From positions 175,711 through 239,710 of the forward strand of contig CAVQEU010000002.1 of NCBI GenBank assembly GCA_963711585.1: a stretch of 64,000 nt of DNA, in the 5' to 3' direction. The stretch is from an uncultured Acidobacteriota bacterium. Its GTDB lineage: Bacteria > Acidobacteriota > Blastocatellia > Pyrinomonadales > Pyrinomonadaceae. Under the pieces are notes generated by a model. The model saw nothing but the letters and a program-made list of their open reading frames with translations. It searched no databases and had not been told where the DNA came from. Shown here one piece after another: positions 1 through 64,000 of the stretch. How positions within the stretch are numbered: position 1 is the first letter of the stretch; each line of letters begins with the position of its first letter. The position numbers were made by a program, and so were the translations under genes.

Positions 1-737
1 ACGCGGACGAATTGAACATGGAGCCGGGCTACCTGACGGGCGTGACGGGCCAGTCGAAAGAGTTGCAGCGCGCGAACAAGTCTTTCATGCTCGCGTTCCT
101 GCTCTCGTTCGTCTTCATGTACCTGATTCTCGCGGCGCAGTTCGAGTCGTTCATACATCCCGTGACTATCTTGCTGACGCTGCCGCTCTCGATTCCGTTC
201 GCGCTGCTCTCGACGCTGATAGCGGGCCAGAGGCTCAACATCTTTTCGGCGCTCGGCATCCTGCTCCTGTTCGGCATCGTCAAGAAGAACGCCATCTTGC
301 AGATTTCCCACACGAACGATTTGCGCGCGCACGGCCTGGAGCGTTACAGCGCCATCCTGCAAGCGAACCGCGACCGCCTGCGGCCCATCCTGATGACGAC
401 CATCGCGCTCGTCGCGGGCATGGTCCCGCTCATAGTGGGCTCCGGGGCGGGCGCGGCGACGAATCGCTCCATCGGCGTGCTCGTGGTCGGCGGGCAGACC
501 CTTTGTCTGCTGCTGACGCTTTTGGCCGTACCCGTCTTCTATTCGCTCTTCGAAGACGCGAAGGAGTCGCGCATCTGGGCTTACGTCGGCGCGGGCATCA
601 ACAACTTCAAGGGAGGACTCGGCCGCCGCCTCTCCGAAATTCGCGCGGGCTTCTCGCGCCGTAAACCCAAAGTCGCCCCGCCCCCCACCGGCACGACCGC
701 AAAGGATAGATATGTTGACCAAGCTTCAGGCGATTAG
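1..737 (+). CDS. efflux RND transporter permease subunit, C-terminal fragment (5' end outside window)
   Basis: The frame is open to the window edge. The polytopic C-terminus ([36 protein letters not shown]) is typical of AcrB/CzcA TM10-12. Stop TAG is at 735-737. Confidence 0.85.
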
Positions 738-747
738 AAATGCGTTT

Positions 748-814
748 CAACCCTTTGCGCCTTTGCGCCTTTGCGTGAGACGGATTTTTCACGCAAAGGC
801 GCAAAGACGCAAAG
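748..814. repeat. Family A octamer-arm hairpin (copy A1), between RND permease and TolC-like genes
   Basis: caaccctttgcgcctttgcgcctttgcgtga gacggattt ttcacgcaaaggcgcaaagacgcaaag. Confidence 0.9.
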
Positions 815-819
815 AAAGA

Positions 820-3069
820 GTGTTAGTGTTTTTCGCGGCGCTCTTCTTAGCATCGTGCGCGACGGCGCTGGCACAGAATCCCTCGCCGTCTCCGTCTTCG
901 ACGCCGCAGCCTGCGCCGCCCGCTGGAACGTCCGGGGGGCAGCAACAGCAGCCCGGCCAGGCTCCGCCCTCGCCGACCGAGTTGCCGCCGAACTCGTCCT
1001 CCGCGCCCGTTCGCCCGGACAACGAGGCGCAGCAGAGCGCGCAACCGCAGACGGGTGTCGAGCAGGAGCGTCAGCAAACGACGCCGAACACGCAGGGGCC
1101 GCGCCCGACGCAGCCGCAGGTCCAGCCGCCTTCGCAGCAGACCGCGCCCGGCCAGCAGCCGCAGACGGCCACGCCCGCCGGCACACAGACGCAGCAGCAA
1201 GGGACACAACCGGGCGCTACTCCTTCGACCGGAGTGCAACAGCCGCCGGGCCAGAACGTCGGCGTCACGTCGGGCGTCGCGCCCGCTGAACTACCGGAGG
1301 ATCCGCCGCCCGTCGCGCCGAACTTTGAAGCCCCGCCGCGCCCCTTGCCTTCGGCCGAGCGTGTCGGCGTGGACGTGTCGGACCAACTCCCTCTGACGCT
1401 CAACGAGGCGATTGCGCTCGCGCTCGAAAACAACAACGACATTGACAGCTCGCGCATAGACGTGGAGATAGCCGAGTTCAACCTACGCGCGGCGCGCGGC
1501 GTTTACGACCCCATCTTATCGTCCGAAAGTTATTTCGAGAGCCGCGTGACGCCGACCAGTTCCACTCTGGGCGGCGCGGGCGCGACCGGCTCCGTCAAGC
1601 AGACGGACGCGACGGGCGCGCTGCGCCTGGGCGGCTTCTCGCCGTTCGCGGGCGGCTCTTACCAGTTGGACTTCGCCTCGACGCGCCTGACGACCAACAA
1701 CCAGAACGTCACGCTCAACCCGCAGTTCCCGACGGCGTTCACTTTCACCTACGTGCAGCCGCTCTGGCGCGGCCTGCGCTTCGACAACAACCGACGCCAG
1801 ATTGAGATTGCCAAGAAGAATCTCTCTTTGACGGACGCGCAATTCCGCCAGCGCGCCATCGAAGTCATCTCGCAGGTCGAGCAGGCTTACTGGGAGTTGG
1901 TCTTCTCGCTTCGCAATCTACAGGTCCAGATAGACGCCGTGCGCCAGGCGCGCACGCAGGTCGAGAGCAACCGGCGGCAGGTCGAGAAGGGCGTGCTCGC
2001 GCCCATAGACATCGTCGCCGCCAACACGCAGGTGACGACCTTCGAGCAAAACGTCTACACGGCGCAGGAAGCGGTCACGCGCGCCGAGAACACGCTGAAG
2101 ACGCTGATGCTGCCCGACCGCACCGCGCCGCTCTGGTCGCGCTCGCTGACGCCTGTCACGCCAGTCAACCTGGAAGCCCCGCGCGTCCCCCTGGAACAGG
2201 CCGTGACCGCCGCGCTTCAGAGCCGCCCGGAACTGGCACAGCTTCAGACCAACGCCGAAATCAACCGCATAGACCAGCGCTACTTCCGCGACCTGACCAA
2301 GCCGCAGATTGATTTAGTCGGAACTTACACCACGGTCGGCCTCGCCGGGGCGCTCACTTCGGCTGCCACGAGCGGGGGAACGAGCGCGAACGCGTTGCTG
2401 CGCGCGCGCGTCAACGAATTGTCTTTGCTCGCGGGCCTTGAGCCGCTCGACACGGCGACGGGGGGCAGCAGCGGCGTCAACCCAAACCTGGTTGGCGGCT
2501 ACACGACCTCGCTCGGGAACCTTCTGGCCCAGGACTACCCGACCTACCGCGCGGGCGTCCGCATAGAACTCCCTTTGCGCAACCGCACGGCCGAGGCCAA
2601 CCTGGGGCGCTCGCTCGCCGAGGGCCGCCGCATAGAGAACACGCGCGCGCAGGCCGAGCAGATAATCGAGGCCGACGTGCGCAACGTGACGCAGTCGCTC
2701 AGGTCAGCGGAAGCGCGACTCACTGCGGCCGCCTCCGCGCGCTCTTCGGCCGAGCAGCAGTACGAGAGCGAGCGGCGGCAGTTCCGCGCCGGCACGACCA
2801 CCTTCTTCCTCGTCTTGCAGCGGCAGACGGAACTCCTGGCCGCGCGCGGGCGCGAGCTACAGGCCCAGACAGATTTGAATAAAGCCATCGCAGAGTTTCA
2901 GCGCGCCACCGGCAGCACGCTCACCGCCAACAACGTCTCCATCCGCACGGACGGCAACGGGCGCGGGCTGGAGATGCGCCCCGCGCCCGCCGCCACGGAT
3001 TCGTCGAGCGCGCAGCCGCCGCCCGCGCGCACGAATCCGGCCAGCGCGTTCACAGAGAGTAAGAACTAA
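820..3069 (+). CDS. TolC / outer-membrane-factor family lipoprotein with ~160-aa P/Q/T-rich N-terminal tether
   Basis: ORF 712-3069. GTG 820 gives MLVFFAALFLASC (lipobox LASC). OEP-type repeats follow the tether (LPLTLNEAIALALENNNDI.., PELAQLQTNAEINRIDQ..). Positions 748-814 are repeat A1, so the upstream ATG is unlikely to be the start. Confidence 0.85.
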   Translation: MLVFFAALFLASCATALAQNPSPSPSSTPQPAPPAGTSGGQQQQPGQAPPSPTELPPNSSSAPVRPDNEAQQSAQPQTGVEQERQQTTPNTQGPRPTQPQVQPPSQQTAPGQQPQTATPAGTQTQQQGTQPGATPSTGVQQPPGQNVGVTSGVAPAELPEDPPPVAPNFEAPPRPLPSAERVGVDVSDQLPLTLNEAIALALENNNDIDSSRIDVEIAEFNLRAARGVYDPILSSESYFESRVTPTSSTLGGAGATGSVKQTDATGALRLGGFSPFAGGSYQLDFASTRLTTNNQNVTLNPQFPTAFTFTYVQPLWRGLRFDNNRRQIEIAKKNLSLTDAQFRQRAIEVISQVEQAYWELVFSLRNLQVQIDAVRQARTQVESNRRQVEKGVLAPIDIVAANTQVTTFEQNVYTAQEAVTRAENTLKTLMLPDRTAPLWSRSLTPVTPVNLEAPRVPLEQAVTAALQSRPELAQLQTNAEINRIDQRYFRDLTKPQIDLVGTYTTVGLAGALTSAATSGGTSANALLRARVNELSLLAGLEPLDTATGGSSGVNPNLVGGYTTSLGNLLAQDYPTYRAGVRIELPLRNRTAEANLGRSLAEGRRIENTRAQAEQIIEADVRNVTQSLRSAEARLTAAASARSSAEQQYESERRQFRAGTTTFFLVLQRQTELLAARGRELQAQTDLNKAIAEFQRATGSTLTANNVSIRTDGNGRGLEMRPAPAATDSSSAQPPPARTNPASAFTESKN

Positions 3070-3761
3070 TGACGGACAACGCCCCTCTGTCTTCCATCTC
3101 TACGTCGAAGAGCGCACGCGTGCTCCGCGTGATGGCGTGCGCCGCGCTCCTCGCCGTCTCTTCGGCGTGCGGGTCCGGGGGCGGTGGTGGTGGTGACGAG
3201 AGCGCCGCGCGCGGCATCGTCGTCGTCAACGCGCCGGCGGCCGGGGAAGTGCGCCGCGTCATCGCGCGCGAAGGGATGATTGTCAACGAGGGTGCGCCGA
3301 TTGTGGAGATAGCAGTGCTGACCGAAGGGCCGCGGCCGACGCCGACGCCGGGCCAGAGCGCGGAGTCGCGCGCCGCGGGCAACTTCAGGGCGGCCGACGC
3401 GGAGATCGAAGCCGCGCGCGCGGAGGTCGTGCGTCACGACGCGGAAGTCCGCCGCCTGACGCCGCTCGTCGCGTCTAACGAAGCCCCGCAGGCGCAACTT
3501 GACGCCGAGCGAGCCCTCTACGAGCGAGCGCAGCAGCGCTTGCAGCAGGCGCAGGACGCGAAGCAGCGCGCCGAAGGCGACCTACGCATCGCTCGGCAAC
3601 CGGGCCAGAATCAAACTGGCACAACGGCCCCGCCGCCGCCGCGTGAACAACTGGTGACGGCAGTCGCCTCTTCCGCCGGGACCGTCAGCGTCGTCAACGT
3701 GCGCGTGGGCGAGCGCGTCAAAGCCGGTCAGGCGCTCGCCACCTTGCGCGCGAACGATTAA
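3069..3761 (+). CDS. short HlyD/biotin-lipoyl-like membrane-fusion-type lipoprotein
   Basis: TAATG start/stop overlap with the upstream gene. Lipobox is VSSAC. Lipoyl-like half motifs sit at both ends (GIVVVNAPAAGEVRRV.., GTVSVVNVRVGERVKAGQALATL) around a coiled coil. No beta-barrel or MP domains. Confidence 0.6.
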   Translation: MTDNAPLSSISTSKSARVLRVMACAALLAVSSACGSGGGGGGDESAARGIVVVNAPAAGEVRRVIAREGMIVNEGAPIVEIAVLTEGPRPTPTPGQSAESRAAGNFRAADAEIEAARAEVVRHDAEVRRLTPLVASNEAPQAQLDAERALYERAQQRLQQAQDAKQRAEGDLRIARQPGQNQTGTTAPPPPREQLVTAVASSAGTVSVVNVRVGERVKAGQALATLRAND

Positions 3762-3767
3762 CGTAAG

Positions 3768-4142
3768 ATGTCTTCCGAAGCGATCAACCTCGGCCCGCGC
3801 GAGCGGCGCAAGCGGCGATTGATGGGCATCGTCGCCCTGACGGTCGGCGTCGGCCTGGCCTTCGTGATGGTCGTCTACGGCGCGCCGCGCCTCTACCGGC
3901 TCGTCATCTTCTTTCCGATCTGGATGGCGGGCCTCGGGCTCTTGCAGTCGCGCGAGAAGACCTGCATCGCGCTGGCCGCGCGCGGCGTCTGCAACATGGA
4001 CGACGGCGAAGAGAAGATCGCGGACGAGCGCAGGGTCGAGGAGTTGCGCGACAAGGCGCGTTGGATCAACCGCCGCGCGCTCCTGACGGCCGCGGCCATC
4101 ACGCTCCTCGCCCTTGTCTTCCCCACGCAAGGGTTGGGATGA
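3768..4142 (+). CDS. small membrane protein, unknown function
   Basis: 124-aa ORF starting 6 nt after the upstream stop, with hydrophobic helices (LMGIVALTVGVGLAFVMVVY, LVIFFPIWMAGLGLL, LLTAAAITLLALVF). Confidence 0.55.
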   Translation: MSSEAINLGPRERRKRRLMGIVALTVGVGLAFVMVVYGAPRLYRLVIFFPIWMAGLGLLQSREKTCIALAARGVCNMDDGEEKIADERRVEELRDKARWINRRALLTAAAITLLALVFPTQGLG

Positions 4143-4176
4143 AGCCCGGATTGTTCTCGAAGCCCCGACAGGTTTC

Positions 4177-4406
4177 CGACCCCGAAGGGGTCGCACAAGA
4201 TAGCCGGGGGCAAGCGAAGTGCGCGTGAGCGCACGAAGCGCCGCCCCCGGAACGATGAGAAAAAGAATTTCGACCCTGAAAGGGTCGCACCTTCAAGGTT
4301 GAAGTGCGACCCTTTCAGGGTCGAAACATTTTTCCGTCTCTGACCGAGGGCGGCGCAAACTCGCGTTTGCTTGCCCCCGGCTATCTTGTTTATCCCCTCC
4401 GGGGAT
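4177..4406. repeat. Family D nested multi-hairpin palindrome (copy D1)
   Basis: Central palindrome at 4268-4326 (tttcgaccctgaaagggtcgcaccttcaa / ttgaagtgcgaccctttcagggtcgaaa). Perfect 20-bp outer arms caagatagccgggggcaagc (4196-4215) / gcttgcccccggctatcttg (4369-4388). Small flanking hairpins ccgaccccgaaggggtcg and atcccctccggggat. Confidence 0.85.
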
Positions 4407-4438
4407 GGGGCCGAGTCTTTTAATACTTCTCTGCGATT

Positions 4439-4714
4439 TCAGGTGCGCACGTCCGTCATGCGCCGCTGCGGGTGTCCGTGGCGCGGCGCGAGCCCGACCC
4501 GACGCTCGATACCGTAGACGCGAACGTCGTTGCGCTGCACGGTCCAGATTTTCCGTAGGCTCAGCAGCTCGCCGAGCGTGAAGCCTAGGTTGTCGTCGTT
4601 CATCTTCGTCAGGCCGCGCAAATACTCCCATGTGCGCGCGCCATCATTGAGCGCTTCGAGAATTTTCTGCTGGCGCGAAGTCAGAACTGGCGCCGCCTCA
4701 ACGGGCCTGGGCAT
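4439..4714 (-). CDS. hypothetical small protein (possibly winged-helix)
   Basis: ATG at 4714 is preceded by GGAGGAG; product is 91 aa. The longer ORF-track version (to 4807) has no RBS. Confidence 0.5.
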   Translation of the reverse strand: MPRPVEAAPVLTSRQQKILEALNDGARTWEYLRGLTKMNDDNLGFTLGELLSLRKIWTVQRNDVRVYGIERRVGLAPRHGHPQRRMTDVRT

Positions 4715-4870
4715 CTTGCTCCTCCATTTTGCTCGGTCTCTCCGAAGGGGGTCGGGACACCGTCGTGATTTCAGGGCACCTCGGCGAAGGGGAGGTTCGG
4801 CCGCCATTCTACTACACGGCCCCCGCGAAAATGAATGCCGGCGGGGCCGTGTGCGTAAAATCTCGCCGGC

Positions 4871-4900
4871 TTGACAGGGGCGATTGGCGCGCTCTACCTT
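4871..4900 (+). promoter_or_regulatory. candidate sigma70-type promoter (TTGACA-N18-TACCTT)
   Basis: cttgacagg -35 context, the same 9-mer as at 6623. It lies 24 nt upstream of ATG 4924. Confidence 0.3.
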
Positions 4901-4923
4901 CGCCCCGAGGGGATTTTTTGTAG

Positions 4924-6540
4924 ATGAAGTTGCGTCACCAATCTGACTGCCCGCGATTGTCCGCGGCGGCGCGCCCCGCGCGGGCGCACGCCTTCACGCT
5001 CGCGCTCGTCCTTCTTCAACTCTCTCTCTTCCTCTCGCTTTGCGCGCCTACGCCCGCGCAGGACCAGAACGATTACGACCGTCTTGAGCGCGCCGCCGCT
5101 TTCATCCGCGAGGGGCAACTGGCGCGCGCCGAAGCGGAACTCGGCTTAATCCTGCGGCGGCGGCCCGACGACGCGAACGCGCTCAACTTCCTGGGCGTCG
5201 TCCGCGCCAGCCAGAAACGCGCGGCCGAGGCAGAGAAGTTGTTCCTGCGCGCGCTCAAGTCATCGCCCGCGCTCGTCGGCGCTTACGTCAACCTCGGACG
5301 CCTTTACCTCGAAGGCGGGAATCAAGAGCGCGCGTTCTGGGCCTTCACGGAGGCGGACAAACTGGCCCCCGGCCGCGAAGAGATCATCTTCAACCTCGCG
5401 GCGATTCACGTCGAGCGGCAGGAGTTCGAGCGCGCGCTTGATGCGCTCGGAAAAATCCCGCGCGACGCGCTCGGCGTCGAAGACGTTCGACTGATGCTCG
5501 CCAGCTATCTTGGCCTGCGGCGCAACGACGAGGCCGTCACGCTCGCGGCCGCGCTCAAGCGGCCCGGCGCGCTTCTCCCCGAAGACGCCGCCAACTTCGC
5601 GGCGCTCTACGCCGCGCACGGGCTGCTCGACCAGGCGATAGAGATTCTCGAAGCCGCGCGCCAGGGCGCACCCAACTCTTACCCGCTGCTCTACAACCTT
5701 GGAGCCAGCTACTCGCAGCGGCGCGACTGGGCGCGCGCCGAAGAGTTCCTGACGGCGGCGCTCGCGGCCCGGCCCGACGACGTAGCGGCGCTCGGCGCGC
5801 TCGCCCGCGTGGCGCGCGCGCGCGGCGAGATGGAGAAGTCGCTCTCGTTCCTCCTGCGCGCGCGCAAACTCGCGCCCGCGTCCGAGGCGGTGCTCTACGA
5901 CTTCGGGGTGACGGCGCTCCACATGAATCTCATCCTTGACGCCTTGCCCGCGTTCGAAGAATTACAGCGCAAGCGGCCGGACGAGCCGCGTTACATCTAC
6001 ATGCTGGCGGCCGCGCGACTGCGCAAAGGCGAGAAGGGGATGGCCGAGACTTTGCTTCGCCGCTACACGGGGCTGCGCCCGAAGGACGCCGCGGGCCACT
6101 ACCTGCTCGGCGTCGCGCTCAACAGCCTCAACCGCTTCAGCGAGGCGCGCGCCGCCTTCGAACAGAGCCTTGTGCTCGGCCCGAGCCCGGAGGCCGAGTA
6201 CATGCTCGGCCTCATCAGCAACAACGAGGGAGACGCGGCGGGCGCGATCCGCTGGCTGGAACGCGCGCTCCGCGCGGAGCCCAATCACGCAGGCGCGCAG
6301 AGCGAGTTGGGCATAGCCTACTTCAGGCAGAATAACTACGAGGCGGCGCGCACAGCCCTCGAACGCGCCGTCGAGTTGGGACCGAAAGACCTGCGCGCGG
6401 TTCACCAGTTGGGGCTCGTCTACGCCAAGCTGGGGGACCGCGAGCGCGCCGGGCGCATGTTCAGTCTGGCCGACGAGTTGCGCAAGGAGCGGCGCGAGCA
6501 GGAGACCGTCATCATGAAGCTCGTCGAGCCGCCGCAGTAA
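4924..6540 (+). CDS. secreted TPR-repeat protein
   Basis: Signal peptide (..LSLFLSLCAPTPAQ) followed by many 34-aa TPR-like units (ALNFLGVV.., AYVNLGRLY.., AQSELGIAYF..). Confidence 0.8.
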   Translation: MKLRHQSDCPRLSAAARPARAHAFTLALVLLQLSLFLSLCAPTPAQDQNDYDRLERAAAFIREGQLARAEAELGLILRRRPDDANALNFLGVVRASQKRAAEAEKLFLRALKSSPALVGAYVNLGRLYLEGGNQERAFWAFTEADKLAPGREEIIFNLAAIHVERQEFERALDALGKIPRDALGVEDVRLMLASYLGLRRNDEAVTLAAALKRPGALLPEDAANFAALYAAHGLLDQAIEILEAARQGAPNSYPLLYNLGASYSQRRDWARAEEFLTAALAARPDDVAALGALARVARARGEMEKSLSFLLRARKLAPASEAVLYDFGVTALHMNLILDALPAFEELQRKRPDEPRYIYMLAAARLRKGEKGMAETLLRRYTGLRPKDAAGHYLLGVALNSLNRFSEARAAFEQSLVLGPSPEAEYMLGLISNNEGDAAGAIRWLERALRAEPNHAGAQSELGIAYFRQNNYEAARTALERAVELGPKDLRAVHQLGLVYAKLGDRERAGRMFSLADELRKERREQETVIMKLVEPPQ

Positions 6541-6623
6541 AACCTGTGCGGCCGGAGGGCGGCCGCGGCGCGCTTCTCTCGCACCGTGATTCGAAAAAAC
6601 TTGGCGCGGAGTGCAAGAAAAAC

Positions 6624-6653
6624 TTGACAGGAAATCAAAAGCCCTGCTATAAG
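6624..6653 (+). promoter_or_regulatory. candidate sigma70-type promoter (TTGACA-N18-TATAAG)
   Basis: Seen directly in the sequence. It would give a ~250-nt leader ahead of the TonB-dependent receptor gene. Confidence 0.4.
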
Positions 6654-6902
6654 CCGTTCGAGGCCATTTAACCGTTTACGTCTCCGCTTCAACTAAAATT
6701 CGTTCGGACGGATAGCCCGGAATAATGTCCCCGACATTAATCTCCGTCCCAAAAGTGTCAGACGACGGTGCGCGAGTGCCCTTGAAATGAACATGATTGT
6801 TGTTCACTTTCACCTGTGACTGAACGTAATAACCCCCGGCATCAACTCTTCAGGAAAATTCAGCCGCCTCGATGTCCGTCGAGGTTTGACAAGGGAGTGG
6901 TC

Positions 6903-9900
6903 ATGAAATCCAAAAAGTTCTGCGCGCTCGTTGCGCTTATTCTCACCGCGGTCCTGGCCCATTCGGCCGCCGCCCAGAGCGACCGCGGCGCGATCACCGG
7001 CATCATCAAAGACCCGAACGGGGCCGTCGTCGCCGATGCGAAGATAACCGCCGTTAACGCGGAAAGCGGCGAAATCCGTGAGGCGACCACAAGCGGCGAG
7101 GGAACCTTTACGATTCCTCAGCTAGTGGCCGCGCCTTACCAGCTAACGGTAGAGGCTCCGGGTTTCAAAACCTCCACGGTCGATGACGTGAGGGTCGGCG
7201 TGCAGATCACGCGCTCCGTCGAGATCACGCTCGAAATAGGGGCGGTCGGCGAGACCGTGACGGTGTCGAGTGAGGCCGCCGTGATCAATACAGACACTCC
7301 CGTGCAGCAGCTCAACGTGACGGAGAAGCAGGTCCGCGAGTTACCGCTCCTGGTGGCCGCCGAGAGCGGCGGGCGCTCGCCTCTGTCGTTCATCTTCCTG
7401 GACAGCAGCGTCACCTCGGTGAACGGGCAGACGGGCGGGACCTCCGGCAGCACTGGCACGAACGCGACCAACTTCAGAATCGCCGGCGGCCAGGGCCTCG
7501 GCGCGGACATCCTGATTGACGGCGCGCAGACGCGCCGCGGCGAGAACGGCACGTTCTTCTCCGAAGTCGCGCCGGGTCCGAACGCCTTCCAGGAGTTCAC
7601 CATCAGCACGTCGCAGTACTCCTCGGAGTTCGGCAACTCTTCGGGCGGCGTCATCAACTTCACGATTAAGTCGGGCGGCAACGACTTTCACGGCGAGGCT
7701 TATCTCTTCCACATCAACGACGCGCTCAATTCCAACATTGACCGCAACCGGCTTTTGAATCGCGAGAAGCCGCTCGACCGCCAGTTCGATTACGGGTTCA
7801 GCGTCAGCGGCCCCGTCTTCTACCCGCGCTTCGGCGAGGGCACCGGCAATCCGTTGGGGACCCTCCGCAACCGCACCTTCTTCTTCTTCAACTACGGCGG
7901 CTACCGCACGTCACAGTCGGAGACCGTGGACCTGACGGTCCCGACCCTGGCGATGCGCCAGGGCGACTTCTCGGAGTTGCTGACAGACCCATACGTGCTT
8001 CAGTTCTTCGGCGGCCCCGTCCAGATTTACAACCCGAACCAGTTGCCGCTTCAGACCGACCCGACCCGGCCCAACTTCAGCCCGCTCGGGCGCGACCCGA
8101 TTCCCGGCAACCGGCTCGACCTGTACCAGGGCGGCGCGCTCATCTCGGCCATCGGCCAGAACTTCGTTAACCTGTTCCCGGCGCCGAACCAGACCGGCCC
8201 GCTGGGCTCGACCGTCTTCCGCAACTACAACACGACGACCACGGCGACCTCGCAGACCGACTACTACGTGACGAAGCTCACGCACACGATTACGGACCGC
8301 CAGCTCTTGAACCTGAGCTACACGTACCGCAAGCTGCCGAGCATCAAGGGCGGCTTCCCGCGCTTCCCTCAGCCGTTCGTCGCGGACGGAGTCTGGGACC
8401 AACTCTTCAAGTCTTACTACGCGCGCTTGCAGCACGACTGGACGCTGTCGGCGAACCTGCTCAACCACTTCAACGCAGGCTTCTCTCGCTCGGACGTGTC
8501 GAACCGCAACTTCACGTTCGGCGAAGGCCAGGCCACCGATCTCGGGCTAGCGCCGGGCGTGACGCAGAACCTGGGCTTGCCGCAAGTCGGTTTCCCCGGT
8601 TACGGCGACCCGGCGACCTCGCTCGACCCGCGCTCGGCCCAGAGCGGCGGCTCGACTTTCTTCAGCAACCGCGTTCGGGACAATTCTGTTCACATCAGCG
8701 ACTTCGTGACTTACATCCGCGGGCGCCACTCGATGAAGTTCGGCGGCGAGACGCGCATTCAGCAGCTAAACAACGCGGCCCACTTCGACATCGGAGGCCG
8801 CTTCAACTTCCGCAGCAACCAGACGGCCAACACCAACGACTTCAACCAGGGCTGGCCCATCGCGAGCCTGCTCACAGGAAGGACGGAGTTCGCCTTCAAC
8901 AGCAACCAGACGATTGACCCCGGCTTGCGCTTCTTCTCCGAAGCCTTCTTCTTCCAGGACGACTTCAAGGTGACGCCGAAGCTGACCTTGAACCTTGGCC
9001 TGCGCTACGACTACGGTCGCCCGCGTGAAGAGTCGCGCGGGCGCTACCGCGCTTTCGACCCGGACGTGCCAAACCCGGCGGCTGGCGGCCGTCTTGGCGC
9101 CATCGTCAGCGCCGACGCCACGGCAGGCGGCATCCAGTCCGAGTTCCCCGGCTTCATCGAGCCGGACAAATCGAACTTCGGGCCGCGCTTCGGCTTTGCC
9201 TACTCGGTTAATGACCGGACGGTCGTGCGCGGCGGCTACGGCATCTACTACGCGCCGGTCATCTACAACGACTTCGGCAACGCCGGCTTCCTCGGCTACA
9301 ACCCGGGCCAGACCGTGATTAACGGCGATCTCCTATCTTTTGTCTCGCTCGAAAACTTCCCGCTGCTCCCGCTGCCCAACCTGTCCGACCAGGCCGTCGG
9401 CCAGTTGGACACCAACATGGATTACTTCAACAAGAACTACAAGGCCGGCCGCACGGCGCAGTGGAGCCTGGACATCCAGCGCGAGTTGCCCTGGAACTTC
9501 GCTCTTCAGGTCGGCTACATCGGGAGCAAGGGTACGCGCCTGAAGTCGAACTTCAACCCGGTTAACAAGCTGCCGCTCGAAGCCCTGCAACTCGGTGAAT
9601 CGCTCTTGAGAAAACGGCTGGTTGACGTTAATCCGGCCGAGCGCGCCTTCGCGGCGGGCCTCGGCTTCAACCTGCCGACTGACCCGAACGCCATCTACCC
9701 TGGCTTTAACAACGCGGGCGGGAATCTGAACGGGACCGTGGCTCAGGCCCTGAGGCCGTTCCCGCAGTACGGGATCATCAACAACCGCATGGAGAGCGAG
9801 GGGCAGAGTTCCTATCACGCGCTCAAGGTTGACTTACAGCGCCGCTTCTCGCAGGGCATACAGTTCGGGCTCTCCTACACGAAGGCCAGGCTGACCGGAG

Positions 9901-10652
9901 ACGCGGCGGAAGACGTGTTCGGCGACTCGCCGCTTAACGGCGTGGTGCAGAACCCGTATGACCGCTCCTCTTTGAACTCCATCTCGCCGAGCAGTCTCCC
10001 GAACTCGCTGGTCTTCAACTACATCATCGAGTTCCCGTTCGGGAAGGGCAAGCGGTTCCTGAACGAAGGCGGCTTCGTTGACCGGCTGGTCGGCGGCTGG
10101 CAGTTAACAGGCATCCACCGCTACCGCAGCGGCCCTGCGCTCGTGCCGTTCATCGCGGGCGGGCAGCGAGACTTCCTGACGCTCGTCGGCTTTGGCGGTA
10201 ACCTGCGGCCTAATTTCACAGGGGCAGACTTCTACACCGGCAACCCTGCGACGGGCACGGAGTATCGTTACCTGAACCCGGCAGCGTTCGCGCGCCCGCC
10301 GGATTACCGCACCGCGCCGCCGATCTCGCTCGACAACGGCGCAACCATCAACTCGGCTTATATAGCCTACTACGCGGACCCGACCCGGTTCTTCGGGACG
10401 GCCCAGCCGAGCACCAGCGAGTTGCGTGGGCAGCCCTTCTTCTCCGAGGACGTCAGCCTCATGAAGAAGACGCGCATCACTGAGACGACCTACTTCGAGA
10501 TTCGCATGGAGGTCTTCAATCTCTTCAACCGCGGGCGGTTCGGTCTGCCCAACGTCAATATAGACGATATCAACGGCCTCGGTCTCTCGACCCGCAACGG
10601 CGACATCTTCCAGCCGCGCCGCATTCAGGTCGGCGGACGGTTTGTCTTCTAG
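6903..10652 (+). CDS. TonB-dependent receptor with N-terminal carboxypeptidase-regulatory-like domain
   Basis: ATG 6903 follows AAGGGAG. Signal peptide, then a CarboxypepD_reg-like segment (GAITGIIKDPNGAVVADAKITAVN..YQLTVEAPGFKT). Long beta-barrel ends in ..RRIQVGGRFVF (terminal aromatic). Confidence 0.9.
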   Translation: MKSKKFCALVALILTAVLAHSAAAQSDRGAITGIIKDPNGAVVADAKITAVNAESGEIREATTSGEGTFTIPQLVAAPYQLTVEAPGFKTSTVDDVRVGVQITRSVEITLEIGAVGETVTVSSEAAVINTDTPVQQLNVTEKQVRELPLLVAAESGGRSPLSFIFLDSSVTSVNGQTGGTSGSTGTNATNFRIAGGQGLGADILIDGAQTRRGENGTFFSEVAPGPNAFQEFTISTSQYSSEFGNSSGGVINFTIKSGGNDFHGEAYLFHINDALNSNIDRNRLLNREKPLDRQFDYGFSVSGPVFYPRFGEGTGNPLGTLRNRTFFFFNYGGYRTSQSETVDLTVPTLAMRQGDFSELLTDPYVLQFFGGPVQIYNPNQLPLQTDPTRPNFSPLGRDPIPGNRLDLYQGGALISAIGQNFVNLFPAPNQTGPLGSTVFRNYNTTTTATSQTDYYVTKLTHTITDRQLLNLSYTYRKLPSIKGGFPRFPQPFVADGVWDQLFKSYYARLQHDWTLSANLLNHFNAGFSRSDVSNRNFTFGEGQATDLGLAPGVTQNLGLPQVGFPGYGDPATSLDPRSAQSGGSTFFSNRVRDNSVHISDFVTYIRGRHSMKFGGETRIQQLNNAAHFDIGGRFNFRSNQTANTNDFNQGWPIASLLTGRTEFAFNSNQTIDPGLRFFSEAFFFQDDFKVTPKLTLNLGLRYDYGRPREESRGRYRAFDPDVPNPAAGGRLGAIVSADATAGGIQSEFPGFIEPDKSNFGPRFGFAYSVNDRTVVRGGYGIYYAPVIYNDFGNAGFLGYNPGQTVINGDLLSFVSLENFPLLPLPNLSDQAVGQLDTNMDYFNKNYKAGRTAQWSLDIQRELPWNFALQVGYIGSKGTRLKSNFNPVNKLPLEALQLGESLLRKRLVDVNPAERAFAAGLGFNLPTDPNAIYPGFNNAGGNLNGTVAQALRPFPQYGIINNRMESEGQSSYHALKVDLQRRFSQGIQFGLSYTKARLTGDAAEDVFGDSPLNGVVQNPYDRSSLNSISPSSLPNSLVFNYIIEFPFGKGKRFLNEGGFVDRLVGGWQLTGIHRYRSGPALVPFIAGGQRDFLTLVGFGGNLRPNFTGADFYTGNPATGTEYRYLNPAAFARPPDYRTAPPISLDNGATINSAYIAYYADPTRFFGTAQPSTSELRGQPFFSEDVSLMKKTRITETTYFEIRMEVFNLFNRGRFGLPNVNIDDINGLGLSTRNGDIFQPRRIQVGGRFVF

Positions 10653-10814
10653 GGCGCGAGTCTTGGCCTTCGTAGACGGGCGGCGCGGGATGAGTCTGAA
10701 CTGACTTTTCTCGCGCCGTTCGCTCTTCCGCAGCGGCTTTGCGCAATCGCAAGGAATGTGAGACGTTTTACCTGGCATGTCGCGCTCAAGTTTTAATGTG
10801 CGAAATTTTCTGGC

Positions 10815-12443
10815 GTGCGCCTTCCTGTGCGTCTTCGCCGCGTCGTTCTGTGCGGGCGCGCAGACCGTGCGGCGCCGCAGCAGGGGCAGCAACGCGCGGC
10901 GCGCGGAGGCGACGGCGCGGCCGAGAAGATCGTCGAGGAGGCCGTGGCCGCCTTCGACCGGGGCGACGAGAGCGCGGCCCGCACGCTCTTCACACGCGCG
11001 CTGCAACTCGACCCGAAGAACGTGACGGCGCACACCTACCTGGGCATCATGAGCGACCGCGCGGGCGAGTTGAAAGAGGCCGAGCGACACTTCGCGGCCG
11101 CGGCCATCAGCGCGCCGCTGCTGCCGTCGGCGCGCAACAATCACGGCGCGATCCTGCTGCGCCTCGGGCGCGTCCAGGAGGCGGTCAAGCAGTTCGAGAC
11201 CTCGCTCAAACTGGACCGGAATCAGCCGAGCGCGCTCGTCAACCTCGCGCAGATTCGTTTTGAGCAAGGAACGCCGGAGAGCCTGCGCTCCGCGCTCGAT
11301 CTGTTCACGCGCGCGCAAACGTTAGAGCCGGACGCGGGCGTCGCGCGCGCACTCGTCGTCATCGCGCTCAGGCTGAATGACCGCGCGGCCGCCTCCGCGA
11401 GCTACCGCGACTACGCGGCGCGTCTGGCCGCGGGCGCGGGGCCGGAAGCAGCGGGCGCGGCGGCGCGCGCGGACCTCGGCGGCGCGCTCCTCGAAGCGGA
11501 ACTTTTCACGGAGGCGGCCGAGGAGTTGAAGGCCGCCACAGCGGCGGACCCGTCGAACGTGGACGCCATCGTGCGCTTGGGGCGCGCCTACGTCGCGCTC
11601 AAGGATTTGCCCGCGGCCGGGCGCACGCTCGAAGGCGCGCTCGCGCGCGGGCTTGAAGCCGCGCCCATCTACGCGCTACTCGCTTCGGTCTACGAGAGGA
11701 GCGGGCACATAGAGAACGCCATCCCGGCCATGCGGCTCGCCATCACGCGCGACCCGCAGCGCGAAGAGTACCGCTTCAGGTACGGGATGCTTTTGACGAA
11801 CGTGCTCGCGCCGGGCGCGGCCGTGATACGGCTCGAAGAAGCGCTCAAATCGTTTCCAAACTCCGCGCGCCTGTGGTTCGCGCTCGGGGTGGCACAGTTT
11901 CGTTGGAGCAAGAACGACGACGCCGCGAAGGCGTTCACGCGCGCCGTTGAGCTGGACGCGAAGTTCGCCCCGGCCTACGCGTATCTGGGCATGACCTTCG
12001 TCGAATTGGGCCGGTACGACGAGGCTGTCAAGCTCTACGAGCGTGCGCTCGCGGCCGACGAGAAGCTGGGCGTCGTCCACCACCTGATCGCGGACGTGCT
12101 GTTGAGGAGGCAGGACGCGGACTTGGCCCTAATAGAGTCGCACCTGACGCGTGCCGTCAAGATGGACGAGACGTTCGCGCCGGCCCGGCTCGCCCTGGCG
12201 AAAGTCTATATCCGCACGAACCGCTACGCGGAGGCGGCGGCCGCCCTTGAGCGCGTCGTCAGCGTTGACCCGAAGCTCGCCGAAGGCTATTACCACCTGG
12301 GCCGCGCCTACCTGCGGTTGGGCCGCAAGGCCGAGGGGCAAGCCGCGCTCGAAAAATTCAAGCTGCTCAGCGAGGAGCAGAAAGAGCAGGCGCAGAACGA
12401 GCGGCGCGAGATCGTGCGCCGCCTGGCGAACGTCCTTTTTTAA
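10815..12443 (+). CDS. TPR-repeat protein (5' end uncertain; signal peptide is encoded in another frame from ATG 10777)
   Basis: TPR units run throughout (AHTYLGIMS.., APAYAYLGMTF.., AEGYYHLGRAY..). The first ~35 codons of the track ORF are Arg-rich nonsense. See the finding. Confidence 0.7.
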   Translation: MRLPVRLRRVVLCGRADRAAPQQGQQRAARGGDGAAEKIVEEAVAAFDRGDESAARTLFTRALQLDPKNVTAHTYLGIMSDRAGELKEAERHFAAAAISAPLLPSARNNHGAILLRLGRVQEAVKQFETSLKLDRNQPSALVNLAQIRFEQGTPESLRSALDLFTRAQTLEPDAGVARALVVIALRLNDRAAASASYRDYAARLAAGAGPEAAGAAARADLGGALLEAELFTEAAEELKAATAADPSNVDAIVRLGRAYVALKDLPAAGRTLEGALARGLEAAPIYALLASVYERSGHIENAIPAMRLAITRDPQREEYRFRYGMLLTNVLAPGAAVIRLEEALKSFPNSARLWFALGVAQFRWSKNDDAAKAFTRAVELDAKFAPAYAYLGMTFVELGRYDEAVKLYERALAADEKLGVVHHLIADVLLRRQDADLALIESHLTRAVKMDETFAPARLALAKVYIRTNRYAEAAAALERVVSVDPKLAEGYYHLGRAYLRLGRKAEGQAALEKFKLLSEEQKEQAQNERREIVRRLANVLF

Positions 12444-12444
12444 A

Positions 12445-12533
12445 AGGGATGAGGGATGAGGGATGAGGGATGAAGGAAAGAAAGAAGGTTCTTAGTTTTT
12501 ATTCATCCCTCCGCCCTCCGCCCTCATCCCTCC
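12445..12533. repeat. Family B heptamer-arm hairpin (copy B1)
   Basis: Left arm is 4 x AGGGATG (12445-12472). Right arm is ttcatccc tccgccc tccgccc tcatccc (degenerate). It starts 1 nt after TAA 12441-12443. Confidence 0.85.
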
Positions 12534-12534
12534 G

Positions 12535-12566
12535 CTGACCCGCCCGCTACCGCAGGCGGTACTGAC
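12535..12566. repeat. Family C repeat, single arm (copy C1)
   Basis: ctgacccgcccgctaccgcaggcggtactgac is identical to the right arm of C2 at 19068-19094. Confidence 0.8.
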
Positions 12567-12593
12567 TTTCTCATCCACGGGAGGTGTGTTCTC

Positions 12594-13307
12594 TTGTCAA
12601 ATCTTTCATCACGAATCTGCCGGGCGGCGCTCGCCGTCCTCTGCCTCTCCCTCTTCGTCGTGTGCGCGAGCGCGCAGGATGCGCAGCCCACGCCCGCGCA
12701 GCCTGCGCAGCAGGGCGGCCCGCAGTTGAATGAGTGGGGCGACACCTTCGACGGCAACAAGCTGGACGAGGCGAAGTGGGAGCGGTTCACGTTCGAGGGC
12801 GGGAGCGGCGGAAAGTTCGAGATCAAGGACGGCCAACTGCGTATGCGCAGCATCCCGGACTCGCGCGCGGGCGTGCGCAGCCGCCAGGAGTTTTCGGGCG
12901 AGCGCTTCATCGTCGAGGCGACCGTTGCCAAAGCCGGCGTGATGATGCCGAAACCAGATGAGGCCGGCGGCGGCCGCCCCGGCAACGCCGTTCTCGCGGT
13001 GCTCTTTGACAGCTCCGGCCGCAACCGTGTCGAGTGGCTCCTGACGAGCGAGGGCATCTTCGAGGCGTGGGTGATAACGGACGGCAGGAGCGAGCGGATT
13101 GATAACCGCAAGCTCGGCACGAAGGCCGCCAACCCCACCATCAGCATCGCGCGTAAGGGCGACGAATACTTCTTTGCTTTGAACGGTCAGGTCGGGCTGC
13201 AACGGAACATCAGGAGTCTGCCGAGCGCTTTTCGCGTCATGCTCTACGGCTTCAGCACGTCCGAGAATAACTGGGACTCCGTGCGCGTGGTGACGGTCAA
13301 GCAGTGA
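12594..13307 (+). CDS. secreted concanavalin-A-like lectin/glucanase-fold protein
   Basis: TTG start follows GGGAGG. Signal peptide present. FDGNKLDEAKW motif is typical of LamG/GH16-like modules. The fold assignment is from memory. Confidence 0.55.
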   Translation: MSNLSSRICRAALAVLCLSLFVVCASAQDAQPTPAQPAQQGGPQLNEWGDTFDGNKLDEAKWERFTFEGGSGGKFEIKDGQLRMRSIPDSRAGVRSRQEFSGERFIVEATVAKAGVMMPKPDEAGGGRPGNAVLAVLFDSSGRNRVEWLLTSEGIFEAWVITDGRSERIDNRKLGTKAANPTISIARKGDEYFFALNGQVGLQRNIRSLPSAFRVMLYGFSTSENNWDSVRVVTVKQ

Positions 13308-13365
13308 GAGCGCCTGAGAACAGTCGCGGCAAGTGTCGCCAGCACGGATACGGGAAAACCAAACG

Positions 13366-15436
13366 ATGATTCCGTCGGCTAAACAGCGGCGCGCCCGCTT
13401 CCATTTTCTGCTCGCCGCGCTGCTCGTCTTCTCTCTGTTTCCCCCCGCGCGCGCCCAAAGCGCCAAGCTTGAGCGCGCCCGTCAGATTCCTCCTGACGGG
13501 ACGGGCGCGCGCGTCAACGTAGACGCGCGCCGCGCAGAGGGGCGCATCAGCCCCTTGCTCTACGGCCACTTCCTTGAGTTCATGTACGAGGGCATCAAGG
13601 GCGGGCTGCACGCCGAGTTGATTCGCAACCGCAGTTTTGAAGAAGCGCCGAACGTGACGGGGCTCTCGCGCTACTGGGAGCGCTACCCGGACGACCGCAA
13701 CGACGACTACGGCCTGGCCTTCGCCTGGGACGCGGCCAATTCTTACCCACCCGCTAGAAAGAAGCTGGTCGAGCTTAAGGAGAAGGAGGCGGACGAGCAC
13801 GCCTTACGCGTCGAGGCGGGCGACGGCGTCATCAGCCGCCACGGCGTTTATCAATCACGCGTGCCCGTCCGCGCAGGTGTCGAATATCGCGGCTACCTGT
13901 GGATGAAGACGGCAAGCCTACGAAGGGCGCGTCACTGTCTCGCTCGAATCGGACGCGACCGAAGAGGTTTACAGTGAGGCCGACATCAGAAATGTTAGCG
14001 GCGACTGGCGCAAGTACGAGTTCACCTTGAGGCCGACGAAGACGGACAGGCTCGCCAAATTTTCCATACTCTTCTACGGGCGCGGGCGCGTCTTCGTTGA
14101 CCAGGTCTCGCTCATGCCAGTGGACGCGGCCGCTGGCGGCGTGCGCCGCGACGTGTTCGAGCAGGTGAAGGCGCTTCGTCCCGCCTTCCTGCGCTGGCCC
14201 GGCGGCAACGTCGCGCAGGACTACCGCTGGCTCTGGGGCGTCGGCCCGCGCGACGAGCGCGTCACCTGGGCCAATCTTTCGTGGAAGAACGAGCCGGAGC
14301 CGTCTGACTTCGGCACGGACGAGTACGTCCAGTTCGCGCGCGCCGTCGGCGCGGAGCCGACCATCACGGTCAACGTCGAGGGGCGCGGGGCTGACGTGGA
14401 AGAGGCCGCCGCGTGGGTCGAATACTGCAACGGCCCCGTCACTTCCAAGTATGGCGCGATGCGAGCGCGCAACGGACACCCGGAGCCTTACAACATCAAG
14501 CTCTGGGAGATCGGCAACGAAATCTGGGGCAACTGGGTGCGCGGCCACTCGACGGCAGAAACCTACGCGCGCAACTACAACCGCTACGTCCGCGCCATGC
14601 GCGCCGTAGATTCTTCCATCAAGTTCATAGCCGTCGGCGACAACGACATGAACTGGAACCGCGCGGTGCTCAAAATCGCCGGCCCGCAGATTGACTACCT
14701 CGCGATTCATCACTACTACAGCCGCAACGACCTCGGCGGCGACGACCTCAACCTGATGGCGCGCCCGCTTCACTACGAGAGGTTCTACAAACAGGTCGAG
14801 CAGTTGATTCGCGAGCAGGTGCCGGGCAAACAGATTCGGCTGGCGATTAACGAGTGGGGCTTAGACCTGCCCGTCGAGCGGCAGTATTCGATGGACTCCG
14901 CCGTCTACGGCGCGCGGCTGATGAACGTCTTCGAGCGCCAGGGCGACCTCGTAGAGATGAACGCCGTCTCGGACCTGGTCAACGGCTGGCCCGGCGGCAT
15001 CATACAGGCGAACCGCCACAGCGTTTTCGTCTCGCCGCTTTACCGCGTCATCAAGCTCTACAACGAGCGCCGGGGCGACGAGCGGTTGGGCGTGAGCGTG
15101 GAGGGGCGGACCTACGACACGACGCGCGAGGGAAAAGGGGTCGCGGCCCTGGACGCCGTCGCCAGCCGCTCGGCCGACGGCCGGAAGATTTACATCAAGC
15201 TCGTCAACACAGACCGGCAGCGCCCGCTCGAAACGTCAATCGAAGTCGCGGGCGCGCGCGTCGCAGGCACGGGCCTGATCGAGACGATCACGACGCACAC
15301 GCCCGCGCGCATGAACAGCTTTCAAACGCCCAACGCGATTGACGTGCGCGGCCGGCAACTGAACGTCGGGACGGGCAGCTTTACAGTCCTCCTCCCGAAA
15401 CAGTCTGTCTCGGTGATAACGTTGAGCATCAGGTAA
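13366..15436 (+). pseudogene. GH51 alpha-L-arabinofuranosidase, interrupted by a +1 frame change near 13915-13921
   Basis: The N-terminal part (frame of 13333) has RISPLLYGHFLEFMYEGI..ELIRNRSFEE. The catalytic part (frame of 14027) has FLRWPGGNVAQDY..LWEIGNEIWG. Frames join as ..WMKTAS/YEGRVTVSLES. Confidence 0.8.
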
Positions 15437-15448
15437 GATTGAAACGCG

Positions 15449-15548
15449 TCAACCCTTTGCGTCTTACGTTTTAACTTTGCGCCTTTGCGTGAAACAGCCG
15501 TTTCTCGCAAAGGCGCAAAGTAAAAACTAAAGGCGCAAAGGGGTTGAG
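15449..15548. repeat. Family A octamer-arm hairpin, long nested variant (copy A2)
   Basis: Outer arms are caaccctttgcg.. / ..gcgcaaaggggttg. Inner arms are ctttgcgcctttgcg / cgcaaaggcgcaaag. Tail motif cttgagttttgaaat is at ~15564-15578. Confidence 0.85.
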
Positions 15549-15601
15549 CCGTCATGCATGTAGCTTGAGTTTTGAAATGGATTCTTGACAGGCGGGTGGT
15601 T

Positions 15602-15751
15602 ATGCGGAAGAGACAAATTACGATGGAGGACGGGCGCTACCTGATTTTCTACACGTTCGAGGACGCGCCGCCTCCTGCCGAAGAGAAACACGTGGCAGAC
15701 GCCCGAGAGCCCGATGCCGAGCCTGAGGCCGAGGAGGAGCGAAGTGTCTGA
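15602..15751 (+). CDS. 49-aa upstream ORF encoding a GalT-type N-terminal segment (possibly the frameshifted 5' end of galT)
   Basis: MRKRQITMEDGRYLIFYTFED.. ends in GTGTCTGA, overlapping the galT GTG at 15744. It is below the ORF-track size cutoff. Confidence 0.35.
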   Translation: MRKRQITMEDGRYLIFYTFEDAPPPAEEKHVADAREPDAEPEAEEERSV

Positions 15752-16742
15752 GCTGCGCTGGAACCCTTTGCTCGGCGAGTGGGTGGCGACGGCCACGCAC
15801 AGGCAGGAGCGCACGTTCCTGCCGCCCGCAGACTTCTGCCCCCTTTGTCCGACGAAGCCGGGCGGCTTCCCGACGGAAGTCCCCGAGCCCGACTACGACA
15901 TTGCCGTCTTCGAGAACCGTTTCCCCAGTCTGCGGCCAGACCCGCCGCCGCCCGCCGTCGAAGGCACGGAGCTTTACCCCGTCAGGCCCGGCCAGGGCGT
16001 CTGCGAAGTCGTCCTCTACACGCCGCACCACAAGGCAACTCTGGCGGACGAACCCGTCGAGCAGATTCACAAGCTCGTGCAGGTCTGGACCGACCGCTTC
16101 CGCGCGCTCGAAGCGCTCGACTTCGTCGAATACGTCTTCATCTTCGAAAACAAGGGCGAGGCCATAGGCGTCACCTTACACCACCCGCACGGGCAGATTT
16201 ACGCCTACCCGTTTATCCCGCCGCGCGTCGCCACCGAGTTGGAGCAGACGCGCGCGCACCACCTGAAGACCGGGCGCTGTCTCCTCTGCGATATTGTTGG
16301 TGAAGAGAAGAGAGACGGCCGTCGCATAGTCGCGGAGAACAATTCTTTCGTCGCCTTCATCCCGTTCTCCGCGCGCTATCCTTACGAGGTGCACATCTGC
16401 TCGTCGCGCCACCTGCAAGCCTTAACCGACATGAGCGACGAGGAGGGGCGCGATTTGGCCTCCATGCTCAAGACGATCCTCGTGGCCTACGACCGCCTGT
16501 TCAATTTGTCGTTCCCCTACATGATGGTCCTGCACCAGCGGCCGTCTGACGGCGGCGGCTACGAGCACTACCATTTCCACATAGAGTTTTACCCGCCGCT
16601 GAGGACGGCGACCAAGCTCAAGTACCTCGCCGGGAGCGAGACCGGCGCGGGGCTTTTTATCAACGACACGCTGGCCGAGGAGAAGGCCGTCGAGTTGCGC
16701 GAGCGCGTCACGCCCGTAATCTGGGGCGGCGAGAAAGGGTAA
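15744..16742 (+). CDS. galT: galactose-1-phosphate uridylyltransferase
   Basis: GTG 15744 follows GAGGAGGAG. CPLCP zinc motif, FENRFPS, and active-site HPHGQIYAYPF are present. Confidence 0.9.
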   Translation: MSELRWNPLLGEWVATATHRQERTFLPPADFCPLCPTKPGGFPTEVPEPDYDIAVFENRFPSLRPDPPPPAVEGTELYPVRPGQGVCEVVLYTPHHKATLADEPVEQIHKLVQVWTDRFRALEALDFVEYVFIFENKGEAIGVTLHHPHGQIYAYPFIPPRVATELEQTRAHHLKTGRCLLCDIVGEEKRDGRRIVAENNSFVAFIPFSARYPYEVHICSSRHLQALTDMSDEEGRDLASMLKTILVAYDRLFNLSFPYMMVLHQRPSDGGGYEHYHFHIEFYPPLRTATKLKYLAGSETGAGLFINDTLAEEKAVELRERVTPVIWGGEKG

Positions 16743-16751
16743 AGAGTAAGA

Positions 16752-17918
16752 TTGGTCGAGCGGGAAGTTCTGCGCCAGGCTTTTGTCCAGACTTACGGGC
16801 GAGCGCCCCGTCTGTTTCGCGCGCCCGGCCGAGTCAACCTGATCGGCGAGCACACGGACTACAACGACGGCTTCGTCCTGCCGATGGCGATTGACCGCGA
16901 GACGGTCGTCGCCGCCGCAGTGCGCGACGACCGGCATGTACGCGCCTTCTCGCTGAACCTGAACGAGGGGGCCGAGTTTGACCTGGACAATCCGGGGCCG
17001 CCGCGGCGCGGCCTCTGGCTCGACTACGTGGAGGGGGTGGCGCAGGCGCTTCTGCGGACGGGCGCGCAACTCAAGGGCGCGGACCTGATGATCTCTTCGG
17101 ACGTGCCGTCGGGCGCGGGTCTCTCCTCCTCGGCCGCGCTCGAAATCTCCACGGGCTTCGCGCTCCTGAGCGTTTCCGGGTTAGAGGTTGACCGGGTCCG
17201 GCTCGCGCTCGCCGGACAGCGCGCCGAGCACGAGTACGCGGGGGCCATGGTCGGCATCATGGACCAGTTCGTCGCCGCGCTGGGCCGCAAAGGGCATGCG
17301 CTCCTGATTGATTGCCGCAGCCTGGAACACACGCCCGTCCCGCTCGACACGACCCGCGTGGCCGTCGTCATCTGCGACTCGCGCGTCAAGCACGAGCTTT
17401 CCGACTCTGAGTACAACGTGCGCCGCGCAGAGTGCGAGCGCGGCGTAGAGCTTCTGGGAAAAGTCCTGCCGGGGATCCGTGCCCTGCGCGACGTGACGGT
17501 CGAAGACTTCGAGCGGCATGAGACAGTTCTGCCGGAGCCTATCAGGAGGCGCTGCCGCCACGTCGTCACGGAGAACGACCGCACGCTGCGCGCGGTTAAG
17601 GCGCTTCGCCGCAACGACCTGGAAGAGACGGGCCGCCTGATGAAGTGCTCGCACCGCTCCTTGCGCGACGACTACGAAGTCAGTTGCGCCGAGTTGGATT
17701 TGCTGGTCGAGATAGCAGGCGGCTTCTCGGCGTGCCTGGGCGCGCGCATGACCGGCGGCGGCTTCGGCGGCTCGACCGTCAACCTCGTGCGCCGCGACGC
17801 CCTCCCCGAATTTCAGTCGCTCATCAGCACGGAGTACCAACGAGCGACCAACACCGCCCCGAACATCTACGTCTCGGACGCGGGCGACGGAGCAAAGGAG
17901 GTAAGGGATGAGGGATGA
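16752..17918 (+). CDS. galK: galactokinase
   Basis: GRVNLIGEHTDYNDG signature plus the GAGLSSSAALE GHMP motif. The TGA stop lies inside repeat B2. Confidence 0.92.
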   Translation: MVEREVLRQAFVQTYGRAPRLFRAPGRVNLIGEHTDYNDGFVLPMAIDRETVVAAAVRDDRHVRAFSLNLNEGAEFDLDNPGPPRRGLWLDYVEGVAQALLRTGAQLKGADLMISSDVPSGAGLSSSAALEISTGFALLSVSGLEVDRVRLALAGQRAEHEYAGAMVGIMDQFVAALGRKGHALLIDCRSLEHTPVPLDTTRVAVVICDSRVKHELSDSEYNVRRAECERGVELLGKVLPGIRALRDVTVEDFERHETVLPEPIRRRCRHVVTENDRTLRAVKALRRNDLEETGRLMKCSHRSLRDDYEVSCAELDLLVEIAGGFSACLGARMTGGGFGGSTVNLVRRDALPEFQSLISTEYQRATNTAPNIYVSDAGDGAKEVRDEG

Positions 17919-17982
17919 GGGATGAGGGATGAAGGAAAAGCGTTTGCCTTTCTTCATCCCTCATCCCTCATCCCTCATCCCT
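17904..17982. repeat. Family B heptamer-arm hairpin (copy B2, near perfect)
   Basis: 4 x AGGGATG (17904-17931), a loop containing aaaagcgtttgcc, then 4 x CATCCCT (17955-17982). Confidence 0.9.
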
Positions 17983-19023
17983 CAAAACTTGTCTATCAAA
18001 GATGTGGCACGCGAGGCGGGAGTTTCGACGGCGACCGTCTCGCACGTCATCAACAACACGAGGCACGTCTCGGACGAGGTCCGCGCGCGTGTGCTCGAAG
18101 CCATCAAGCGCTGCGACTACTACCCGAACGCGCAGGCGCGGAGCCTCGCCTCTGGGCGCAACCACACGCTCGGCCTTTTGATTTCAGACATCGCCAACCC
18201 GTTCTTCCCCGAGCTGGTCAAGAGCATCGAGACGGCGGCGTTCGAGCGCGGCTACGACGTGGTGCTGGCGAACACGAACTACGAGGCGGGGCGCACGTCG
18301 AACTACGTGCGCCGCTTGATAGAGCGCAAGGTCGCGGGCGTCGCCCTGATGACTTCGGAGTTGGACATGACGCTCGTGGACGAATTGGCGCGGCGTGACG
18401 TGTGCGTCGTCTTCCTCGACCAGGAGTTGTTCGGCGCGCACATGAGCAACCTCGTCGTCAATTACGCCGCCGGGATTGAAGAGGCGATTCAACACCTGGT
18501 CGCGCTCGGCCACAGGCGCATCAATTACATCGGCGGCCCTGCGCGGCTGCGCTCGGCGGCCAAGCGGCGCGAGGCGTTCACGGATTCGGTCGCGCGCCTG
18601 CTGCCGGGCTCGCGCCCCGTGATTTACGAAGGCGACTTCAAAATCGAGGGCGGCCGCCGGGCGGCGGGCCTGATGCTTGAGGGCGGGCGCACGCCGACCG
18701 CGGTCGTCGCCGCCAACGACATGATGGCGCTCGGCGCGATGCAGGAGTTCCGCGCCGCAGGGCTGACGGTCCCGCACGACATCTCGGTCGTCGGCTTCGA
18801 CGACATCGCGTTCGCCTCGCTGACGGACCCGCCGCTGACGACCGTCTGCCTGCCGCGCATGGAATTGGGCCTGCGCGCCGTCGAGGCGCTGATGACGACC
18901 ATCGAGCACACGGAGAGGCAGGGCGTCGAAATTCAAATCCCGACCTATCTCATCGCGCGCGGCTCGACCGCGCCCACGCAGAAGGCGGCCGTGAAAAAGC
19001 GTCGTCGCGGGTCGAAGAGATGA
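17929..19023 (+). CDS. LacI-family transcriptional regulator
   Basis: HTH motif IKDVAREAGVSTATVSHVINN plus a periplasmic-binding-protein-like core. The start is either ATG 17929 (inside repeat B2, adds 20 aa) or TTG 17989 (MSIKDVA..). Confidence 0.88.
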   Translation: MKEKRLPFFIPHPSSLIPQNLSIKDVAREAGVSTATVSHVINNTRHVSDEVRARVLEAIKRCDYYPNAQARSLASGRNHTLGLLISDIANPFFPELVKSIETAAFERGYDVVLANTNYEAGRTSNYVRRLIERKVAGVALMTSELDMTLVDELARRDVCVVFLDQELFGAHMSNLVVNYAAGIEEAIQHLVALGHRRINYIGGPARLRSAAKRREAFTDSVARLLPGSRPVIYEGDFKIEGGRRAAGLMLEGGRTPTAVVAANDMMALGAMQEFRAAGLTVPHDISVVGFDDIAFASLTDPPLTTVCLPRMELGLRAVEALMTTIEHTERQGVEIQIPTYLIARGSTAPTQKAAVKKRRRGSKR

Positions 19024-19094
19024 GTCAGTACCGCCTGCGGTAGCGGGCGGACTGTAGCGTCGAGCACCCGCCCGCTACCGCAGGCGGTACTGAC
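19024..19094. repeat. Family C perfect 27-bp inverted repeat (copy C2)
   Basis: gtcagtaccgcctgcggtagcgggcgg - 17 nt - ccgcccgctaccgcaggcggtactgac. Each arm holds an internal palindrome, taccgcctgcggta. It sits directly after the LacI stop. Confidence 0.9.
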
Positions 19095-19118
19095 CGAGGC
19101 TATCATCGGAGAGAAAGC

Positions 19119-20102
19119 ATGAAATCAATTCTCAACGGGCCGCGGACCGTGCTCCTGCTTTTGTGCGTCGTCGCGCTCGCGCTCTCGGGCTGCGGGAAGG
19201 AGGGCGGGCCAGGTTCCGGCAAAGAAGGGAAGCTGCGCGTAGGCTTCTCGCAGATGGAGAGCAACGGCCCCTGGCGTATCGCCGAGACAAGGAGCATGCG
19301 GGACGAGGCGGCCAAGCGCGCCGACCGCTTCGAGTTGGTCGTGACGGACGCGCGCGGAGACCTCGCCGTCCAGGTCGCCAACGTCGAGGGTTTGATCGCG
19401 CAGCGCGTTGACGCCATCTTCCTGGCTCCGCAGCAGGAGAAGGGCTTCGAGGGCGCGTTGCAGGCGGCGAAGGGAGCGGGCATCCCCGTCTTCCTCATCG
19501 ACCGCGAAGTTCAGGGCACGGCGGGCCAGGACTTCGTCACCTTCATCGGCTCGAATTTTGTCGAAGAGGGCAAGCGCGCGGGCGAGTGGCTCGTCAAGCA
19601 GACCAACGGGAAGGCAGGCATCATAGAACTGGTCGGCACGGCAGGCTCTTCGGTCGCGCGCGAGCGCCACGACGGCTTCGCCGCCGCGATCAAGTCTTCA
19701 CCCGAGATGAAAATCCTGGCCTCACAGAACGGCAACTTCACGCGCGCCGAAGGGCAGAAGATGATGGAGAATTTGATTCAGGCCCACGGCAAGGAGATTA
19801 CAGCCGTCTACGCGCACAACGACGAGATGGCGCTCGGCTCGATTCAGGCGCTCAAGGCCGCGGGCTTTCAGCCAGGCAAGGAGGTGCTGGTCGTCTCGGT
19901 TGACGGCCAGAAGTCAGCCCTTGAGGCAATCATGCGCGGCGAGATGAACGTCACCGTCGAATGCAACCCGCGCTTCGGCCCCATCGCCTTCGACACGCTC
20001 GAAAAATATCTCAAGGGCGAAAAACTTCCGCCCAAGATCATCGTCCCCGACAGGTTCTTCGACTCCTCGAACGCGGCGCAGTACGTGAACGAAGCATACT
20101 AG
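19119..20102 (+). CDS. ABC-type sugar-binding lipoprotein, YtfQ/ribose-binding-like (no cognate permease or ATPase in window)
   Basis: Lipobox LSGC. LRVGFSQMESNGPWRIAETRS..VDAIFLAPQQ..IPVFLIDR resembles the E. coli YtfQ layout as I recall it. Confidence 0.8.
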   Translation: MKSILNGPRTVLLLLCVVALALSGCGKEGGPGSGKEGKLRVGFSQMESNGPWRIAETRSMRDEAAKRADRFELVVTDARGDLAVQVANVEGLIAQRVDAIFLAPQQEKGFEGALQAAKGAGIPVFLIDREVQGTAGQDFVTFIGSNFVEEGKRAGEWLVKQTNGKAGIIELVGTAGSSVARERHDGFAAAIKSSPEMKILASQNGNFTRAEGQKMMENLIQAHGKEITAVYAHNDEMALGSIQALKAAGFQPGKEVLVVSVDGQKSALEAIMRGEMNVTVECNPRFGPIAFDTLEKYLKGEKLPPKIIVPDRFFDSSNAAQYVNEAY

Positions 20103-20103
20103 A

Positions 20104-20138
20104 GCAGTGTGCAGCAGGCAGTGGGCAGTGGGCAGTTA
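20104..20138. repeat. solo heptamer array (GCAGNNN x5) with family-B-like aaaagcg core
   Basis: gcagtgt gcagcag gcagtgg gcagtgg gcagtta followed by aaagcgcgcg. No complementary arm is seen. Confidence 0.6.
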
Positions 20139-20210
20139 AAAGCGCGCGTGCTCATGCGGCGAGTATTTTGATAGCGGTTTACATTGGGCGTCCGAAGGTG
20201 GCATGAACGG

Positions 20211-21827
20211 ATGTTTAGCCTGAGAACAAAGCGTGTGCTTCTTCTGCTGCTCTGTCTCTTCGCGTGTGTGAGTGCGGCGGCGCAGACGAGCACTTACACG
20301 AACCCCGTCATCGCGGGCGACTTCCCGGACCCTTCCGTCATACGCACGGGCAAGGACTACTGGGCGACGGCGACGACCGGCGACTGGGCGCCGCACTTTC
20401 CCATCCTGCACTCGACCGACCTCGTCAACTGGCGCGCGGTCGGCGCGGTCTTCCAGACGCCGCCCTCATGGGCCAGGGGCGACTTCTGGGCTCCCGAAAT
20501 TACCGAAGACCGCGGGCGCTACTTCGTCTACTACACTGCGCGCCGCGACGACGGCCCGAAGAAAGTTGGCACACTTTGCGTGGCCGTCGCGACCGCGCCC
20601 GCGCCCGCGGGGCCGTACACGGATCGCGGGCCGCTCGTGTGCCAAATCTCCGAGTTGAAGAACGTCGGCTCGATTGACGCTTTCTTCGTGCGCGACGAAA
20701 ACAATCAGCCTTACCTGGTCTGGAAGGCCGACGGCAACGACGCCGAGCCGGACCAGCCGACTTCCATCTTCGCGCAGCCCCTTTCGGAAGACGGCACACG
20801 ACTCCTCGGCAAGCGCAGGGAAATCCTGCGCAACACTGCCCCCTGGGAGAAGCACGTCACCGAAGGCTCCGCGATCATCCGCAGGGGCGGCTGGTTCTAC
20901 CACTTCTATTCGGGCAACGCGTGCTGCGGTCGCGGGTGCGACTACGCGTTGGGCGTCGCGCGCTCGCGGAAACTCCTCGGACCCTGGGAGAAGCATTCTT
21001 CGAATCCGATTCTGGACGAGAACGAGGCGTGGCAGTGTCCGGGCCACGGCAGCATTGTCACCACCGAAGACGGGCGCGACTTCCTGCTCTACCACGCTTA
21101 CCCCAGGCGCGCGGGCGCTTTCATTGTCGGGCGCGAGGCACTGCTGGACGAAATCAAGTGGAACGATGACGGCTGGCCCAGCATCAACGCAGGACGCGGG
21201 CCGAGCGGCACGGCCCCCGCGCCGCACGCACTGGCCGCCCACCTCGCGCCGGCCGAGTTCTTCGACGACTTTAATTTGGCACAGTTGGACGCGTCCTGGC
21301 AGTGGCCCATGAGAAGCCAGCAGTCGGCGCGCGTTGACGCGTCGTCCGGCCAGCTTGTGCTTCAGCCAGGTGCGGCGCAAACCTCGGACGAGTTGACGGG
21401 CGCGGTGCTGGCGCGGCGGGCCAACTCTGGCGATTACGTGGCGACGACCGCTGTGGACACGCGCGCGCTCGGGACGAAAGGGCGCGCGGGGCTTTCGGCT
21501 TACAGTTGGCGCGAGGACGCGGTCGGTGTTGCGGTCGGCGGCGGGCGCGTCTTCGTCTGGCGCCGCGAGGGGCGCGAGCAGCAGACGCCCGCCGCGACCG
21601 ATGCGCCCGCGTCTGCGCTCCTTTATCTGCGCATGACCGTCAAGGACGGGGAGCGATTCAGCTTCGCCTTCAGCACGGACGGACGCGAGTGGAAAGAAGT
21701 CGGCGGCACTATTAACGCCGGCAACGTGGAGGGCGCACACGTCGCGCTGACGGTGGGCGGAGCGACCGCGACCGCGCGCTTCGACTGGCTGAGGGTGACA
21801 CAGGCCGGGGCCGCGAAGAAGAATTGA
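20211..21827 (+). CDS. glycoside hydrolase family 43 with C-terminal ConA-like domain
   Basis: Signal peptide, then YTNPVIAGDFPDPSVIRTGKDYWATAT.. and WAPEI.. motifs. The C-terminal ~200 aa form a beta-sandwich-like tail. Confidence 0.85.
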   Translation: MFSLRTKRVLLLLLCLFACVSAAAQTSTYTNPVIAGDFPDPSVIRTGKDYWATATTGDWAPHFPILHSTDLVNWRAVGAVFQTPPSWARGDFWAPEITEDRGRYFVYYTARRDDGPKKVGTLCVAVATAPAPAGPYTDRGPLVCQISELKNVGSIDAFFVRDENNQPYLVWKADGNDAEPDQPTSIFAQPLSEDGTRLLGKRREILRNTAPWEKHVTEGSAIIRRGGWFYHFYSGNACCGRGCDYALGVARSRKLLGPWEKHSSNPILDENEAWQCPGHGSIVTTEDGRDFLLYHAYPRRAGAFIVGREALLDEIKWNDDGWPSINAGRGPSGTAPAPHALAAHLAPAEFFDDFNLAQLDASWQWPMRSQQSARVDASSGQLVLQPGAAQTSDELTGAVLARRANSGDYVATTAVDTRALGTKGRAGLSAYSWREDAVGVAVGGGRVFVWRREGREQQTPAATDAPASALLYLRMTVKDGERFSFAFSTDGREWKEVGGTINAGNVEGAHVALTVGGATATARFDWLRVTQAGAAKKN

Positions 21828-21887
21828 ACGGAAGTCTATCAAGCGTTCGCTTACTAACTCGCTGAAGACGCGCAAAGGGAGCCTTGA

Positions 21888-22784
21888 GTGGAAAAGATTA
21901 ATTACCTGGGACTTGATTGCTGCAAGCTCTCGAACGGCGAGGTCGAGCTGGTTGTCACGACGGGCGTCGGCCCGCGCGTCCTGCGTTACAGTTTTATCGG
22001 CGAAGAGAACGTGCTGGGCGAAGCGCCGGACGCGGTCGCTAAAACAGAACTCGGCGAGTGGCGCGCGTGGGGCGGCCACCGTCTCTGGATTGCGCCCGAG
22101 GCGAAGCCGCGCTCGTACGCGCCGGACAACGACCCCTTGACGTTCGAGCCCGTTGGGGAGAAAGGCATCAGGCTCGTGCAGCAGGCGGACGCGAGCGGCG
22201 TGCAGAAAGAGATGGCTATCGTACCGGACGCCGAAGGCACGGGCGTCTCCGTACATCACAAAATCACCAACCGTAATTTGTGGGCCATTGATGCGGCACC
22301 CTGGGCGCTGACGATCATGAACGGCGGGGGCGTCGCCATCTTCCCGCACGAGCCTTTCCGCGCCTGGGCAGACTATTTGTTGCCCGCGCGCCCGCTCGTC
22401 CTCTGGCACTACACGGACCTGACGGACGCGCGTTGGAGTTTCGGGAAAAGATACATCGGTCTGAGGTCGGACGAACAGAACCCGGAGCCGCAGAAGATCG
22501 GCCTGCTTAACAAGCAGGGGTGGGCCGCGTACCTGCGCGGCGAGACTCTCTTCGTCAAGCGCGCCGCTTACGTCGAGGGCGCGACCTACCCGGACTACAA
22601 CTGCAACTTCGAGACGTACACGGCGGGCGCTTTCATCGAGGTCGAATCGCTCGGCCCAATCGAGCGCCTTGAGCCTGACGAATCCGCAGACCACACCGAA
22701 CGCTGGTTCCTGCTTCGCGCGCCCGGCATCACGGTTGAAAACTTAGACGCAACGCTCGATGCGCTCGCGGCGCAGACTGAGTGA
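21888..22784 (+). CDS. DUF4380 / aldose-epimerase-like supersandwich protein
   Basis: GTG start. The GGHRLWIAPE motif and overall pattern match my recollection of DUF4380. Function is unverified. Confidence 0.5.
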   Translation: MEKINYLGLDCCKLSNGEVELVVTTGVGPRVLRYSFIGEENVLGEAPDAVAKTELGEWRAWGGHRLWIAPEAKPRSYAPDNDPLTFEPVGEKGIRLVQQADASGVQKEMAIVPDAEGTGVSVHHKITNRNLWAIDAAPWALTIMNGGGVAIFPHEPFRAWADYLLPARPLVLWHYTDLTDARWSFGKRYIGLRSDEQNPEPQKIGLLNKQGWAAYLRGETLFVKRAAYVEGATYPDYNCNFETYTAGAFIEVESLGPIERLEPDESADHTERWFLLRAPGITVENLDATLDALAAQTE

Positions 22785-22798
22785 CTGCGGCGACATTC

Positions 22799-22866
22799 CT
22801 TTGCGTCTTTGCGCCTCCAGCGTGAAAAATAAAAACCACTCACGCTGGAGGCGCAAAGACGCAAAG
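22799..22866. repeat. Family A octamer-arm hairpin (copy A3, perfect 27-bp stem)
   Basis: ctttgcgtctttgcgcctccagcgtga - 14 nt - tcacgctggaggcgcaaagacgcaaag. Confidence 0.92.
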
Positions 22867-22905
22867 AAGAGAGGCTTTTCTGATTAAGGCAGAAGGATTT
22901 TAACT

Positions 22906-24921
22906 ATGCGAAAAATCTTCGTGCTCTTTTTGTTTCTAACCTTCTTCGGCGGCGTGGAATTGGCACAGGCTCAGGAGGGTTCCGCGGCGAAGCCGTTTCT
23001 TCATCCGCTCTTCAGCGACGACATGGTGTTGCAGCGCGAGGTCAAGTTTCCCGTCTGGGGGTGGACGACGCCCGGCGCGAGCGTCACCGTCCAGTTGCGC
23101 GGGCAGAAGGCGACGGCGACCGCCGATGCCGACGGCAAGTGGCTGGCGCGGCTCGGACCCTTTGAGGCGGGCGGCCCTTACACGCTGACGATTTCTGGCC
23201 CACAGTCCGTGACGCTGAACAACGTGCTGGTCGGCGACGTCTGGCTCTGCTCGGGCCAGTCGAACATGGAGATGGGCGTCACACAGGTGGACAACGCCAA
23301 AGAGGAGGTCGCGCAGGCTAATTATCCTCGGGTTCGTCTCTTCGCCGTCCCGAAGACGATAGCCGCCGCGCCGCAGAGCACGGTCAACGGGCGCTGGCTG
23401 GTCGCGACCCCCGCGAACATCACGACGGGCGGGTGGGGCGGCTTCTCCGCGGTTGCTTACTTCTTCGGTCGCCACCTGCACAAGGAATTGAATGTCCCCA
23501 TCGGCCTGATTCATTCGTCCTGGGGCGGCACCGTGGCCGAAGGCTGGGTGAGCGCCGAAGCGCTCTCGGCGATGGAAGAGTTTCAGCCAGCCATCAAGAG
23601 TCTCGCGGAGACGATGACCGCGCCGGCGAAAGCCGCCGTTGACGTTGACAGGGCGACGGAAGCGTGGTGGCCCAAAAACGACCCCGGCTCAAGCTCCACG
23701 CCCCCTTGGTCGGACCCGGCGCTCGACGTGTCCCAGTGGAAGACGATGCGGCTGCCGCAACTATGGGAGGACGCGGGGCTCGCGGAGTACGACGGCGTGG
23801 CCTGGTTCCGCAGGACGTTCGAGTTGCCGGCCGACTGGTCCGGGCGCGACCTCGTGCTCAGTCTGGGGCCGATTGACGACCGCGACACGACGTTCGTCAA
23901 CGGCGTCCGCGTCGGCGCGATGAGCCAGTATGACGCGCCGCGCTCTTACAAGGTTCCCGCCTCCATCGTCAAACCCGGCGTCAACACGATAGCCGTGCGC
24001 GTGCTCGACACGGGCGTCGGAGGCGGCATCTACGGCTCGCCCGAGCAGATGAAAATTGTGCCAGCGGACGGCGGGGGCGCGGCCGTCTCGCTCGCGGGCG
24101 AGTGGAGTTACAGGCCGAGCGTCAAGCTCGGCGAGGTGAAGGAGGCCCCGCCGACGCAGCCTGCCAGCGGCAACCTGGGGCTGGTCAACGCGCGCTACAA
24201 CGGGATGATTGCGCCGCTCCTGCCCTTCGCTATCAAGGGCGCGATCTGGTATCAGGGCGAGTCAAACGTCGGGCGCGCTACGCAGTACGAGAGGCTTCTG
24301 CCCGTCATGATTCGCGACTGGCGCGCGCGCTTCCAGTCGGGCGACTTCCCGTTCCTGATCGTGCAGCTCGCCAACTACCTGGGCAGGAAAACTGTGCCAG
24401 GGGATTCGGAGTGGGCGCGGCTGCGCGAGGCGCAGCTAAAAATTTCGCAAGCGGTTCCGCGCGCGGGGCTGGCCGTCGCCATAGACATAGGCGACGCCAA
24501 AGACATACACCCTAAGAACAAGCAGGAGGTGGGCCGGCGGCTCGCGCTCGCCGCGCTCGAAATCGCTTACGGTAAAAAGGGGGCTTCCTCTGGCCCAGTT
24601 TATCGAAGTATGAAGGAAGACGGGGGCGTGATACGTCTCTCGTTCGACCACGCGGACGGAGGGCTGGTGATTAAGCCGGGCGCGGAAGGCTTAAGCGGCT
24701 TCGCCATCGCGGGCGAGGACAGGCGTTTCGTCTGGGCCGACGCGGTCGTCCACGGCAAGGAGGTCTGGCTCTCTTCGCCGTCGGTCAAATTCCCCATCGC
24801 CGTGCGCTACGGCTGGGCCGACAACCCCGTCAGCACCCTCTACAACGGCGCGGGACTCCCGGCCTCACCTTTCCGCACGGACGAGTTTAAAGCGGGAAGC
24901 TACGGGTCTGGGAGTAACTGA
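22906..24921 (+). CDS. SGNH-type carbohydrate/sialate O-acetylesterase family protein
   Basis: Signal peptide. GQSNME and WYQGESN motifs of the DUF303/sialate O-acetylesterase family, with an inserted beta-sandwich. Confidence 0.8.
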   Translation: MRKIFVLFLFLTFFGGVELAQAQEGSAAKPFLHPLFSDDMVLQREVKFPVWGWTTPGASVTVQLRGQKATATADADGKWLARLGPFEAGGPYTLTISGPQSVTLNNVLVGDVWLCSGQSNMEMGVTQVDNAKEEVAQANYPRVRLFAVPKTIAAAPQSTVNGRWLVATPANITTGGWGGFSAVAYFFGRHLHKELNVPIGLIHSSWGGTVAEGWVSAEALSAMEEFQPAIKSLAETMTAPAKAAVDVDRATEAWWPKNDPGSSSTPPWSDPALDVSQWKTMRLPQLWEDAGLAEYDGVAWFRRTFELPADWSGRDLVLSLGPIDDRDTTFVNGVRVGAMSQYDAPRSYKVPASIVKPGVNTIAVRVLDTGVGGGIYGSPEQMKIVPADGGGAAVSLAGEWSYRPSVKLGEVKEAPPTQPASGNLGLVNARYNGMIAPLLPFAIKGAIWYQGESNVGRATQYERLLPVMIRDWRARFQSGDFPFLIVQLANYLGRKTVPGDSEWARLREAQLKISQAVPRAGLAVAIDIGDAKDIHPKNKQEVGRRLALAALEIAYGKKGASSGPVYRSMKEDGGVIRLSFDHADGGLVIKPGAEGLSGFAIAGEDRRFVWADAVVHGKEVWLSSPSVKFPIAVRYGWADNPVSTLYNGAGLPASPFRTDEFKAGSYGSGSN

Positions 24922-24940
24922 TGAAGGGTTAGTGCGCGAA

Positions 24941-25519
24941 CTAAGCTTCCGGCGCTTCGTCGAAGCGCACGTTGCGGTAGATGTCGCTCAAACTCAGCGT
25001 AAGGCCGACTGACTCGAAGGCGCATTGTTCTGCGGGCTCGGTGAAGAGTTCCGTCTGCCAGGCGTCGTCGGTTCGGCGGTGAAGCTCGACCATCATCCCG
25101 TCCTGCGAGACGAGCGCGTATTCCCGCAGGCTCGGACAATTCTTGTAGGCGGCCAGCTTTTCGTGGCGGTCCGTGCGCTCCGTGGTCGGGCTCAAGACTT
25201 CTATGATGAGGCGCGGCTCGGTGCGAAAGTATGGGTCGGCGATGGGGTCGTCGCAAGTGACGACGGCGTCCGGGTAGTAGAAGAGGTCCGGGGCGACTCG
25301 GATTTTCATGTCGGCCATGAAAGCCTCGCACTCGTCGTCGGCTAGATGGTCGTTCAAACGTCCGGCGATATTCAACGCGATGCGGTTATGTCGCCCGCTC
25401 GCGCCGGCCATCGTATAGGCTTGGCCGCTCACGTACTCATGGCGCACCGCGCCGTCGCGTTCACCCGCCAGATAGTCCGCGACACTCAGGCTGAATCGTT
25501 CTCTGGGCAAGCTCATCAT
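24941..25519 (-). CDS. Uma2-family (DUF820) endonuclease
   Basis: ATG 25519 follows GGAGAGGAGG. HEYVSGQAYTMAG..PDAVV..IIEVLSPTT..D...K pattern is present. Confidence 0.8.
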   Translation of the reverse strand: MMSLPRERFSLSVADYLAGERDGAVRHEYVSGQAYTMAGASGRHNRIALNIAGRLNDHLADDECEAFMADMKIRVAPDLFYYPDAVVTCDDPIADPYFRTEPRLIIEVLSPTTERTDRHEKLAAYKNCPSLREYALVSQDGMMVELHRRTDDAWQTELFTEPAEQCAFESVGLTLSLSDIYRNVRFDEAPEA

Positions 25520-25609
25520 CAGAGACCTCCTCTCCGCGCTTTCCTTCATTATAGCCGCGCGGCCCGAAAGTGCGGAAGAAAAGATAAAGACGCGTTTATT
25601 CTCGTCGTT

Positions 25610-25668
25610 CCAGGGGTGGCGCGCTCACGCGCTTACCCCTGGCTATTATGTGTATCCCCTTCGGGGAT
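25610..25668. repeat. Family D half-element (copy D2)
   Basis: gcttacccctggctattatgtgtatccccttcggggat parallels the D1 right end gcttgcccccggctatcttgtttatcccctccggggat. Confidence 0.65.
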
Positions 25669-25786
25669 AAGACCTGAGTGTCTAATCGAAACCTGACATC
25701 GCCTCTGACACACTTTTTCAATCTATCTGCGCGAAGGTAAGATGCTAATAATTAAATTCGAGAGTTAAGAACGAGGGGCAGAGGTA

Positions 25787-27442
25787 ATGAGTGCGAGTGC
25801 GAGTGCGGCGGCGGTGGAGCGGCCGACGTTGGAGATGTCCGGGCGGCGGCGTTGGGCCGTGACGGCGGGCGTGATGACGGGGATGTTTCTGGCGGCGCTG
25901 GAGGCGACCGTGGTCGGGACGGCGATGCCGACCGTCATCTCTTCGCTCGGCGGGTTGAATCATTATAGCTGGGTCTTCTCGGCCTACCTGATAACGTCCA
26001 CGGTGACTGTGCCAGTTTGGGGTAAGCTCTCAGACCTCTACGGGCGCAGGCTCTTTTACCAGATCGGCATCGCGGTCTTCCTCGCGGGCTCCGTGCTTTC
26101 GGGGATGTCCACCTCCATGGCGCAGTTGATCATCTTCCGCGCCATACAGGGGTTGGGCGCGGGCGCGCTCGTGCCGCTCGGCATGACGATCATCGGCGAC
26201 ATCTTCACGCTCGAAGAGCGCGCGCGCATGCAGGCGTTCTTCAGCGGCGTGTGGGGGCTCGCGAGCGTCATCGGCCCGGTCGTCGGCGGCTTCATCACTG
26301 ACCAGTTGTCCTGGCCCTGGGTCTTTTACATCAACCTGCCCGTGGGGCTCGCGGCCGCGCTCATCATCGGCCTCGCGCTCAAAGAGCCCAGGCGCACGAA
26401 GCGGCCCGTGATTGATTACGCGGGTGGGGCGCTCCTGATGGCGGCCATCACGCTCCTGATGCTCGCGCTCGTGGAAGGCGGGACGAGCCTCGCGACGCTT
26501 CTCGCGCCCGCGAACCTCGCGCTCTTCGCGGGGGCAGTCGCGTTGATGGCGCTCTTTGTCTGGGTGGAGCGACGCGCCGCGGACCCGATTGTTCCGTTCA
26601 AGCTCTTCCGCAACCGTGTGATCGCGGTCGCCGTCACGGCGGGGTTTCTGGCGGGCGTGGCGATGTTCGGCGCGATCTCTTTCATCCCGCTCTTCGCGCA
26701 GGGCGCGCTGGGCTCGACCGCGACCGAGGCCGGGTCGCTCTTGACGCCGCTCATGCTGAGCTGGGTTGGGATGTCCGTCATAGGCGGCCGCCTGCTGCTC
26801 AAGGTCGGATACCGCCCGACGTGCGTCGTCGGCTTCACACTTCTGACGCTCGGCTTCGTCCTGCTCTCGACCTTTCAACGCGAGACGGCGCGCGTCTGGC
26901 TCTACGTTGACCTGATACTAATCGGCGCGGGGTTGGGCCTCACGATGCTGACGCTGATCCTCGCGGTGCAGCAGGCCGTGTCGCGCGCGCAGTTGGGCGT
27001 GGCGACCTCGCTCAACCAGTTCGCGCGCTCAATCGGCGGCGCGGTCGGCGTCGCCGTGATGGGCGCGGTCCTTTCGGCGGGGCTCGCTTCGCAGTTGAGC
27101 GAAGTGGCGCGGACGGGGAACGCGGCGTTGACGCCCGAGCGTGCGGAGCAACTTGCGGCGAACCCGAACGCGTTGATTGACCCGCACGCGCAGGCTGAAC
27201 TCGCGCCCGGCACTCTGGACGCCCTGCGCGGGGCGATGGCCTCTGCGATTCACAGCGTCTTCTGGGTCGGGACCGTGGTCTCGGCGCTGGCGCTCTTAGT
27301 CTCGTTCTATCTGCCGCGCCGCGGCGACCCCGTAGTCGAAGAGCCGACAGAGGACACGTGCTGCGCGGAGACGGGCGAGCGCATGGTCATGGCAGAGATG
27401 ACCACCATTGACCCGGAGCATGAGCCGGTCGCGGCGGATTAG
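25787..27442 (+). CDS. MFS transporter, DHA2 (EmrB/QacA, 14-TMS) type
   Basis: 551 aa with ~14 hydrophobic segments. Motif A-like GKLSDLYGRR. Acidic cytoplasmic tail. Confidence 0.85.
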   Translation: MSASASAAAVERPTLEMSGRRRWAVTAGVMTGMFLAALEATVVGTAMPTVISSLGGLNHYSWVFSAYLITSTVTVPVWGKLSDLYGRRLFYQIGIAVFLAGSVLSGMSTSMAQLIIFRAIQGLGAGALVPLGMTIIGDIFTLEERARMQAFFSGVWGLASVIGPVVGGFITDQLSWPWVFYINLPVGLAAALIIGLALKEPRRTKRPVIDYAGGALLMAAITLLMLALVEGGTSLATLLAPANLALFAGAVALMALFVWVERRAADPIVPFKLFRNRVIAVAVTAGFLAGVAMFGAISFIPLFAQGALGSTATEAGSLLTPLMLSWVGMSVIGGRLLLKVGYRPTCVVGFTLLTLGFVLLSTFQRETARVWLYVDLILIGAGLGLTMLTLILAVQQAVSRAQLGVATSLNQFARSIGGAVGVAVMGAVLSAGLASQLSEVARTGNAALTPERAEQLAANPNALIDPHAQAELAPGTLDALRGAMASAIHSVFWVGTVVSALALLVSFYLPRRGDPVVEEPTEDTCCAETGERMVMAEMTTIDPEHEPVAAD

Positions 27443-27456
27443 AATTGAAGTGGAGT

Positions 27457-27536
27457 ATAACCGCGAAGAGACACGAAACGGCATGAAGTAAGGATTAACC
27501 TTACTTCATCCCGTTTCTTGTCTACTTCGCGGTTAT
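27457..27536. terminator. long imperfect hairpin between convergent genes (bidirectional terminator candidate)
   Basis: Stem blocks of 12, 7 and ~11 bp: ataaccgcgaag..gaaacgg.atgaagtaagg atta ccttacttcat.ccgtttc..cttcgcggttat. Confidence 0.5.
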
Positions 27537-27545
27537 GAAAGCTGC

Positions 27546-28289
27546 TCAGTCCAGGTGCTGTGCCAAAAGCCAGGGCATCAGGTCGCGCTCGCCGAGCGCG
27601 TTGAGCCAGACGCTGTGGCCTACGCCTTCGTACTCGTTATAGCGCACGCGGTTGCCCTCTACGTTCTTCAATGCCTCGACCATCTGGCGCGACTCGCTGA
27701 CGGGTACGATGGGGTCGTCGCTCCCGTGGAAGACCCAGACGGGCGTGGTCGCCACTTTGCGCGCGATGGGCGCGAAGCGGTCGCCGGACCTCAAGGGGCT
27801 TCCGCCGCAGATGGAGACGACGGCCGCGAACCTGGACGGGTGGGCAGCGGCCATGTGCCACGCGCCGAAGCCTCCCATGGAGACGCCCGTCAGGTAGACG
27901 CGTTTTGCATCCGCGCCAAACTCATGGGCCGTCTGCTCAAGCTCGGCCATCACCATCCGCTCCATCTCCGCCTCGTGCCAGAAGCGCCCACGGCTGCACT
28001 GCGGGAGCAAGACGACCGCCGGGATTTTTTCGAGATACTGACGCGCGAACGCAGCGGCCGCGCCCTTGACGGGAACGAACCCGCCCTCGCCGCGCTGGCC
28101 TATGCCGTGCAGGAAGAGAATCACGGGCACGTTCTGCTTCCCGCGCAAGTTCGAGGGGACGTAGACCTGGTAAGTGTACGACTTGTTACCGACGGACACG
28201 GTGCGCGTGAGAAGCCCTGTCTGTGCGTCTGCCGGCGCGCCCGTGTTGGTGACGGCGCCGAGTAAAAGTGAGAGTAAAAGAGCGTGCAT
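27546..28289 (-). CDS. secreted alpha/beta-hydrolase esterase
   Basis: Signal peptide. VILFLHGIGQRGEGG and nucleophile elbow GVSMGG. HG..D and GH near the C-terminus. Confidence 0.75.
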   Translation of the reverse strand: MHALLLSLLLGAVTNTGAPADAQTGLLTRTVSVGNKSYTYQVYVPSNLRGKQNVPVILFLHGIGQRGEGGFVPVKGAAAAFARQYLEKIPAVVLLPQCSRGRFWHEAEMERMVMAELEQTAHEFGADAKRVYLTGVSMGGFGAWHMAAAHPSRFAAVVSICGGSPLRSGDRFAPIARKVATTPVWVFHGSDDPIVPVSESRQMVEALKNVEGNRVRYNEYEGVGHSVWLNALGERDLMPWLLAQHLD

Positions 28290-28394
28290 TTGAAGATTAA
28301 TTCCTCCCCGATTTTGTAGTCTCGTTTAGAGGCGCGGCGGCTGTGAGGTGTTGCCTGATGAGGTGAAGTTGAGTTGACGGGGGCGCGCGGAAGG

Positions 28395-28955
28395 TCAGCG
28401 CTTTCGCCTGAGTATCGCGACGCGGTTGAGCGGCGAATCCTCGTCGTAGAACTCGTGGCTTTCGGGGAGCAGACGCACGCGCGTGACGCGAAATTCCCAG
28501 ACCTGATAAATCCACTCGTCCGGCTCGCCCGAGCTGTTGCGCATGTCGCGTGTGAGCCGCCTGCCCGTGAAGTAGCCTTCGGCGATGACGATCACGTTCC
28601 GGCTGGGGCGCGACAGGGGACGCGCGAAGCGCGGCTCGACCCAGGTGCTTCCGCCCGTCGTGGCTGTGCTGAGGCCGATGTAGTATTCCGGGCAGATGCA
28701 GCCCCAGCCCGCGGACTTGTGGACCAGGGGGAAGCTGACCCGCTCGGGCCGCCCGTTGCGCGAGCGGCGTGCGCGCAACGCCATCCAGCGCGCGACTTCG
28801 GGTGTGTTGTCGGCGTTGGGGCCGACCTGTGCGACGGCCGCCGCAGCGCCGAACGAGAAAAGGGCCGCCGCCACGAGCGACGCACACACGAGGAGGCGAA
28901 GCGCGCGACGCCGAGCTTTCTCAATCGTGAACTTCACAGGCTGTGCCATAACCAT
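28395..28955 (-). CDS. hypothetical exported protein
   Basis: ATG 28955 gives MVMAQPVKF..LLVCASLVAAALFSFGAAAAVAQ. The longer track ORF runs into repeat A4. Confidence 0.5.
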   Translation of the reverse strand: MVMAQPVKFTIEKARRRALRLLVCASLVAAALFSFGAAAAVAQVGPNADNTPEVARWMALRARRSRNGRPERVSFPLVHKSAGWGCICPEYYIGLSTATTGGSTWVEPRFARPLSRPSRNVIVIAEGYFTGRRLTRDMRNSSGEPDEWIYQVWEFRVTRVRLLPESHEFYDEDSPLNRVAILRRKR

Positions 28956-29006
28956 TCTTTCGCGAGGAGGCGGGGAGACGCGATTTGAGACGGCGCGTGA
29001 CTCATA

Positions 29007-29091
29007 CTTTTGCGCCTTTGCGCCTTTGCGTGAAATTTTCCTCACGCAAAGGCGCAAAGACGCAAAGGGGTTGAGTTTGGTTTTGAAATGG
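29007..29091. repeat. Family A octamer-arm hairpin with tail motif (copy A4)
   Basis: cttttgcgcctttgcgcctttgcgtga..tcacgcaaaggcgcaaagacgcaaaggggttgag + tttggttttgaaatgg. Confidence 0.9.
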
Positions 29092-29095
29092 TCAT

Positions 29096-30385
29096 TTAGA
29101 GCGCGTTGAGGAAGGCGACGAGGTCGGCTCGCTCTTCGTCGGTGAAACGGAAGCCGAAGTGTTTCTCGTAGTGGCGCACAGCGTCTTCGAGTGTGGCGGC
29201 GATGCCGTTATGAAAATAGGGCGCGCGCGCGGCGAGCCCGCGCAGCGTCGGCGTCTTGAAGAGTCCGAGGTCGTCCCACTTCCCCGTGATGTTGCCGAAA
29301 CCGGCGTCGGTCAACTGGCGCGTCTCGCCCGTGCGTTTGTTGCGGAAGGTGTAGAGCGGGAGGTCAGGGGTGCGCGCCGCGGCCGACGCGGTGTTGATGT
29401 CGAACATGGTGTTGTCGAAGCTGGTGCCGTTGTTGACGGAGTTGTGGCAGGCGATGCAGCTCTTGTGGCTGGGGTTCATGCTGTTGAAGACCGCCTGGCC
29501 GCGCGCTATCTGCGCGCGCAACGGGTTCGCGTCGCCCTTCCAGGCGTCGAAGAGGTTGAACTCGCCCTCGGTCTTCGTCATCTTCGACAACTCTTCGGGG
29601 CCGCCGCGCGCGCCGTCCGCGTCCAGACGCCCGACGCCCGAGACTGTGACCTGTGCCGTGAAGAGCGAGGTTTCGAAGTCGCCGATGTCGGCGACGACTT
29701 CGGGTGTGGGCGGCGGGCCGTGCATGGGGCCGGTCACGAGGCGGTTGGTCAGGTTGTCGAGCGCGGCGCGCTGCCCCTTGCCTATGTTGGAGGCGGCGTC
29801 CCAGTTGACCGTCACGCTGCCGACCGGAAAGTTGATCGTAGGCATGGAGCGCCGCCAGTGCACCAGCCGTCCGGTGTTCGCGTAGCCGTGCGGGTCTTCG
29901 ACCGCGATCAATTCCCACTCGGCGTCAGCCTTCGGCGGGCCGCCCCTGCGGAAGAGGCCGCGCGTGAGCATCATGCTGTAGGCAGCGCGCCGGGCCTCTA
30001 CTGTGGAGACATCCTTGTCAGGGTTGTTGGCGTCGAGCGAGCTGAAGACAGGGTGTGTGCCGTCCGTCTCGTCGAACAGGCGTTGCAGCGTCGCGGGCGT
30101 GATGCTCCAAGCCTCCTCCGGGATGTGACACGACGCGCAGCTCTGGCCGTCCTTGCCTTGCGTCTTGAAGAACTCGCCCGTGAGGGCGATTGAGCCGCGC
30201 GTGCTGAACGTCGCGGCCTCGCCGCCGGGATTCGGCAGCGGGTGGTTATTGGCGATGCTGCCCTGAAGCCGTGAGCTGGTCGGCGCGGCCGGCTTCGAGC
30301 GCTGACACGCCAGACCGAGTAGCGCAATCACCGCCGCCACAGTTCCTATCAGAAAACACAGACTCCACGAACCCCGTCTCTTCAT
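29096..30385 (-). CDS. di-haem cytochrome c peroxidase family protein
   Basis: Two CxxCH motifs (CASCH, CIACH). C-terminal FKTPTLRGLAARAPYFHNG..DLVAFLNAL is typical of the CCP/MauG family. Confidence 0.85.
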   Translation of the reverse strand: MKRRGSWSLCFLIGTVAAVIALLGLACQRSKPAAPTSSRLQGSIANNHPLPNPGGEAATFSTRGSIALTGEFFKTQGKDGQSCASCHIPEEAWSITPATLQRLFDETDGTHPVFSSLDANNPDKDVSTVEARRAAYSMMLTRGLFRRGGPPKADAEWELIAVEDPHGYANTGRLVHWRRSMPTINFPVGSVTVNWDAASNIGKGQRAALDNLTNRLVTGPMHGPPPTPEVVADIGDFETSLFTAQVTVSGVGRLDADGARGGPEELSKMTKTEGEFNLFDAWKGDANPLRAQIARGQAVFNSMNPSHKSCIACHNSVNNGTSFDNTMFDINTASAAARTPDLPLYTFRNKRTGETRQLTDAGFGNITGKWDDLGLFKTPTLRGLAARAPYFHNGIAATLEDAVRHYEKHFGFRFTDEERADLVAFLNAL

Positions 30386-30633
30386 CGTAACGTCCTCGTT
30401 TGAGTGTCAACCTTTTGTGTGCCAGCCCGCTTGCGGCAGGCAGCACTGACCCGGACGCATCGCGCAGCGGCCGTTTGCCATCGCAAACAGTTGTCATATT
30501 TCTGTCCCGTCCGTGGACAAGAATTGCTCGTTGAAGTTATAAAGCTAGATAGCAAGCCCCCAGTATACAAGCGCCCGAGCGATTTCGGATTGCGGATTTA
30601 GAAGAAAGCTCAAGAAATGTCTTAAACCCGACT

Positions 30634-30685
30634 CTTTTGCGCCTTTGCGTGAGATGTTTTGGTTTTCTCACGCAAAGGCGCAAAG
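30634..30685. repeat. Family A octamer-arm hairpin (copy A5)
   Basis: cttttgcgcctttgcgtgaga..tctcacgcaaaggcgcaaag. Confidence 0.85.
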
Positions 30686-30753
30686 AGGTGCTTGACGCTT
30701 TTTTTATACGCAGTCCGCGGTGGGCCAAATCAAGGGAGTTGACGACAAGGCTT

Positions 30754-32277
30754 ATGAGGAAGAGACCCGCGCAAGGAGCATCCAACGGTTCACAGGCCCA
30801 GACCCGTATGGGGACGGGGATCGAGGGGCTGGACAATATTCTGGAGGGCGGCTTCCCGGCCAACCGCATCTATCTCGTCGAAGGTGACCCCGGCACGGGC
30901 AAGACCACGCTCGCGCTCCAATTCCTGCTCGAAGGCGTGCGGCGCGGCGAGCCCGGCCTCTACGTCACCCTCTCCGAGACGAAAGAAGAACTGCTCTCGG
31001 TCGCGGAGTCGCACGGCTGGTCGCTCGACGGCTTCACCATCTACGAATTGCTGCCGACGGCGAGCAGCCTTAACCCCGAATCGCAGTACACCATCTTCCA
31101 CCCGTCGGAGATAGAACTCGGCGAGACGACCAACGCCGTGCTCGAAGAGGTCGAGCGCATCAAGCCGCGCCGCGTCGTCTTCGACTCACTGTCGGAGATG
31201 CGGCTCCTGGCGCACGACCCACTGCGTTTCCGCCGCCAGATACTCGCGCTCAAACAATACTTCGCCGGGCAAAAGAGCACCGTGCTGCTTTTGGACGACA
31301 AGGTCGCGGACGGGCGGGAGCTGCAAGTCCAGTCAATCGCGCACGGCGTCGTGGCGCTTGAGCACCTGGCCGTCGAGTACGGGGCCGAGCGCCGACGCCT
31401 GCGCGTCGTCAAGCTGCGCGGCGCGCGCTTCCGCGGCGGCTACCACGACTTCAACATAGAGACGGGCGGCGTCGTCGTCTTCCCGCGCCTCGTCGCGGCC
31501 GAGCACCGCCAGAAGTTTGATAAAGAGTCGGTCACGAGCGGCGTCCGCGAGTTGGACGCGCTCGTGGGCGGCGGGCTGGACCGCGGCACGAGCACGCTCA
31601 TCATCGGCCCGGCCGGCTCGGGCAAGTCAACGCTGGCCTCGCAGTTCGCCGCGTCGGCCGCCGAGCGCGGCGAACGCTCGGCCGTCTTCATCTTCGACGA
31701 AATCCGCGAGACCTACATCGGGCGGGCCGCGGGCATCGGAACCGATATGCAGGGCTATGTGGACGACGGGCGCATCACCCTCCAGCAAGTTGACCCCGCG
31801 GAGTTGACGCCGGGCGAGTTCGCTCATTCGGTGCGCAGGTGCGTGGACCGCGACGGCGCGCGCGTCGTGATTATTGACAGCCTCAACGGCTACCTCAACG
31901 CGATGCCGGAGGAACGCTTCCTGACCATACAGATGCACGAGCTGTTGACCTACCTGAATCAGCAGGGCGTCGTTACGCTCATCCTCATGGCGCAGCACGG
32001 CTTCCTCGGTTCGGCAATGGCGACGCCAGTGGACGTGAGCTACCTGGCCGACACCGTGCTGATGCTGCGCTACTTCGAGGCGGGCGGCGAGATTCGCCGC
32101 GCTCTCTCGGTCGTCAAGAAACGCACGGGCAGGCACGAGCGCGCGATCCGCGAACTGGAAATCTCTTCGGCCGGCATCCACGTCGGCGAGCCGCTGACCG
32201 ATTTTCAAGGGGTGATGACGGGCGTCCCTCTCTATAGCGGGACAAAAAACGCGACGGGCGAAAGGTCTGATGACTAA
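30754..32277 (+). CDS. KaiC-like double RecA-domain ATPase
   Basis: Two Walker A motifs (GDPGTGKTT, GPAGSGKST) and two Walker B-like motifs (VVFDSLSE, VVIIDSLNG). KaiC-like tail VVKKRTGRHERAIREL. Confidence 0.85.
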   Translation: MRKRPAQGASNGSQAQTRMGTGIEGLDNILEGGFPANRIYLVEGDPGTGKTTLALQFLLEGVRRGEPGLYVTLSETKEELLSVAESHGWSLDGFTIYELLPTASSLNPESQYTIFHPSEIELGETTNAVLEEVERIKPRRVVFDSLSEMRLLAHDPLRFRRQILALKQYFAGQKSTVLLLDDKVADGRELQVQSIAHGVVALEHLAVEYGAERRRLRVVKLRGARFRGGYHDFNIETGGVVVFPRLVAAEHRQKFDKESVTSGVRELDALVGGGLDRGTSTLIIGPAGSGKSTLASQFAASAAERGERSAVFIFDEIRETYIGRAAGIGTDMQGYVDDGRITLQQVDPAELTPGEFAHSVRRCVDRDGARVVIIDSLNGYLNAMPEERFLTIQMHELLTYLNQQGVVTLILMAQHGFLGSAMATPVDVSYLADTVLMLRYFEAGGEIRRALSVVKKRTGRHERAIRELEISSAGIHVGEPLTDFQGVMTGVPLYSGTKNATGERSDD

Positions 32278-34336
32278 GCCTGAGTCACAGGACAAACGGG
32301 ACCAGAGAATACTCATCCTCGCCCCGACGGGCAGGGACGCCGCGCTCACCGCGCGCTTCCTTGACGAGAGCGGCCTGCCGTGGGAAAACTTCGAGCACAT
32401 CGAGGAACTGTGCCAAAAGATGCTCGACGGCGCGGGGCTGGCCTTCCTCACAGGCGAGGCTCTGACGCCCGAAGCCATGCTGTGCCTGGGCGAGGCGTTG
32501 GCCGCGCAGCCGACCTGGTCCGACATCCCCGTCCTCGTCCTGACCAGCGGCGGCGGCGGCGAACCCCTCAACGCCGAAGAAATCGCGGCGCTCGGCGAGG
32601 CCGGCAACGTGACGCTCATCGAGCGGCCCGTGCGCGTGGCGACGCTTTTGAGCGCGTTCAAGTCCGCCCTGCATGCGCGCCGCCGCCAGTACGAGGTGCG
32701 CGATTATCTGGTCAAGGAAGAGGTCTCGAAGGAAGCGCTCAGGCGTAGCGAAGAGCGTCTGCGAGTCGCGCTCGACGCGGCCCGGCTCGGCGCGTGGCAA
32801 TTGGATTTGGCGACCGGCCAGATGAATTGCACCGCGCTCTGCAAAGAGCATTTCGGGCTGCCGGCGGACGCGGAGTTTTCCTACGACGTAGTGGTCTCGA
32901 CGATTCACCCGGAGGACCGCGCCCCGATGCGCGCGGCGGTCGAGCGCGCCTTGCGCGAGCGCGACATTTATAGGGCGGAATCTCGCGTCGTCCGGCCCGA
33001 CGGCAGTCTGCACTGGGTGCTGATGAGCGGGCGTGGCGATTACGGCGCTACAGGCGAGCCGCACAGCATGGCGGGCGTCACGCTCAACATCACGAACAGG
33101 AAGCTGGCCGAGCAGGAGCGCGAGCAGCTTTTGTTGAGGGAGCGCGCGGCGCGCGCCGAGGCCGAAGAGTCTAGCCGCCTGAAGGACGAATTCCTCGCCA
33201 CCGTCTCGCACGAATTGCGCACGCCGCTGACGGCCGTGCTCGGCTGGACGCACCTTCTGCGCGACGGGCGGCTGGACAAACAGGCCGCCGAGCGCGCGCT
33301 CGAAACGGTCGAGCGCAACGCCCACGCGCAGCAGCAACTCATCGAAGACCTGCTCGATGTCTCGCGCATCATCACCGGCAAGCTGCGCCTAGACGTGCGA
33401 CAAGTCGCGCCCGCCTCCTTCATCGAAGCCGCCATCGAGGCGGTGCTCCCGGCCGCGGAGGCCAAAGGCATCGTGCTTGAAAAATCGCTCCCGGCGGATG
33501 TAGCCGCGCTTTCGGGCGACCCCGCGCGGCTTCAGCAGGTGGTCTGGAACCTGATCTCGAACGCCATCAAGTTCACGCCGCCGGGCGGCCGCGTCCGCGT
33601 TCGTTTGGAGAGTGTGAAGTCGCACGTTGAGATTTCCGTGACCGACACGGGCGACGGCATCAGGCGAGAGTTTCTGCCTTACGTCTTCGACCGTTTCCGA
33701 CAGGCCGACGGGACGACAGCGCGCCGCTACGGCGGTTTGGGCCTGGGGCTCGCCATCGTGCGCCACCTCGTAGAGCTTCACGGCGGGACAGTCCGCGCCG
33801 AGAGCGCGGGCGAAGGGCAGGGCGCGACCTTCACCGTCAGTCTCCCGCTCGTCGCCGCGCAAAGATCGGAGGACGGCGACGGCAGCGGCGACGCCGCCGC
33901 TTCTGCTCACATCCCGGCCGTGGACTCGCGCCGAACGGTCGAGTGCCCGGACAATCTGGACGGCCTGAGGGTGCTCGTCGTGGACGACGAGGCCGACACG
34001 CTCGATTTGATTAAAGTCTTACTGGGCCAGTGCGGCGCGGAGGTCGCGACGGCCAAGTCCTCTGCCGAGGCCCTCGCCATGTTTGAAGAGGCCGCGCCCG
34101 ACGTGATTATTAGCGACATAGGGATGCCGGGCGAGGACGGCTACGAGTTGATTCGGAGAGTGAGGGAACTGCCGCCCGAGCGCGGCGGGCGCACCCCGGC
34201 GGTTGCGCTGACGGCTTACGCGCGCGCCGCAGACCGCCTGCGCGTCCTGCGCTCCGGCTACCAGATGCACGTGGCGAAGCCGGTCGAGCTGGCCGAGTTG
34301 GTCGCGGTCGTGGCGAACGTCGTCAGGCGCGTGTAG
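32270..34336 (+). CDS. hybrid sensor histidine kinase: pseudo-receiver - PAS - HisKA - HATPase_c - receiver
   Basis: ATG overlaps the KaiC-like stop by 8 nt. H-box SHELRTPLT plus N/G boxes. C-terminal REC (VLVVDDE..DVIISDIGMP..KP). The N-terminal REC-like fold lacks the acidic pocket. Confidence 0.9.
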   Translation: MTKPESQDKRDQRILILAPTGRDAALTARFLDESGLPWENFEHIEELCQKMLDGAGLAFLTGEALTPEAMLCLGEALAAQPTWSDIPVLVLTSGGGGEPLNAEEIAALGEAGNVTLIERPVRVATLLSAFKSALHARRRQYEVRDYLVKEEVSKEALRRSEERLRVALDAARLGAWQLDLATGQMNCTALCKEHFGLPADAEFSYDVVVSTIHPEDRAPMRAAVERALRERDIYRAESRVVRPDGSLHWVLMSGRGDYGATGEPHSMAGVTLNITNRKLAEQEREQLLLRERAARAEAEESSRLKDEFLATVSHELRTPLTAVLGWTHLLRDGRLDKQAAERALETVERNAHAQQQLIEDLLDVSRIITGKLRLDVRQVAPASFIEAAIEAVLPAAEAKGIVLEKSLPADVAALSGDPARLQQVVWNLISNAIKFTPPGGRVRVRLESVKSHVEISVTDTGDGIRREFLPYVFDRFRQADGTTARRYGGLGLGLAIVRHLVELHGGTVRAESAGEGQGATFTVSLPLVAAQRSEDGDGSGDAAASAHIPAVDSRRTVECPDNLDGLRVLVVDDEADTLDLIKVLLGQCGAEVATAKSSAEALAMFEEAAPDVIISDIGMPGEDGYELIRRVRELPPERGGRTPAVALTAYARAADRLRVLRSGYQMHVAKPVELAELVAVVANVVRRV

Positions 34337-34378
34337 CGTTCCTGAATGTGCCGTAGAGGAATCGGACCAGGGGTCAGG

Positions 34379-35530
34379 CTATTTGAACATGCGACTGATG
34401 GCGAAGACGGCGACGAGGCCCGTCAAAATCAGGCTGACGACGCCGAGCCCGTCCGTCTTCAATCCTTCTCGCCGGTCCATGTGACCGCGACGCAGGAAGA
34501 GCCAGCCTAGAAATATTCCGCCGAGCAGCCCGCCCAGGTGGGCCGCGTTATCTATAAAAGCGAATCCGATTAAACCGAATAAAGCGACGAAGCCGACGGC
34601 TTCGAGCAGGAGTTTGAAATACCTGATGGGGTATTTCTGCGGATACAAATAGGCCGCCGCGATGACGAAGCCCAGGTGTCCCATCAAGCCGCCGGACGCG
34701 CCGACGGACGTGGTGTTCGGGTATAAGAAGAGGCTGAAGACGCTCCCGCAGAGGGCGGAGAAGAGAAAGACCACGGGGATGAGCGCGCGGTGCGTGAGCC
34801 GCTCGACGATTGGCGCGAATTCAATCAGGAAGATAATGTTCAGCCAGAAGTGCGTGAAGTTGGCGTGCATCAACGTGCAGGTCAGAAGCCTCCAGTACTG
34901 GCCTTGCCAGACGGCCTGCTTGACGAGTCCCGCCGCGTTGACGGATTCTTTCTCGCCGTAAAATAACTGTGCCACTAAGACGATAACGATGAAGGCCGCG
35001 AGGAAGAAGGTGTAGACGGTAGCCCGCGCCTCTTTCACCCAGCGGCCGAAGCGCGCCATGTCTGCGGCGCGGCGCGCGTCCTCCTGCGTGTAATGCCTGG
35101 CGCGATAGAGTTCAAAGACTCCGCCGAGCACCGTCACGACCCCGATCACCAGGAAGAAGTTGCGCCAGATCATGTTGCCGCCGCCCAGCGCGAGCGCCAG
35201 CCCGCCACCGAAAACTAAAAAGCCCGCGCCCCAGTAGAGGGCTGTGCGTGCGTCTTTGAAGGCGCGACGTTTGAAAGCCGTCACGGTCAGAGGGACTTCT
35301 TCAGGCAAGACAGGACGCGTTGTCTCCGGCGTCCAGACCGATTCGATTTCGGGGACTCCGCGCTCGGCGACCGCCTCGACCAACTCTTCCGGGCTGCATC
35401 CTACGGCCTGGCCCTTCGACACGAAGCCGTAATCGCAGCCGGCAGGCTTCTCCCCGTCGGGGGCGGGTGGCTCCCACGGGCGCTCGCCCCGCATCTCCAC
35501 GTTGTCGGCAATCGTCCCAGGCTGAAACAT
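34379..35530 (-). CDS. rhomboid-family intramembrane serine protease with ~100-aa cytoplasmic N-terminal extension
   Basis: MHANFTHFWLNI (H..H..N) and GASGGLMG motifs, with a later AHLGGLL. Confidence 0.85.
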   Translation of the reverse strand: MFQPGTIADNVEMRGERPWEPPAPDGEKPAGCDYGFVSKGQAVGCSPEELVEAVAERGVPEIESVWTPETTRPVLPEEVPLTVTAFKRRAFKDARTALYWGAGFLVFGGGLALALGGGNMIWRNFFLVIGVVTVLGGVFELYRARHYTQEDARRAADMARFGRWVKEARATVYTFFLAAFIVIVLVAQLFYGEKESVNAAGLVKQAVWQGQYWRLLTCTLMHANFTHFWLNIIFLIEFAPIVERLTHRALIPVVFLFSALCGSVFSLFLYPNTTSVGASGGLMGHLGFVIAAAYLYPQKYPIRYFKLLLEAVGFVALFGLIGFAFIDNAAHLGGLLGGIFLGWLFLRRGHMDRREGLKTDGLGVVSLILTGLVAVFAISRMFK

Positions 35531-35793
35531 GAGGGGAATTTGTCTGCTCCGGGCCAGATGATTTCGAGAACGCCCACACAATGTAATTCGCGCCGCGCCG
35601 GTGTCAACCCCCGAAGGCGCACGGGCGAAGAAGCAGCGGACGCAAATTTGTTGTTGAAGCGCGTCGTTGCTTTATGATACAAAGCGCTTGATGTAAGCGA
35701 GGGAAATGGCCCGGCGAGGTTTTTAAGCCGCGACCCGTCATGCGCGTCGCTCTGAGGGGGTCAGTTTATGCAGCAGCAGGTGCAGGGAGTGCC

Positions 35794-35802
35794 GGGGGGG
35801 GG
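35794..35802 (+). repeat. G9 homopolymer tract (first)
   Basis: Counted from the sequence and consistent with track ORF 35768 (..VPGGGGE..). Confidence 0.95.
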
Positions 35803-35852
35803 CGGTGAGGCCCTGGCGAGGGGCGTCCCTCGTTTTAGTTTTCACCATGCTC

Positions 35853-35861
35853 GGGGGGGGG
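35853..35861 (+). repeat. G9 homopolymer tract (second), abutting GTG 35863
   Basis: Counted from the sequence and consistent with all three overlapping track ORFs. Confidence 0.95.
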
Positions 35862-35862
35862 C

Positions 35863-36675
35863 GTGTTGCCGGTCATCTCCATCATGGTCGAGACGACGAG
35901 CCACATCTGCGCCCAAACGTTCTTCGACCCCATCCCGACGCTGTGGCACGTCATCATGGTGGTGTTCGTGCCGCTGGCCCATTTTCAGGTCTGGCTGGCC
36001 GTGGACAAGGGCTCCACGGAGCGCCCCGTGCTGCTCGGGCTGGCGAACGCGGCGGCCATAGGCATCTCAGCCTGCTACACGATTGTTTATCTGCCGCTGC
36101 TGCCGCTCGCTTTCGCCGCCCTGGTCTTGATGGGGCTGGGGCTCCTGCGCGGGACGTACAGTGACACGGAGTTGACGGGGCCTGCGAACGTCTTGCGCGT
36201 GGAGAGGGCCGCGGAGGTCACAGAGTCGTGGACACGCGATTCTTCGAAGCAGGGCGGCGAAGTGATTCGACAGTTCATACGAGAGGGGGAAACTCGCGTG
36301 CCTTCGCGCGTCGTCCTCGTCGTTGACACGTCGCTCGGCATGAAGGGGCAGGGCGCGGAAATTGACGCGCCGTGCAGCGGCGTGCGCATGCTCTGGGTTG
36401 GCCTCTTCCTCGTTTGTGTGCTCGCGGCCGTTTACGACCTGCGCCCGCTCAGGACCTTGTACAGCGTCGCGGCGGCTTTCGTCGTCATCATCTTCGGCAA
36501 CGTCTTTCGCGCCGTGGCGCTCTTTTACCTGGAAGCGAAAGTGGTAGAGATGCCGTCGTGGTCTCACGAATACGTCGGTGTGGTTGCGTTCGTCGTCATC
36601 GCCGCGGGCATCGTCCTGATCGTCCGGCGCATGAGGGAAGGAGAGAAGCTGTGCGCTCAACCGCTCTCTATCTAG
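35863..36675 (+). CDS. exosortase/archaeosortase-family protein (subtype undetermined; start uncertain)
   Basis: Polytopic. Candidate catalytic residues are IDAPCSGVR (Cys171), GNVFRAV (Arg216) and SHEYVG (His235), with spacing as I recall for the family. Confidence 0.65.
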   Translation: MLPVISIMVETTSHICAQTFFDPIPTLWHVIMVVFVPLAHFQVWLAVDKGSTERPVLLGLANAAAIGISACYTIVYLPLLPLAFAALVLMGLGLLRGTYSDTELTGPANVLRVERAAEVTESWTRDSSKQGGEVIRQFIREGETRVPSRVVLVVDTSLGMKGQGAEIDAPCSGVRMLWVGLFLVCVLAAVYDLRPLRTLYSVAAAFVVIIFGNVFRAVALFYLEAKVVEMPSWSHEYVGVVAFVVIAAGIVLIVRRMREGEKLCAQPLSI

Positions 36676-37181
36676 CCGCCTGTCTGCTGGCCGCAATCGT
36701 CCCCTGGCTGCCGCTCAAATCAGGGGCGCGGGGCGTAGAGACTTCGGCCGCGTTCCCCGGCTGGCCCACGCAGTTTGAAGGAAGACAACTGACGATGCTG
36801 CCGCTCTCGGAACGTGAGCAGCGTTTCGGCGGCGGCTTCCCGGGCCGCATCGCGCGCTTCACGGACGGCGAGCGCGAGATAGTCATACGCTGGGTGACGG
36901 AGGCTTCGCGCAAGCTGCACCCCGCGTCGGACTGTTTCGAGGGAGTCGGCTATCACGTGAGTCCTTTGCCGCTGAGGGTGGACGACGAGGGAAAGCGTTG
37001 GGGAAGCTTCACGGCCGCCCGGCAAAACGAGAGGCTGCGCGTCTCTGAAAGAATCTACGCCGACGGCGGCGACAGTTGGTCGGACGTGTCCGCGTGGTAC
37101 TGGGCCGCAACGAGCGACGCAGCCGCCGGACCCTGGTGGGCCGTCACCATCGCCGAGAACTTCACGGAAGCCTCGCCGTGA
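36651..37181 (+). CDS. EpsI-like exosortase-associated protein
   Basis: GTG 36651 follows GGGAAGGAGAG and overlaps the upstream gene by 25 nt. N-terminal TM helix. FPGWPTQFEGRQL..LHPASDCFEGVGYHV resembles the EpsI HsP..C..G.GW motif (from memory). Confidence 0.55.
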   Translation: MRSTALYLAACLLAAIVPWLPLKSGARGVETSAAFPGWPTQFEGRQLTMLPLSEREQRFGGGFPGRIARFTDGEREIVIRWVTEASRKLHPASDCFEGVGYHVSPLPLRVDDEGKRWGSFTAARQNERLRVSERIYADGGDSWSDVSAWYWAATSDAAAGPWWAVTIAENFTEASP

Positions 37182-37201
37182 GATTAGAAACTGTTTGAGA
37201 A

Positions 37202-37398
37202 GTCCCGTCAGGGACGATTGATAATAGCCCAGCACTTCAGTGCTGGGAATACAGTCGAAAATTTTATCGAGTCCCGTAGGGACGACTGAACCGGAGCGTC
37301 ACGCTTGATTCAGCCGTCCCTACGGGACTCAGCTATAATTTCTACTTCACACCCAGCACTGAAGTGCTGGGCTATTTTCATGTCGTCCCTGACGGGAC
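37202..37398. repeat. Family D nested multi-hairpin palindrome (copy D3)
   Basis: Three arm pairs, each block itself a hairpin: gtcccgtcagggacga/tcgtccctgacgggac, aatagcccagcacttcagtgctggg/cccagcactgaagtgctgggctatt, gagtcccgtagggacg/cgtccctacgggactc. Confidence 0.9.
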
Positions 37399-37465
37399 GA
37401 AAAGAGCCTGGCTCGTCTCGATGTCATGGAACTCGTTCATTAATCGTTTAAGGGCCGTAAGTCTG

Positions 37466-37533
37466 CTTTGCGCCTTTGCGTCTTGGCGTGAGAAAATTTA
37501 AATCACTCACGCCGGAGACGTAAAGGCGCAAAG
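37466..37533. repeat. Family A octamer-arm hairpin (copy A6)
   Basis: ctttgcgcctttgcgtcttggcgtgag..ctcacgccggagacgtaaaggcgcaaagg. Confidence 0.85.
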
Positions 37534-37545
37534 GATTTCTTGAGC

Positions 37546-37893
37546 ATGATCAGGCTGCCCGAATCAGACGAAGACTTGTTGCGGGAGTGCGAGGTGGATA
37601 CGTTCCGCGCGAGCGGCCCCGGCGGCCAGCACGTCAACAAGACGGAGACGGCAGTCCGCATCAAGCACCTGCCGACCGGGCTCGTCGTCACCTCGCGCGA
37701 GGAGCGCAGCCAGTACAGGAATAAGTCCGCCTGTCTGCAAAAGCTGCGCGAGCGCGTCGCGCGGTTGAACCACCGGCCGCCCGCGCGCGTGCCGACGCGC
37801 GTCCCGCGCAGCGCCAAAAACCGCACGCTCGAAGCCAAAGCGCGCCGCTCGCGCCTCAAGCGGCAGCGCGCGAAACCGTCCGCGGACGAGTAG
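37546..37893 (+). CDS. arfB: alternative ribosome-rescue factor ArfB (peptidyl-tRNA hydrolase, GGQ domain + basic tail)
   Basis: [16 protein letters not shown] motif and an Arg/Lys-rich C-terminal tail. Start is ATG 37546, or TTG 37540. Confidence 0.8.
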
Positions 37894-37949
37894 GCGGGCG
37901 GTGGCGGCGGCCGCGTGTTAGTATCGAGGGCCGGGGGGAGATTCCTTAA

Positions 37950-38306
37950 ATGATAACTGTCGCTAATCGCATCTACGTCGGGCGGGAGTACATGGATGCC
38001 TTTGAGGAGAGGTTCCGCGAGCGCGCGGGGCTGGTGGACAAGATGCCTGGGTTCGTTTCCAATCTGGTCCTGCGGCCCGTCAACGACGGAGAACCTTACG
38101 TGGTCTTCACAATCTGGCAGAGCCGCCAGGACTTTCTCAACTGGGTGCGCTCCGACGAGTTCGTGAAGGGGCACGCGCAGTCCGGCACGCTGCCCAGGGA
38201 AGCGTTCACAGGGCCGAACGTCCTTGAGATGCATGAAGTCGTGCAGGACTCCGCGCGGCCCGAGTTAGAGCCGGAGCCACCGGGCGGCCCGTTCAAGATG
38301 CATTAG
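37950..38306 (+). CDS. antibiotic-biosynthesis-monooxygenase (ABM) domain protein
   Basis: 118 aa. ..FEERF..PGF....LRP......YVVFTIWQSRQDFLNW pattern. Confidence 0.75.
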   Translation: MITVANRIYVGREYMDAFEERFRERAGLVDKMPGFVSNLVLRPVNDGEPYVVFTIWQSRQDFLNWVRSDEFVKGHAQSGTLPREAFTGPNVLEMHEVVQDSARPELEPEPPGGPFKMH

Positions 38307-38336
38307 CCTGCGCCCGGCCGACGCATGGGTTTTTTG

Positions 38337-38990
38337 TCAGTGGCCGAATTCGTAGGTGAGGATGCCGCTCGCGTAGATGAGCGGCCCGTCAACAAACGTG
38401 GGCGTGAAACGTGCGCGGCAGGCCGCCTCGCGCGCCGCCTGTCTCAGATACGTGTGGCCGGAGATGCTCTGCGCCCACACGACTCTGCCGTCTGTGTCAA
38501 CCAGCACCGACACCGCTGCCACGCCCCGCACCTTTGCGGACCTGAACGTAGGCGCGTAGCTCGGCGGCGGCTTGCGGACAGCTTTCTTGTCCACCACCCC
38601 GACCCAGATGGGATTGTCTAAAGAGGGGACTACACGCAGATTGTCGTAGCAGGAATAATCGCCCGCCTGAACGGAATTGACCGTCTCCTCCTGAACAGCG
38701 GTCGCCCAGGCGAAATCCGACGCGGGGCGACCGGGCATCTCGCAAGTCCCGTGAGTTAAGGGCATGGCGTTAAAGGTGACGATGGCGATGGGCGTCCAGA
38801 TTAGTAGAGTCAGCGCCGCCACCTTGACGTAGTGAAGGCTGATGCCCAGGCTCGTAATCGCCTTCATCGCGATGAAAATGAGCGGGGCGATGATTAGCAC
38901 GTCGGGCATGCCCTCGTAGTTGCCGCTGATGAGGAAGCCGAGCGCGAAGGTGAACAAGGCGAGGGCAAAGTGCAGAATATTCCGTCGCAT
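38337..38990 (-). CDS. membrane protein with C-terminal TonB_C-like domain
   Basis: Three N-terminal TM helices. C-terminus PPPSYAPTFRSAKVRGVAAVSVLVDTDGRVVWAQSISGH..L..AAREAACRARFTP. Confidence 0.65.
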   Translation of the reverse strand: MRRNILHFALALFTFALGFLISGNYEGMPDVLIIAPLIFIAMKAITSLGISLHYVKVAALTLLIWTPIAIVTFNAMPLTHGTCEMPGRPASDFAWATAVQEETVNSVQAGDYSCYDNLRVVPSLDNPIWVGVVDKKAVRKPPPSYAPTFRSAKVRGVAAVSVLVDTDGRVVWAQSISGHTYLRQAAREAACRARFTPTFVDGPLIYASGILTYEFGH

Positions 38991-39046
38991 ACTGTCTCCT
39001 TTTGTCTGTTAGACGCGCGCCGCGAGAAAATGTTCCCGCTACGAAT

Positions 39047-40250
39047 ATGACGTTACCAATCATCAACGCCGAAGCGGCGCGGCTGCTTTTGATGGGCGCG
39101 CAAGGATTGCTCGAAGACCCCGCGCGCGCGGCCAGCGCGTCCTCTCTGCGGAAACTGATCGAGCGGATGGGGTTCGTGCAGTTAGACTCCATCAACGTCG
39201 TCGAGCGCGCGCAGCACCTGACGCTCGGCAGCCGCCTGGACAACTACAGCCACGCGCACTTCGCGGCGCTCCTTGAGAAAGAGCGCAGCCTCTTCGAGCA
39301 CTGGACGCACGACGCCTCGGCCGTCCCCACGAAGTGGTTCGCCCACTGGAAGCCGCGCTTCGAGCGCGACCGCGAGCGCGTCATGAAGAACCGCTGGTGG
39401 CGCGAGCGTATGGGTAACGACGCGGCCAGGGTGATTGACGAGGTGCGCGGGCGCATCGCGCGCGAGGGGCCGCTGCGCTCGCAGGATTTCGAGCGCGACC
39501 ATGACGGACGGCGTCGCCTCCAACGCATGGTGGGGGTGGAAGCCGCAGAAGGCGGCGCTGGAATTTCTCTGGACGACGGGCGAGTTGATGGTCTTGCGCC
39601 GCGACAATTTTCAGAAGGTGTACGATTTGACCGAGCGCGTCCTGCCCGCTCACCACAAAGCGCCCGCGCCCGGCGAGCGAGAGCACGTCGAGTGGGCCTG
39701 CCGTACCGCGCTCGAACGTCTCGTCGTCGCCACGCCCAGAGAGCTGGCACAATTCTGGGACGCCGTGGACATGACTCAGGCGAAGAGTTGGTGCGAAGTG
39801 GCGCTCAGCGAGGGGCGCATCATTGCCGTCTTGGTCGAAGCGGCTGACGGCTCGAAGCCCAGACACGCGTTCGCCGAACCCGGTTGGGAGCGGCGACTGC
39901 GCGCCCTTCCAGGCCCCCCTGAGCGGACGCGCCTCCTGAGCCCCTTCGACCCCGTGTTGCGCGACCGCGCACGCGCGCGCCGCCTCTTCGGCTTTGACTA
40001 CCGCTTCGAGGCTTTCGTCCCGGAGCCGCAGCGGCAATACGGTTACTACGTGCTGCCCATCCTCGAAGGCGACCGCCTCGTGGGAAGGCTCGACCCGAAG
40101 TTCGAGCGGCGCGAGGGGCTGCTCAGCGTGCGTCGAATCCACTGGGAGCCGAATGTGCGCGCGACACGGCTCAGGCTCAGGAATTTGGAGAGGGCCGCGG
40201 AAAGACTGGCCCAACTTATAGGCGCGTCGCGTGTCGCGCTGCCGCGTTGA
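39047..40250 (+). pseudogene. YcaQ/AlkZ-like winged-helix DNA glycosylase gene, frameshifted by a GACG tandem duplication
   Basis: The N-terminal frame (..GFVQLDSINVVERAQHL..) and C-terminal frame (..AWWGWKPQKAALEFLW..YGYYVLPIL..) join exactly if one GACG of 39503-39510 is removed. Confidence 0.8.
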
Positions 40251-40265
40251 AGGGACGAAAGAATT

Positions 40266-40958
40266 GTGAGCACAGGTAAATTCTCATTGACACACTTGGT
40301 CCGCGAGCCGGCGGCGGTGAGCAAGACGCGGCCGCCGCTTCTGATCTTGCTGCACGGCATCGGCAGCAACGAGACGGACTTGTTCGGCCTCGCGCCTTAT
40401 CTCGACGGACGCTTCCTTATCGCCAGCGCGCGCGCGCCCATCTCGATGGGACCGGGCGCGTACGGCTGGTTCAACATAGAGTTCACGCCGCGCGGGTTGC
40501 TGGCCGACATAGAGCAGGCGAAGAGAAGTTTGAGCGCGCTTCCTGGATTCGTGGACGAGTTGGTCGAAGCCTACGGGGCCGACGCGGCGTGCGTCTACCT
40601 GATGGGCTTCAGCCAGGGCGCTATGATGAGTTTGGCCCTTGCGCTCACCACACCTGAAAAAATCGCGGGCGCGGTTTTGATGAGCGGACGCTTCCCCGAG
40701 CAGGCGCTCGACCATGAGCCGGACGCGCTCGCTCTCGAAGGAAAGCCCTTCATGGTCACACACGGCATTTACGACCCGGTGCTCCCGATTGCGGAAGGAC
40801 GCACCGTGCGGGAACGACTGAAGGCGCTGCCCGTAGAGCTGACCTACCGCGAATACCCCATGGGCCACGAGGTCAGCATGGAGAGCCTAAGGGACGTTAC
40901 CGCGTGGCTCAGTCGATCGCTGGACGAGCATTGTTCGGACAAGCTCAGACAAAGTTAA
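40266..40958 (+). CDS. phospholipase/carboxylesterase-family alpha/beta hydrolase
   Basis: LLILLHGIGSNE, nucleophile elbow GFSQGA, HG.YDPV.P, YPMGHEV. Confidence 0.8.
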   Translation: MSTGKFSLTHLVREPAAVSKTRPPLLILLHGIGSNETDLFGLAPYLDGRFLIASARAPISMGPGAYGWFNIEFTPRGLLADIEQAKRSLSALPGFVDELVEAYGADAACVYLMGFSQGAMMSLALALTTPEKIAGAVLMSGRFPEQALDHEPDALALEGKPFMVTHGIYDPVLPIAEGRTVRERLKALPVELTYREYPMGHEVSMESLRDVTAWLSRSLDEHCSDKLRQS

Positions 40959-41252
40959 AGCGGCGACTATTGACATTCATCTTTCAACGGGCATATCGTG
41001 CGCTTGTTCTCAGTCCTCGCATACCTGCTAACGAGAGCCTAAACCCCGACCCTCGTTAGCCTCACGTAACCGCTGATGGTGATAGGCGTCTAATCTGTCA
41101 ACAGGGTGGCAGTCTAATCCTGCAACATGCGCGAAAATGCTAAGAAGCTTGAAGCTGAAGAACGATTAGATGTCTAACCGGGCGTAATTTGTGACGCCTC
41201 TTATTAGGGCGTCTGATTGGCATTGGACTGCTAATTGAAGAGGACGTTAATT

Positions 41253-41645
41253 ATGGAAATTTTCAAATTCATTGGCTCTGGCCTTTTAGTCCTTGGCTCA
41301 ATAGCTGGCTTTTTGATTTTCTCATTCTCCTTTCAAGAATCCCCAAAAAATTCATATGGCGCTCTTTGGCCTCTGTTCATCCTTAGCTTTCTATGTGGAT
41401 GTATACTTTTCTCCTTGGGTTCTAATAAAAACTCTAAGATCAATTTGTTAAAAACGGCGGCTTTTATTCTTTTACTACTTGGCCTCTTATCCGCAGTGAC
41501 CCTCTTCTTGAATGCGTTGGATATAGTCAAGGCCGGAAGCCTAGCGGCTTTATGGGTACTATTCTTACTATGTACAATTTCAGGAATCATAGTGGTGGGA
41601 AGCACAAAAGGCTTAGCGAATGACACCGAAAGATCAAACTATTGA
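41253..41645 (+). CDS. small 4-TM membrane protein, unknown function (low-GC gene)
   Basis: ATG 41253 lies 8 nt after GAAGAGGA. 130 aa with four hydrophobic helices. Markedly AT-rich relative to the window. Confidence 0.5.
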   Translation: MEIFKFIGSGLLVLGSIAGFLIFSFSFQESPKNSYGALWPLFILSFLCGCILFSLGSNKNSKINLLKTAAFILLLLGLLSAVTLFLNALDIVKAGSLAALWVLFLLCTISGIIVVGSTKGLANDTERSNY

Positions 41646-42073
41646 ATGGTTCATTACTTGTTCCCGTCGCCGCCCAACAACCTATCTGAGGTGTGCTAGT
41701 CAAGCGGAACCTCACACTCAAGCCGGATTCTGCGCCGCATAGATGAGTAACGAAGAGCCTTTCTTGCACAGCCCGTCAAGATACTTGACCTCATTCAACC
41801 TGACGCCTCGATAGCTTGCGCTTCGTGGCCTTCCTCTGCCCTGAAGTTCACGTCAATACCTAACTCGTATATGGATTGAATGACGCAGCACAAGTCGGGG
41901 AAGTCGCAGCCTTTAATCACACTGGCCGGTGCGAGTAAGGCGAGGCGGAACTTGTTGGCGTGTTATATACTCCTGACAGCGAAAGCAAGGCCGCCGCGCG
42001 CTTGAAACAAGCGGCTCGCGCGGCGGCCTCTCCGCACAGCCTGTCTCTTCCACGAAAACAGACGCGCGGCCGA

Positions 42074-42107
42074 GGGAGCGCACGTCCCACCCAAGAAGTG
42101 CGCTCCC
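42074..42107 (-). terminator. hairpin 5 nt downstream of the AbrB-like gene
   Basis: gggagcgcac - 14 nt - gtgcgctccc (10-bp perfect stem). A second 13-bp-stem hairpin is at 41988-42029. Confidence 0.4.
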
Positions 42108-42111
42108 ATTC

Positions 42112-42312
42112 TTAGCGGCGCTTACTTCGTTTGGCCGCTTTCTTTTCTGAACGTGAGAGGCGCATCACAACCTCACCTGAAGCAGCCGGCCGAAAAGTCA
42201 GGTAATCGCCCGGCCTCGCCCGCAACTCTTGCAGCAGCGGGCAAGGGACGCGGCCGCGAGTGAGACCAGCATCATTTGTGATTTTGGCCCGGTACTCTTC
42301 TCTTCTTTTCAT
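42112..42312 (-). CDS. small AbrB/SpoVT-like DNA-binding protein (antitoxin-like), tentative
   Basis: ATG 42312 lies 7 nt after AAGGA. 66 aa. ..RVPCPLLQELRARPGDYLTFRP.ASGEVVMRL.. and a basic tail. The fold call is weak. Confidence 0.4.
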   Translation of the reverse strand: MKRREEYRAKITNDAGLTRGRVPCPLLQELRARPGDYLTFRPAASGEVVMRLSRSEKKAAKRSKRR

Positions 42313-42496
42313 GTGAGCGTCCTTCATTGTGTGAAGACGCGCGCTTGTTTGATATGATGCGCGCGGTCTAGTCTTTGAAAACTAAGGCAACGGCAACATG
42401 CGTCGTCTCAAGCCTCAACCTCAAAAGCTGAGTGATGAGCGCCGCCGTTGAGAACAAAAGGAATCTCACGGCGACAAACTTGAGCGGACGGATATT

Positions 42497-42512
42497 ACCC
42501 GTAATTACGGGT
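42497..42512. promoter_or_regulatory. perfect 16-bp palindrome ACCCGTAATTACGGGT, candidate operator of the XRE-like regulator
   Basis: Seen directly in the sequence. It ends 42 nt upstream of ATG 42554. Confidence 0.45.
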
Positions 42513-42553
42513 GAAATCAAGCTGTGCGCTGTCCTGTCGGGAGGTAACTCCTG

Positions 42554-42820
42554 ATGGGCAAGAAAGCGCGTGCGAAGCCGAAACGTCTTGCTGAGAAACT
42601 CGTGCAGATTAGGAATGCTTTGGGCCTGTCTCAGAGCGAGATGTTTAGGCGGTTGGATATTGAGGAGTTTTCCGAAGTCAAAAGGATTTCGGACTATGAG
42701 ACAGGCAAGAGCGAGCCGCCGTTGATCGTTCTCCTGCGGTATGCGCGCGTGGCAGGCGTGCACATGGAAGATATTGTTGATGACGAGATGGACTTGCCAG
42801 GGAAATTGAAAGTGAAGTAG
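42554..42820 (+). CDS. XRE-family helix-turn-helix protein
   Basis: GGGAGG RBS. LVQIRNALGLSQSEMFRRL..ISDYETGKSEP HTH_3 pattern. Confidence 0.7.
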   Translation: MGKKARAKPKRLAEKLVQIRNALGLSQSEMFRRLDIEEFSEVKRISDYETGKSEPPLIVLLRYARVAGVHMEDIVDDEMDLPGKLKVK

Positions 42821-42988
42821 CCGACTTTTTGTGTAAAGCCCTGTCGAGTATTTTTTATTCCCTGCTCTGCCGTAAAGAGGTAAAATCACCGCCCGACAGT
42901 GAGCCGTGACCGCCGGCTTGCGGTCGCGGCCCGACCGTCGGCGTTCCCGTATAACTCCTATCACCTCGTCGGACAGGGAAGGTTTTGT

Positions 42989-45569
<2,581 letters not shown>

Positions 45570-45577
<8 letters not shown>

Positions 45578-45645
45578 TGAATGATGAATCAAAAGCGTTT
45601 GTCTTTTATTCGTCCTTCATCCTTCATCATTCATCATTCATCATT
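45570..45645. repeat. Family B heptamer-arm hairpin, GAATGAT variant (copy B3)
   Basis: ggaatgatgaatgatgaatc - aaaagcgtttgtc.. - ccttcatccttcatcattcatcattcatcatt. The loop core is shared with B2. Confidence 0.85.
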
Positions 45646-46075
45646 GCTTTTCGCCCCAGCGTTCGAGCATCCGGCGACGGTTCTCAAGCTTCTTTTCGAT
45701 GTTCGGCACTTTCATCACGAGGCGTTCGAGGTTGAGCAGGTAGTCGGGCTCGCCTATGGTCTCGCGTATTTCCGCGAGGAACGGTTGGAGCTTGGCGAAC
45801 ACGACGACGTGCTCGGAGTTGGCTTCGAGGAAGAGCTTTTCATCAATGCCGCCGTGGTTGGCGAGCGCGGCGGCCACGTCCCAGTGCGAAGCGACCATGC
45901 GGTAATACGCGCTCTGTCTCTCGCCGCTCAGGAGCAGCGCCACGATCTCCTTACCGCTCGCCGGGAAAAAAGACGAGAAGAACCACTTGCGCGCCTCGCG
46001 CATCAAGGCTTCGCCCCGCAACTCATAAAGTTTAAGAATAGCCAGAGCGTCTTGTGCTTTTGTCTCCATAAGCAT
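45641..46075 (-). CDS. hypothetical protein
   Basis: 144-aa ORF with ordinary composition. Its stop codon lies in the right arm of B3. Confidence 0.6.
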   Translation of the reverse strand: MLMETKAQDALAILKLYELRGEALMREARKWFFSSFFPASGKEIVALLLSGERQSAYYRMVASHWDVAAALANHGGIDEKLFLEANSEHVVVFAKLQPFLAEIRETIGEPDYLLNLERLVMKVPNIEKKLENRRRMLERWGEKQ

Positions 46076-46092
46076 TCATCCTTTCATGTGAA

Positions 46093-46860
46093 TTATTCGC
46101 CGAGCCCGGCCCTCGTTTCGACCGTCTTCAGAGATGACAGTCGAGCTTTCGTGGACGCGGACAGGCGCAGCGACCGGCACAGTTCCAGATTGTGTGTCGC
46201 CTCCTGAAACTCACCGCCCGCCTGTCGTAGCGCGACCTCGAACTCTCGCTCGGCTTCACTCAATCGCCCGGCGCGCGCCAGCATCACCCCCAGATTGTTG
46301 CGGCTCGCCGGGAAATGGCCCTCGGCGCTCGTGACGGCTGCCCTGAAAAGAGCCGCGGCCTTGAGGTCGTCGCCTTCCGTCATCAAGAGCAGCCCCAACA
46401 TGTATTGTGCCAGCGCGTGTTTCCCGCCGGACGACTCTATGGCCCGCCCGTAAGCCTCTTTCGCTGCCGCGTGCCGCCCCGCGTCCGCGAGTGCTACGCC
46501 GAGCGCGTAGAGGGCTTTCGGGTAACGGCCCTTCATGGCCTCCGCGGCCTGCGCGTACATCCTGATGGCGTCCTCCGTGCGCCACAGCTCGTAATAGCAG
46601 ACGCCCACGTTGTAGAGAGACTGCGCGTAAATTTCGCCCGCCTCGGCGGGGACGCGCCTGTACTCCTCTATCGCCGCCGCGTACTCCGCGCGCGCGTATT
46701 TTTCGTTGCCGCGCCTGATCGCGTCACTCGCGGCCTGCCGGTTATTCTGGCCCAAGACACCGCCCGCCAACGTCAGAAGCAGGGCGGCCGACAATAAGAA
46801 TCTTTTCTGTCTCACGGTTTTCTCCTCGCTGTCGCCAACGTCGAATGGCGGCGACGGCAA
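46093..46860 (-). CDS. secreted TPR-repeat protein
   Basis: Signal-like FLLSAALLLTLAGGVLGQ followed by TPR units (AQSLYNVGVCYYE.., ALYALGVALAD..). Confidence 0.75.
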   Translation of the reverse strand: MPSPPFDVGDSEEKTVRQKRFLLSAALLLTLAGGVLGQNNRQAASDAIRRGNEKYARAEYAAAIEEYRRVPAEAGEIYAQSLYNVGVCYYELWRTEDAIRMYAQAAEAMKGRYPKALYALGVALADAGRHAAAKEAYGRAIESSGGKHALAQYMLGLLLMTEGDDLKAAALFRAAVTSAEGHFPASRNNLGVMLARAGRLSEAEREFEVALRQAGGEFQEATHNLELCRSLRLSASTKARLSSLKTVETRAGLGE

Positions 46861-46966
46861 GGAGATTAATGGCTGGCGGCCCGTCAGGTCTTTCCCGTTT
46901 TTGCTAGCGCTTGACTAATCTTGCTACTCTTCGAATCGCGGCCCAAAAAGTTCATTTAACCCTAAG

Positions 46967-47066
46967 CTCAACTCCTTTGCGCCTTACGTCTTAACTTTGC
47001 GTCTTTGCGAGAACGGCTGTTTCACGCTGGAGGCGCTAAGAGAAGACGTAAGGCGCAAAGGGTTGA
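46967..47066. repeat. Family A octamer-arm hairpin, long nested variant (copy A7)
   Basis: Outer arms are caactcctttgcgccttacgtctt / aagacgtaaggcgcaaagggttg. Tail motif cttgagttttgaaacc is at ~47079-47094. Confidence 0.85.
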
Positions 47067-47098
47067 GTGAAGCAGTCTCTTGAGTTTTGAAACCGACT

Positions 47099-47956
47099 CT
47101 AAGATTGGAACCTGTGGCGGAAGGCGAGCGGCGTCGTGCCCGTTAGCCTGCGGAAGAGGCGCGTGAAATGGCTCTGGTGGCTGAAGCCCGCGCGCGAGCT
47201 GACTTCGACGAGCGGCATCTCGCTTTCGGTCAGGAGCGCCTTGGCCCGCTCGATTCTGAACTTGATTAGATACTGATGAGGCGTCGTGCCCGTGGTCCGC
47301 TTGAACTCGCGCGCGAAATGAAAGGTGCTCATGCCGCCGACCTGTGCCAATTCCGCCAGGCTCAGGTCGCTCTCGTAGTTGTCTTCGATAAAAGTCACCA
47401 CGCGCCGCAGCCTGCGCCCCGAAAGGCCGCCCTTGAATTTTTGTTCCGCGCCCGCGGCCGTGTAGTGTCTGAGCAGGTGTACGGCCAGCAGGTTGGCGAG
47501 CGATTCGGCGTAGAGCCGGCCGCCCGGCCCTTCCATTTCAAGCTCCGCGAGGAGCGCGAGCCCGACGCTTCTCAACACCGGGTCGGCAGGCGAAAACCCT
47601 TCGACGACCTCGACCGCGCCTCCTGGCACGTCCGCCTCATTGGACGCGCGCAAGACGAGTTGCGGGTCAAGATAGATGGCAAGCTGTTCCGAGTCGCCTT
47701 TGAGCCGCGCGGAGAATGACTGGCCCGAAGGAATCACGCACACGCTCTCAGCCGTCTCGTCGCGCGCGTAGAACCCGCTCTCCGTTCGTATCTCGCCGCG
47801 GCAGCCGCCCGCGGGCGAGAAGGTGATGAGGTGGTCGCGGTGGCTGTGTTCCGGCAACTCGCCCGCGCGGAAGTGCAAGTGTTCGAGCCTGAGGCCGTCC
47901 CAAGAGGCTGCTCTTTTCGAGACGACCGGCGACGCTTGATCCGTTTCGTTCATCAC
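47099..47956 (-). CDS. AraC-family transcriptional regulator (cupin-like N-terminus)
   Basis: C-terminal double HTH: LSLAELAQVGGMSTFHFAREFKR..GFSHQSHFTRLFRR. Confidence 0.9.
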   Translation of the reverse strand: MMNETDQASPVVSKRAASWDGLRLEHLHFRAGELPEHSHRDHLITFSPAGGCRGEIRTESGFYARDETAESVCVIPSGQSFSARLKGDSEQLAIYLDPQLVLRASNEADVPGGAVEVVEGFSPADPVLRSVGLALLAELEMEGPGGRLYAESLANLLAVHLLRHYTAAGAEQKFKGGLSGRRLRRVVTFIEDNYESDLSLAELAQVGGMSTFHFAREFKRTTGTTPHQYLIKFRIERAKALLTESEMPLVEVSSRAGFSHQSHFTRLFRRLTGTTPLAFRHRFQS

Positions 47957-47977
47957 AGGCGGTTACCTCCGGGCGCG

Positions 47978-48670
47978 CTAGGTGTGCGTGCTGCTACTAC
48001 GTTTCTTTTGTGCCGGCGGCAGGAGCCGCAAGCCTGCCGGTTTGGAATAAAGGCGCAGGCGTTCGAGGATGGCCCCGCGCGCGCGCGCGAACGCCTGCCT
48101 GTCGCCGTGTAGCTGGAAGGACCAGTTCGCGCCCAACTCCAGCGCGTTGAACTCGAAGGCGAGTTGAGACGCGTCAACGTCTTTGTCCAGGTGGCCCGCA
48201 CTTTGCGCCTCAACGACCGCGCGCCCGAGCGCCTTGAGCCATTCTTTCATGATGGCGGCGATGCGGTCGCGCACAGGGCCGGGACGGCTGTCGAACTCGG
48301 CCGCCGCCGCCGCGAAAAAACAGCCCCCGCGGAAGACGCCGCCCTGAATATGATCGAGCCAGGTGTCGCACAACTTCCAGAGTCGCGGCAGCCCGTGCTC
48401 GGCCTCGAAGGCCGGGCGGATGACTTCGCGTATGAAGACGCCGCGCGCGGACTCCACGGTCGCGAGTTGCAACTCCTCCTTGGAGCCGAAGTGCGCGAAC
48501 AACCCGCTCTTGCTCATCGAAAGCTCGGAGGCGAGCCGCCCGATGGTCAGACCCTCAAGCCCCTCAGCCGAGGCCAGGTGGACCGCGGCTTCAAGGATGG
48601 CCTGGCGCGTCCGCTCGCCCTGCGCCTTGCGGCCGGTGGGGATTTTTCTTTCCTCGCTCGCGGTATTCAA
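47978..48670 (-). CDS. TetR-family transcriptional regulator
   Basis: TRQAILEAAVHLASAEGLEGLTIGRLASELSMSKSGLFAHFGSKEEL. Confidence 0.9.
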   Translation of the reverse strand: MNTASEERKIPTGRKAQGERTRQAILEAAVHLASAEGLEGLTIGRLASELSMSKSGLFAHFGSKEELQLATVESARGVFIREVIRPAFEAEHGLPRLWKLCDTWLDHIQGGVFRGGCFFAAAAAEFDSRPGPVRDRIAAIMKEWLKALGRAVVEAQSAGHLDKDVDASQLAFEFNALELGANWSFQLHGDRQAFARARGAILERLRLYSKPAGLRLLPPAQKKRSSSTHT

Positions 48671-48775
48671 AATGAAAGCTCCGAAGTCTGAAGTCGTCGG
48701 TTATATAGCACGAACGTTCGTTTTAAATCAAGGCCGACTAAGGCCGACGCTTTCATCCGTTGTTTTGGGGGTGTG

Positions 48776-49495
48776 CTATTTGAAGGTGCGACCGATGTAG
48801 ATGCCGAGCCAGTTGTTGCCGCGACCCTGGTTGCCGAAGCTGTAGCCGGCGTAGAGGTAGCTCTCTTTGGGGAGCGTGATTATTACGCCCGAGGCCGCGT
48901 AGCCGAAGGAGTTGTTCCCGCTGATCCAGTCCGCGAAGAAGTCCAGCTTGTCAGGCACGACGGGCTGTTCGTAGCCGAGGAGGACGCCCGCCCGCGTCTC
49001 GCCCTCATCCATGCGGCCGACGAAGCTGTAGCCGCCGGTTGTGAAGCGCGGGCCGTATTTCTCGTGCTTGATCTTCTTGCTGAACGTGAGGTAGACGAGC
49101 GCGTTGGTGTTCGCCGCGTCGCGGTTCTTGAGGGGGATGAAGAGGACGGCCCCGGCGGCGGCGGCGAGGCCGCTCCGCTCCTCGTCGTCGTAAAATGTCC
49201 ATTTGAAGTTGGGCTGAAGCTCGGCGGCGTCAGGCTCGGACGACTTGGTGTAGTAAAAGTTGAGCCCGACTTCCATCTTCTTGCCGACGCCGTAGATGAG
49301 CGATGGGCCGAACATCTGGAAGCCCCCGCTCTCGTAAGACGTGGGGTGCGTGATGTAATCCGCCTCCACCAGCAGCTCACCCGCAGGCAGCACGTCCGTC
49401 GTCGGGACGTTGAAGATGGCCGACTGCGCGCGTGCGCTCGATGCGAGCGAGGCGATCAGGAGTAAGCCAAACAGCATGAGACAACGTCTACGCAC
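48776..49495 (-). CDS. putative outer-membrane beta-barrel protein
   Basis: GTG 49495 lies 9 nt after AGGAGG. Signal peptide ..ASLASSARAQ. Alternating beta-strand pattern ends in ..IYIGRTFK. The function is a guess. Confidence 0.55.
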   Translation of the reverse strand: MRRRCLMLFGLLLIASLASSARAQSAIFNVPTTDVLPAGELLVEADYITHPTSYESGGFQMFGPSLIYGVGKKMEVGLNFYYTKSSEPDAAELQPNFKWTFYDDEERSGLAAAAGAVLFIPLKNRDAANTNALVYLTFSKKIKHEKYGPRFTTGGYSFVGRMDEGETRAGVLLGYEQPVVPDKLDFFADWISGNNSFGYAASGVIITLPKESYLYAGYSFGNQGRGNNWLGIYIGRTFK

Positions 49496-49514
49496 GGCCT
49501 TCGTCCTCCTCACT

Positions 49515-49584
49515 CAAACCCTTTTGCGCCTTTGCGTCTCCAGCGTGAAAAATTAATATCACGCAAAGACGCAAAGGCGCAAAG
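49515..49584. repeat. Family A octamer-arm hairpin (copy A8)
   Basis: cttttgcgcctttgcgtctccagcgtga..tcacgcaaagacgcaaaggcgcaaag. Confidence 0.85.
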
Positions 49585-49611
49585 ATTCTCGTGCTTCGTT
49601 ACGCGGCCGGC

Positions 49612-50544
49612 TTACGGCTTCCGCGGCTGTAGGCGGTAGATGAAAGGCACATTAGCGGGGTGGCCCAGAACGACCGCGCCGCCGCGCACCTGATTCTGCG
49701 CCTGGCAGTCCTCCGTGCAGAAGGTCGCGGGTGGTGCCACTTCAGTCGCGTCCTCGCCCATCACCTGACCCATGCGCCCGCCGTCGAGCACGTCCCACTC
49801 GGTCACCCCGCCGCAGTGCCGCACGACGGCGACCGTGCCGTCACGCTTCGGGATGTTATTCGTGCAGGTCGCGTGCTGTACGCGGTTCGCCGCCTGCGGG
49901 CTGTCGCGCCCGACCAGCTTGTCGAACGCGTCGCTGGTGAAGTTGATTCTCGGAGTGATCGTGAGGTTCTGCGTCTGCCCCGCCGAATTGCTGAACCTCA
50001 CGACATCGCCCTCGCGCGCGCGGAAGTTGGGGTTGTCGAAGTAGAAGACCGACGGCGAGAGGACGTGGCGGACTCTCGTGCTGGGCTTGTCGTCGCGCTC
50101 GATCTCCATCTGGAAGACTCCGCCCTGCGAGCAGTCTTTAGCCTGAATCTTGACGCTAACGACCCCGTTGGTGCGTATAAGCACGAGGTCGCCCTTGTCG
50201 TTACGCAGCCGGTCCGTCGTCGTGAGCACCTGGCCGTGCAGCGGAGTCTTCTCTGTGAAAATCACGGTCGGCTGCGTGACCAGGCGGCCGACGTTCAAGG
50301 CTCCTGTCAGTGTCCAGTTGCGAACGCCGCCCGTCGTCAGGTTCACGTCGAAGCTGACGTGACGGCCCCTGACCTGAAGAGTGTTGCCAACGGTCGTCAG
50401 GGTCCAGCCGCCGCCTTCACAGAAGCGCGAGCTGGCGGCCGCGGCTTCCTTCGCCGTAAACGTCGTCGCCAGAAACGCCAGCGCCAGCATCATGAGCACG
50501 CGGGCGACCTTTGAATATGAAAGATTAAGTTTATGAAGTGCCAT
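49612..50544 (-). CDS. secreted Cys-containing protein, unknown function
   Basis: Signal peptide ..LAFLATTFTAKEAAA. 310 aa. I recognise no family. Confidence 0.6.
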   Translation of the reverse strand: MALHKLNLSYSKVARVLMMLALAFLATTFTAKEAAAASSRFCEGGGWTLTTVGNTLQVRGRHVSFDVNLTTGGVRNWTLTGALNVGRLVTQPTVIFTEKTPLHGQVLTTTDRLRNDKGDLVLIRTNGVVSVKIQAKDCSQGGVFQMEIERDDKPSTRVRHVLSPSVFYFDNPNFRAREGDVVRFSNSAGQTQNLTITPRINFTSDAFDKLVGRDSPQAANRVQHATCTNNIPKRDGTVAVVRHCGGVTEWDVLDGGRMGQVMGEDATEVAPPATFCTEDCQAQNQVRGGAVVLGHPANVPFIYRLQPRKP

Positions 50545-50857
50545 TTTTACAATTTCTCCCTTTCCTCGTGTCGTGGGCTCGCAAGCCCCTGGTTACACCG
50601 TCACTTTCTCCTGCGCTCAAACGCGCGACGAGACGTTCCGGCAGCGGCAGCTATATCTCGTTGCCGGACCCACAGTGCGGCGGGAGAGCCAGGAAATACA
50701 TTCAAGGCGAGTGGAAAAATTGCTTGCGCCGCCAGCGGCAATAAACTTCTTTTGATTGCGGAAGCTACGAAAGAAGTGCTAAATCACAGGTGCGTATAGC
50801 CGGAAAAGTAGTGCTTGATTCGAGGCGGCGAATGCTGAGAAGGGGGAGGGGCGCAAG

Positions 50858-53764
50858 ATGAAACGTCGCGCGCAGTTCGCTCTGAGTTGGGTCGCGTTGA
50901 TTGCCGTCGTCACCTGCTCCAACGGGCGGGCGATTGTTGTGCGGCCGGCGCAGGATTCGCAGCGCTCGTCGCAGGCGTGGACGCTCGACGAGGCGCTGGC
51001 ACAGTTGACGCTCTTCCCGCGCGACGCTTACCTGCAATACGTCGCGCTGCAATTGGCCCGCCGCGCGGGTCGCTTCGTGGAAGTCTACCAGCGGATTCAG
51101 AGGAACCTTCCCGACGCGGACCAGGCCGCGATCCGCGCCAGCCGTCGCGACAGCGTTGACCTGTTCAGCATCTTCACAGGCGCGCTCGCCGTGCAGGAGA
51201 GCCTGCAACTGGACACCATGAGGACCGTGACGCAAGGGCAGCAATCCGCGCAAACTGCCCCTCAAGACTTTTCCAGGTTTGGAGACCCCGCGCAGCAATC
51301 GTCCGCGGCGAGGCGGCGCGGCTCTCGCTCGCGTGCGCGCCAGCGCGCGGCCGCGCCTCCCGTGGTAATGGCCCCGACTGTGCCTCAAACGCCTGGCTCG
51401 AAGACGCGACGCGCTGACGAGATTGTGCCAGTCGCCAGTCTGAAAGGGCCGACCGTCAAGAGCCACCCGTGGGAGCAGATGCTGGGTGACAGGAAGCCTG
51501 TGATTTCGCCGCTGGCTTACGACGTGCCGGAGGATTTTTATTTGGTGGAGTTTCGCTCCCTGTCCAGGCTGCTGGACGTGATGGACGCGGGCGACCTGTG
51601 GGGCACACACCTCTTCAACCAGGCATTCAACGAGGCGCGCACGCACAACGCCGGCGAACGGGTCAAGCGGCAACTCATCATGCAGGACGAGCCGGCCCTG
51701 CGCCCTTTCTACGACCTCGTCATTCAGGACGTGGCCGTGACGGGGAGCGACCCTTTCGTCCGCGAGGGCAGCGACGTGACAATCATCTTCCGCCTCAAAC
51801 AGCCCGCCATCTTCAAGGCGCGGATGGACGCCTTTCTCGACGAAGCGCAGAAGACGCGCCCGGACGCCAAACGCACCACCGGGAATTACCTCGGCGTTGA
51901 TTACGTCCAACTCCAAACCCCTTTGCGCGACATCAGCGTCATCATTGCGGACCCCGCGCCGGACCTGCACGTGCGCAGCAATTCGCTCGTCGCTTTCCAG
52001 AGAATCATTGAAGCCGTCAAGGGGAAAACGAGTGCGGGGCAGAGCGTGCGACGCTTGGGCGACACGGCGGAGTTCGCTTACATACGCACCCTCATGCCGC
52101 AGCCGGACGAGAACGAGGACGGACTCATCTACATGTCCGACCCGTTCATACGCCGCCTCGTCGGCCCGCAGTTGAAGCTCACGGAGCGCAGGCGCATGCT
52201 CTGCTACAACCACCTGCGCATGATCGGCCACGCGGCGCTGCTCTACCGCACGGAGTTCGGAAAATGGCCCAACTCGCTCGAAGAGTTGGCGCGCACCAAT
52301 ACTTCCCCCGGCCTCTTCGGCAAGGGGGAGTTGTCCTGCCCGTCGGGCGGGCAATATACGCTCGCGGAGGACGGCACGACCGGCGTCTGCTCGCACCACG
52401 GGCACGCGCTCTACCTGACGCCGAACCTCGAAATCCCCGTCACGGAAGTGAGCGGCGCGGAGGCAGACGAGTACGACGCTTTTCTCGAAGAGTACAACCG
52501 ATACTGGCGCGTCTACTTCGACCCCATCGCGCTTCGCCTGCGCGCGACGCCGCGGCAGTACAGGGTCGAGACGCTCATCCTCCCTTTGATAGACAACTCC
52601 ATCTATACGGGGCTCGCGGCGGCGCTCAATGGTCAGCCCGAACCCCTCGACGCCCTGCCCGTGCCCAAACGCAACATCTTCAGTCTGGCGTTAAGACTCA
52701 ACAAAGAGTCTTACGTGAAGACGATGAAAAGCGACGCACAGGATTCTAACGACAAGTTGCTGCGCGAGTTGGGTGTGGGCGACAAGAGTTTGACCGACCT
52801 GAAGGTCAGGGAGTTTCTGTCGAAGGGGTTGGGCAACCAGGCGGGCCTGCACGTTTACGACAGTTACCCGACCTTCGATCTCAGCGTCTCTCAACTGCTC
52901 GGCATGATCGTCTCCGTCGGGGGCATGGGCCGCGCGAACCCGCTCGAAAATGAGTTCCTGTTGATCGGCATGGCGCTCGTTTCGCTCAACAGCCCCGTCT
53001 ACCTGTCGGTCCCCGTCGAGGACGAGCGCGTGGTGGATGACTTTCTGGACCGGTTGGACGTGGCGGCAGCCGCCGGGACGCGCACGCAGGGGCGGCGCGC
53101 CGATTGGTTCAGCTTTAAGTGGGACTACTACAAATTCACTTTGAAGAACGGGCAACCAGCGCGTGCCATCGGCCTCCAGTTCGGGCCAGCCAAGCTGCGT
53201 TTCTTCGCGGCGCGCATAGGGCGCGGGCTCTACGTCGCGAGCAAGCCTTTCATCCTCGAAGACCTCGCGGCAGAGCAGGCGCAAATCCCCGCGGTTGCCA
53301 CCGCCGACAAAGATACCGTGGGCCACGCGATGGCGCGCGTGCGCGCCGAGCATTGGAACGAAGTGCTACCCGACTTTAACTTGAGTTGGGCCGAGAACGA
53401 ACGCGACGCGTGTCTCAACAATCTTGGCCCACTCGCCGGCATCAGCCGCGCGCTGACTGCCCGTCCCCCCGGCCAACAGTCCGGCCCCGGCCCGACCGAA
53501 ATCAACACTGAGGCGCTCGCTCTGGCAGACCGCCTGCACGCGGTCCATTTCTTCTGCCCCGAGGGCGGCTCCTATCTCGCCTCGCCCGACGGCAAGTCCG
53601 TCTCCTGCACCGTCCACGGCACCGCCCTCGCCCCACGCCAACCCTCCTCGCCCTCCGCGACGAGCGCCTCGGGCCGGGCCATGCGCAGTCTCAACGACAT
53701 GACAGCAACGCTCACCTTCCTGCCCGAAGGCTTACGCGCCACCGTCGTCATCAACCGAAAATAG
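50858..53764 (+). CDS. large exported protein, unknown function, with duplicated CPxGGxY..C..HG.AL motif
   Basis: 968 aa with an N-terminal hydrophobic signal/anchor. Composition is ordinary across the whole length. The antisense 546-aa ORF is Arg-rich noise. Confidence 0.75.
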   Translation: MKRRAQFALSWVALIAVVTCSNGRAIVVRPAQDSQRSSQAWTLDEALAQLTLFPRDAYLQYVALQLARRAGRFVEVYQRIQRNLPDADQAAIRASRRDSVDLFSIFTGALAVQESLQLDTMRTVTQGQQSAQTAPQDFSRFGDPAQQSSAARRRGSRSRARQRAAAPPVVMAPTVPQTPGSKTRRADEIVPVASLKGPTVKSHPWEQMLGDRKPVISPLAYDVPEDFYLVEFRSLSRLLDVMDAGDLWGTHLFNQAFNEARTHNAGERVKRQLIMQDEPALRPFYDLVIQDVAVTGSDPFVREGSDVTIIFRLKQPAIFKARMDAFLDEAQKTRPDAKRTTGNYLGVDYVQLQTPLRDISVIIADPAPDLHVRSNSLVAFQRIIEAVKGKTSAGQSVRRLGDTAEFAYIRTLMPQPDENEDGLIYMSDPFIRRLVGPQLKLTERRRMLCYNHLRMIGHAALLYRTEFGKWPNSLEELARTNTSPGLFGKGELSCPSGGQYTLAEDGTTGVCSHHGHALYLTPNLEIPVTEVSGAEADEYDAFLEEYNRYWRVYFDPIALRLRATPRQYRVETLILPLIDNSIYTGLAAALNGQPEPLDALPVPKRNIFSLALRLNKESYVKTMKSDAQDSNDKLLRELGVGDKSLTDLKVREFLSKGLGNQAGLHVYDSYPTFDLSVSQLLGMIVSVGGMGRANPLENEFLLIGMALVSLNSPVYLSVPVEDERVVDDFLDRLDVAAAAGTRTQGRRADWFSFKWDYYKFTLKNGQPARAIGLQFGPAKLRFFAARIGRGLYVASKPFILEDLAAEQAQIPAVATADKDTVGHAMARVRAEHWNEVLPDFNLSWAENERDACLNNLGPLAGISRALTARPPGQQSGPGPTEINTEALALADRLHAVHFFCPEGGSYLASPDGKSVSCTVHGTALAPRQPSSPSATSASGRAMRSLNDMTATLTFLPEGLRATVVINRK

Positions 53765-53899
53765 TCTGTGCGACGGGACGGACACGCCCGCGGCGGACAT
53801 TCAAATATGATAGTTAGACAATAAATAATAGAAAATATTCACTCACTATCCTGACGTTACGCTTGAGTTCGATTCTTTCAAAACTTCAGGGGCTGATTT

Positions 53900-54688
53900 A
53901 TGACATCTAATTCGCGACAACTTGCCATCGTGACGGGCGCGTCGAGCGGCATCGGCTACGAACTCGCCAAGCTCTGCGCCGAAAACGGGTTCGATTTGCT
54001 CATCGCCGCGGACCGGCCCGAGATTAATCAAGCGGCCCAGGATTTCCGGCAACTCGGCGTCGAGGTCGAAGCCGTGGAAGTAGACCTCTCCACCGTCGAG
54101 GGCGTTGACCAGCTTTACAGTGCGGCGAAGGGGCGTCCCGTTGACGCGCTGCTCGCCAACGCAGGCCACGGTCTGGGCCATGGCTTTCTCGATCAGGACT
54201 TCGACGAAGCGCGCCACGTCATTGACACCAACATCACTGGCACAATCTATCTGATACAAAAAGTGGGGCGTGACATGCGCGAGCGCGGCCGGGGCCGGAT
54301 TCTCATCACAGGCTCAATCGCCGGCTTCATGCCCGGCTCGTTCCAGGCCGTCTACAACGGGACCAAGGCGTTCATAGACTCCTTCTCCTTCGCGCTCAGG
54401 AACGAATTGAAAGACACGGATATTACGGTCACCTGCCTGATGCCCGGCGCGACCGAGACAGACTTCTTCGAGCGCGCCGACATGCTCGACACCAAAGTCG
54501 GGCAGGACGAGAAGGACGACCCCGCCAAGGTCGCCCGTGACGGCTTCGACGCGATGATGAACGGCGAGGGCGACGTCGTCAGCGGCTGGAAGAACAAACT
54601 GCAAACCACCCTCGCCAACGTCACACCCGCCGGCGTCCTCGCCGAACAACACCGCAAGATGGCCGAACCCGGTTCCGGCGAGAAGTAG
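53900..54688 (+). CDS. short-chain dehydrogenase/reductase (SDR)
   Basis: TGASSGIG Rossmann motif, NAG, S..Y...K (YNGTK). Confidence 0.9.
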   Translation: MTSNSRQLAIVTGASSGIGYELAKLCAENGFDLLIAADRPEINQAAQDFRQLGVEVEAVEVDLSTVEGVDQLYSAAKGRPVDALLANAGHGLGHGFLDQDFDEARHVIDTNITGTIYLIQKVGRDMRERGRGRILITGSIAGFMPGSFQAVYNGTKAFIDSFSFALRNELKDTDITVTCLMPGATETDFFERADMLDTKVGQDEKDDPAKVARDGFDAMMNGEGDVVSGWKNKLQTTLANVTPAGVLAEQHRKMAEPGSGEK

Positions 54689-54714
54689 CTTGAATCAGCG
54701 ACAGTGCTAAACGA

Positions 54715-54746
54715 GAAGGCCGCCGGGATTGATTCCGGCGGCCTTC
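54715..54746. terminator. bidirectional hairpin between convergent SDR and STAND genes
   Basis: gaaggccgccgg - gattgatt - ccggcggccttc (12-bp perfect stem). Confidence 0.55.
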
Positions 54747-54784
54747 GCTTAGTCCGGCCTCGCACACGGGATAGCATTAGAGGC

Positions 54785-57700
54785 TCACGGCTTTTCGCCA
54801 AGCCGTTCGAGAAGGTCGCGCATTGTTCTTTCATCATTCCCACCTTGCTTGAGCAATTCACGGACGCGTTCCGCCAATTCGGCGTCGCTCCACGGAGTAC
54901 GCAGATAATAGGCAATTACGAGGGCGGCTGGTTGAATAAATAACCCTTCTATCTCGGAATAGCCCTGAATTAAACTCTCAAACTCCTCAGACTTGATGGT
55001 AGAGCAATATCTTCCGCTATCCCTAGACATAAGGCGTTGAGCGAGGATTGTTTGTGCAATCCCGCTCGACGACATTTCATCCTTACTACGAAGAATAGTA
55101 AACATCCGTCCGAGAATATCCGGTTCCGCTGGAGGATCCCAGACATTACTGGTGCCGAGATAAAACAACGCCCAATCAGCCGCGCAGATTTCAGCCGGTG
55201 AATCACTAAAAAGCAATGGTATCACCGCGGCTCCAAGACGCTGGAAAATCTCGGTATATTCTTCGAGAGGTTCTCGGTTTCTCTCAAGGTGAACGTATAG
55301 CTGCACGAAACCAAGCGCCCCTTCGCATCGGGCAATAAGTTCCTGGCTTGACAGGAACTCAAGAAACCGATTGGCTGCGTCTTTGTATTCTTCTCGATTC
55401 TCAGCTTCTATCGTTTGCCACCAAACAGCATGCCGTAGCGCCCATGTTAGTGCATTTAAGTTTCGTGTGGGGCTGAGCCAAGCCTTCCTAGCCTCTTCTC
55501 GTAGAATCGTGCCATAACGCCCTCTGGCAAGCGTTGCTGTGAAAGGGGCAACATCAAAAACATGTCCAACCCGAACCATCTCCTGCATAGCTGCGCGGAT
55601 AGTCTCTGGGCGGGCTGCTACTTCATCAGCCAAACAGTTGCCGAGTACGAGAACAAGCGGATTCCCGCCATAGGCCTCGGAATACTTAACTAGCGCAGTA
55701 ACCCGTTCTGTCAGTCGTTGAACCAGCGCGTCCGTAGCTTTCCCGCCAAGCGCAGCCGCGAGGGGGATGACCTCTCGCCATTCCTCATTTCCAAAATGCG
55801 GGTCAAGCACAGTGACAAAGGTGTCGTCGTCCTTGCGGTCTGGATGCCAGCCTTCGACCATGGCGCGGGCGGTGAGGAATTCCTGGAAGGTGAGGTGGCG
55901 GAATTCGTAGAACTCGACGAGGCGGCTGTCTTCCACGTCGTGGCCGGTCATCATCAAAAGGCTGCTGCGGTCTTCGACGCGGTGGATGAAGTCTTCGACG
56001 CTGCCCTGGACGAAGCCTAGTTCCGTGGGTAGGGCGTCGCGTGCTTCCTGTAGCAGTTTAGCGAGGCGCGGGCGGCTGACCTTTTGCACGCCTTCGAGCA
56101 TCATCGCCGAGGCGACGTAGCAGAGTTGCGGGAGCGCTTCGTCCTCGGGAATCGGGTCGTGCCCCTCCGTGTTCCAGGTCATCAGGAGGACTTCGACGGC
56201 TTTGCCGTAGAGGACGGCGCGGCGCGTTGGGAGCGAGCCGACCCAGCGCTTGACGAGCAGGAGTGTGGTTAGCAGCAGTGGGTTGATGGCTAGACGTTGA
56301 ATCCGGTCGTTGGCGCTGATAGTGCGTGCGAGTTGTTCGGCGTCGGCGCGGACCCTCTCCGTGTCGCCGACGACTTCGCGGTGCCACGCGACGGTCAGCC
56401 GTTCGATGTCTTCGGCGTTGAAAGGAGAGAGCGTGGCGCGCGTGCAGATTGCGGCCAGATGTGCGGCGACGTGGCGAAAGCCCGCCTCGCGCGAAGTGAC
56501 CACGAGCGCCGTGCCAGGATACGCCTGAATGGAAGTGCGTAGCATGCTGACAAAGGCCGCGCGGTCGCCGGGGTCTGAGATTTCGTCGAGCCCGTCAATC
56601 AGCAGGAGGACGCGCCCTTCGAGTAGCACGCGGTCAACGTAAGCGTGAAAAGTCGTGGCGTGCTGGCGCACGGGCTCCCTGGCGGAGAGCGCCGCTATCA
56701 AATCCGCGAATGAGCCGCGCGCCAGCTCGCGCAGCTCGCGGCAGCGAAAGAAGATTGGAAACCAATCTCGCTGCGGCAGGTCATCGGCGGCCCTCTCGCG
56801 CCTGGATGAATCGGCGTAGGCGACGGCGAGGCGCTTGAGCAGCGTTGACTTTCCACCGCCCGGCGCGGCGAGCAGTGCCAGGCGCTCGTGGTCTCTGAGG
56901 ACAGCGCCGACCTGCTGACGCTTCACCTGTTCGTCAATGTCCAGATGCAACGGCACGAACAGGCTTTCGAGTTGAAGCCGGCGAGAGCCTACGTCGCCGT
57001 CCGCCGGCAGCCCGTCGAGGTGAATGTAACCGCACTCCTCCGTGAGGTAGCGCTCGTAAGCCTTAAGAGCAGCGTTCACCTGTTGCTCGTCATCAACGGG
57101 CTGCGGAGGCACGGGGTTGAGACAGGTCAGTTGATGCAACGAGCCGCCGCACACGCGGTCGGCGTCAATAATCTCGTCGGCGACGACGCGCGCGAGCGGC
57201 GTGCCGTCGGCGTGTATCAGCGCGAAGTGCGTGCGCCCTTTGCCCTGCGTGTAGTAGATGGCCCAAATCCAGCCGCGCTCGTGGGCCAGAAGCTCAGCCT
57301 CCGTGTCGAGCGTCAGCGCGTCGTGCGCCGAGCTACAACGCCCTGCCAACTCTGTGGCGCGCTCCCTCTGTATCAGGCTTCGACCCTTGATCAATTCGTC
57401 CACGACTTCTGGGCCGTCCAGGAGAACAAGCTTCGTCGGCCGGCGATTCTTCTCCTGTTCGACGGCGGTTTCTTTAAAGCCTGCGAGGGAGATGAAGTAA
57501 CCCGTCGCGGGAAGCTCACTCGACCCTCGTTCGGCGTCGAGCGCGCCGACAAACTTATTCAGGTCATCGCCCCCGACACGATCGGCCGTGGCCTTACACT
57601 CGCCGATGGCGCGGCGTCGTTCGAGGCGATGGTCGGCGGCGAGGTCAAGCTCGCGTCCGGCTTTATGAATATTGAGGCGAGGCTGTTCGTAACCGAGCGC

Positions 57701-57793
57701 GACGAAGAGATCTGCCATCAGCCGGCCGAAGAGGTCGCCGCGCCGGTTGTTGTCGTTTTCCAGAATGCGGATTTGAGTAGTGTGAGACAACAT
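54785..57793 (-). CDS. STAND NTPase: N-terminal Mrr-like PD-(D/E)xK nuclease + NACHT-type P-loop + C-terminal helical repeats (candidate antiphage NLR-like protein)
   Basis: GRELDLAADH..AIGECKA (D..ExK). Walker A LLAAPGGGKSTLL and Walker B VLLLIDGLDE. VVTSR, and FRHLTFQEFLTA winged-helix motif. ~320-aa alpha-helical tail. Confidence 0.85.
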   Translation of the reverse strand: MLSHTTQIRILENDNNRRGDLFGRLMADLFVALGYEQPRLNIHKAGRELDLAADHRLERRRAIGECKATADRVGGDDLNKFVGALDAERGSSELPATGYFISLAGFKETAVEQEKNRRPTKLVLLDGPEVVDELIKGRSLIQRERATELAGRCSSAHDALTLDTEAELLAHERGWIWAIYYTQGKGRTHFALIHADGTPLARVVADEIIDADRVCGGSLHQLTCLNPVPPQPVDDEQQVNAALKAYERYLTEECGYIHLDGLPADGDVGSRRLQLESLFVPLHLDIDEQVKRQQVGAVLRDHERLALLAAPGGGKSTLLKRLAVAYADSSRRERAADDLPQRDWFPIFFRCRELRELARGSFADLIAALSAREPVRQHATTFHAYVDRVLLEGRVLLLIDGLDEISDPGDRAAFVSMLRTSIQAYPGTALVVTSREAGFRHVAAHLAAICTRATLSPFNAEDIERLTVAWHREVVGDTERVRADAEQLARTISANDRIQRLAINPLLLTTLLLVKRWVGSLPTRRAVLYGKAVEVLLMTWNTEGHDPIPEDEALPQLCYVASAMMLEGVQKVSRPRLAKLLQEARDALPTELGFVQGSVEDFIHRVEDRSSLLMMTGHDVEDSRLVEFYEFRHLTFQEFLTARAMVEGWHPDRKDDDTFVTVLDPHFGNEEWREVIPLAAALGGKATDALVQRLTERVTALVKYSEAYGGNPLVLVLGNCLADEVAARPETIRAAMQEMVRVGHVFDVAPFTATLARGRYGTILREEARKAWLSPTRNLNALTWALRHAVWWQTIEAENREEYKDAANRFLEFLSSQELIARCEGALGFVQLYVHLERNREPLEEYTEIFQRLGAAVIPLLFSDSPAEICAADWALFYLGTSNVWDPPAEPDILGRMFTILRSKDEMSSSGIAQTILAQRLMSRDSGRYCSTIKSEEFESLIQGYSEIEGLFIQPAALVIAYYLRTPWSDAELAERVRELLKQGGNDERTMRDLLERLGEKP

Positions 57794-58020
57794 GCGCCGA
57801 GGATATCACTTCCACCTGACTCAGGCGAGGTTGAGGTAACCCCGTTGTGCCGGCGATTCGTCACTTAACCTACGCATTTTTGACCCGCGTGGGCGCGTGA
57901 AATATTTCGCCCCAAAATCACATAAATATCAGGAAGAGTAATCAGGACGATTGCCTCCGACTGAAGCGCGAAGCCCCGTCGGATTTGAGAATGGCCCACC
58001 ACCCAAAGGAGAAGCGATTT

Positions 58021-59082
58021 ATGAGTCACAGAAGAACTGCCGTGTTCGCCTTCCTGTCTCTGTTCATCCTCGCCGGGGCAGCGCAAGGCCAGATGAAAGC
58101 CCACTTCATCAACGTCGGGCAGGCCGAATCAATCCTGCTGGAGTTTAAGACGGCCGCCGTCTTGATAGACGCCGGAGGTGAAGATACGGGGAACAACCGC
58201 GACAGAGACCGCCTGATAGGCTACCTGAACAGGTTCTTCGACAGGCGCACCGATCTCAATCGGACGCTTCGCAGCATCATCGTCAGTCATCCACACATAG
58301 ACCACACGAGGCTGATCATGAATGTCATGATGAACTTCAGGGTCAGAAGCCTGATTGACGGTGGGGGAAGAAGCGGGAGCGGAATCGGGCCTCTCAATCG
58401 GGCGCGGGCGCGCGCCACAGCGCTCGGCATCCCGCGCATCACAGTGAGGGACTCGGACATCGGCGAGGACGGGTTCACCCCTCAGATATTGGGCCAACTC
58501 CTCAGCTCGGCCTCGAACGTGGACATCAAGTTCCTCAGCGGCGGTTCCAGAAACTGTGAGGACCAAAATAACAACTCGCTAACCGTTCGCGTGGAGCACC
58601 GCGGGAAGAAGTTCCTCTTCACCGGAGACTCGGAAGAGGAGGACGCGGTCTGCGTCGGGGGGCAAATCGGGCGAATGATCGAACGCTTCGACGCTGATGA
58701 GTCCCACGACGGGCTGCTCGACGTGGACGTTTATAAGGTCGGGCATCACGGCTCGCGCAACGCCACCACCGAAGACCTTATGTTAGCCATGTCGCCCACC
58801 ATCTCCGTCATCTCGGCGGGGGACCGCGAGACGCGCGAGCCCGATGAGTTTCACGCCTTCTTTTTCGGGCACCCGAGGGAAGCCGCCGTCAAACTGCTGG
58901 AGGAATTTACGACCGGCGAGCGTCAGCCTCAGGTGACGGTCTACACGATGAGAGCCGTCAGGCGCATCAAGGACAATCGGGTGATGAGACAGGCCGTCTA
59001 CTGCACCTGCTGGGATAACAACGTCGTGGTCGAGGTGGGCGCGGACGGCTCCCTGCGTGACGTGCTGGTTAATCAACAATAA
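58021..59082 (+). CDS. secreted ComEC/Rec2-type metallo-beta-lactamase-fold hydrolase
   Basis: ATG follows AAAGGAGAAG. Signal peptide. FINVGQAESILLE, VLIDAGG, SHPHIDH, KVGHHGS motifs. Confidence 0.8.
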   Translation: MSHRRTAVFAFLSLFILAGAAQGQMKAHFINVGQAESILLEFKTAAVLIDAGGEDTGNNRDRDRLIGYLNRFFDRRTDLNRTLRSIIVSHPHIDHTRLIMNVMMNFRVRSLIDGGGRSGSGIGPLNRARARATALGIPRITVRDSDIGEDGFTPQILGQLLSSASNVDIKFLSGGSRNCEDQNNNSLTVRVEHRGKKFLFTGDSEEEDAVCVGGQIGRMIERFDADESHDGLLDVDVYKVGHHGSRNATTEDLMLAMSPTISVISAGDRETREPDEFHAFFFGHPREAAVKLLEEFTTGERQPQVTVYTMRAVRRIKDNRVMRQAVYCTCWDNNVVVEVGADGSLRDVLVNQQ

Positions 59083-59115
59083 CTCCCGGAAAGACGCGCC
59101 CGTCAGCAGAAAAGA

Positions 59116-59152
59116 TTAAGGCCGCCGACACGGGCGGCCTTAACTCTATTTT
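59116..59152 (+). terminator. rho-independent terminator of the MBL gene
   Basis: ttaaggccgcc - gacacg - ggcggccttaa followed by ctctatttt. Confidence 0.7.
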
Positions 59153-59246
59153 CTCGTCACGCCCGACGCTGTTCGAACTTTCTGTCGCTCCTATGTCTAC
59201 ATTCTTAGCGTTGCGGCCCGCAAGGGAGGCAGAGGCGAACAGCTCT

Positions 59247-59780
59247 TCATTTAGAAGTCGGCCTGCCCTCTGCCGCCTGGTGCTGCGGGGGCGCGAGCAC
59301 TTGCGTGTTCTGAAACGCAGCGATCTTCCACTCGCCGTTGTCTTTCGTCAGCATGAGCGTGAGGATCGCGTTCGTCTCGCGCATCTCCGCGCCTTCCCGG
59401 AACTTGTTGTTCCCGGTGACGTGAACCACGGCCACGTCGGGGCGTAGGAAACGGATTTGTTTGACCGACAGCTTGAGGGTCGAGTCTTTGTAGAACGTGT
59501 CGAAAATCCCCTGGTGCGCTTTGGCTATCGCGTCGCGCCCCTGGATGAACATCCCGTTGATGACTACGTAGTCGGCGTCCGTGGCGAAAGGCTTCGCGAA
59601 GAGAGCCCCGCTTTTCGTGTTCCAGCCCTCCTCCATCTGTCTCACGTTTTCGCGCAGCGCCGCTTCGTCCGCGACGCCGGTCTTTGTCATGCTCGCTTCC
59701 TGAGCCGAGGCGGTGAACGCGCACAGAATCAAGAGCGCGAAGGCGGTTGAAAGTTTCATGCTCGTAGACGGTCTTTTCAT
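59247..59780 (-). CDS. SgcJ/EcaC-family (DUF4440, NTF2-like) exported protein
   Basis: ATG 59780 follows GGAGGAGAAA. Signal peptide. ..LRENVRQMEEGWN..DADYVVINGMFIQGRDAI..FLRPDVAVVHV. Confidence 0.7.
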   Translation of the reverse strand: MKRPSTSMKLSTAFALLILCAFTASAQEASMTKTGVADEAALRENVRQMEEGWNTKSGALFAKPFATDADYVVINGMFIQGRDAIAKAHQGIFDTFYKDSTLKLSVKQIRFLRPDVAVVHVTGNNKFREGAEMRETNAILTLMLTKDNGEWKIAAFQNTQVLAPPQHQAAEGRPTSK

Positions 59781-59975
59781 TTTCTCCTCCGATGAATTTG
59801 GCACGGGCCGGGTCCGCGGACCCGTTTCACATACCGTGCGGTGAATTGATAGCGCCGAGCTGTTGGCTGGCGGCGTTGTCGGCGGGGCTTCCTGTCTTCG
59901 GCCCTCTTGTTGCCGCCCACTTCCGAAAGCGACGAACGAGACGAAAAGCGGCCACCCCTTCGGAAAATTTTTTCT

Positions 59976-59997
59976 TTTGCCCGGCGCGCCGGGCAAA
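59976..59997. promoter_or_regulatory. perfect 22-bp palindrome TTTGCCCGGCG/CGCCGGGCAAA upstream of the ECF sigma gene
   Basis: Seen directly. It lies ~60 nt upstream of ATG 60059, in the divergent intergenic region. Confidence 0.35.
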
Positions 59998-60058
59998 GGT
60001 GTTAGAATTCGCGCCGCTATTCGATGAGGTTGGACCGAACGGACCGAGGGCTCCAAAG

Positions 60059-60661
60059 ATGCAGACCATCTCGCCGCAGGAGGTAACACGGCTGCTCGCG
60101 GACTGGGGCAGGGGCGACAGGTCTGCCCTCGATAAACTCTTCCCGCTCGTCCACGCGGAGCTGCGCCGCATCGCCGGCAGCCAGATGCGCGGCGAGCGGC
60201 CAGGCCACACGCTGCAAGCCACTGCGCTCGTCAACGAGGCTTACCTCAGGCTCGCCGGTCAGGACTCTTTCGAGTGGCACGACCGCGCGCACTTCTTCGC
60301 CGTCTGCGCACAGGTGATGCGCCACATCCTGATAGACCACGCCCGCTCTCACGCACGCGACAAGCGCGGCGGCGGCGCGGTTCACGTCTCGCTCGACGAG
60401 GCGGCGGTCGCGGCCGTGGAAGAGGCCACGGACTTCGCCGCGCTCGACGAGGCTCTGAGCGCGCTCGAAGCCGTTGACCCGCAGAAGGGAAGGATTGTCG
60501 AGCTGCGCTACTTCGGCGGGCTGAGCATGGAGGAGACGGCGGAAGTCTTGAAGATTTCGCCGCGCACGGTGAGACGCGAGTGGCGGCGCGCGAAGGCTTG
60601 GCTCTATCGCATGATGACGGAAGGGGGCGAGGATGAAACCCGACCGCTGGCGGCAGGTTGA
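60059..60661 (+). CDS. ECF-type sigma-70 family factor (kinase-associated type)
   Basis: ..EVTRLLADWGRGDRSALDKLFPLVHAELRRIA..LQATALVNEAYLRL.. and the region-4 HTH EETAEVLKISPRTVRREW. Confidence 0.88.
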   Translation: MQTISPQEVTRLLADWGRGDRSALDKLFPLVHAELRRIAGSQMRGERPGHTLQATALVNEAYLRLAGQDSFEWHDRAHFFAVCAQVMRHILIDHARSHARDKRGGGAVHVSLDEAAVAAVEEATDFAALDEALSALEAVDPQKGRIVELRYFGGLSMEETAEVLKISPRTVRREWRRAKAWLYRMMTEGGEDETRPLAAG

Positions 60662-63470
60662 CGAGCTGTTCGAGGCCGCGCTCAATCGTGCGGAAGGGGA
60701 GCGCGCAAGCTTCCTCGACAAGGCTTGCGGCGGCGACGCGAGCCTGCGGCGTGAGGTCGAGAAGATGCTCGACTTCGACGAGCGGGCCGCCGACTTCATG
60801 GAGGACGATGTCTTCAACCTCGTCACCGTTTTGATGACGGGCGAGGCGCTGCGCCCTCCGAAGGGGCCAACGGCCGCAGCGCAGGAGGGGTCGGCCAAAC
60901 AATCGCGGCCTTCCTTCTCGGCAGACTCGATTGACGACGCCAGGTTCGTGCCGGGCGACGTGCTCTCGGAGCGCTACCGCATCTTCGGCCTGCTCGGCCG
61001 TGGCGGGATGGGCGAGGTTTATCGCGCCGACGACCTCAAGCTCAAACAGGCGGTCGCGCTGAAGTTCCTACCCGAATCTCTGTCGGCGAGCGGCGCGGCG
61101 CTGGCGCGCTTCTACAAAGAGGTCAGCGTCGCAAGGCAGATTTCTCACAGGCACGTCTGCCGCGTCTACGACGTGGGCGAGTACGAGGGGCAACATTTCA
61201 TCTCGATGGAGTTCGTCCGCGGCGAAGAACTCTCGTCGCTCCTCAAGCGCATCGGCCGCCTGCCGCAGGGCAAGGCCGCGGAGGTCACGCGCCAACTCTG
61301 CGCGGGGCTCGCCGCCGTGCACGAGCGGGGCGTGCTCCACCGCGACCTGAAGCCCGCGAACATCATGGTGGACGAGCGGGGCGACGTGCGCATCACGGAC
61401 TTCGGCATCGCCGCGCTCGCCGAAGAGGTGAGCGGGCGCGAGGCGATGGCGGGGACTCCCGCCTACATGTCGCCCGAACAGCTCGAAGGGAGCGAGCTGA
61501 CCGTCAGGAGCGACATCTACAGCCTGGGCCTAGTGCTCTATGAAGTCTTCACGGGCCAGAAGGCTTTCGAGGCGGCGGGCTTGCCGGAGTTGCTGCGCCT
61601 GCGCCGCAGCGACACGACGCCCACCAGCCCCTCGCAACTCGTCCCGGACCTGGACCCGCTCGTCGAGCGAGTCATCCTGCGCTGTCTCGAACGTGACCCG
61701 TCGAAGCGCCCGGCCTCGGCGCTGCAAGTCGCGGCGGCGCTGCCCGGTGGCGACCCGCTCGCCGCTGCGCTGGCGGCCGGCGAGACGCCCTCGCCGGAGA
61801 TGGTCGCCGCCGCGCCGAAAGAAGGCGCGCTCAGGCCCGCGGTCGCCGTCTCGCTCCTTGCCTCCTTCCTCGTTATCGTCGCGGCCCTCTGCTTTCTCTC
61901 GAAAGACGTGGCGCTGTACAGGCAAGTGCCTTTAGACAAATCGCCGGAAGTGCTGCGCGACCGCGCGACCGAAATCATCAAGCGGCTCGGCTACGCTGCG
62001 CCTCCCGCCGACAGCGCTTACGGCATGGACATGGACCGCAGGTATCTGAGCCACGTGCGCGAAACGGACGCTTCGCCCTCGCGCTGGGAGAGATTAAGAG
62101 CGGGGCAGCCCGCCGCCATCTATTTCTGGTACAGGCAGAGTCCCGGCCCATTCGACATCTCGAACGGCGAGGAGGTCGGAGAAAACAGGCCCGCGCCGGA
62201 CTCGCCCGGCATGATTACGCTGACGCTCGACACGCTCGGGCGCTTGCGCTCCTTCCGCGCCGTGCCGCCGCAAAGAGGGTCTGCGCCGCAGGACGCGCCC
62301 GCCCCGGACTGGTCAATTCTGTTCACGGAGAGCGGACTCGACCCGGCGAAGTTCCAACCCACCCCGTCCACCTGGACCCCGCCCCACGAGTCCACGCACC
62401 GCGCCGCCTGGGACGGCCAGTACCCGTCGCGGCCTGAATTCAGGACGCACGTCGAGGCGGCCGTCTACGAGGGCAAGCCGGTCTATTTCGAGTTGATAGA
62501 CGACTGGGATCAGCCGCTCGAACAGCAATCGTCTTCGGTGAGCCCGAAGGAGCGCGCTCTGCTGGTTATTCTGCTCACGGTCTTCATCACCGTGATGGTG
62601 GGCGGCGCGTTCCTGGCCTGGAGAAACTTGCGGCTGGGCCGAGGCGACCGCAAAGGCGCGTTTCGTCTCGCCGCTTTCATGTTCGCGGTCTTCTTTCTAC
62701 GCTGGCTCTTCGCGCAGCACCACGTCCCGACGGAGGACGAGGCGCTGAACTTCATCTCTAACGTGCAGAGAGCGTTGTTCTGGTCGTTCTTCTTCTGGGT
62801 CGTCTATCTCGCGTTCGAGCCTTTTGTCAGGCGGCGCTGGCCCGGCCGCATCATCTCTTGGAGCCGTCTGCTGGCGGGCGGCTGGCGCGACCCGCTCGTC
62901 GGGCGCGACATACTCATCGGCGCGGTCTTCGGCGTCGGCGTCATCCTCTGCAACTTTTTCTTCGCCAGCCTCGTCCCGAAAATCTTCGGCTACCCGACTC
63001 CCATCCCGTGGTTCGACGCCGGGGCCACACAGCTACTCGGGGTGCGCTCGTTCGCTCACGGCGCTCTGCTTCAAATCTTCGCCGCCATTCTTCAATCATT
63101 CATTCTGCTGTTCTTCCTGTTTCTGCTCTACCTCATCCTCCGCAAGGACTGGCTCGCCGCGCTCGTCGTCTGGCTAATCGGTGCGTCCGCCCTGAGTTTG
63201 ACACACGAGACCCGCGCGGGCGTGCTGTTGGCTTCCGTGGCCGCCTTCCTGGTCGTGTGGGCGCTCTATCGTTACGGGTTGCTGTCGCTCATCTCGGCGA
63301 TCTTCTTCCTCCACCTGACCATCTTTTTCCCAATCACGTCGGACTTCACCGCCTGGTACGCGGGCGACTTCGTGCTGGTCCTGGCTCTCTCGGTGGCGGT
63401 CGCCGTTTACGGCTTCTACACGTCGCTCGCAGGGCAGTCGCTCTTCCGCACAGGGCTACTGGACGACTGA
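60633..63470 (+). CDS. Ser/Thr protein kinase with N-terminal sigma-associated segment, one TM helix, an extracytoplasmic region and a polytopic C-terminal membrane domain
   Basis: Overlaps the sigma gene by 29 nt. GRGGMGEVY, AVALK, HRDLKPANIM, DFG, PAYMSPE motifs. Many hydrophobic helices in the last ~300 aa. Confidence 0.9.
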   Translation: MKPDRWRQVDELFEAALNRAEGERASFLDKACGGDASLRREVEKMLDFDERAADFMEDDVFNLVTVLMTGEALRPPKGPTAAAQEGSAKQSRPSFSADSIDDARFVPGDVLSERYRIFGLLGRGGMGEVYRADDLKLKQAVALKFLPESLSASGAALARFYKEVSVARQISHRHVCRVYDVGEYEGQHFISMEFVRGEELSSLLKRIGRLPQGKAAEVTRQLCAGLAAVHERGVLHRDLKPANIMVDERGDVRITDFGIAALAEEVSGREAMAGTPAYMSPEQLEGSELTVRSDIYSLGLVLYEVFTGQKAFEAAGLPELLRLRRSDTTPTSPSQLVPDLDPLVERVILRCLERDPSKRPASALQVAAALPGGDPLAAALAAGETPSPEMVAAAPKEGALRPAVAVSLLASFLVIVAALCFLSKDVALYRQVPLDKSPEVLRDRATEIIKRLGYAAPPADSAYGMDMDRRYLSHVRETDASPSRWERLRAGQPAAIYFWYRQSPGPFDISNGEEVGENRPAPDSPGMITLTLDTLGRLRSFRAVPPQRGSAPQDAPAPDWSILFTESGLDPAKFQPTPSTWTPPHESTHRAAWDGQYPSRPEFRTHVEAAVYEGKPVYFELIDDWDQPLEQQSSSVSPKERALLVILLTVFITVMVGGAFLAWRNLRLGRGDRKGAFRLAAFMFAVFFLRWLFAQHHVPTEDEALNFISNVQRALFWSFFFWVVYLAFEPFVRRRWPGRIISWSRLLAGGWRDPLVGRDILIGAVFGVGVILCNFFFASLVPKIFGYPTPIPWFDAGATQLLGVRSFAHGALLQIFAAILQSFILLFFLFLLYLILRKDWLAALVVWLIGASALSLTHETRAGVLLASVAAFLVVWALYRYGLLSLISAIFFLHLTIFFPITSDFTAWYAGDFVLVLALSVAVAVYGFYTSLAGQSLFRTGLLDD

Positions 63471-63527
63471 GTAAGGGGAGGGGCGAACGCCGGGCGCACG
63501 GGGCGGTGCGGTCAGGCCGATTAAGTA

Positions 63528-63556
63528 TTGACCGGCGGCCGACATAGACGTAGAAT
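63528..63556 (+). promoter_or_regulatory. candidate sigma70-type promoter (TTGACC-N17-TAGAAT)
   Basis: Seen directly, ~135 nt upstream of ATG 63690. Confidence 0.4.
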
Positions 63557-63689
63557 CGCCCGGCGAACGAATCAACAGACTGGCCTCAGAGTCACCTCGC
63601 ATCTCCCCGTCCAGCCTTCCGCGATTCCTACGCGGCCTCGAACCCGACTTGGAGCCCTTTAGCTATCTCACACAAAGCGCGGGGACAAT

Positions 63690-64000
63690 ATGTCTGTAAT
63701 TTCAATAAGTGCGAAAGACGCGAAGCTTCACCAGATCGTGCGCACGCTCCTTCCAGAGTACACAATCGGCGGCGAGGGACGGCCCGACCTGCTCATCGCC
63801 GAACTGTCGGGCGAGCGCGACTGCACCGGGGCGAAGGCGATTCGGAAACTCCGGGAAACGTACCCGACGCTTCACGTCGTGGTCATCTCGGGCGGGAGTT
63901 CCCCGGCCGTGACGCAGCAGGCCGTGCGCCTGCGCGTGGATGATTTCTTCACGCTGCCGGCCGAGAGCGCGGAATTCAGAGACTCTGTAACGGCGCTCGT
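63690..64000 (+). CDS. receiver-like domain protein, 5' partial (runs off window end)
   Basis: The frame from ATG 63690 has no stop up to 64000 and is absent from the ORF track. PDLLIAELS..LHVVVISGG..VDDFFTLP resembles a degenerate REC fold. Confidence 0.45.
   Translation, partial: MSVISISAKDAKLHQIVRTLLPEYTIGGEGRPDLLIAELSGERDCTGAKAIRKLRETYPTLHVVVISGGSSPAVTQQAVRLRVDDFFTLPAESAEFRDSVTAL

Follow-up and report, generated by a model that had tools for sequence, protein, structure and literature searches.

A heptamer-armed hairpin between galK and lacI in a Pyrinomonadaceae-like bacterium, probably a gene-less member of an apparently mobile superfamily

Reports of seven-nucleotide tandem repeats in bacteria go back to 1990, and we know of no explanation for these repeats. 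Nor, to our knowledge, has a function or an enzymatic activity been assigned to the S23p/IVS proteins (PF05635), which we take to be small four-helix-bundle proteins related to DGR Avd. Arrays of GGGAATC in Xanthomonas are transcribed, most often contain four units, form 70–75 inverted pairs per genome and are found between co-directional ORFs, at a stop codon or no more than 50 bp away from it (PMC4692102). In the Coxiella IVS, tandem heptamers and an S23p ORF accompany a terminal stem of 28 bp, within which RNase III cuts (PMC4990558). Among the TAACTGA repeats of the Beggiatoa genome, one inverted pair only was reported (MacGregor 2015, PMC4679880).

Here we describe a heptamer-armed hairpin between galK and a LacI-family regulator gene in a Pyrinomonadaceae-like genome (G000). 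Feature coordinates refer to the window, the 64,000-nucleotide stretch of this genome that was analysed. We consider it likely that the hairpin is a gene-less member of an apparently mobile, heptamer-armed superfamily with S23p-bearing full-length forms, and that the stop codon and ATG in its arms are by-products.

The galK–lacI hairpin and its flanking genes

The hairpin (17904–17982) consists of (AGGGATG)4, a 23-nt centre, GAAGGAAAAGCGTTTGCCTTTCTT, and (CATCCCT)4. Repeat finders reported period-7 arms of 4.7 and 4.4 copies with 96–100% matches, and inverted arms of 34 nt each that are 97% complementary and 11 nt apart. The RNA was predicted to fold into a single 34-bp stem of −71.7 kcal/mol, compared with a mean of −32.1 for shuffled sequences (z = −10.9; equally good folds in 0 of 200 shuffles). 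Sequence, repeat finders and fold all agree on the heptamer-armed hairpin that an earlier, sequence-only reading had described. No Rfam family matched it; eukaryotic miRNA-precursor matches obtained at a permissive threshold were all below gathering scores and were discarded as generic long-hairpin noise. The features of the locus are as follows.

16752–17918, + strand: galK, galactokinase with GalKase_gal_bdg and GHMP kinase domains (from the ORF list and domain matches)
17904–17937, + strand: 5′ arm, (AGGGATG)4 at 17904–17931 plus the inner stem segment AAGGAA; holds the galK stop
17938–17948, + strand: loop or centre, AAGCGTTTGCC, the hypervariable part of the hairpin
17949–17982, + strand: 3′ arm, TTTCTT plus (CATCCCT)4 at 17955–17982
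17989–19023, + strand: LacI-family regulator gene, likeliest start TTG 17989 (MSIKDVAREAGVS…)

The last four to five codons of galK (…VRDEG*) and its TGA lie in the 5′ arm, with the stop (17916–17918) straddling the boundary between units 2 and 3. The proposal that the hairpin supplies the galK stop was borne out, and the TGA is likewise arm-encoded in 9 of 10 orthologous junctions. As the AGGGATG arm has TGA in all frames, a gene running into it is lengthened by no more than six codons before it meets a new stop; galK would have acquired its short tail and stop in this way.

At the other side of the hairpin, ATG 17929 in unit 4 is indeed in frame with LacI. The resulting ORF (17929–19023) is called as 364 aa, and its conceptual translation begins with a 20-aa leader, MKEKRLPFFIPHPSSLIPQN. 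That LacI gains this leader, as had been suggested, did not stand up to comparison of ten orthologues. A start codon after the hairpin is kept in 10 of 10 (ATG in six, TTG in four), 9–12 nt upstream of a conserved K/R codon, and yields an M-S/R-I-K-D-V-A N-terminus; within the long ORF, Pfam places the first residue of the LacI HTH at position 22. Across the ten the leader frame lacks conservation, on which ground we also rejected a MIRU-like translational coupler with an in-phase leader. Even the nearest relative has no such leader. G014, with identical arms and 98.4% identical flanks, has no in-frame LacI start within the hairpin, and in G012, G015 and G004 the LacI frame is closed by stops 4–5 codons upstream of the start.

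TTG 17989 lies 6 nt past the hairpin end, and the spacer between them contains no SD sequence. The 3′ arm has stop codons in 0 frames on this strand; because it is stop-free in all frames and two to three arm ATGs read through it, an in-frame arm ATG is roughly a coin flip. LacI most likely starts at TTG 17989, not inside the hairpin, and since it would keep its own start past the 3′ arm, the in-frame ATG can be regarded as a by-product.

A dispersed superfamily at gene ends

A genome-wide search showed that AGGGATG hairpins form a large dispersed family rather than occupying a few loci. There are about 67 copies (65–68), with the arm order AGGGATG…CATCCCT in 67 of 67 and (4,4) units in 33 of 67; three consecutive AGGGATG units occur 109 + 104 times in the genome, compared with 0 for the pattern read backwards. 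The genome contains at least 452 paired heptamer hairpins from at least 15 unit families, each family with one arm order, and inverted pairs of tandem arrays were of period 7 only. Further heptamer elements in the window include the following.

12445–12531, + strand: second AGGGATG-family copy, right arm degenerate (CCGCCCT units)
20104–20136, + strand: solo (GGCAGTG)n array directly 3′ of a stop codon
45572–45645, + strand: GAATGAT-family heptamer hairpin between convergent genes

The second AGGGATG copy starts 1 nt past a TAA, and G004 and G012 have no element at the corresponding site. In G015 the site of the solo array holds a CAGAATC/CAGGAGT-type hairpin, and the GAATGAT-family hairpin is retained in G012, G015 and G004 and decayed in G016.

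Almost all heptamer hairpins of this genome are intergenic (450 of 452), mostly squeezed in between the stop codon of one gene and the next start, and they are depleted in divergent gaps. They lie nearer to stops than to starts, with a median stop-to-element distance of 5 nt and a median residual spacer of 25 nt. The upstream stop was inside the element or at most 10 nt away in 229 of 356 co-directional cases, identifying a genuine repeat type strongly biased to gene ends.

The sequence-only reading had also proposed that such an element could act as a frame-independent stop with re-initiation at an arm ATG and SD, giving an N-terminally extended LacI. An (AGGGATG)n array does have TGA, ATG and GAGGG in all frames, with 7 nt from AGGG to the ATG of the next unit, and the arm-encoded galK stop fits the proposal. 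So does locus C9:26216: the gene downstream has lost its ancestral ATG, and in-frame ATGs are present in arm and loop. At this and some other loci the element may supply the start. The three-frame property of TGA and ATG holds for the AGGGATG unit and fails for the superfamily: the 76 copies of the CAGTTTT family have zero stop codons in the 5′ arm. Families without 5′-arm stops adjoin stop codons equally closely, which argues against a purpose-built frame-independent stop. In addition to the conserved LacI start, it counts against re-initiation that ATG and SD would be buried in the stem and that ribosomal operons have a separate conserved SD between hairpin and start. We regard the stop and re-initiation model as highly improbable; judged from sequence, the arm-encoded stop and in-frame ATG are side effects, not a purpose-built translation switch.

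A very stable stem directly after a stop codon could also be an intrinsic, possibly bidirectional, terminator between galK and lacI, and both the moderately A-rich 5′ and T-rich 3′ flanks of the family and the copies found between convergent genes (some of the total) would suit this role. The galK–lacI copy, however, has CAAAACTTG as its 3′ flank and lacks a U-tract, and only 20–30% of copies have at least five T among the 9 nt that follow, equally on sense and antisense strands. Convergent gaps were not enriched (11.5% vs 14–17%). The str-S10-spc-alpha ribosomal operons contain about 23 internal hairpins, and one is present at about 60% of the junctions within ribosomal-protein operons, so the hairpins are not efficient terminators. 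The idea of a transcriptional hairpin ending galK transcripts thus fared poorly, and a terminator is very unlikely here.

Folding of the G-rich strand was considered as well. The 5′ arm fits G3N4G3N4G3N4G3 and has the motif of four G3+ tracts with loops of 1–7 nt (GGGATGAGGGATGAGGGATGAGGG), so that it might fold as a regulatory G-quadruplex in DNA or RNA, as shown for similar GGGAATC repeats by Rehm et al. (PMC4692102). Against this, most families of the same architecture, including AAGTGAT, CAGTTTT, AATCGTA and AATCAGT, have no G-runs, and with a complementary arm lying 20 nt away, duplex or hairpin formation is strongly favoured. We give a G-quadruplex role hardly any credence.

As an intergenic, multi-copy, hairpin-forming element free of target-site duplications, the repeat also resembles a REPIN or REP mobilized by a RAYT (Y1 transposase), and there are four Y1_Tnp genes in the genome. 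Heptamer arrays flank none of these four, however, each of which has its own classical REP-like hairpins, and the heptamer elements have arms of tandem repeats and no GTAG/CGTC-type tag, making this the least probable of the explanations weighed. Two other candidates were rejected: a MITE, for which there was neither a target-site duplication nor an autonomous IS with matching terminal inverted repeats, and a classical 23S rRNA IVS, as the element lies between galK and lacI and not in helix 25 or 45.

Turnover among relatives and upkeep of the arms

Orthologous gaps in related genomes were located by BLAST mapping of the flanks. The galK|lacI junction has a hairpin in 10 of 10 genomes, with a heptamer unit that differs between species, and the S17|L14 ribosomal junction has one in about 24 of 24 family genomes, again with differing unit families; outgroup families have no hairpin at S17|L14. 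Empty sites were seen in G004, G015, G016 and G012. In the empty state of polymorphic sites the genes abut (TAA|ATG, TGA|ATG or an overlap), and three clean empty/filled pairs showed no target-site duplication. The hairpin centre differs between the genome under study and G014 despite their matching arms and flanks, and unit order in the arms is shuffled between genomes. Both presence/absence variation and exchange between close relatives were therefore found: copies are dispersed, gained, lost and exchanged between close relatives, and they land at the joints of tightly packed genes.

The near-perfect palindromic arms are maintained by a strand-symmetric process. Stem mismatches showed no sense-strand G·U excess (G·U vs A·C, 107 vs 101; p = 0.73), which favours maintenance at the DNA level, and the asymmetric inner module is oriented randomly relative to transcription (8 vs 6). 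We infer that this upkeep combines copying between elements, unit slippage and arm-to-arm templated correction.

Alternatively, selection could maintain the hairpin as an intercistronic RNA element for which mobility was merely the means of arrival, and which protects the galK 3′ end, sets the galK:lacI ratio through processing or uncouples translation by ribosome stalling; at REPs within 15 nt of stop codons, stalling has been reported at a stem-buried stop. Several observations suit such a role: the two junctions stay occupied despite complete sequence turnover, stems are near-perfect even at old sites, and elements sit closer to stops than to starts. Hairpin frequency also climbs from 1.3% to 13% across CAI deciles, a 10-fold enrichment beside high-CAI genes, and about 60% of ribosomal-protein junctions are occupied. 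Set against these are the symmetry of stem mismatches, the random orientation of the inner module, the sites that are empty or filled among congeners, the outgroup families without a hairpin at the same ribosomal junction, and the decay of the L001 copy, which has non-compensated mismatches. On balance we think selection for such a role rather unlikely, though well ahead of the terminator. The universal occupancy of galK|lacI (and of S17|L14 family-wide) and the high-CAI enrichment are expected under a selected function too, a point against the mobile-family account.

On the mobile-family account, the 34-bp stem would form in the galK–lacI transcript. By analogy with S23p-type 23S rRNA IVSs it would probably be cut by RNase III, the gene for which (rnc) is present in this genome; such a cut would split the galK and lacI cistrons, leaving a stem remnant on each, without terminating transcription.

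S23p genes and comparison with known systems

S23p genes are flanked on both sides by inverted heptamer arrays in 3 of 3 cases in this genome and about 29 of 32 in relatives. All three in this genome have arms of families other than AGGGATG. Cassettes with AGGGATG arms were found in G014, G010, G001 and G020, at four different sites, so that full-length relatives with the same arms as the galK–lacI hairpin do bear a PF05635 gene in the loop; the full-length members of the superfamily would be those that carry this gene, annotated as ‘23S rRNA intervening-sequence protein’. The assembly under study contains no AGGGATG-type S23p gene or remnant, and any current activity of the AGGGATG family here is accordingly unproven. 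When S23p clades were compared with arm units, there were 7 label changes, the minimum possible, compared with 17.9 in shuffles (0 of 200 as low).

For a trans-acting factor in the spread of these elements, the strongest candidate is the cognate S23p protein. More specifically, S23p could be a sequence-specific partner of heptamer arrays, each clade recognizing its own 7-nt unit and promoting the copying or maintenance of hairpins; we offer this tentatively, as a serious possibility that we would not yet favour. Were it true, the hundreds of gene-less hairpins would be non-autonomous riders of a new class of prokaryotic mobile element without a recognizable transposase, rRNA IVSs, cyanobacterial STRR and Xanthomonas heptamers would be explained jointly, and a widespread orphan protein family would gain a function.

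Further points against a mobile family are that a transposase or other catalytic partner was not identified and that the matching of clades to units can come from vertical co-inheritance of cassettes. Three further candidates were examined and rejected. The long-form inner module is not an S23p-cassette remnant, similarity being confined to the arms; the 23S rRNA gene of this genome is ~780 nt longer than the model and contains neither heptamer arrays nor long inverted repeats of the kind that would mark an IVS of its own; and long-range inverted arrays enclose ordinary genes (ribosomal proteins, HU) or S23p, not an autonomous parent with heptamer termini.

This genome gives an unusually clean view of heptamer repeats together with S23p, with hundreds of copies in discrete unit families, occupied sites that have exact empty counterparts, junctions where a hairpin persists through turnover of its unit, saturated ribosomal-protein operons and S23p clades that match arm units one to one. 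A descriptive curiosity thereby becomes a source of testable hypotheses, namely that S23p binds its cognate heptamer and that RNase III cuts operon mRNAs at the stems. Annotation is affected too: ORF callers will run genes on into the arms, as in the 364-aa LacI call, and will report element-encoded C-terminal tails.

Among known systems, mycobacterial interspersed repetitive units (MIRUs) are intercistronic in operons and can supply the upstream stop and the downstream start. They are direct repeats of 40–100 bp with in-phase small ORFs, not hairpins, and their conserved stop/start overlap is not seen at the galK–lacI hairpin. REP/REPIN-RAYT systems and hairpin MITEs (Correia/NEMIS, ERIC) are, like the elements here, non-autonomous palindromic intergenic repeats. 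REP/REPIN, Correia/NEMIS and ERIC repeats share transcripts with the genes beside them, target-site duplications are absent at REPs and RNase III processing has been reported for Correia elements. The heptamer elements differ in having microsatellite-like tandem units as arms, in lacking a RAYT or IS parent whose ends match and in having, as candidate partner, a non-enzymatic four-helix-bundle protein. SDR elements, which Elhai is said to have described in 2008 as small structured modules within heptamer arrays, are comparable to the long-form core here.

The TAACTGA direct repeats (MacGregor 2015, PMC4679880) and cyanobacterial STRR are likewise intergenic heptamers, also found inside ribosomal-protein operons, and their related units interchange. 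Most of them form direct arrays that end just short of a start codon, whereas the inverted-pair hairpin is the rule here. The GGGAATC arrays of Xanthomonas and GGGGA(C/T)T arrays of Nostoc (Rehm et al. 2015, PMC4692102) share the four-unit mode, the many hairpin-oriented pairs, the G-rich unit, the position between co-directional ORFs near or over a stop, and depletion in coding DNA and divergent gaps. Phylum and unit differ, most sister families here are not G-rich, and Rehm et al. read the arrays as G-quadruplexes without a link to S23p or mobility (PMC4692102).

The S23p-type IVSs of Coxiella burnetii and Leptospira (Warrier et al. 2016, PMC4990558) differ from the galK–lacI copy in size (about 430 nt vs about 80 nt), this copy being ORF-less and set between protein-coding genes; RNase III cleavage of the stem, demonstrated for the IVSs, is proposed for the galK–lacI hairpin by analogy. 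They share with the superfamily a long stem formed by terminal inverted repeats, tandem heptamers in the region of that stem, with strain-to-strain differences in their number, and, in full-length forms, a loop that holds a PF05635 gene; both also have the standing of selfish elements with an obscure mechanism of mobility (PMC4990558).

The galK–lacI hairpin and its neighbouring genes

The hairpin between galK and lacI (window 17904-17982) is built of (AGGGATG)4, a 23-nt centre (GAAGGAAAAGCGTTTGCCTTTCTT) and (CATCCCT)4, with the 3' flank CAAAACTTG. Tandem Repeats Finder detected both arm arrays at period 7 (96-100% matches), and an inverted-repeat scan returned 34-nt arms, 97% complementary and separated by 11 nt. 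The region is predicted to fold into one 34-bp RNA stem of -71.7 kcal/mol (dinucleotide shuffles, -32.1 ± 3.6; z = -10.9; 0/200 equally stable). The galK ORF (16752-17918), which encodes galactokinase domains and has its nearest relatives in Pyrinomonadaceae MAGs (Acidobacteriota), closes on a TGA straddling units 2 and 3, and the ATG at 17929 in unit 4 shares the frame of the LacI-family ORF. As a description, the sequence-only reading of a tandem-heptamer hairpin with a galK stop and an in-frame LacI ATG was correct, as judged from sequence, repeat finders and ORFs.

That galK ends on an arm-encoded TGA holds in the host genome (G000), and the stop lies within arm units 1-3 at 9 of the 10 orthologous junctions, the exception being the related genome G016, where galK has its own TAA 7 nt 5' of the hairpin. 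Any frame entering (AGGGATG)n is shut in at most six codons (RDEG*, GMRDEG* or G*). Where the element is absent (junction L003), galK ends at an almost identical residue.

The proposed 20-aa LacI leader fared less well and is best treated, on comparative sequence grounds, as an annotation artefact. In the long ORF the Pfam HTH domain begins at residue 22, and all 10 orthologues keep a start codon 9-12 nt 5' of a conserved K/R codon (ATG in 6, TTG in 4), giving the N-terminus M-S/R-I-K-D-V-A. An in-frame ATG farther upstream occurs only in G000 and one MAG among these; G014, with the same arms and flanks 98.4% identical to those of G000, lacks it, and in G012, G015 and G004 a stop lies in frame 4-5 codons 5' of the start. 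Because the 3' arm is free of stops in all frames, and two or three arm ATGs run through it, chance alone should give a large share of copies an ‘in-frame ATG’. TTG 17989, 6 nt past the stem and with no Shine–Dalgarno sequence (SD), is the likeliest start of the LacI gene. At another locus, G000:C9:26216-26300 (C, contig), an AGGGATG hairpin occupies a former TAA/ATG joint that is still intact in G004; the gene 3' of it has lost its conserved ATG, and its possible starts are two in-frame ATGs, one within the arm (26234) and one within the loop (26261), and GTG 26318.

A dispersed, exchangeable palindrome lodged at gene joints

A strict genome-wide regex returned 65-68 AGGGATG…CATCCCT hairpins in the 6.43-Mb, 61% GC genome, of which the window is G000:C2:175711-239710; the element is one member of a very large family. 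Four plus four perfect units is the commonest form (33/67). Short (~80 nt) and long (~107 nt) forms occur, and the inner module of the long form, two small covarying hairpins, is confined to AGGGATG arms (20/20). Heptamers predominate among perfect arrays in the genome (period 5-10, at least three copies), and a unit-agnostic detector found inverted tandem-array pairs at period 7 only. At least 15 heptamer units share the architecture (AAGTGAT, 120; CAGTTTT, 76; AGGGATG, 68; AAATCGT, 65; and others), amounting to 452 paired elements (35 kb) with invariably the same arm order, AT-rich ‘AAAGA…TCTTT’ inner stems and occasional nesting. At G000:C11:64893-65052 a full AATCGT-family hairpin lies precisely inside the loop of an AAGTGAT-family hairpin, and L002, a MAG's galK/lacI junction, holds a comparable compound AGGGATG structure.

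By rough gene calls (4779 genes, simple codon-usage caller), 450 of the 452 elements are intergenic. Co-directional gaps hold 79% of them against a 60-72% background (the range reflects the choice of null), divergent gaps are under-represented (9% versus 14-23%) and convergent gaps are not enriched. At convergent sites each element end adjoins one gene's stop. The suggested bias to gene ends was borne out: among 356 co-directional elements the upstream stop was inside the element in 98 and 0-10 nt away in 131, with median spacings of 5 nt from stop to element and 16 nt from element to start, and a median spacer of 25 nt if the element is removed. The CAGTTTT family, whose 5' arm is stop-free, is equally stop-proximal (31/59 within 10 nt; stop inside in just 7). 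Stop proximity is thus independent of arm-supplied stops, which argues against the frame-independent stop as a device.

Among relatives, mostly MAGs with contigs frequently broken at these repeats, AGGGATGx3 was found in 15 of 16 congeners (0 to ~190 copies per strand), in certain further genera of the same family and in a single genome from a neighbouring one, and in only 7/301 genomes across the phylum sample. The galK/lacI junction carries a heptamer hairpin in 10/10 genomes and is ~103-111 nt long in 8, with units of AGGGATG, GAATGAT/ATGCGGA, AGTGCGG, GAGTACT or AGGTGAC. At S17/L14 the S17 end and SD (CGAACGGAGTGAGC) are both conserved, and essentially all family genomes have a strong hairpin between them whose units vary, sometimes by one base between sister species (CAGTTTT versus CAGGTTT); it is absent from G026 and the outgroup family f7. 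The AGGGATG copy at window 12445 is missing in G004 and G012. Probing with the joined flanks of 34 AGGGATG copies revealed three clean empty sites, with genes abutting (TAA/ATG, TGA/ATG) or overlapping and no target-site duplication visible; at further probed sites the relative holds another small hairpin or leftovers of a different heptamer family. G000 and G014 differ in within-arm unit order and centre sequence inside flanks that are 97-98% identical. Together, this junction turnover, the empty sites and the swapped centres and unit order show that heptamer hairpins undergo gain, loss, replacement and copy-to-copy exchange.

A second abundant hairpin family, of alternating octamers (CCTTTGCG/TCTTTGCG … CGCAAAGG), occupies post-stop sites of the same kind.

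Octamer hairpins and Rfam matches in the window
753-814, octamer hairpin
15453-15542, octamer hairpin
22799-22866, octamer hairpin
29009-29066, octamer hairpin
30636-30684, octamer hairpin
37466-37533, octamer hairpin
46974-47061, octamer hairpin
49523-49583, octamer hairpin
37201-37247, minus strand, Acido-Lenti-1 ‘sRNA’ match, arm of a nested palindrome
37352-37399, plus strand, Acido-Lenti-1 ‘sRNA’ match, arm of the same palindrome

What occupies 738-819 depends on the genome: the hairpin is of octamers in G000 and G012 and of heptamers in G016 and G004, and in G015 there is none. The Acido-Lenti-1 palindrome is built from small hairpins (gtcccgtcagggac, cccagcactgaagtgctggg, gtcccgtagggac) that also flank a Y1-transposase (RAYT-like) gene on contig C20 (region G000:C20:354056-354400), so Acido-Lenti-1 may be a RAYT-associated REP instead of an sRNA. 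A perfect, REPIN-like 27-bp inverted repeat (GTCAGTACCGCCTGCGGTAGCGGGCGG; 19024-19094) separates the lacI stop from the SD of the following gene in G000 and G016, with a half copy at about 12540-12566; in G012, G015 and G014 it is missing, and stop to SD-ATG is 8 nt. A ~290-nt REP-like palindrome cluster between convergent genes (4143-4438) is long and inverted in order in G012, ~80-120 nt in G004 and G014, and nearly gone in G015 and G016. G012, G015 and G016 lack the segment 15437-16742, comprising galT (15714-16742) and its upstream octamer element, at the orthologous position (the BLAST HSP skips from 15434 to 16710); G004 has galT and not the octamer element.

Termination, expression and arm complementarity

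The str-S10-spc-alpha ribosomal-protein cluster (G000:C9:905000-931600) contains ~23 heptamer hairpins of four or more unit families at ~21 of 36 junctions (roughly 60%), compared with 356/3405 co-directional junctions genome-wide. The layout there is stop, 0-10 nt, hairpin, SD and ATG, and at many junctions the SD separating hairpin from start is extended and conserved (CGAACGGAGTGAGC). Occupancy of this operon cluster rules out efficient terminators, and the transcriptional hairpin first proposed is not supported. Flanks are only mildly and symmetrically A/T-rich, and at least five T in the 9 nt downstream occur in just 20-30% of copies, equally in sense and antisense. Hairpins at gene 3' ends become commoner with codon adaptation: 1.3% of genes have one in the lowest decile and ~13% in the top deciles (Mann-Whitney p = 7e-23, calculated without the ribosomal reference cluster).

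Selection on the transcript fold should favour sense-strand G·U over A·C among isolated transition mismatches in the stem. In 199 co-directional elements the counts were 107 and 101, respectively (p = 0.73), and the asymmetric inner module was randomly oriented to transcription (8 opposite, 6 same). Each of these results favours a process at the DNA level, symmetric between strands, as what would keep the arms complementary. Among the known mutational mechanisms able to do so are copying between copies, unit slippage and templated arm-to-arm quasi-palindrome correction.

S23p genes, proposed origin and known relatives

Some members of the family bear S23p (PF05635) genes. The three in G000 occupy loops flanked by inverted heptamer arrays, with another unit family at each gene (AATCGT, CAGTTTT and CAGGAGT); all are co-oriented with their host genes and squeezed between a stop and the following start. 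PF05635 is present in 37 of 41 relatives and absent from 3/3 f7 genomes, which also lack the S17/L14 hairpin. Perfect inverted heptamer pairs flanked 16 of 32 inspected S23p loci and degenerate ones, by reading, ~13 more. AGGGATG-armed cassettes with a distinct S23p subtype, whose protein matches PDB 2RLD at E = 4.7e-22, were found at four different sites, in G014, G010, G001 and G020; no gene or remnant of this type was found in the G000 assembly (93.5% complete). On a tree of 41 S23p proteins the arm-unit labels fall into 8 groups and need 7 changes, the fewest that are possible; shuffles of the labels averaged 17.9, with 0/200 as low. Several clades coexist in single genomes, and some clade-unit pairs cross families. 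This clustering shows linkage of S23p gene and arms in sequence, not yet specificity, because kinship inflates it.

We propose that the galK–lacI element may have spread as a non-autonomous copy of an S23p cassette, its arms being held perfect by concerted DNA-level processes. As the stem base would bring the galK stop and lacI start together, a hairpin inserted where stop and start once abutted may be close to neutral for translation. In mRNA, the 34-bp stem would be a putative RNase III substrate rather than a terminator; rnc is present in G000.

Our literature search found no paper tying intergenic heptamer hairpins to S23p genes. The 23S intervening sequence of Coxiella has a 28-bp terminal stem, variable-number tandem GACAGAT heptamers and an S23p ORF, and its stem is cut by RNase III at the first repeat (Warrier et al. 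2016, PMC4990558). The G000 23S rRNA gene (G000:C6:2890-6594; 3705 nt against a 2925-position Rfam model, ~780 nt extra) is free of heptamer arrays and long inverted repeats and has no PF05635 gene. TAACTGA direct repeats have some sites internal to ribosomal operons (MacGregor 2015, PMC4679880). Xanthomonas GGGAATC arrays have a mode of four units, and each genome has 70-75 pairs in convergent orientation. They are found in gaps between co-directional ORFs, where they overlap a stop or lie no more than 50 bp from one, are under-represented between divergent ORFs and are mostly transcribed; they were read as G-quadruplexes (Rehm et al. 2015, PMC4692102). (AGGGATG)4 resembles them in matching the G-quadruplex motif, whereas most sister families in G000 do not.

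Follow-up and report, generated by a model that had tools for sequence, protein, structure and literature searches.

Bacterial relatives of NLRs are by now well established as anti-phage receptors, and the gene at positions 54785..57793 (minus strand) of the window, the whole stretch of 64,000 nucleotides from an uncultured Pyrinomonadaceae bacterium (Acidobacteriota) analysed here, raises the question of whether its product is one of them. The open reading frame is intact, starts with ATG, ends with a stop codon at 54785-54787 and encodes 1002 amino acids (aa), and full-length homologues align over 100% of the protein. Four parts, all coded on the minus strand, follow one another, namely an Mrr-type nuclease (aa 1-135), a linker domain (aa 136-235), a NACHT module (aa 236-690) and a helical sensor (aa 691-1002). 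The first-pass annotation had read the order nuclease, linker, P-loop NTPase and helical repeats from the translation; Pfam and the AlphaFold2 model gave the same order, and all the motifs that it quoted were found in the translation at the assigned residue numbers. Searches of the whole protein against PADLOC, NCBIfam and, by sequence, the PDB returned no usable family assignment. No PADLOC v2 HMM, those for Avs1-5 and PD-Lambda-4 (Avs8) included, matched the protein beyond two weak hits of PDC-S02 to its Mrr region (E 1.6e-3 and 9e-3), and EruA (NCBIfam NF058535) scored 34.5 bits, below its curated cut-off of 1000. The product is probably a bacterial immune protein that acts on its own and is related to NLRs (NACHT-clade STAND), predicted to be an anti-phage suicide nuclease; every computational test, of fold as of non-core distribution, favoured the single-gene NLR-like defence candidate initially proposed.

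The N-terminal domain (aa 1-135; 57389..57793) is the predicted effector. Pfam Mrr_cat matched aa 22-132 with 35.0 bits against a cut-off of 21 (E 1.7e-8), and the motifs GRELDLAADH, RRAIGECKA and FVGAL lie at aa 46-55, 60-68 and 81-85, respectively. The catalytic motif D50 ... E65-C66-K67 (D-x14-ExK; 57593..57646) is intact: D50, E65 and K67 occur without exception in alignments A1 and A5 and in at least 90% of the rows of alignment A2, with the family alignments extending down to about 35% identity. Because the full-length model was unreliable over the Mrr domain (pLDDT <50), aa 1-290 were modelled separately from an alignment of greater diversity, with a pLDDT of 88 and a pTM of 0.79 and with pLDDT >94 over aa 20-230. 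This confident model contains the PD-(D/E)xK fold, whose absence would have spoken against the first reading, with the alpha-beta-beta-beta-alpha-beta core of restriction endonucleases, D50 on strand 2 and E65 and K67 on strand 3. Foldseek matched it best to MspJI (E 2.5e-4) and also to AF1548 (1y88), EndoMS, Cap4, FokI and LmuA. By HMM, motif and modelled fold, the domain is an Mrr-type PD-(D/E)xK nuclease, for which Mg2+-dependent DNA cleavage is predicted. The conserved alpha/beta linker domain (aa 136-235; 57089..57388) was modelled with a pLDDT of 94-98 as two helices, a three-stranded antiparallel meander and one helix, and G174, W177, H194 and G197 were invariant in the family alignment. 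No Pfam family covered aa 136-235, and Foldseek gave no assignable match for them. The linker travels with the Mrr domain: in relatives that carry SIR2, the match begins only at aa 231-243.

The NACHT module (aa 236-690; 55724..57088) comprises an N-terminal helix and nucleotide-binding, helical and winged-helix domains; with a column entropy of 0.3-1.0 bit, it is better conserved than any other part. The Walker A P-loop APGGGKST (aa 310-317; 56843..56866) conforms to GxxxxGK[ST], with GGGKS at aa 312-316 and G312, G314, K315, S316 and T317 invariant. In the Walker B motif LLLIDGLDE (aa 396-404; 56582..56608), D400, G401, L402, D403 and E404 were invariant in alignments A1 and A2, and DGLDE agrees with D[GAS]hDE, which Kibby et al. 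define as the signature of NACHT-clade STAND NTPases at Walker B. T433, S434 and R435 were invariant in the sensor-1 arginine motif VVTSR (aa 431-435; 56489..56503), as were F631 to E638, H633 included, in the winged-helix motif FRHLTFQEFLTA (aa 631-642; 55868..55903). H633, which occupies the same column as H691 of alignment A2, is presumably the counterpart of the conserved winged-helix histidine of NLRs; it was invariant in alignment A1 together with Walker A, DGLDE and R435. Pfam NACHT matched aa 310-473 with 63.5 bits (cut-off 26.7; E 2.9e-17), and the ten best Foldseek matches of the module were all NLRP3 NACHT structures (E 4e-8 to 2e-5), followed by ORC/Cdc6. Confidence in the model of this module was moderate (pLDDT 40-88, with minima at aa 518-552 and 633-685). 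The NTPase is thus a NACHT-clade STAND NTPase by Walker A, Walker B signature, Pfam score and fold, which upholds the first reading of a NACHT P-loop NTPase from GGGKS, LLLIDGLDE, VVTSR and FRHLTFQEFLTA.

The C-terminal domain (aa 691-1002; 54788..55723) is the predicted sensor. From about aa 690 the AlphaFold2 model is all-helical with a pLDDT of about 88; the approximately 320 aa of helical repeats originally seen correspond to a tail of roughly 310 aa. That reading had found nothing nameable resembling the sensor; Foldseek instead matched armadillo/HEAT solenoids, namely designed armadillo proteins and importin-alpha (E 1e-4 to 1e-3), and the family profile weakly matched Vac8. The domain is hypervariable, with a mean pairwise identity across the family of approximately 37% versus approximately 76% for the chassis (aa 1-690), and column entropy steps up at about aa 690 to 2.0-2.5 bits. 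Its coding sequence differs in composition as well: GC was 0.48-0.54 at 54785-55750 versus 0.62-0.66 in the rest of the gene, and GC3 was 0.458 in the sensor-coding third versus 0.755 elsewhere, whereas GC2 was equal, so that the third codon positions carry the difference. The compositionally atypical patch formerly assigned to the gene is therefore confined to its 3' third, the remainder being normal in GC. Over codons 640-700, GC3 fell by approximately 0.3 both in the window gene and in its four nearest relatives, and sensor GC3 was the lower one in 56 of 62 family loci. The GC anomaly thus characterises the family as a whole and is not a mark of this locus, and a recent locus-specific recombination as the origin of the low-GC third was rejected on the same step at the same codons. 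Strong discordance between N-terminal and C-terminal parts was found in just three of 114 proteins. We consider it rather unlikely that the family represents a "frozen chassis, free sensor" receptor, in which nuclease, linker and NACHT module are kept while the armadillo-like cassette evolves, and occasionally recombines, separately. If it did, the GC3 step would go beyond ordinary fast divergence and reflect a distinct sensor turnover, such as a shared pool of lower-GC alleles or a locally raised mutation, and the family could offer a natural setting in which to study the re-programming of NLR specificity.

The architecture itself is not new. The Mrr_cat+NACHT or REase+NACHT layout is already listed in NACHT clade 2 in Table S1 of Kibby et al., whose scheme comprises 25 NACHT clades; Lee et al. 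(2026) distinguished 589 STAND clades and 684 sensor clusters. The clade 2 proteins of this layout, from Hymenobacter sp. HMF4947 (WP_157567192.1; Mrr_cat 18..133 and NACHT 240..737), Thalassomonas (WP_044834066.1), Planctomycetes (KAF0246040.1) and Kibdelosporangium (WP_125728006.1), are catalogue entries in Kibby et al. and have a like domain order and boundaries (REase 17-133; NACHT starting at about 240-289 and ending at about 737). The Hymenobacter protein was 43-45% identical over aa 1-774 but has another C-terminal region, with no similarity to the present sensor at E 1e-10. Judged from pairwise identities to the listed members, the protein belongs to clade 2 and not with the Avs families, which the first-pass annotation had named alongside bacterial NACHT proteins; no PADLOC Avs model matched it. 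Two other clade 2 members resemble it in part, bNACHT37 (SIR2_2, NACHT and HEPN) with 35% identity over the pre-NACHT helix and P-loop stretch (E 3e-12) and bNACHT20 (calcineurin-like, NACHT and SidE) with 25% identity over 109 aa, but their effectors and C-termini are unlike those of this protein. Anti-phage activity has been reported for bNACHT20, alone among clade 2 members, and no phage is listed against bNACHT27, 30 and 37 in the preprint's table.

Among validated proteins, bNACHT25/32 of Escherichia coli likewise join a PD-(D/E)xK nuclease, NACHT and a helical C-terminus in one polypeptide, and the catalytic aspartate is equivalently placed (D48 in bNACHT25, D50 here); the D48A substitution abolishes defence by bNACHT25 (PMC12169576), and phage sensing by bNACHT25/32 is mediated by DnaJ. 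However, bNACHT25 was 21% identical over the NACHT module (pairwise E 5e-6; hhalign probability 49%), and bNACHT25/32 are shorter proteins (752 aa) without the 100-aa linker domain, belong to clade 6 instead of clade 2 and carry an NCH1 tail instead of an armadillo-like one, the C-terminal regions not aligning by BLASTP or hhalign. Avs8A (PD-lambda-4) and Avs4 follow the same logic, in which a repeat sensor binds a phage protein, NTP-dependent assembly ensues and a DNase of the Mrr family becomes active. In vitro, this logic was shown for Avs8A (Mrr and STAND): the purified protein cleaves DNA once capsid protein, Mg2+ and ATP are supplied. An Mrr-like nuclease is also present in Avs4. The NTPases of Avs8A and Avs4, however, lie outside the NACHT clade, and the Avs8 system is encoded by two genes in one operon. 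Animal NLRs gave the best structural match of the NACHT module (NLRP3, E 4e-8), and the family profile weakly matched NLRC4 and NAIP at the P-loop, but NLRP3 and NLRC4/NAIP combine leucine-rich-repeat sensors with death-fold adaptors, in contrast to the armadillo-like sensor and enzymatic nuclease found here.

The distribution of the family is that of a mobile, dispensable gene that stands alone. The 232 relatives are scattered patchily over at least 12 bacterial phyla and archaea (the archaeal ones being 44-53% identical), their neighbourhoods are unrelated, and the 126 ORFs found beside them include no recurrent partner; the gene is therefore not a syntenic core gene, a finding that would have spoken against a defence role. 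Some relatives adjoin restriction-modification genes, McrBC (one relative), AbiE, PD-Lambda-5, integrases or IS elements, and a conjugative plasmid also lies near relatives; no full-length copy of the gene turned up on a plasmid. Defence-island context is occasional and not the rule, most related loci lying outside defence islands. Where the host is GC-rich, GC is often lower in the gene than in its flanks. About 7% of the copies are broken by IS elements (loci L031 and L046), deletions or frameshifts, and a relative with 95-96% identity (L028, from the Pyrinomonadaceae MAG SMAG_U8543) has, as assembled, a 1136-bp deletion in the gene. Effectors are added or swapped in a minority of relatives (TIR, SIR2 or calcineurin-like), as in a SIR2-NACHT protein of Agrobacterium with 38% identity over aa 243-685. 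Representative hits starting near aa 290 were considered as further effector swaps and rejected, since alignment A2 showed the Mrr domain in those proteins too; the matches are split there because of insertions.

By analogy with bNACHT25/32, Avs8A and Avs4, trigger, oligomerisation, DNase activity and anti-phage phenotype may be envisaged as follows. At rest, the protein would be a nucleotide-bound, auto-inhibited monomer. During infection, the C-terminal armadillo/HEAT-like solenoid would bind a phage protein, or a host protein perturbed by the infection, which would free the NACHT module for NTP-dependent oligomerisation. The oligomer would join the N-terminal Mrr-type PD-(D/E)xK domains into an active nuclease, and DNA would be degraded without sequence specificity, aborting the infection. 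The divergence of sensor from chassis, the scattered relatives, the lower GC, the lack of a partner, the defence and mobile neighbours of some loci, the decayed copies and the effector swaps all fit such an immune gene. Several observations count against it: the neighbours in the window are ordinary, and the majority of related loci lie outside defence islands; a chassis 76% identical between phyla is unusually well conserved for an immune gene; similarity to validated proteins is remote (21% for bNACHT25, 25% for bNACHT20) and no PADLOC v2 model matched; and clade 2 bNACHT27, 30 and 37 have no phage listed.

The housekeeping neighbours in the window and at most related loci, together with the very strong conservation of the chassis, could point to non-immune STAND signalling. 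The NACHT module would then sense stress or an endogenous ligand, and DNA binding, regulation or repair would be the task of the Mrr-like domain. Lee et al. class only 198 of the 589 STAND clades as defence-associated, with non-defence clades interspersed. We regard a non-immune role as unlikely, however, because the full D...ExK triad is kept throughout the family, the tail is hypervariable, the gene is patchy and horizontally spread with copies disrupted by IS elements and deletions, relatives have added TIR, SIR2 or calcineurin-like effectors, and a conserved regulated partner or operon is absent. The same horizontal, patchy spread and the IS elements, integrases and conjugative plasmid near relatives would suit a conflict gene directed against plasmids, other mobile elements or competing cells, or a selfish, addiction-like module. 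That reading appears quite unlikely, as no antitoxin-like partner recurs, the full-length gene was found on no plasmid and the closest characterised analogues are anti-phage; its mechanism overlaps that of the immune reading, and only the trigger differs.

It is very unlikely that the protein is an NTP-dependent type IV/Mrr restriction enzyme, which would read modified or foreign DNA with an NTPase acting on DNA and a tail for DNA recognition or regulation. In its favour, the N-terminal domain is structurally closest to MspJI, a modification-dependent restriction enzyme, the Pfam family is Mrr_cat, and one relative adjoins McrBC. Against this, the NTPase is a NACHT/STAND switch nearest to NLRP3, neither a translocase nor a McrB-type GTPase, and no DNA-modification reader domain was found in the protein. 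Armadillo/HEAT solenoids usually bind proteins, and the validated Mrr-STAND systems are triggered by proteins.

An immune role, which we consider the probable one, would add no new principle. The gene adds an environmental member, from Pyrinomonadaceae (Acidobacteriota), to a branch known from catalogue entries. If it is active, validated NACHT immunity would extend to soil phyla and, through the relatives with 44-53% identity, to archaea, and the protein would be a well-behaved subject for finding triggers, with a conserved chassis and a compact variable sensor of 310 aa.

The immediate neighbours are as first annotated. A short-chain dehydrogenase (SDR) gene (53900-54688, plus strand) is convergent with the NACHT gene, and a gene for an MBL-fold hydrolase (57985-59082, plus strand), secreted according to its visible signal peptide MSHRRTAVFAFLSLFILAGAAQG, is divergent from it; the remaining window neighbourhood consists of ordinary metabolic and regulatory genes. 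The hydrolase matches the PADLOC MBL models of LmuA, DRT and Avs1a, and the NACHT and MBL gene pair recurs at loci L009 and L028. A functional partnership was nevertheless rejected because of the signal peptide, the absence of the MBL gene beside the other 78 related loci and the occurrence elsewhere of a 79% identical MBL without any NACHT gene. The divergent intergenic region (57794..58020) presumably holds the promoters, although a sigma-70 consensus scan found nothing there; a tRNA scan gave nothing relevant. Between the convergent stop codons lies a GC-rich hairpin (54715..54746), a candidate bidirectional terminator, which has no T-run after it and was therefore missed by the consensus terminator scan. 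Its stem has 12 bp as read from the sequence, and the computed fold pairs 14 bp around a 4-nt loop; the fold of 54705-54760 reached -31.8 kcal/mol (z = -3.96), a value equalled by none of 200 shuffled sequences.

The Mrr-NACHT protein, whose anatomy, intact motifs, folds and evolutionary behaviour were established here, is encoded by an unbroken ORF of 1002 codons with an ATG start at 54785-57793 (minus strand), and every motif quoted in the first-pass annotation was found in it, in the same order and spacing. Three alignments, A1 (20 full-length homologues), A2 (46 more distant ones) and A5 (N-terminal regions), defined four modules, and two Pfam domains scored above their cut-offs: Mrr_cat over aa 22-132, with 35.0 bits where 21 are required, and NACHT over aa 310-473, with 63.5 where 26.7 are required. 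In the nuclease domain (aa 1-135), D50, E65 and K67 were conserved in all three alignments as D-x14-ExK. The full-length AlphaFold2 model was poor over this domain; aa 1-290 remodelled on the more diverse A5 gave an alpha-beta-beta-beta-alpha-beta core (pLDDT 88, pTM 0.79), in which strand 2 holds D50 and strand 3 holds E65 and K67. Foldseek against the PDB matched this model to MspJI (E 2.5e-4), AF1548/1y88, EndoMS/NucS, Cap4, FokI, LmuA and HamA, all PD-(D/E)xK nucleases and several of them defence effectors. The nuclease fold claimed earlier is thereby supported by the PD-(D/E)xK core predicted in the model.

The alpha/beta linker domain that follows (aa 136-235) was confidently modelled, with G174, W177, H194 and G197 invariant, and was assigned neither a Pfam family nor a structural relative. 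In relatives that carry SIR2 the match begins only at aa 231-243, and the linker therefore belongs with the nuclease and not with the NTPase. The NACHT module (aa 236-690) contains a Walker A motif (APGGGKST), a Walker B motif (LLLIDGLDE) carrying the D[GAS]hDE signature that is diagnostic of NACHT according to Kibby et al., sensor-1 (R435) and the winged-helix motif FRHLTFQEF with an invariant H633; its best structural matches were NLRP3 NACHT domains (E 4e-8), then ORC/Cdc6. The predicted sensor (aa 691-1002) is all-helical (pLDDT ~88) and was at first thought to resemble nothing nameable, but it resembles armadillo/HEAT solenoids, matching designed armadillo proteins and importin-alpha at E 1e-4 to 1e-3, and the family profile has a weak match to Vac8.

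Clade 2 of the bacterial NACHT (bNACHT) proteins of Kibby et al. (bioRxiv 10.1101/2022.07.19.500537) lists REase+NACHT / Mrr_cat+NACHT proteins with the same boundaries as the window protein, one of them from Hymenobacter sp. HMF4947. In the genome of that strain, a gene product shares 43-45% identity with the window protein over aa 1-774 and is very probably the listed entry. The pre-NACHT and P-loop stretch is common to bNACHT37 (clade 2, SIR2_2+NACHT+HEPN; 35% identity, E 3e-12). The validated bNACHT25 and bNACHT20, taken full-length from E. coli genomes for comparison, are both remote: bNACHT25 (clade 6) showed 21% identity over the NACHT module, at an hhalign probability of 49%, and its tail was not similar; bNACHT20 (clade 2) showed 25% identity over 109 aa. 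Their genes (L007:4318-7470 for bNACHT20, L006:3501-5759 for bNACHT25) lie in prophage-like settings, the former between holin and antiterminator Q genes and the latter preceded by ydaT/ydaV-type genes and followed by an IS3 element. The PADLOC v2 Avs and PD-Lambda-4 models gave no match to the Mrr-NACHT protein, so that the Avs-type assignment was not upheld, and the NCBIfam model for EruA gave 34.5 bits, below its cut-off of 1000. Membership of the bNACHT25 family or of the numbered Avs families in PADLOC v2 was ruled out by the remote identity and the lack of a model match. Judged by its sequence, the window protein is best placed as a bacterial NACHT of the Mrr_cat+NACHT type, a branch already known from the literature as catalogue entries.

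The two parts of the protein evolve differently. Pairwise comparison of 114 family proteins gave a mean identity of 76% over aa 1-690, the chassis of nuclease, linker and NACHT module, and of 37% over aa 731-1002; column entropy was 0.3-1.0 bits before about aa 690 and jumped to 2.0-2.5 bits there, and pairs 85-92% identical in the chassis had sensors 32% to 79% identical. This resembles the conserved switch and rapidly diversifying C-terminus of the bNACHT01 clade described by Kibby et al. In the window gene, GC3 was 0.755 over codons 1-690, close to that of neighbouring genes (0.78-0.85), and 0.458 over codons 691-1002, with the same GC2. The "compositionally atypical patch" noted previously is thus real as low GC3 and coincides exactly with the sensor, but it is not specific to this locus: because the window gene and its four nearest relatives (L004, L009, L013 and L014) all show a drop of about 0.3 between codons 640 and 700, and sensor GC3 is below that of the chassis in 56 of 62 loci, the step is a family trait and not the scar of a recent event. 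Strong discordance between the N- and C-terminal parts would point to sensor exchange, and it was seen in only three of the 114 proteins.

The 90%-clustered collection held more than 1,400 scored relatives, the best 120 being nearly all full-length and 60-79% identical, and a 50%-representative library held 677 matching cluster representatives at E <= 1e-30, rising to 14,916 when the limit was relaxed to E <= 1e-3. A scan of 185,579 species, one genome each, yielded 232 relatives, a lower bound given its reliance on two fixed peptide patterns. Relatives occur in Acidobacteriota, Planctomycetota, Verrucomicrobiota, Chlorobi/Bacteroidota, Myxococcota, Gemmatimonadota, Methylomirabilota, Desulfobacterota, Actinomycetota, Pseudomonadota, Armatimonadota and Nitrospinota and in three archaeal lineages (ANME-1, Methanosarcinales and Bathyarchaeota); full-length relatives in archaeal MAG bins (L041, L048 and L050) have chassis 44-53% identical. 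The closest genome, the Pyrinomonadaceae MAG SMAG_U8543 (locus L028), runs collinear with window 56067-64000 at 95-96% DNA identity, which assigns the window to this same family of Acidobacteriota. Three points strike us as moderately unusual: how very highly the 690-aa chassis is conserved between phyla and even in archaea, the confident fold of a linker (aa 136-235) with no assigned relative, and the step in GC3 that the family shows where the sensor begins.

Gene neighbourhoods of the relatives were unrelated to each other. In a survey of the two nearest ORFs on each side at 32 loci, the 126 ORFs matched 153 Pfam families, each in at most two ORFs, and there is therefore no conserved partner. 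Defence or mobile genes adjoin a minority of loci: an Eco57I-type restriction-modification gene, an integrase and an SNF2 helicase at L004; IS605, a DDE transposase, HicB and NotI restriction-modification at L003; and PD-Lambda-5 A+B, AbiEi/AbiEii, methyltransferases, mad3 and MzaA at others. At L001 (Blastocatellia), the homologue is divergent from a second STAND gene (L001:6175-9063) encoding a 962-aa NACHT-pentapeptide-repeat protein, and a SIR2-NACHT relative on an Agrobacterium plasmid adjoins McrBC, IS3 and a nucleotidyltransferase-HEPN gene. Where the host is GC-rich, the gene often has much lower GC than its flanks (0.54/0.46 versus 0.69 at L036; 0.50 versus 0.65 at L089). About six of 80 loci carry disrupted copies, namely DDE-transposase insertions at the chassis/sensor junction (L031, L046), interrupted reading frames (L040, L075, L077) and, at L028, a 1136-bp out-of-frame deletion corresponding to window 54931-56066 (codons about 577-954), which is either natural gene decay or an assembly artefact. 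Its junction has an overlap of about 12 bp. The two independent IS insertions (L031:12149-13045, L046:12199-14001) hit nearly the same site (about aa 683-706), which might reflect a target preference for the lower-GC segment. Context, GC and disruption taken together indicate that the gene is an accessory, horizontally mobile and dispensable single-gene unit, and not a syntenic core gene.

We propose the following scenario, in which trigger, assembly, DNase activity and phenotype are all suggested by analogy. The sensor solenoid would bind either a protein from the phage or a perturbed one of the host; the NACHT module would then oligomerise with NTP bound, and the clustered Mrr domains would cut DNA, aborting infection. 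In bNACHT25/32, the nuclease aspartate D48 is needed for defence and DnaJ, a chaperone of the host, mediates sensing (PMC12169576); the STAND protein Avs8A, which has an Mrr nuclease, cuts DNA in purified form when supplied with phage capsid protein, Mg2+ and ATP (PMC12236752); and bNACHT20 has anti-phage activity (PMC13581612). An effector role of the N-terminus is supported because relatives add TIR, SIR2 or calcineurin-like domains ahead of Mrr or swap the Mrr unit for SIR2. The extra front domains are SIR2_2, TIR_2, calcineurin-like phosphoesterase or ParA-like ATPase, which suggests dual-effector proteins, and in one member the C-terminus bears a LON substrate-binding domain (members with extra domains: P0126, P0254, P0250, P0156, P0060 and P0180).

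As far as computation goes, the single-gene NLR-like defence reading holds, its anti-phage role being proposed by analogy. Housekeeping neighbours and the strongly conserved chassis would also suit a non-immune STAND regulator, but the conserved catalytic triad, hypervariable tail, patchy distribution and frequent disruption of copies make this unlikely. A conflict gene directed against plasmids or other elements, which would differ from the defence reading in its trigger only, is slightly less probable again. Least probable, and very improbable in our view, is an NTP-dependent type IV restriction enzyme, since a NACHT switch and a protein-binding solenoid fit such an enzyme poorly, despite the resemblance to MspJI and Mrr.

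The gene's neighbours in the window are ordinary genes, and the reported arrangement was confirmed: a short-chain dehydrogenase gene (53900-54688, plus strand) is convergent with it, and a gene for an MBL-fold hydrolase with an evident signal peptide (57985-59082, plus strand) is divergent. Between the convergent stop codons lies a GC-rich hairpin (54715-54746) with a stem of 12 bp as read from the sequence and 14 bp paired in the computed fold (-31.8 kcal/mol, z -3.96, for 54705-54760), consistent with an independent transcription unit. The MBL-fold hydrolase, "ComEC-like" according to one source, matches PADLOC MBL models (LmuA at 2.7e-13). Counterparts adjoin relatives at L009:6929-8119 and L028:5784-6878, and the pair persists in a relative of 78% identity that otherwise has different flanks; no MBL hydrolase stands beside 78 other relatives, and in one case a 79% identical MBL stands without a NACHT gene. 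For a 968-aa ORF with a signal-like N-terminal sequence (50858-53764, plus strand), searches of Pfam, PADLOC and PDB sequences gave no hit. The window's GC content dips most deeply at 41001-43000 (0.47-0.55 against ~0.64), where the ORFs are all short and of no clear family; this trough immediately precedes a PAS-GAF hybrid histidine kinase (42899-45577). An ECF sigma factor gene (59792-60661, plus strand; Pfam Sigma70_ECF, PF07638) shares 29 bases with the gene for a 945-aa serine/threonine kinase (60633-63470, plus strand).
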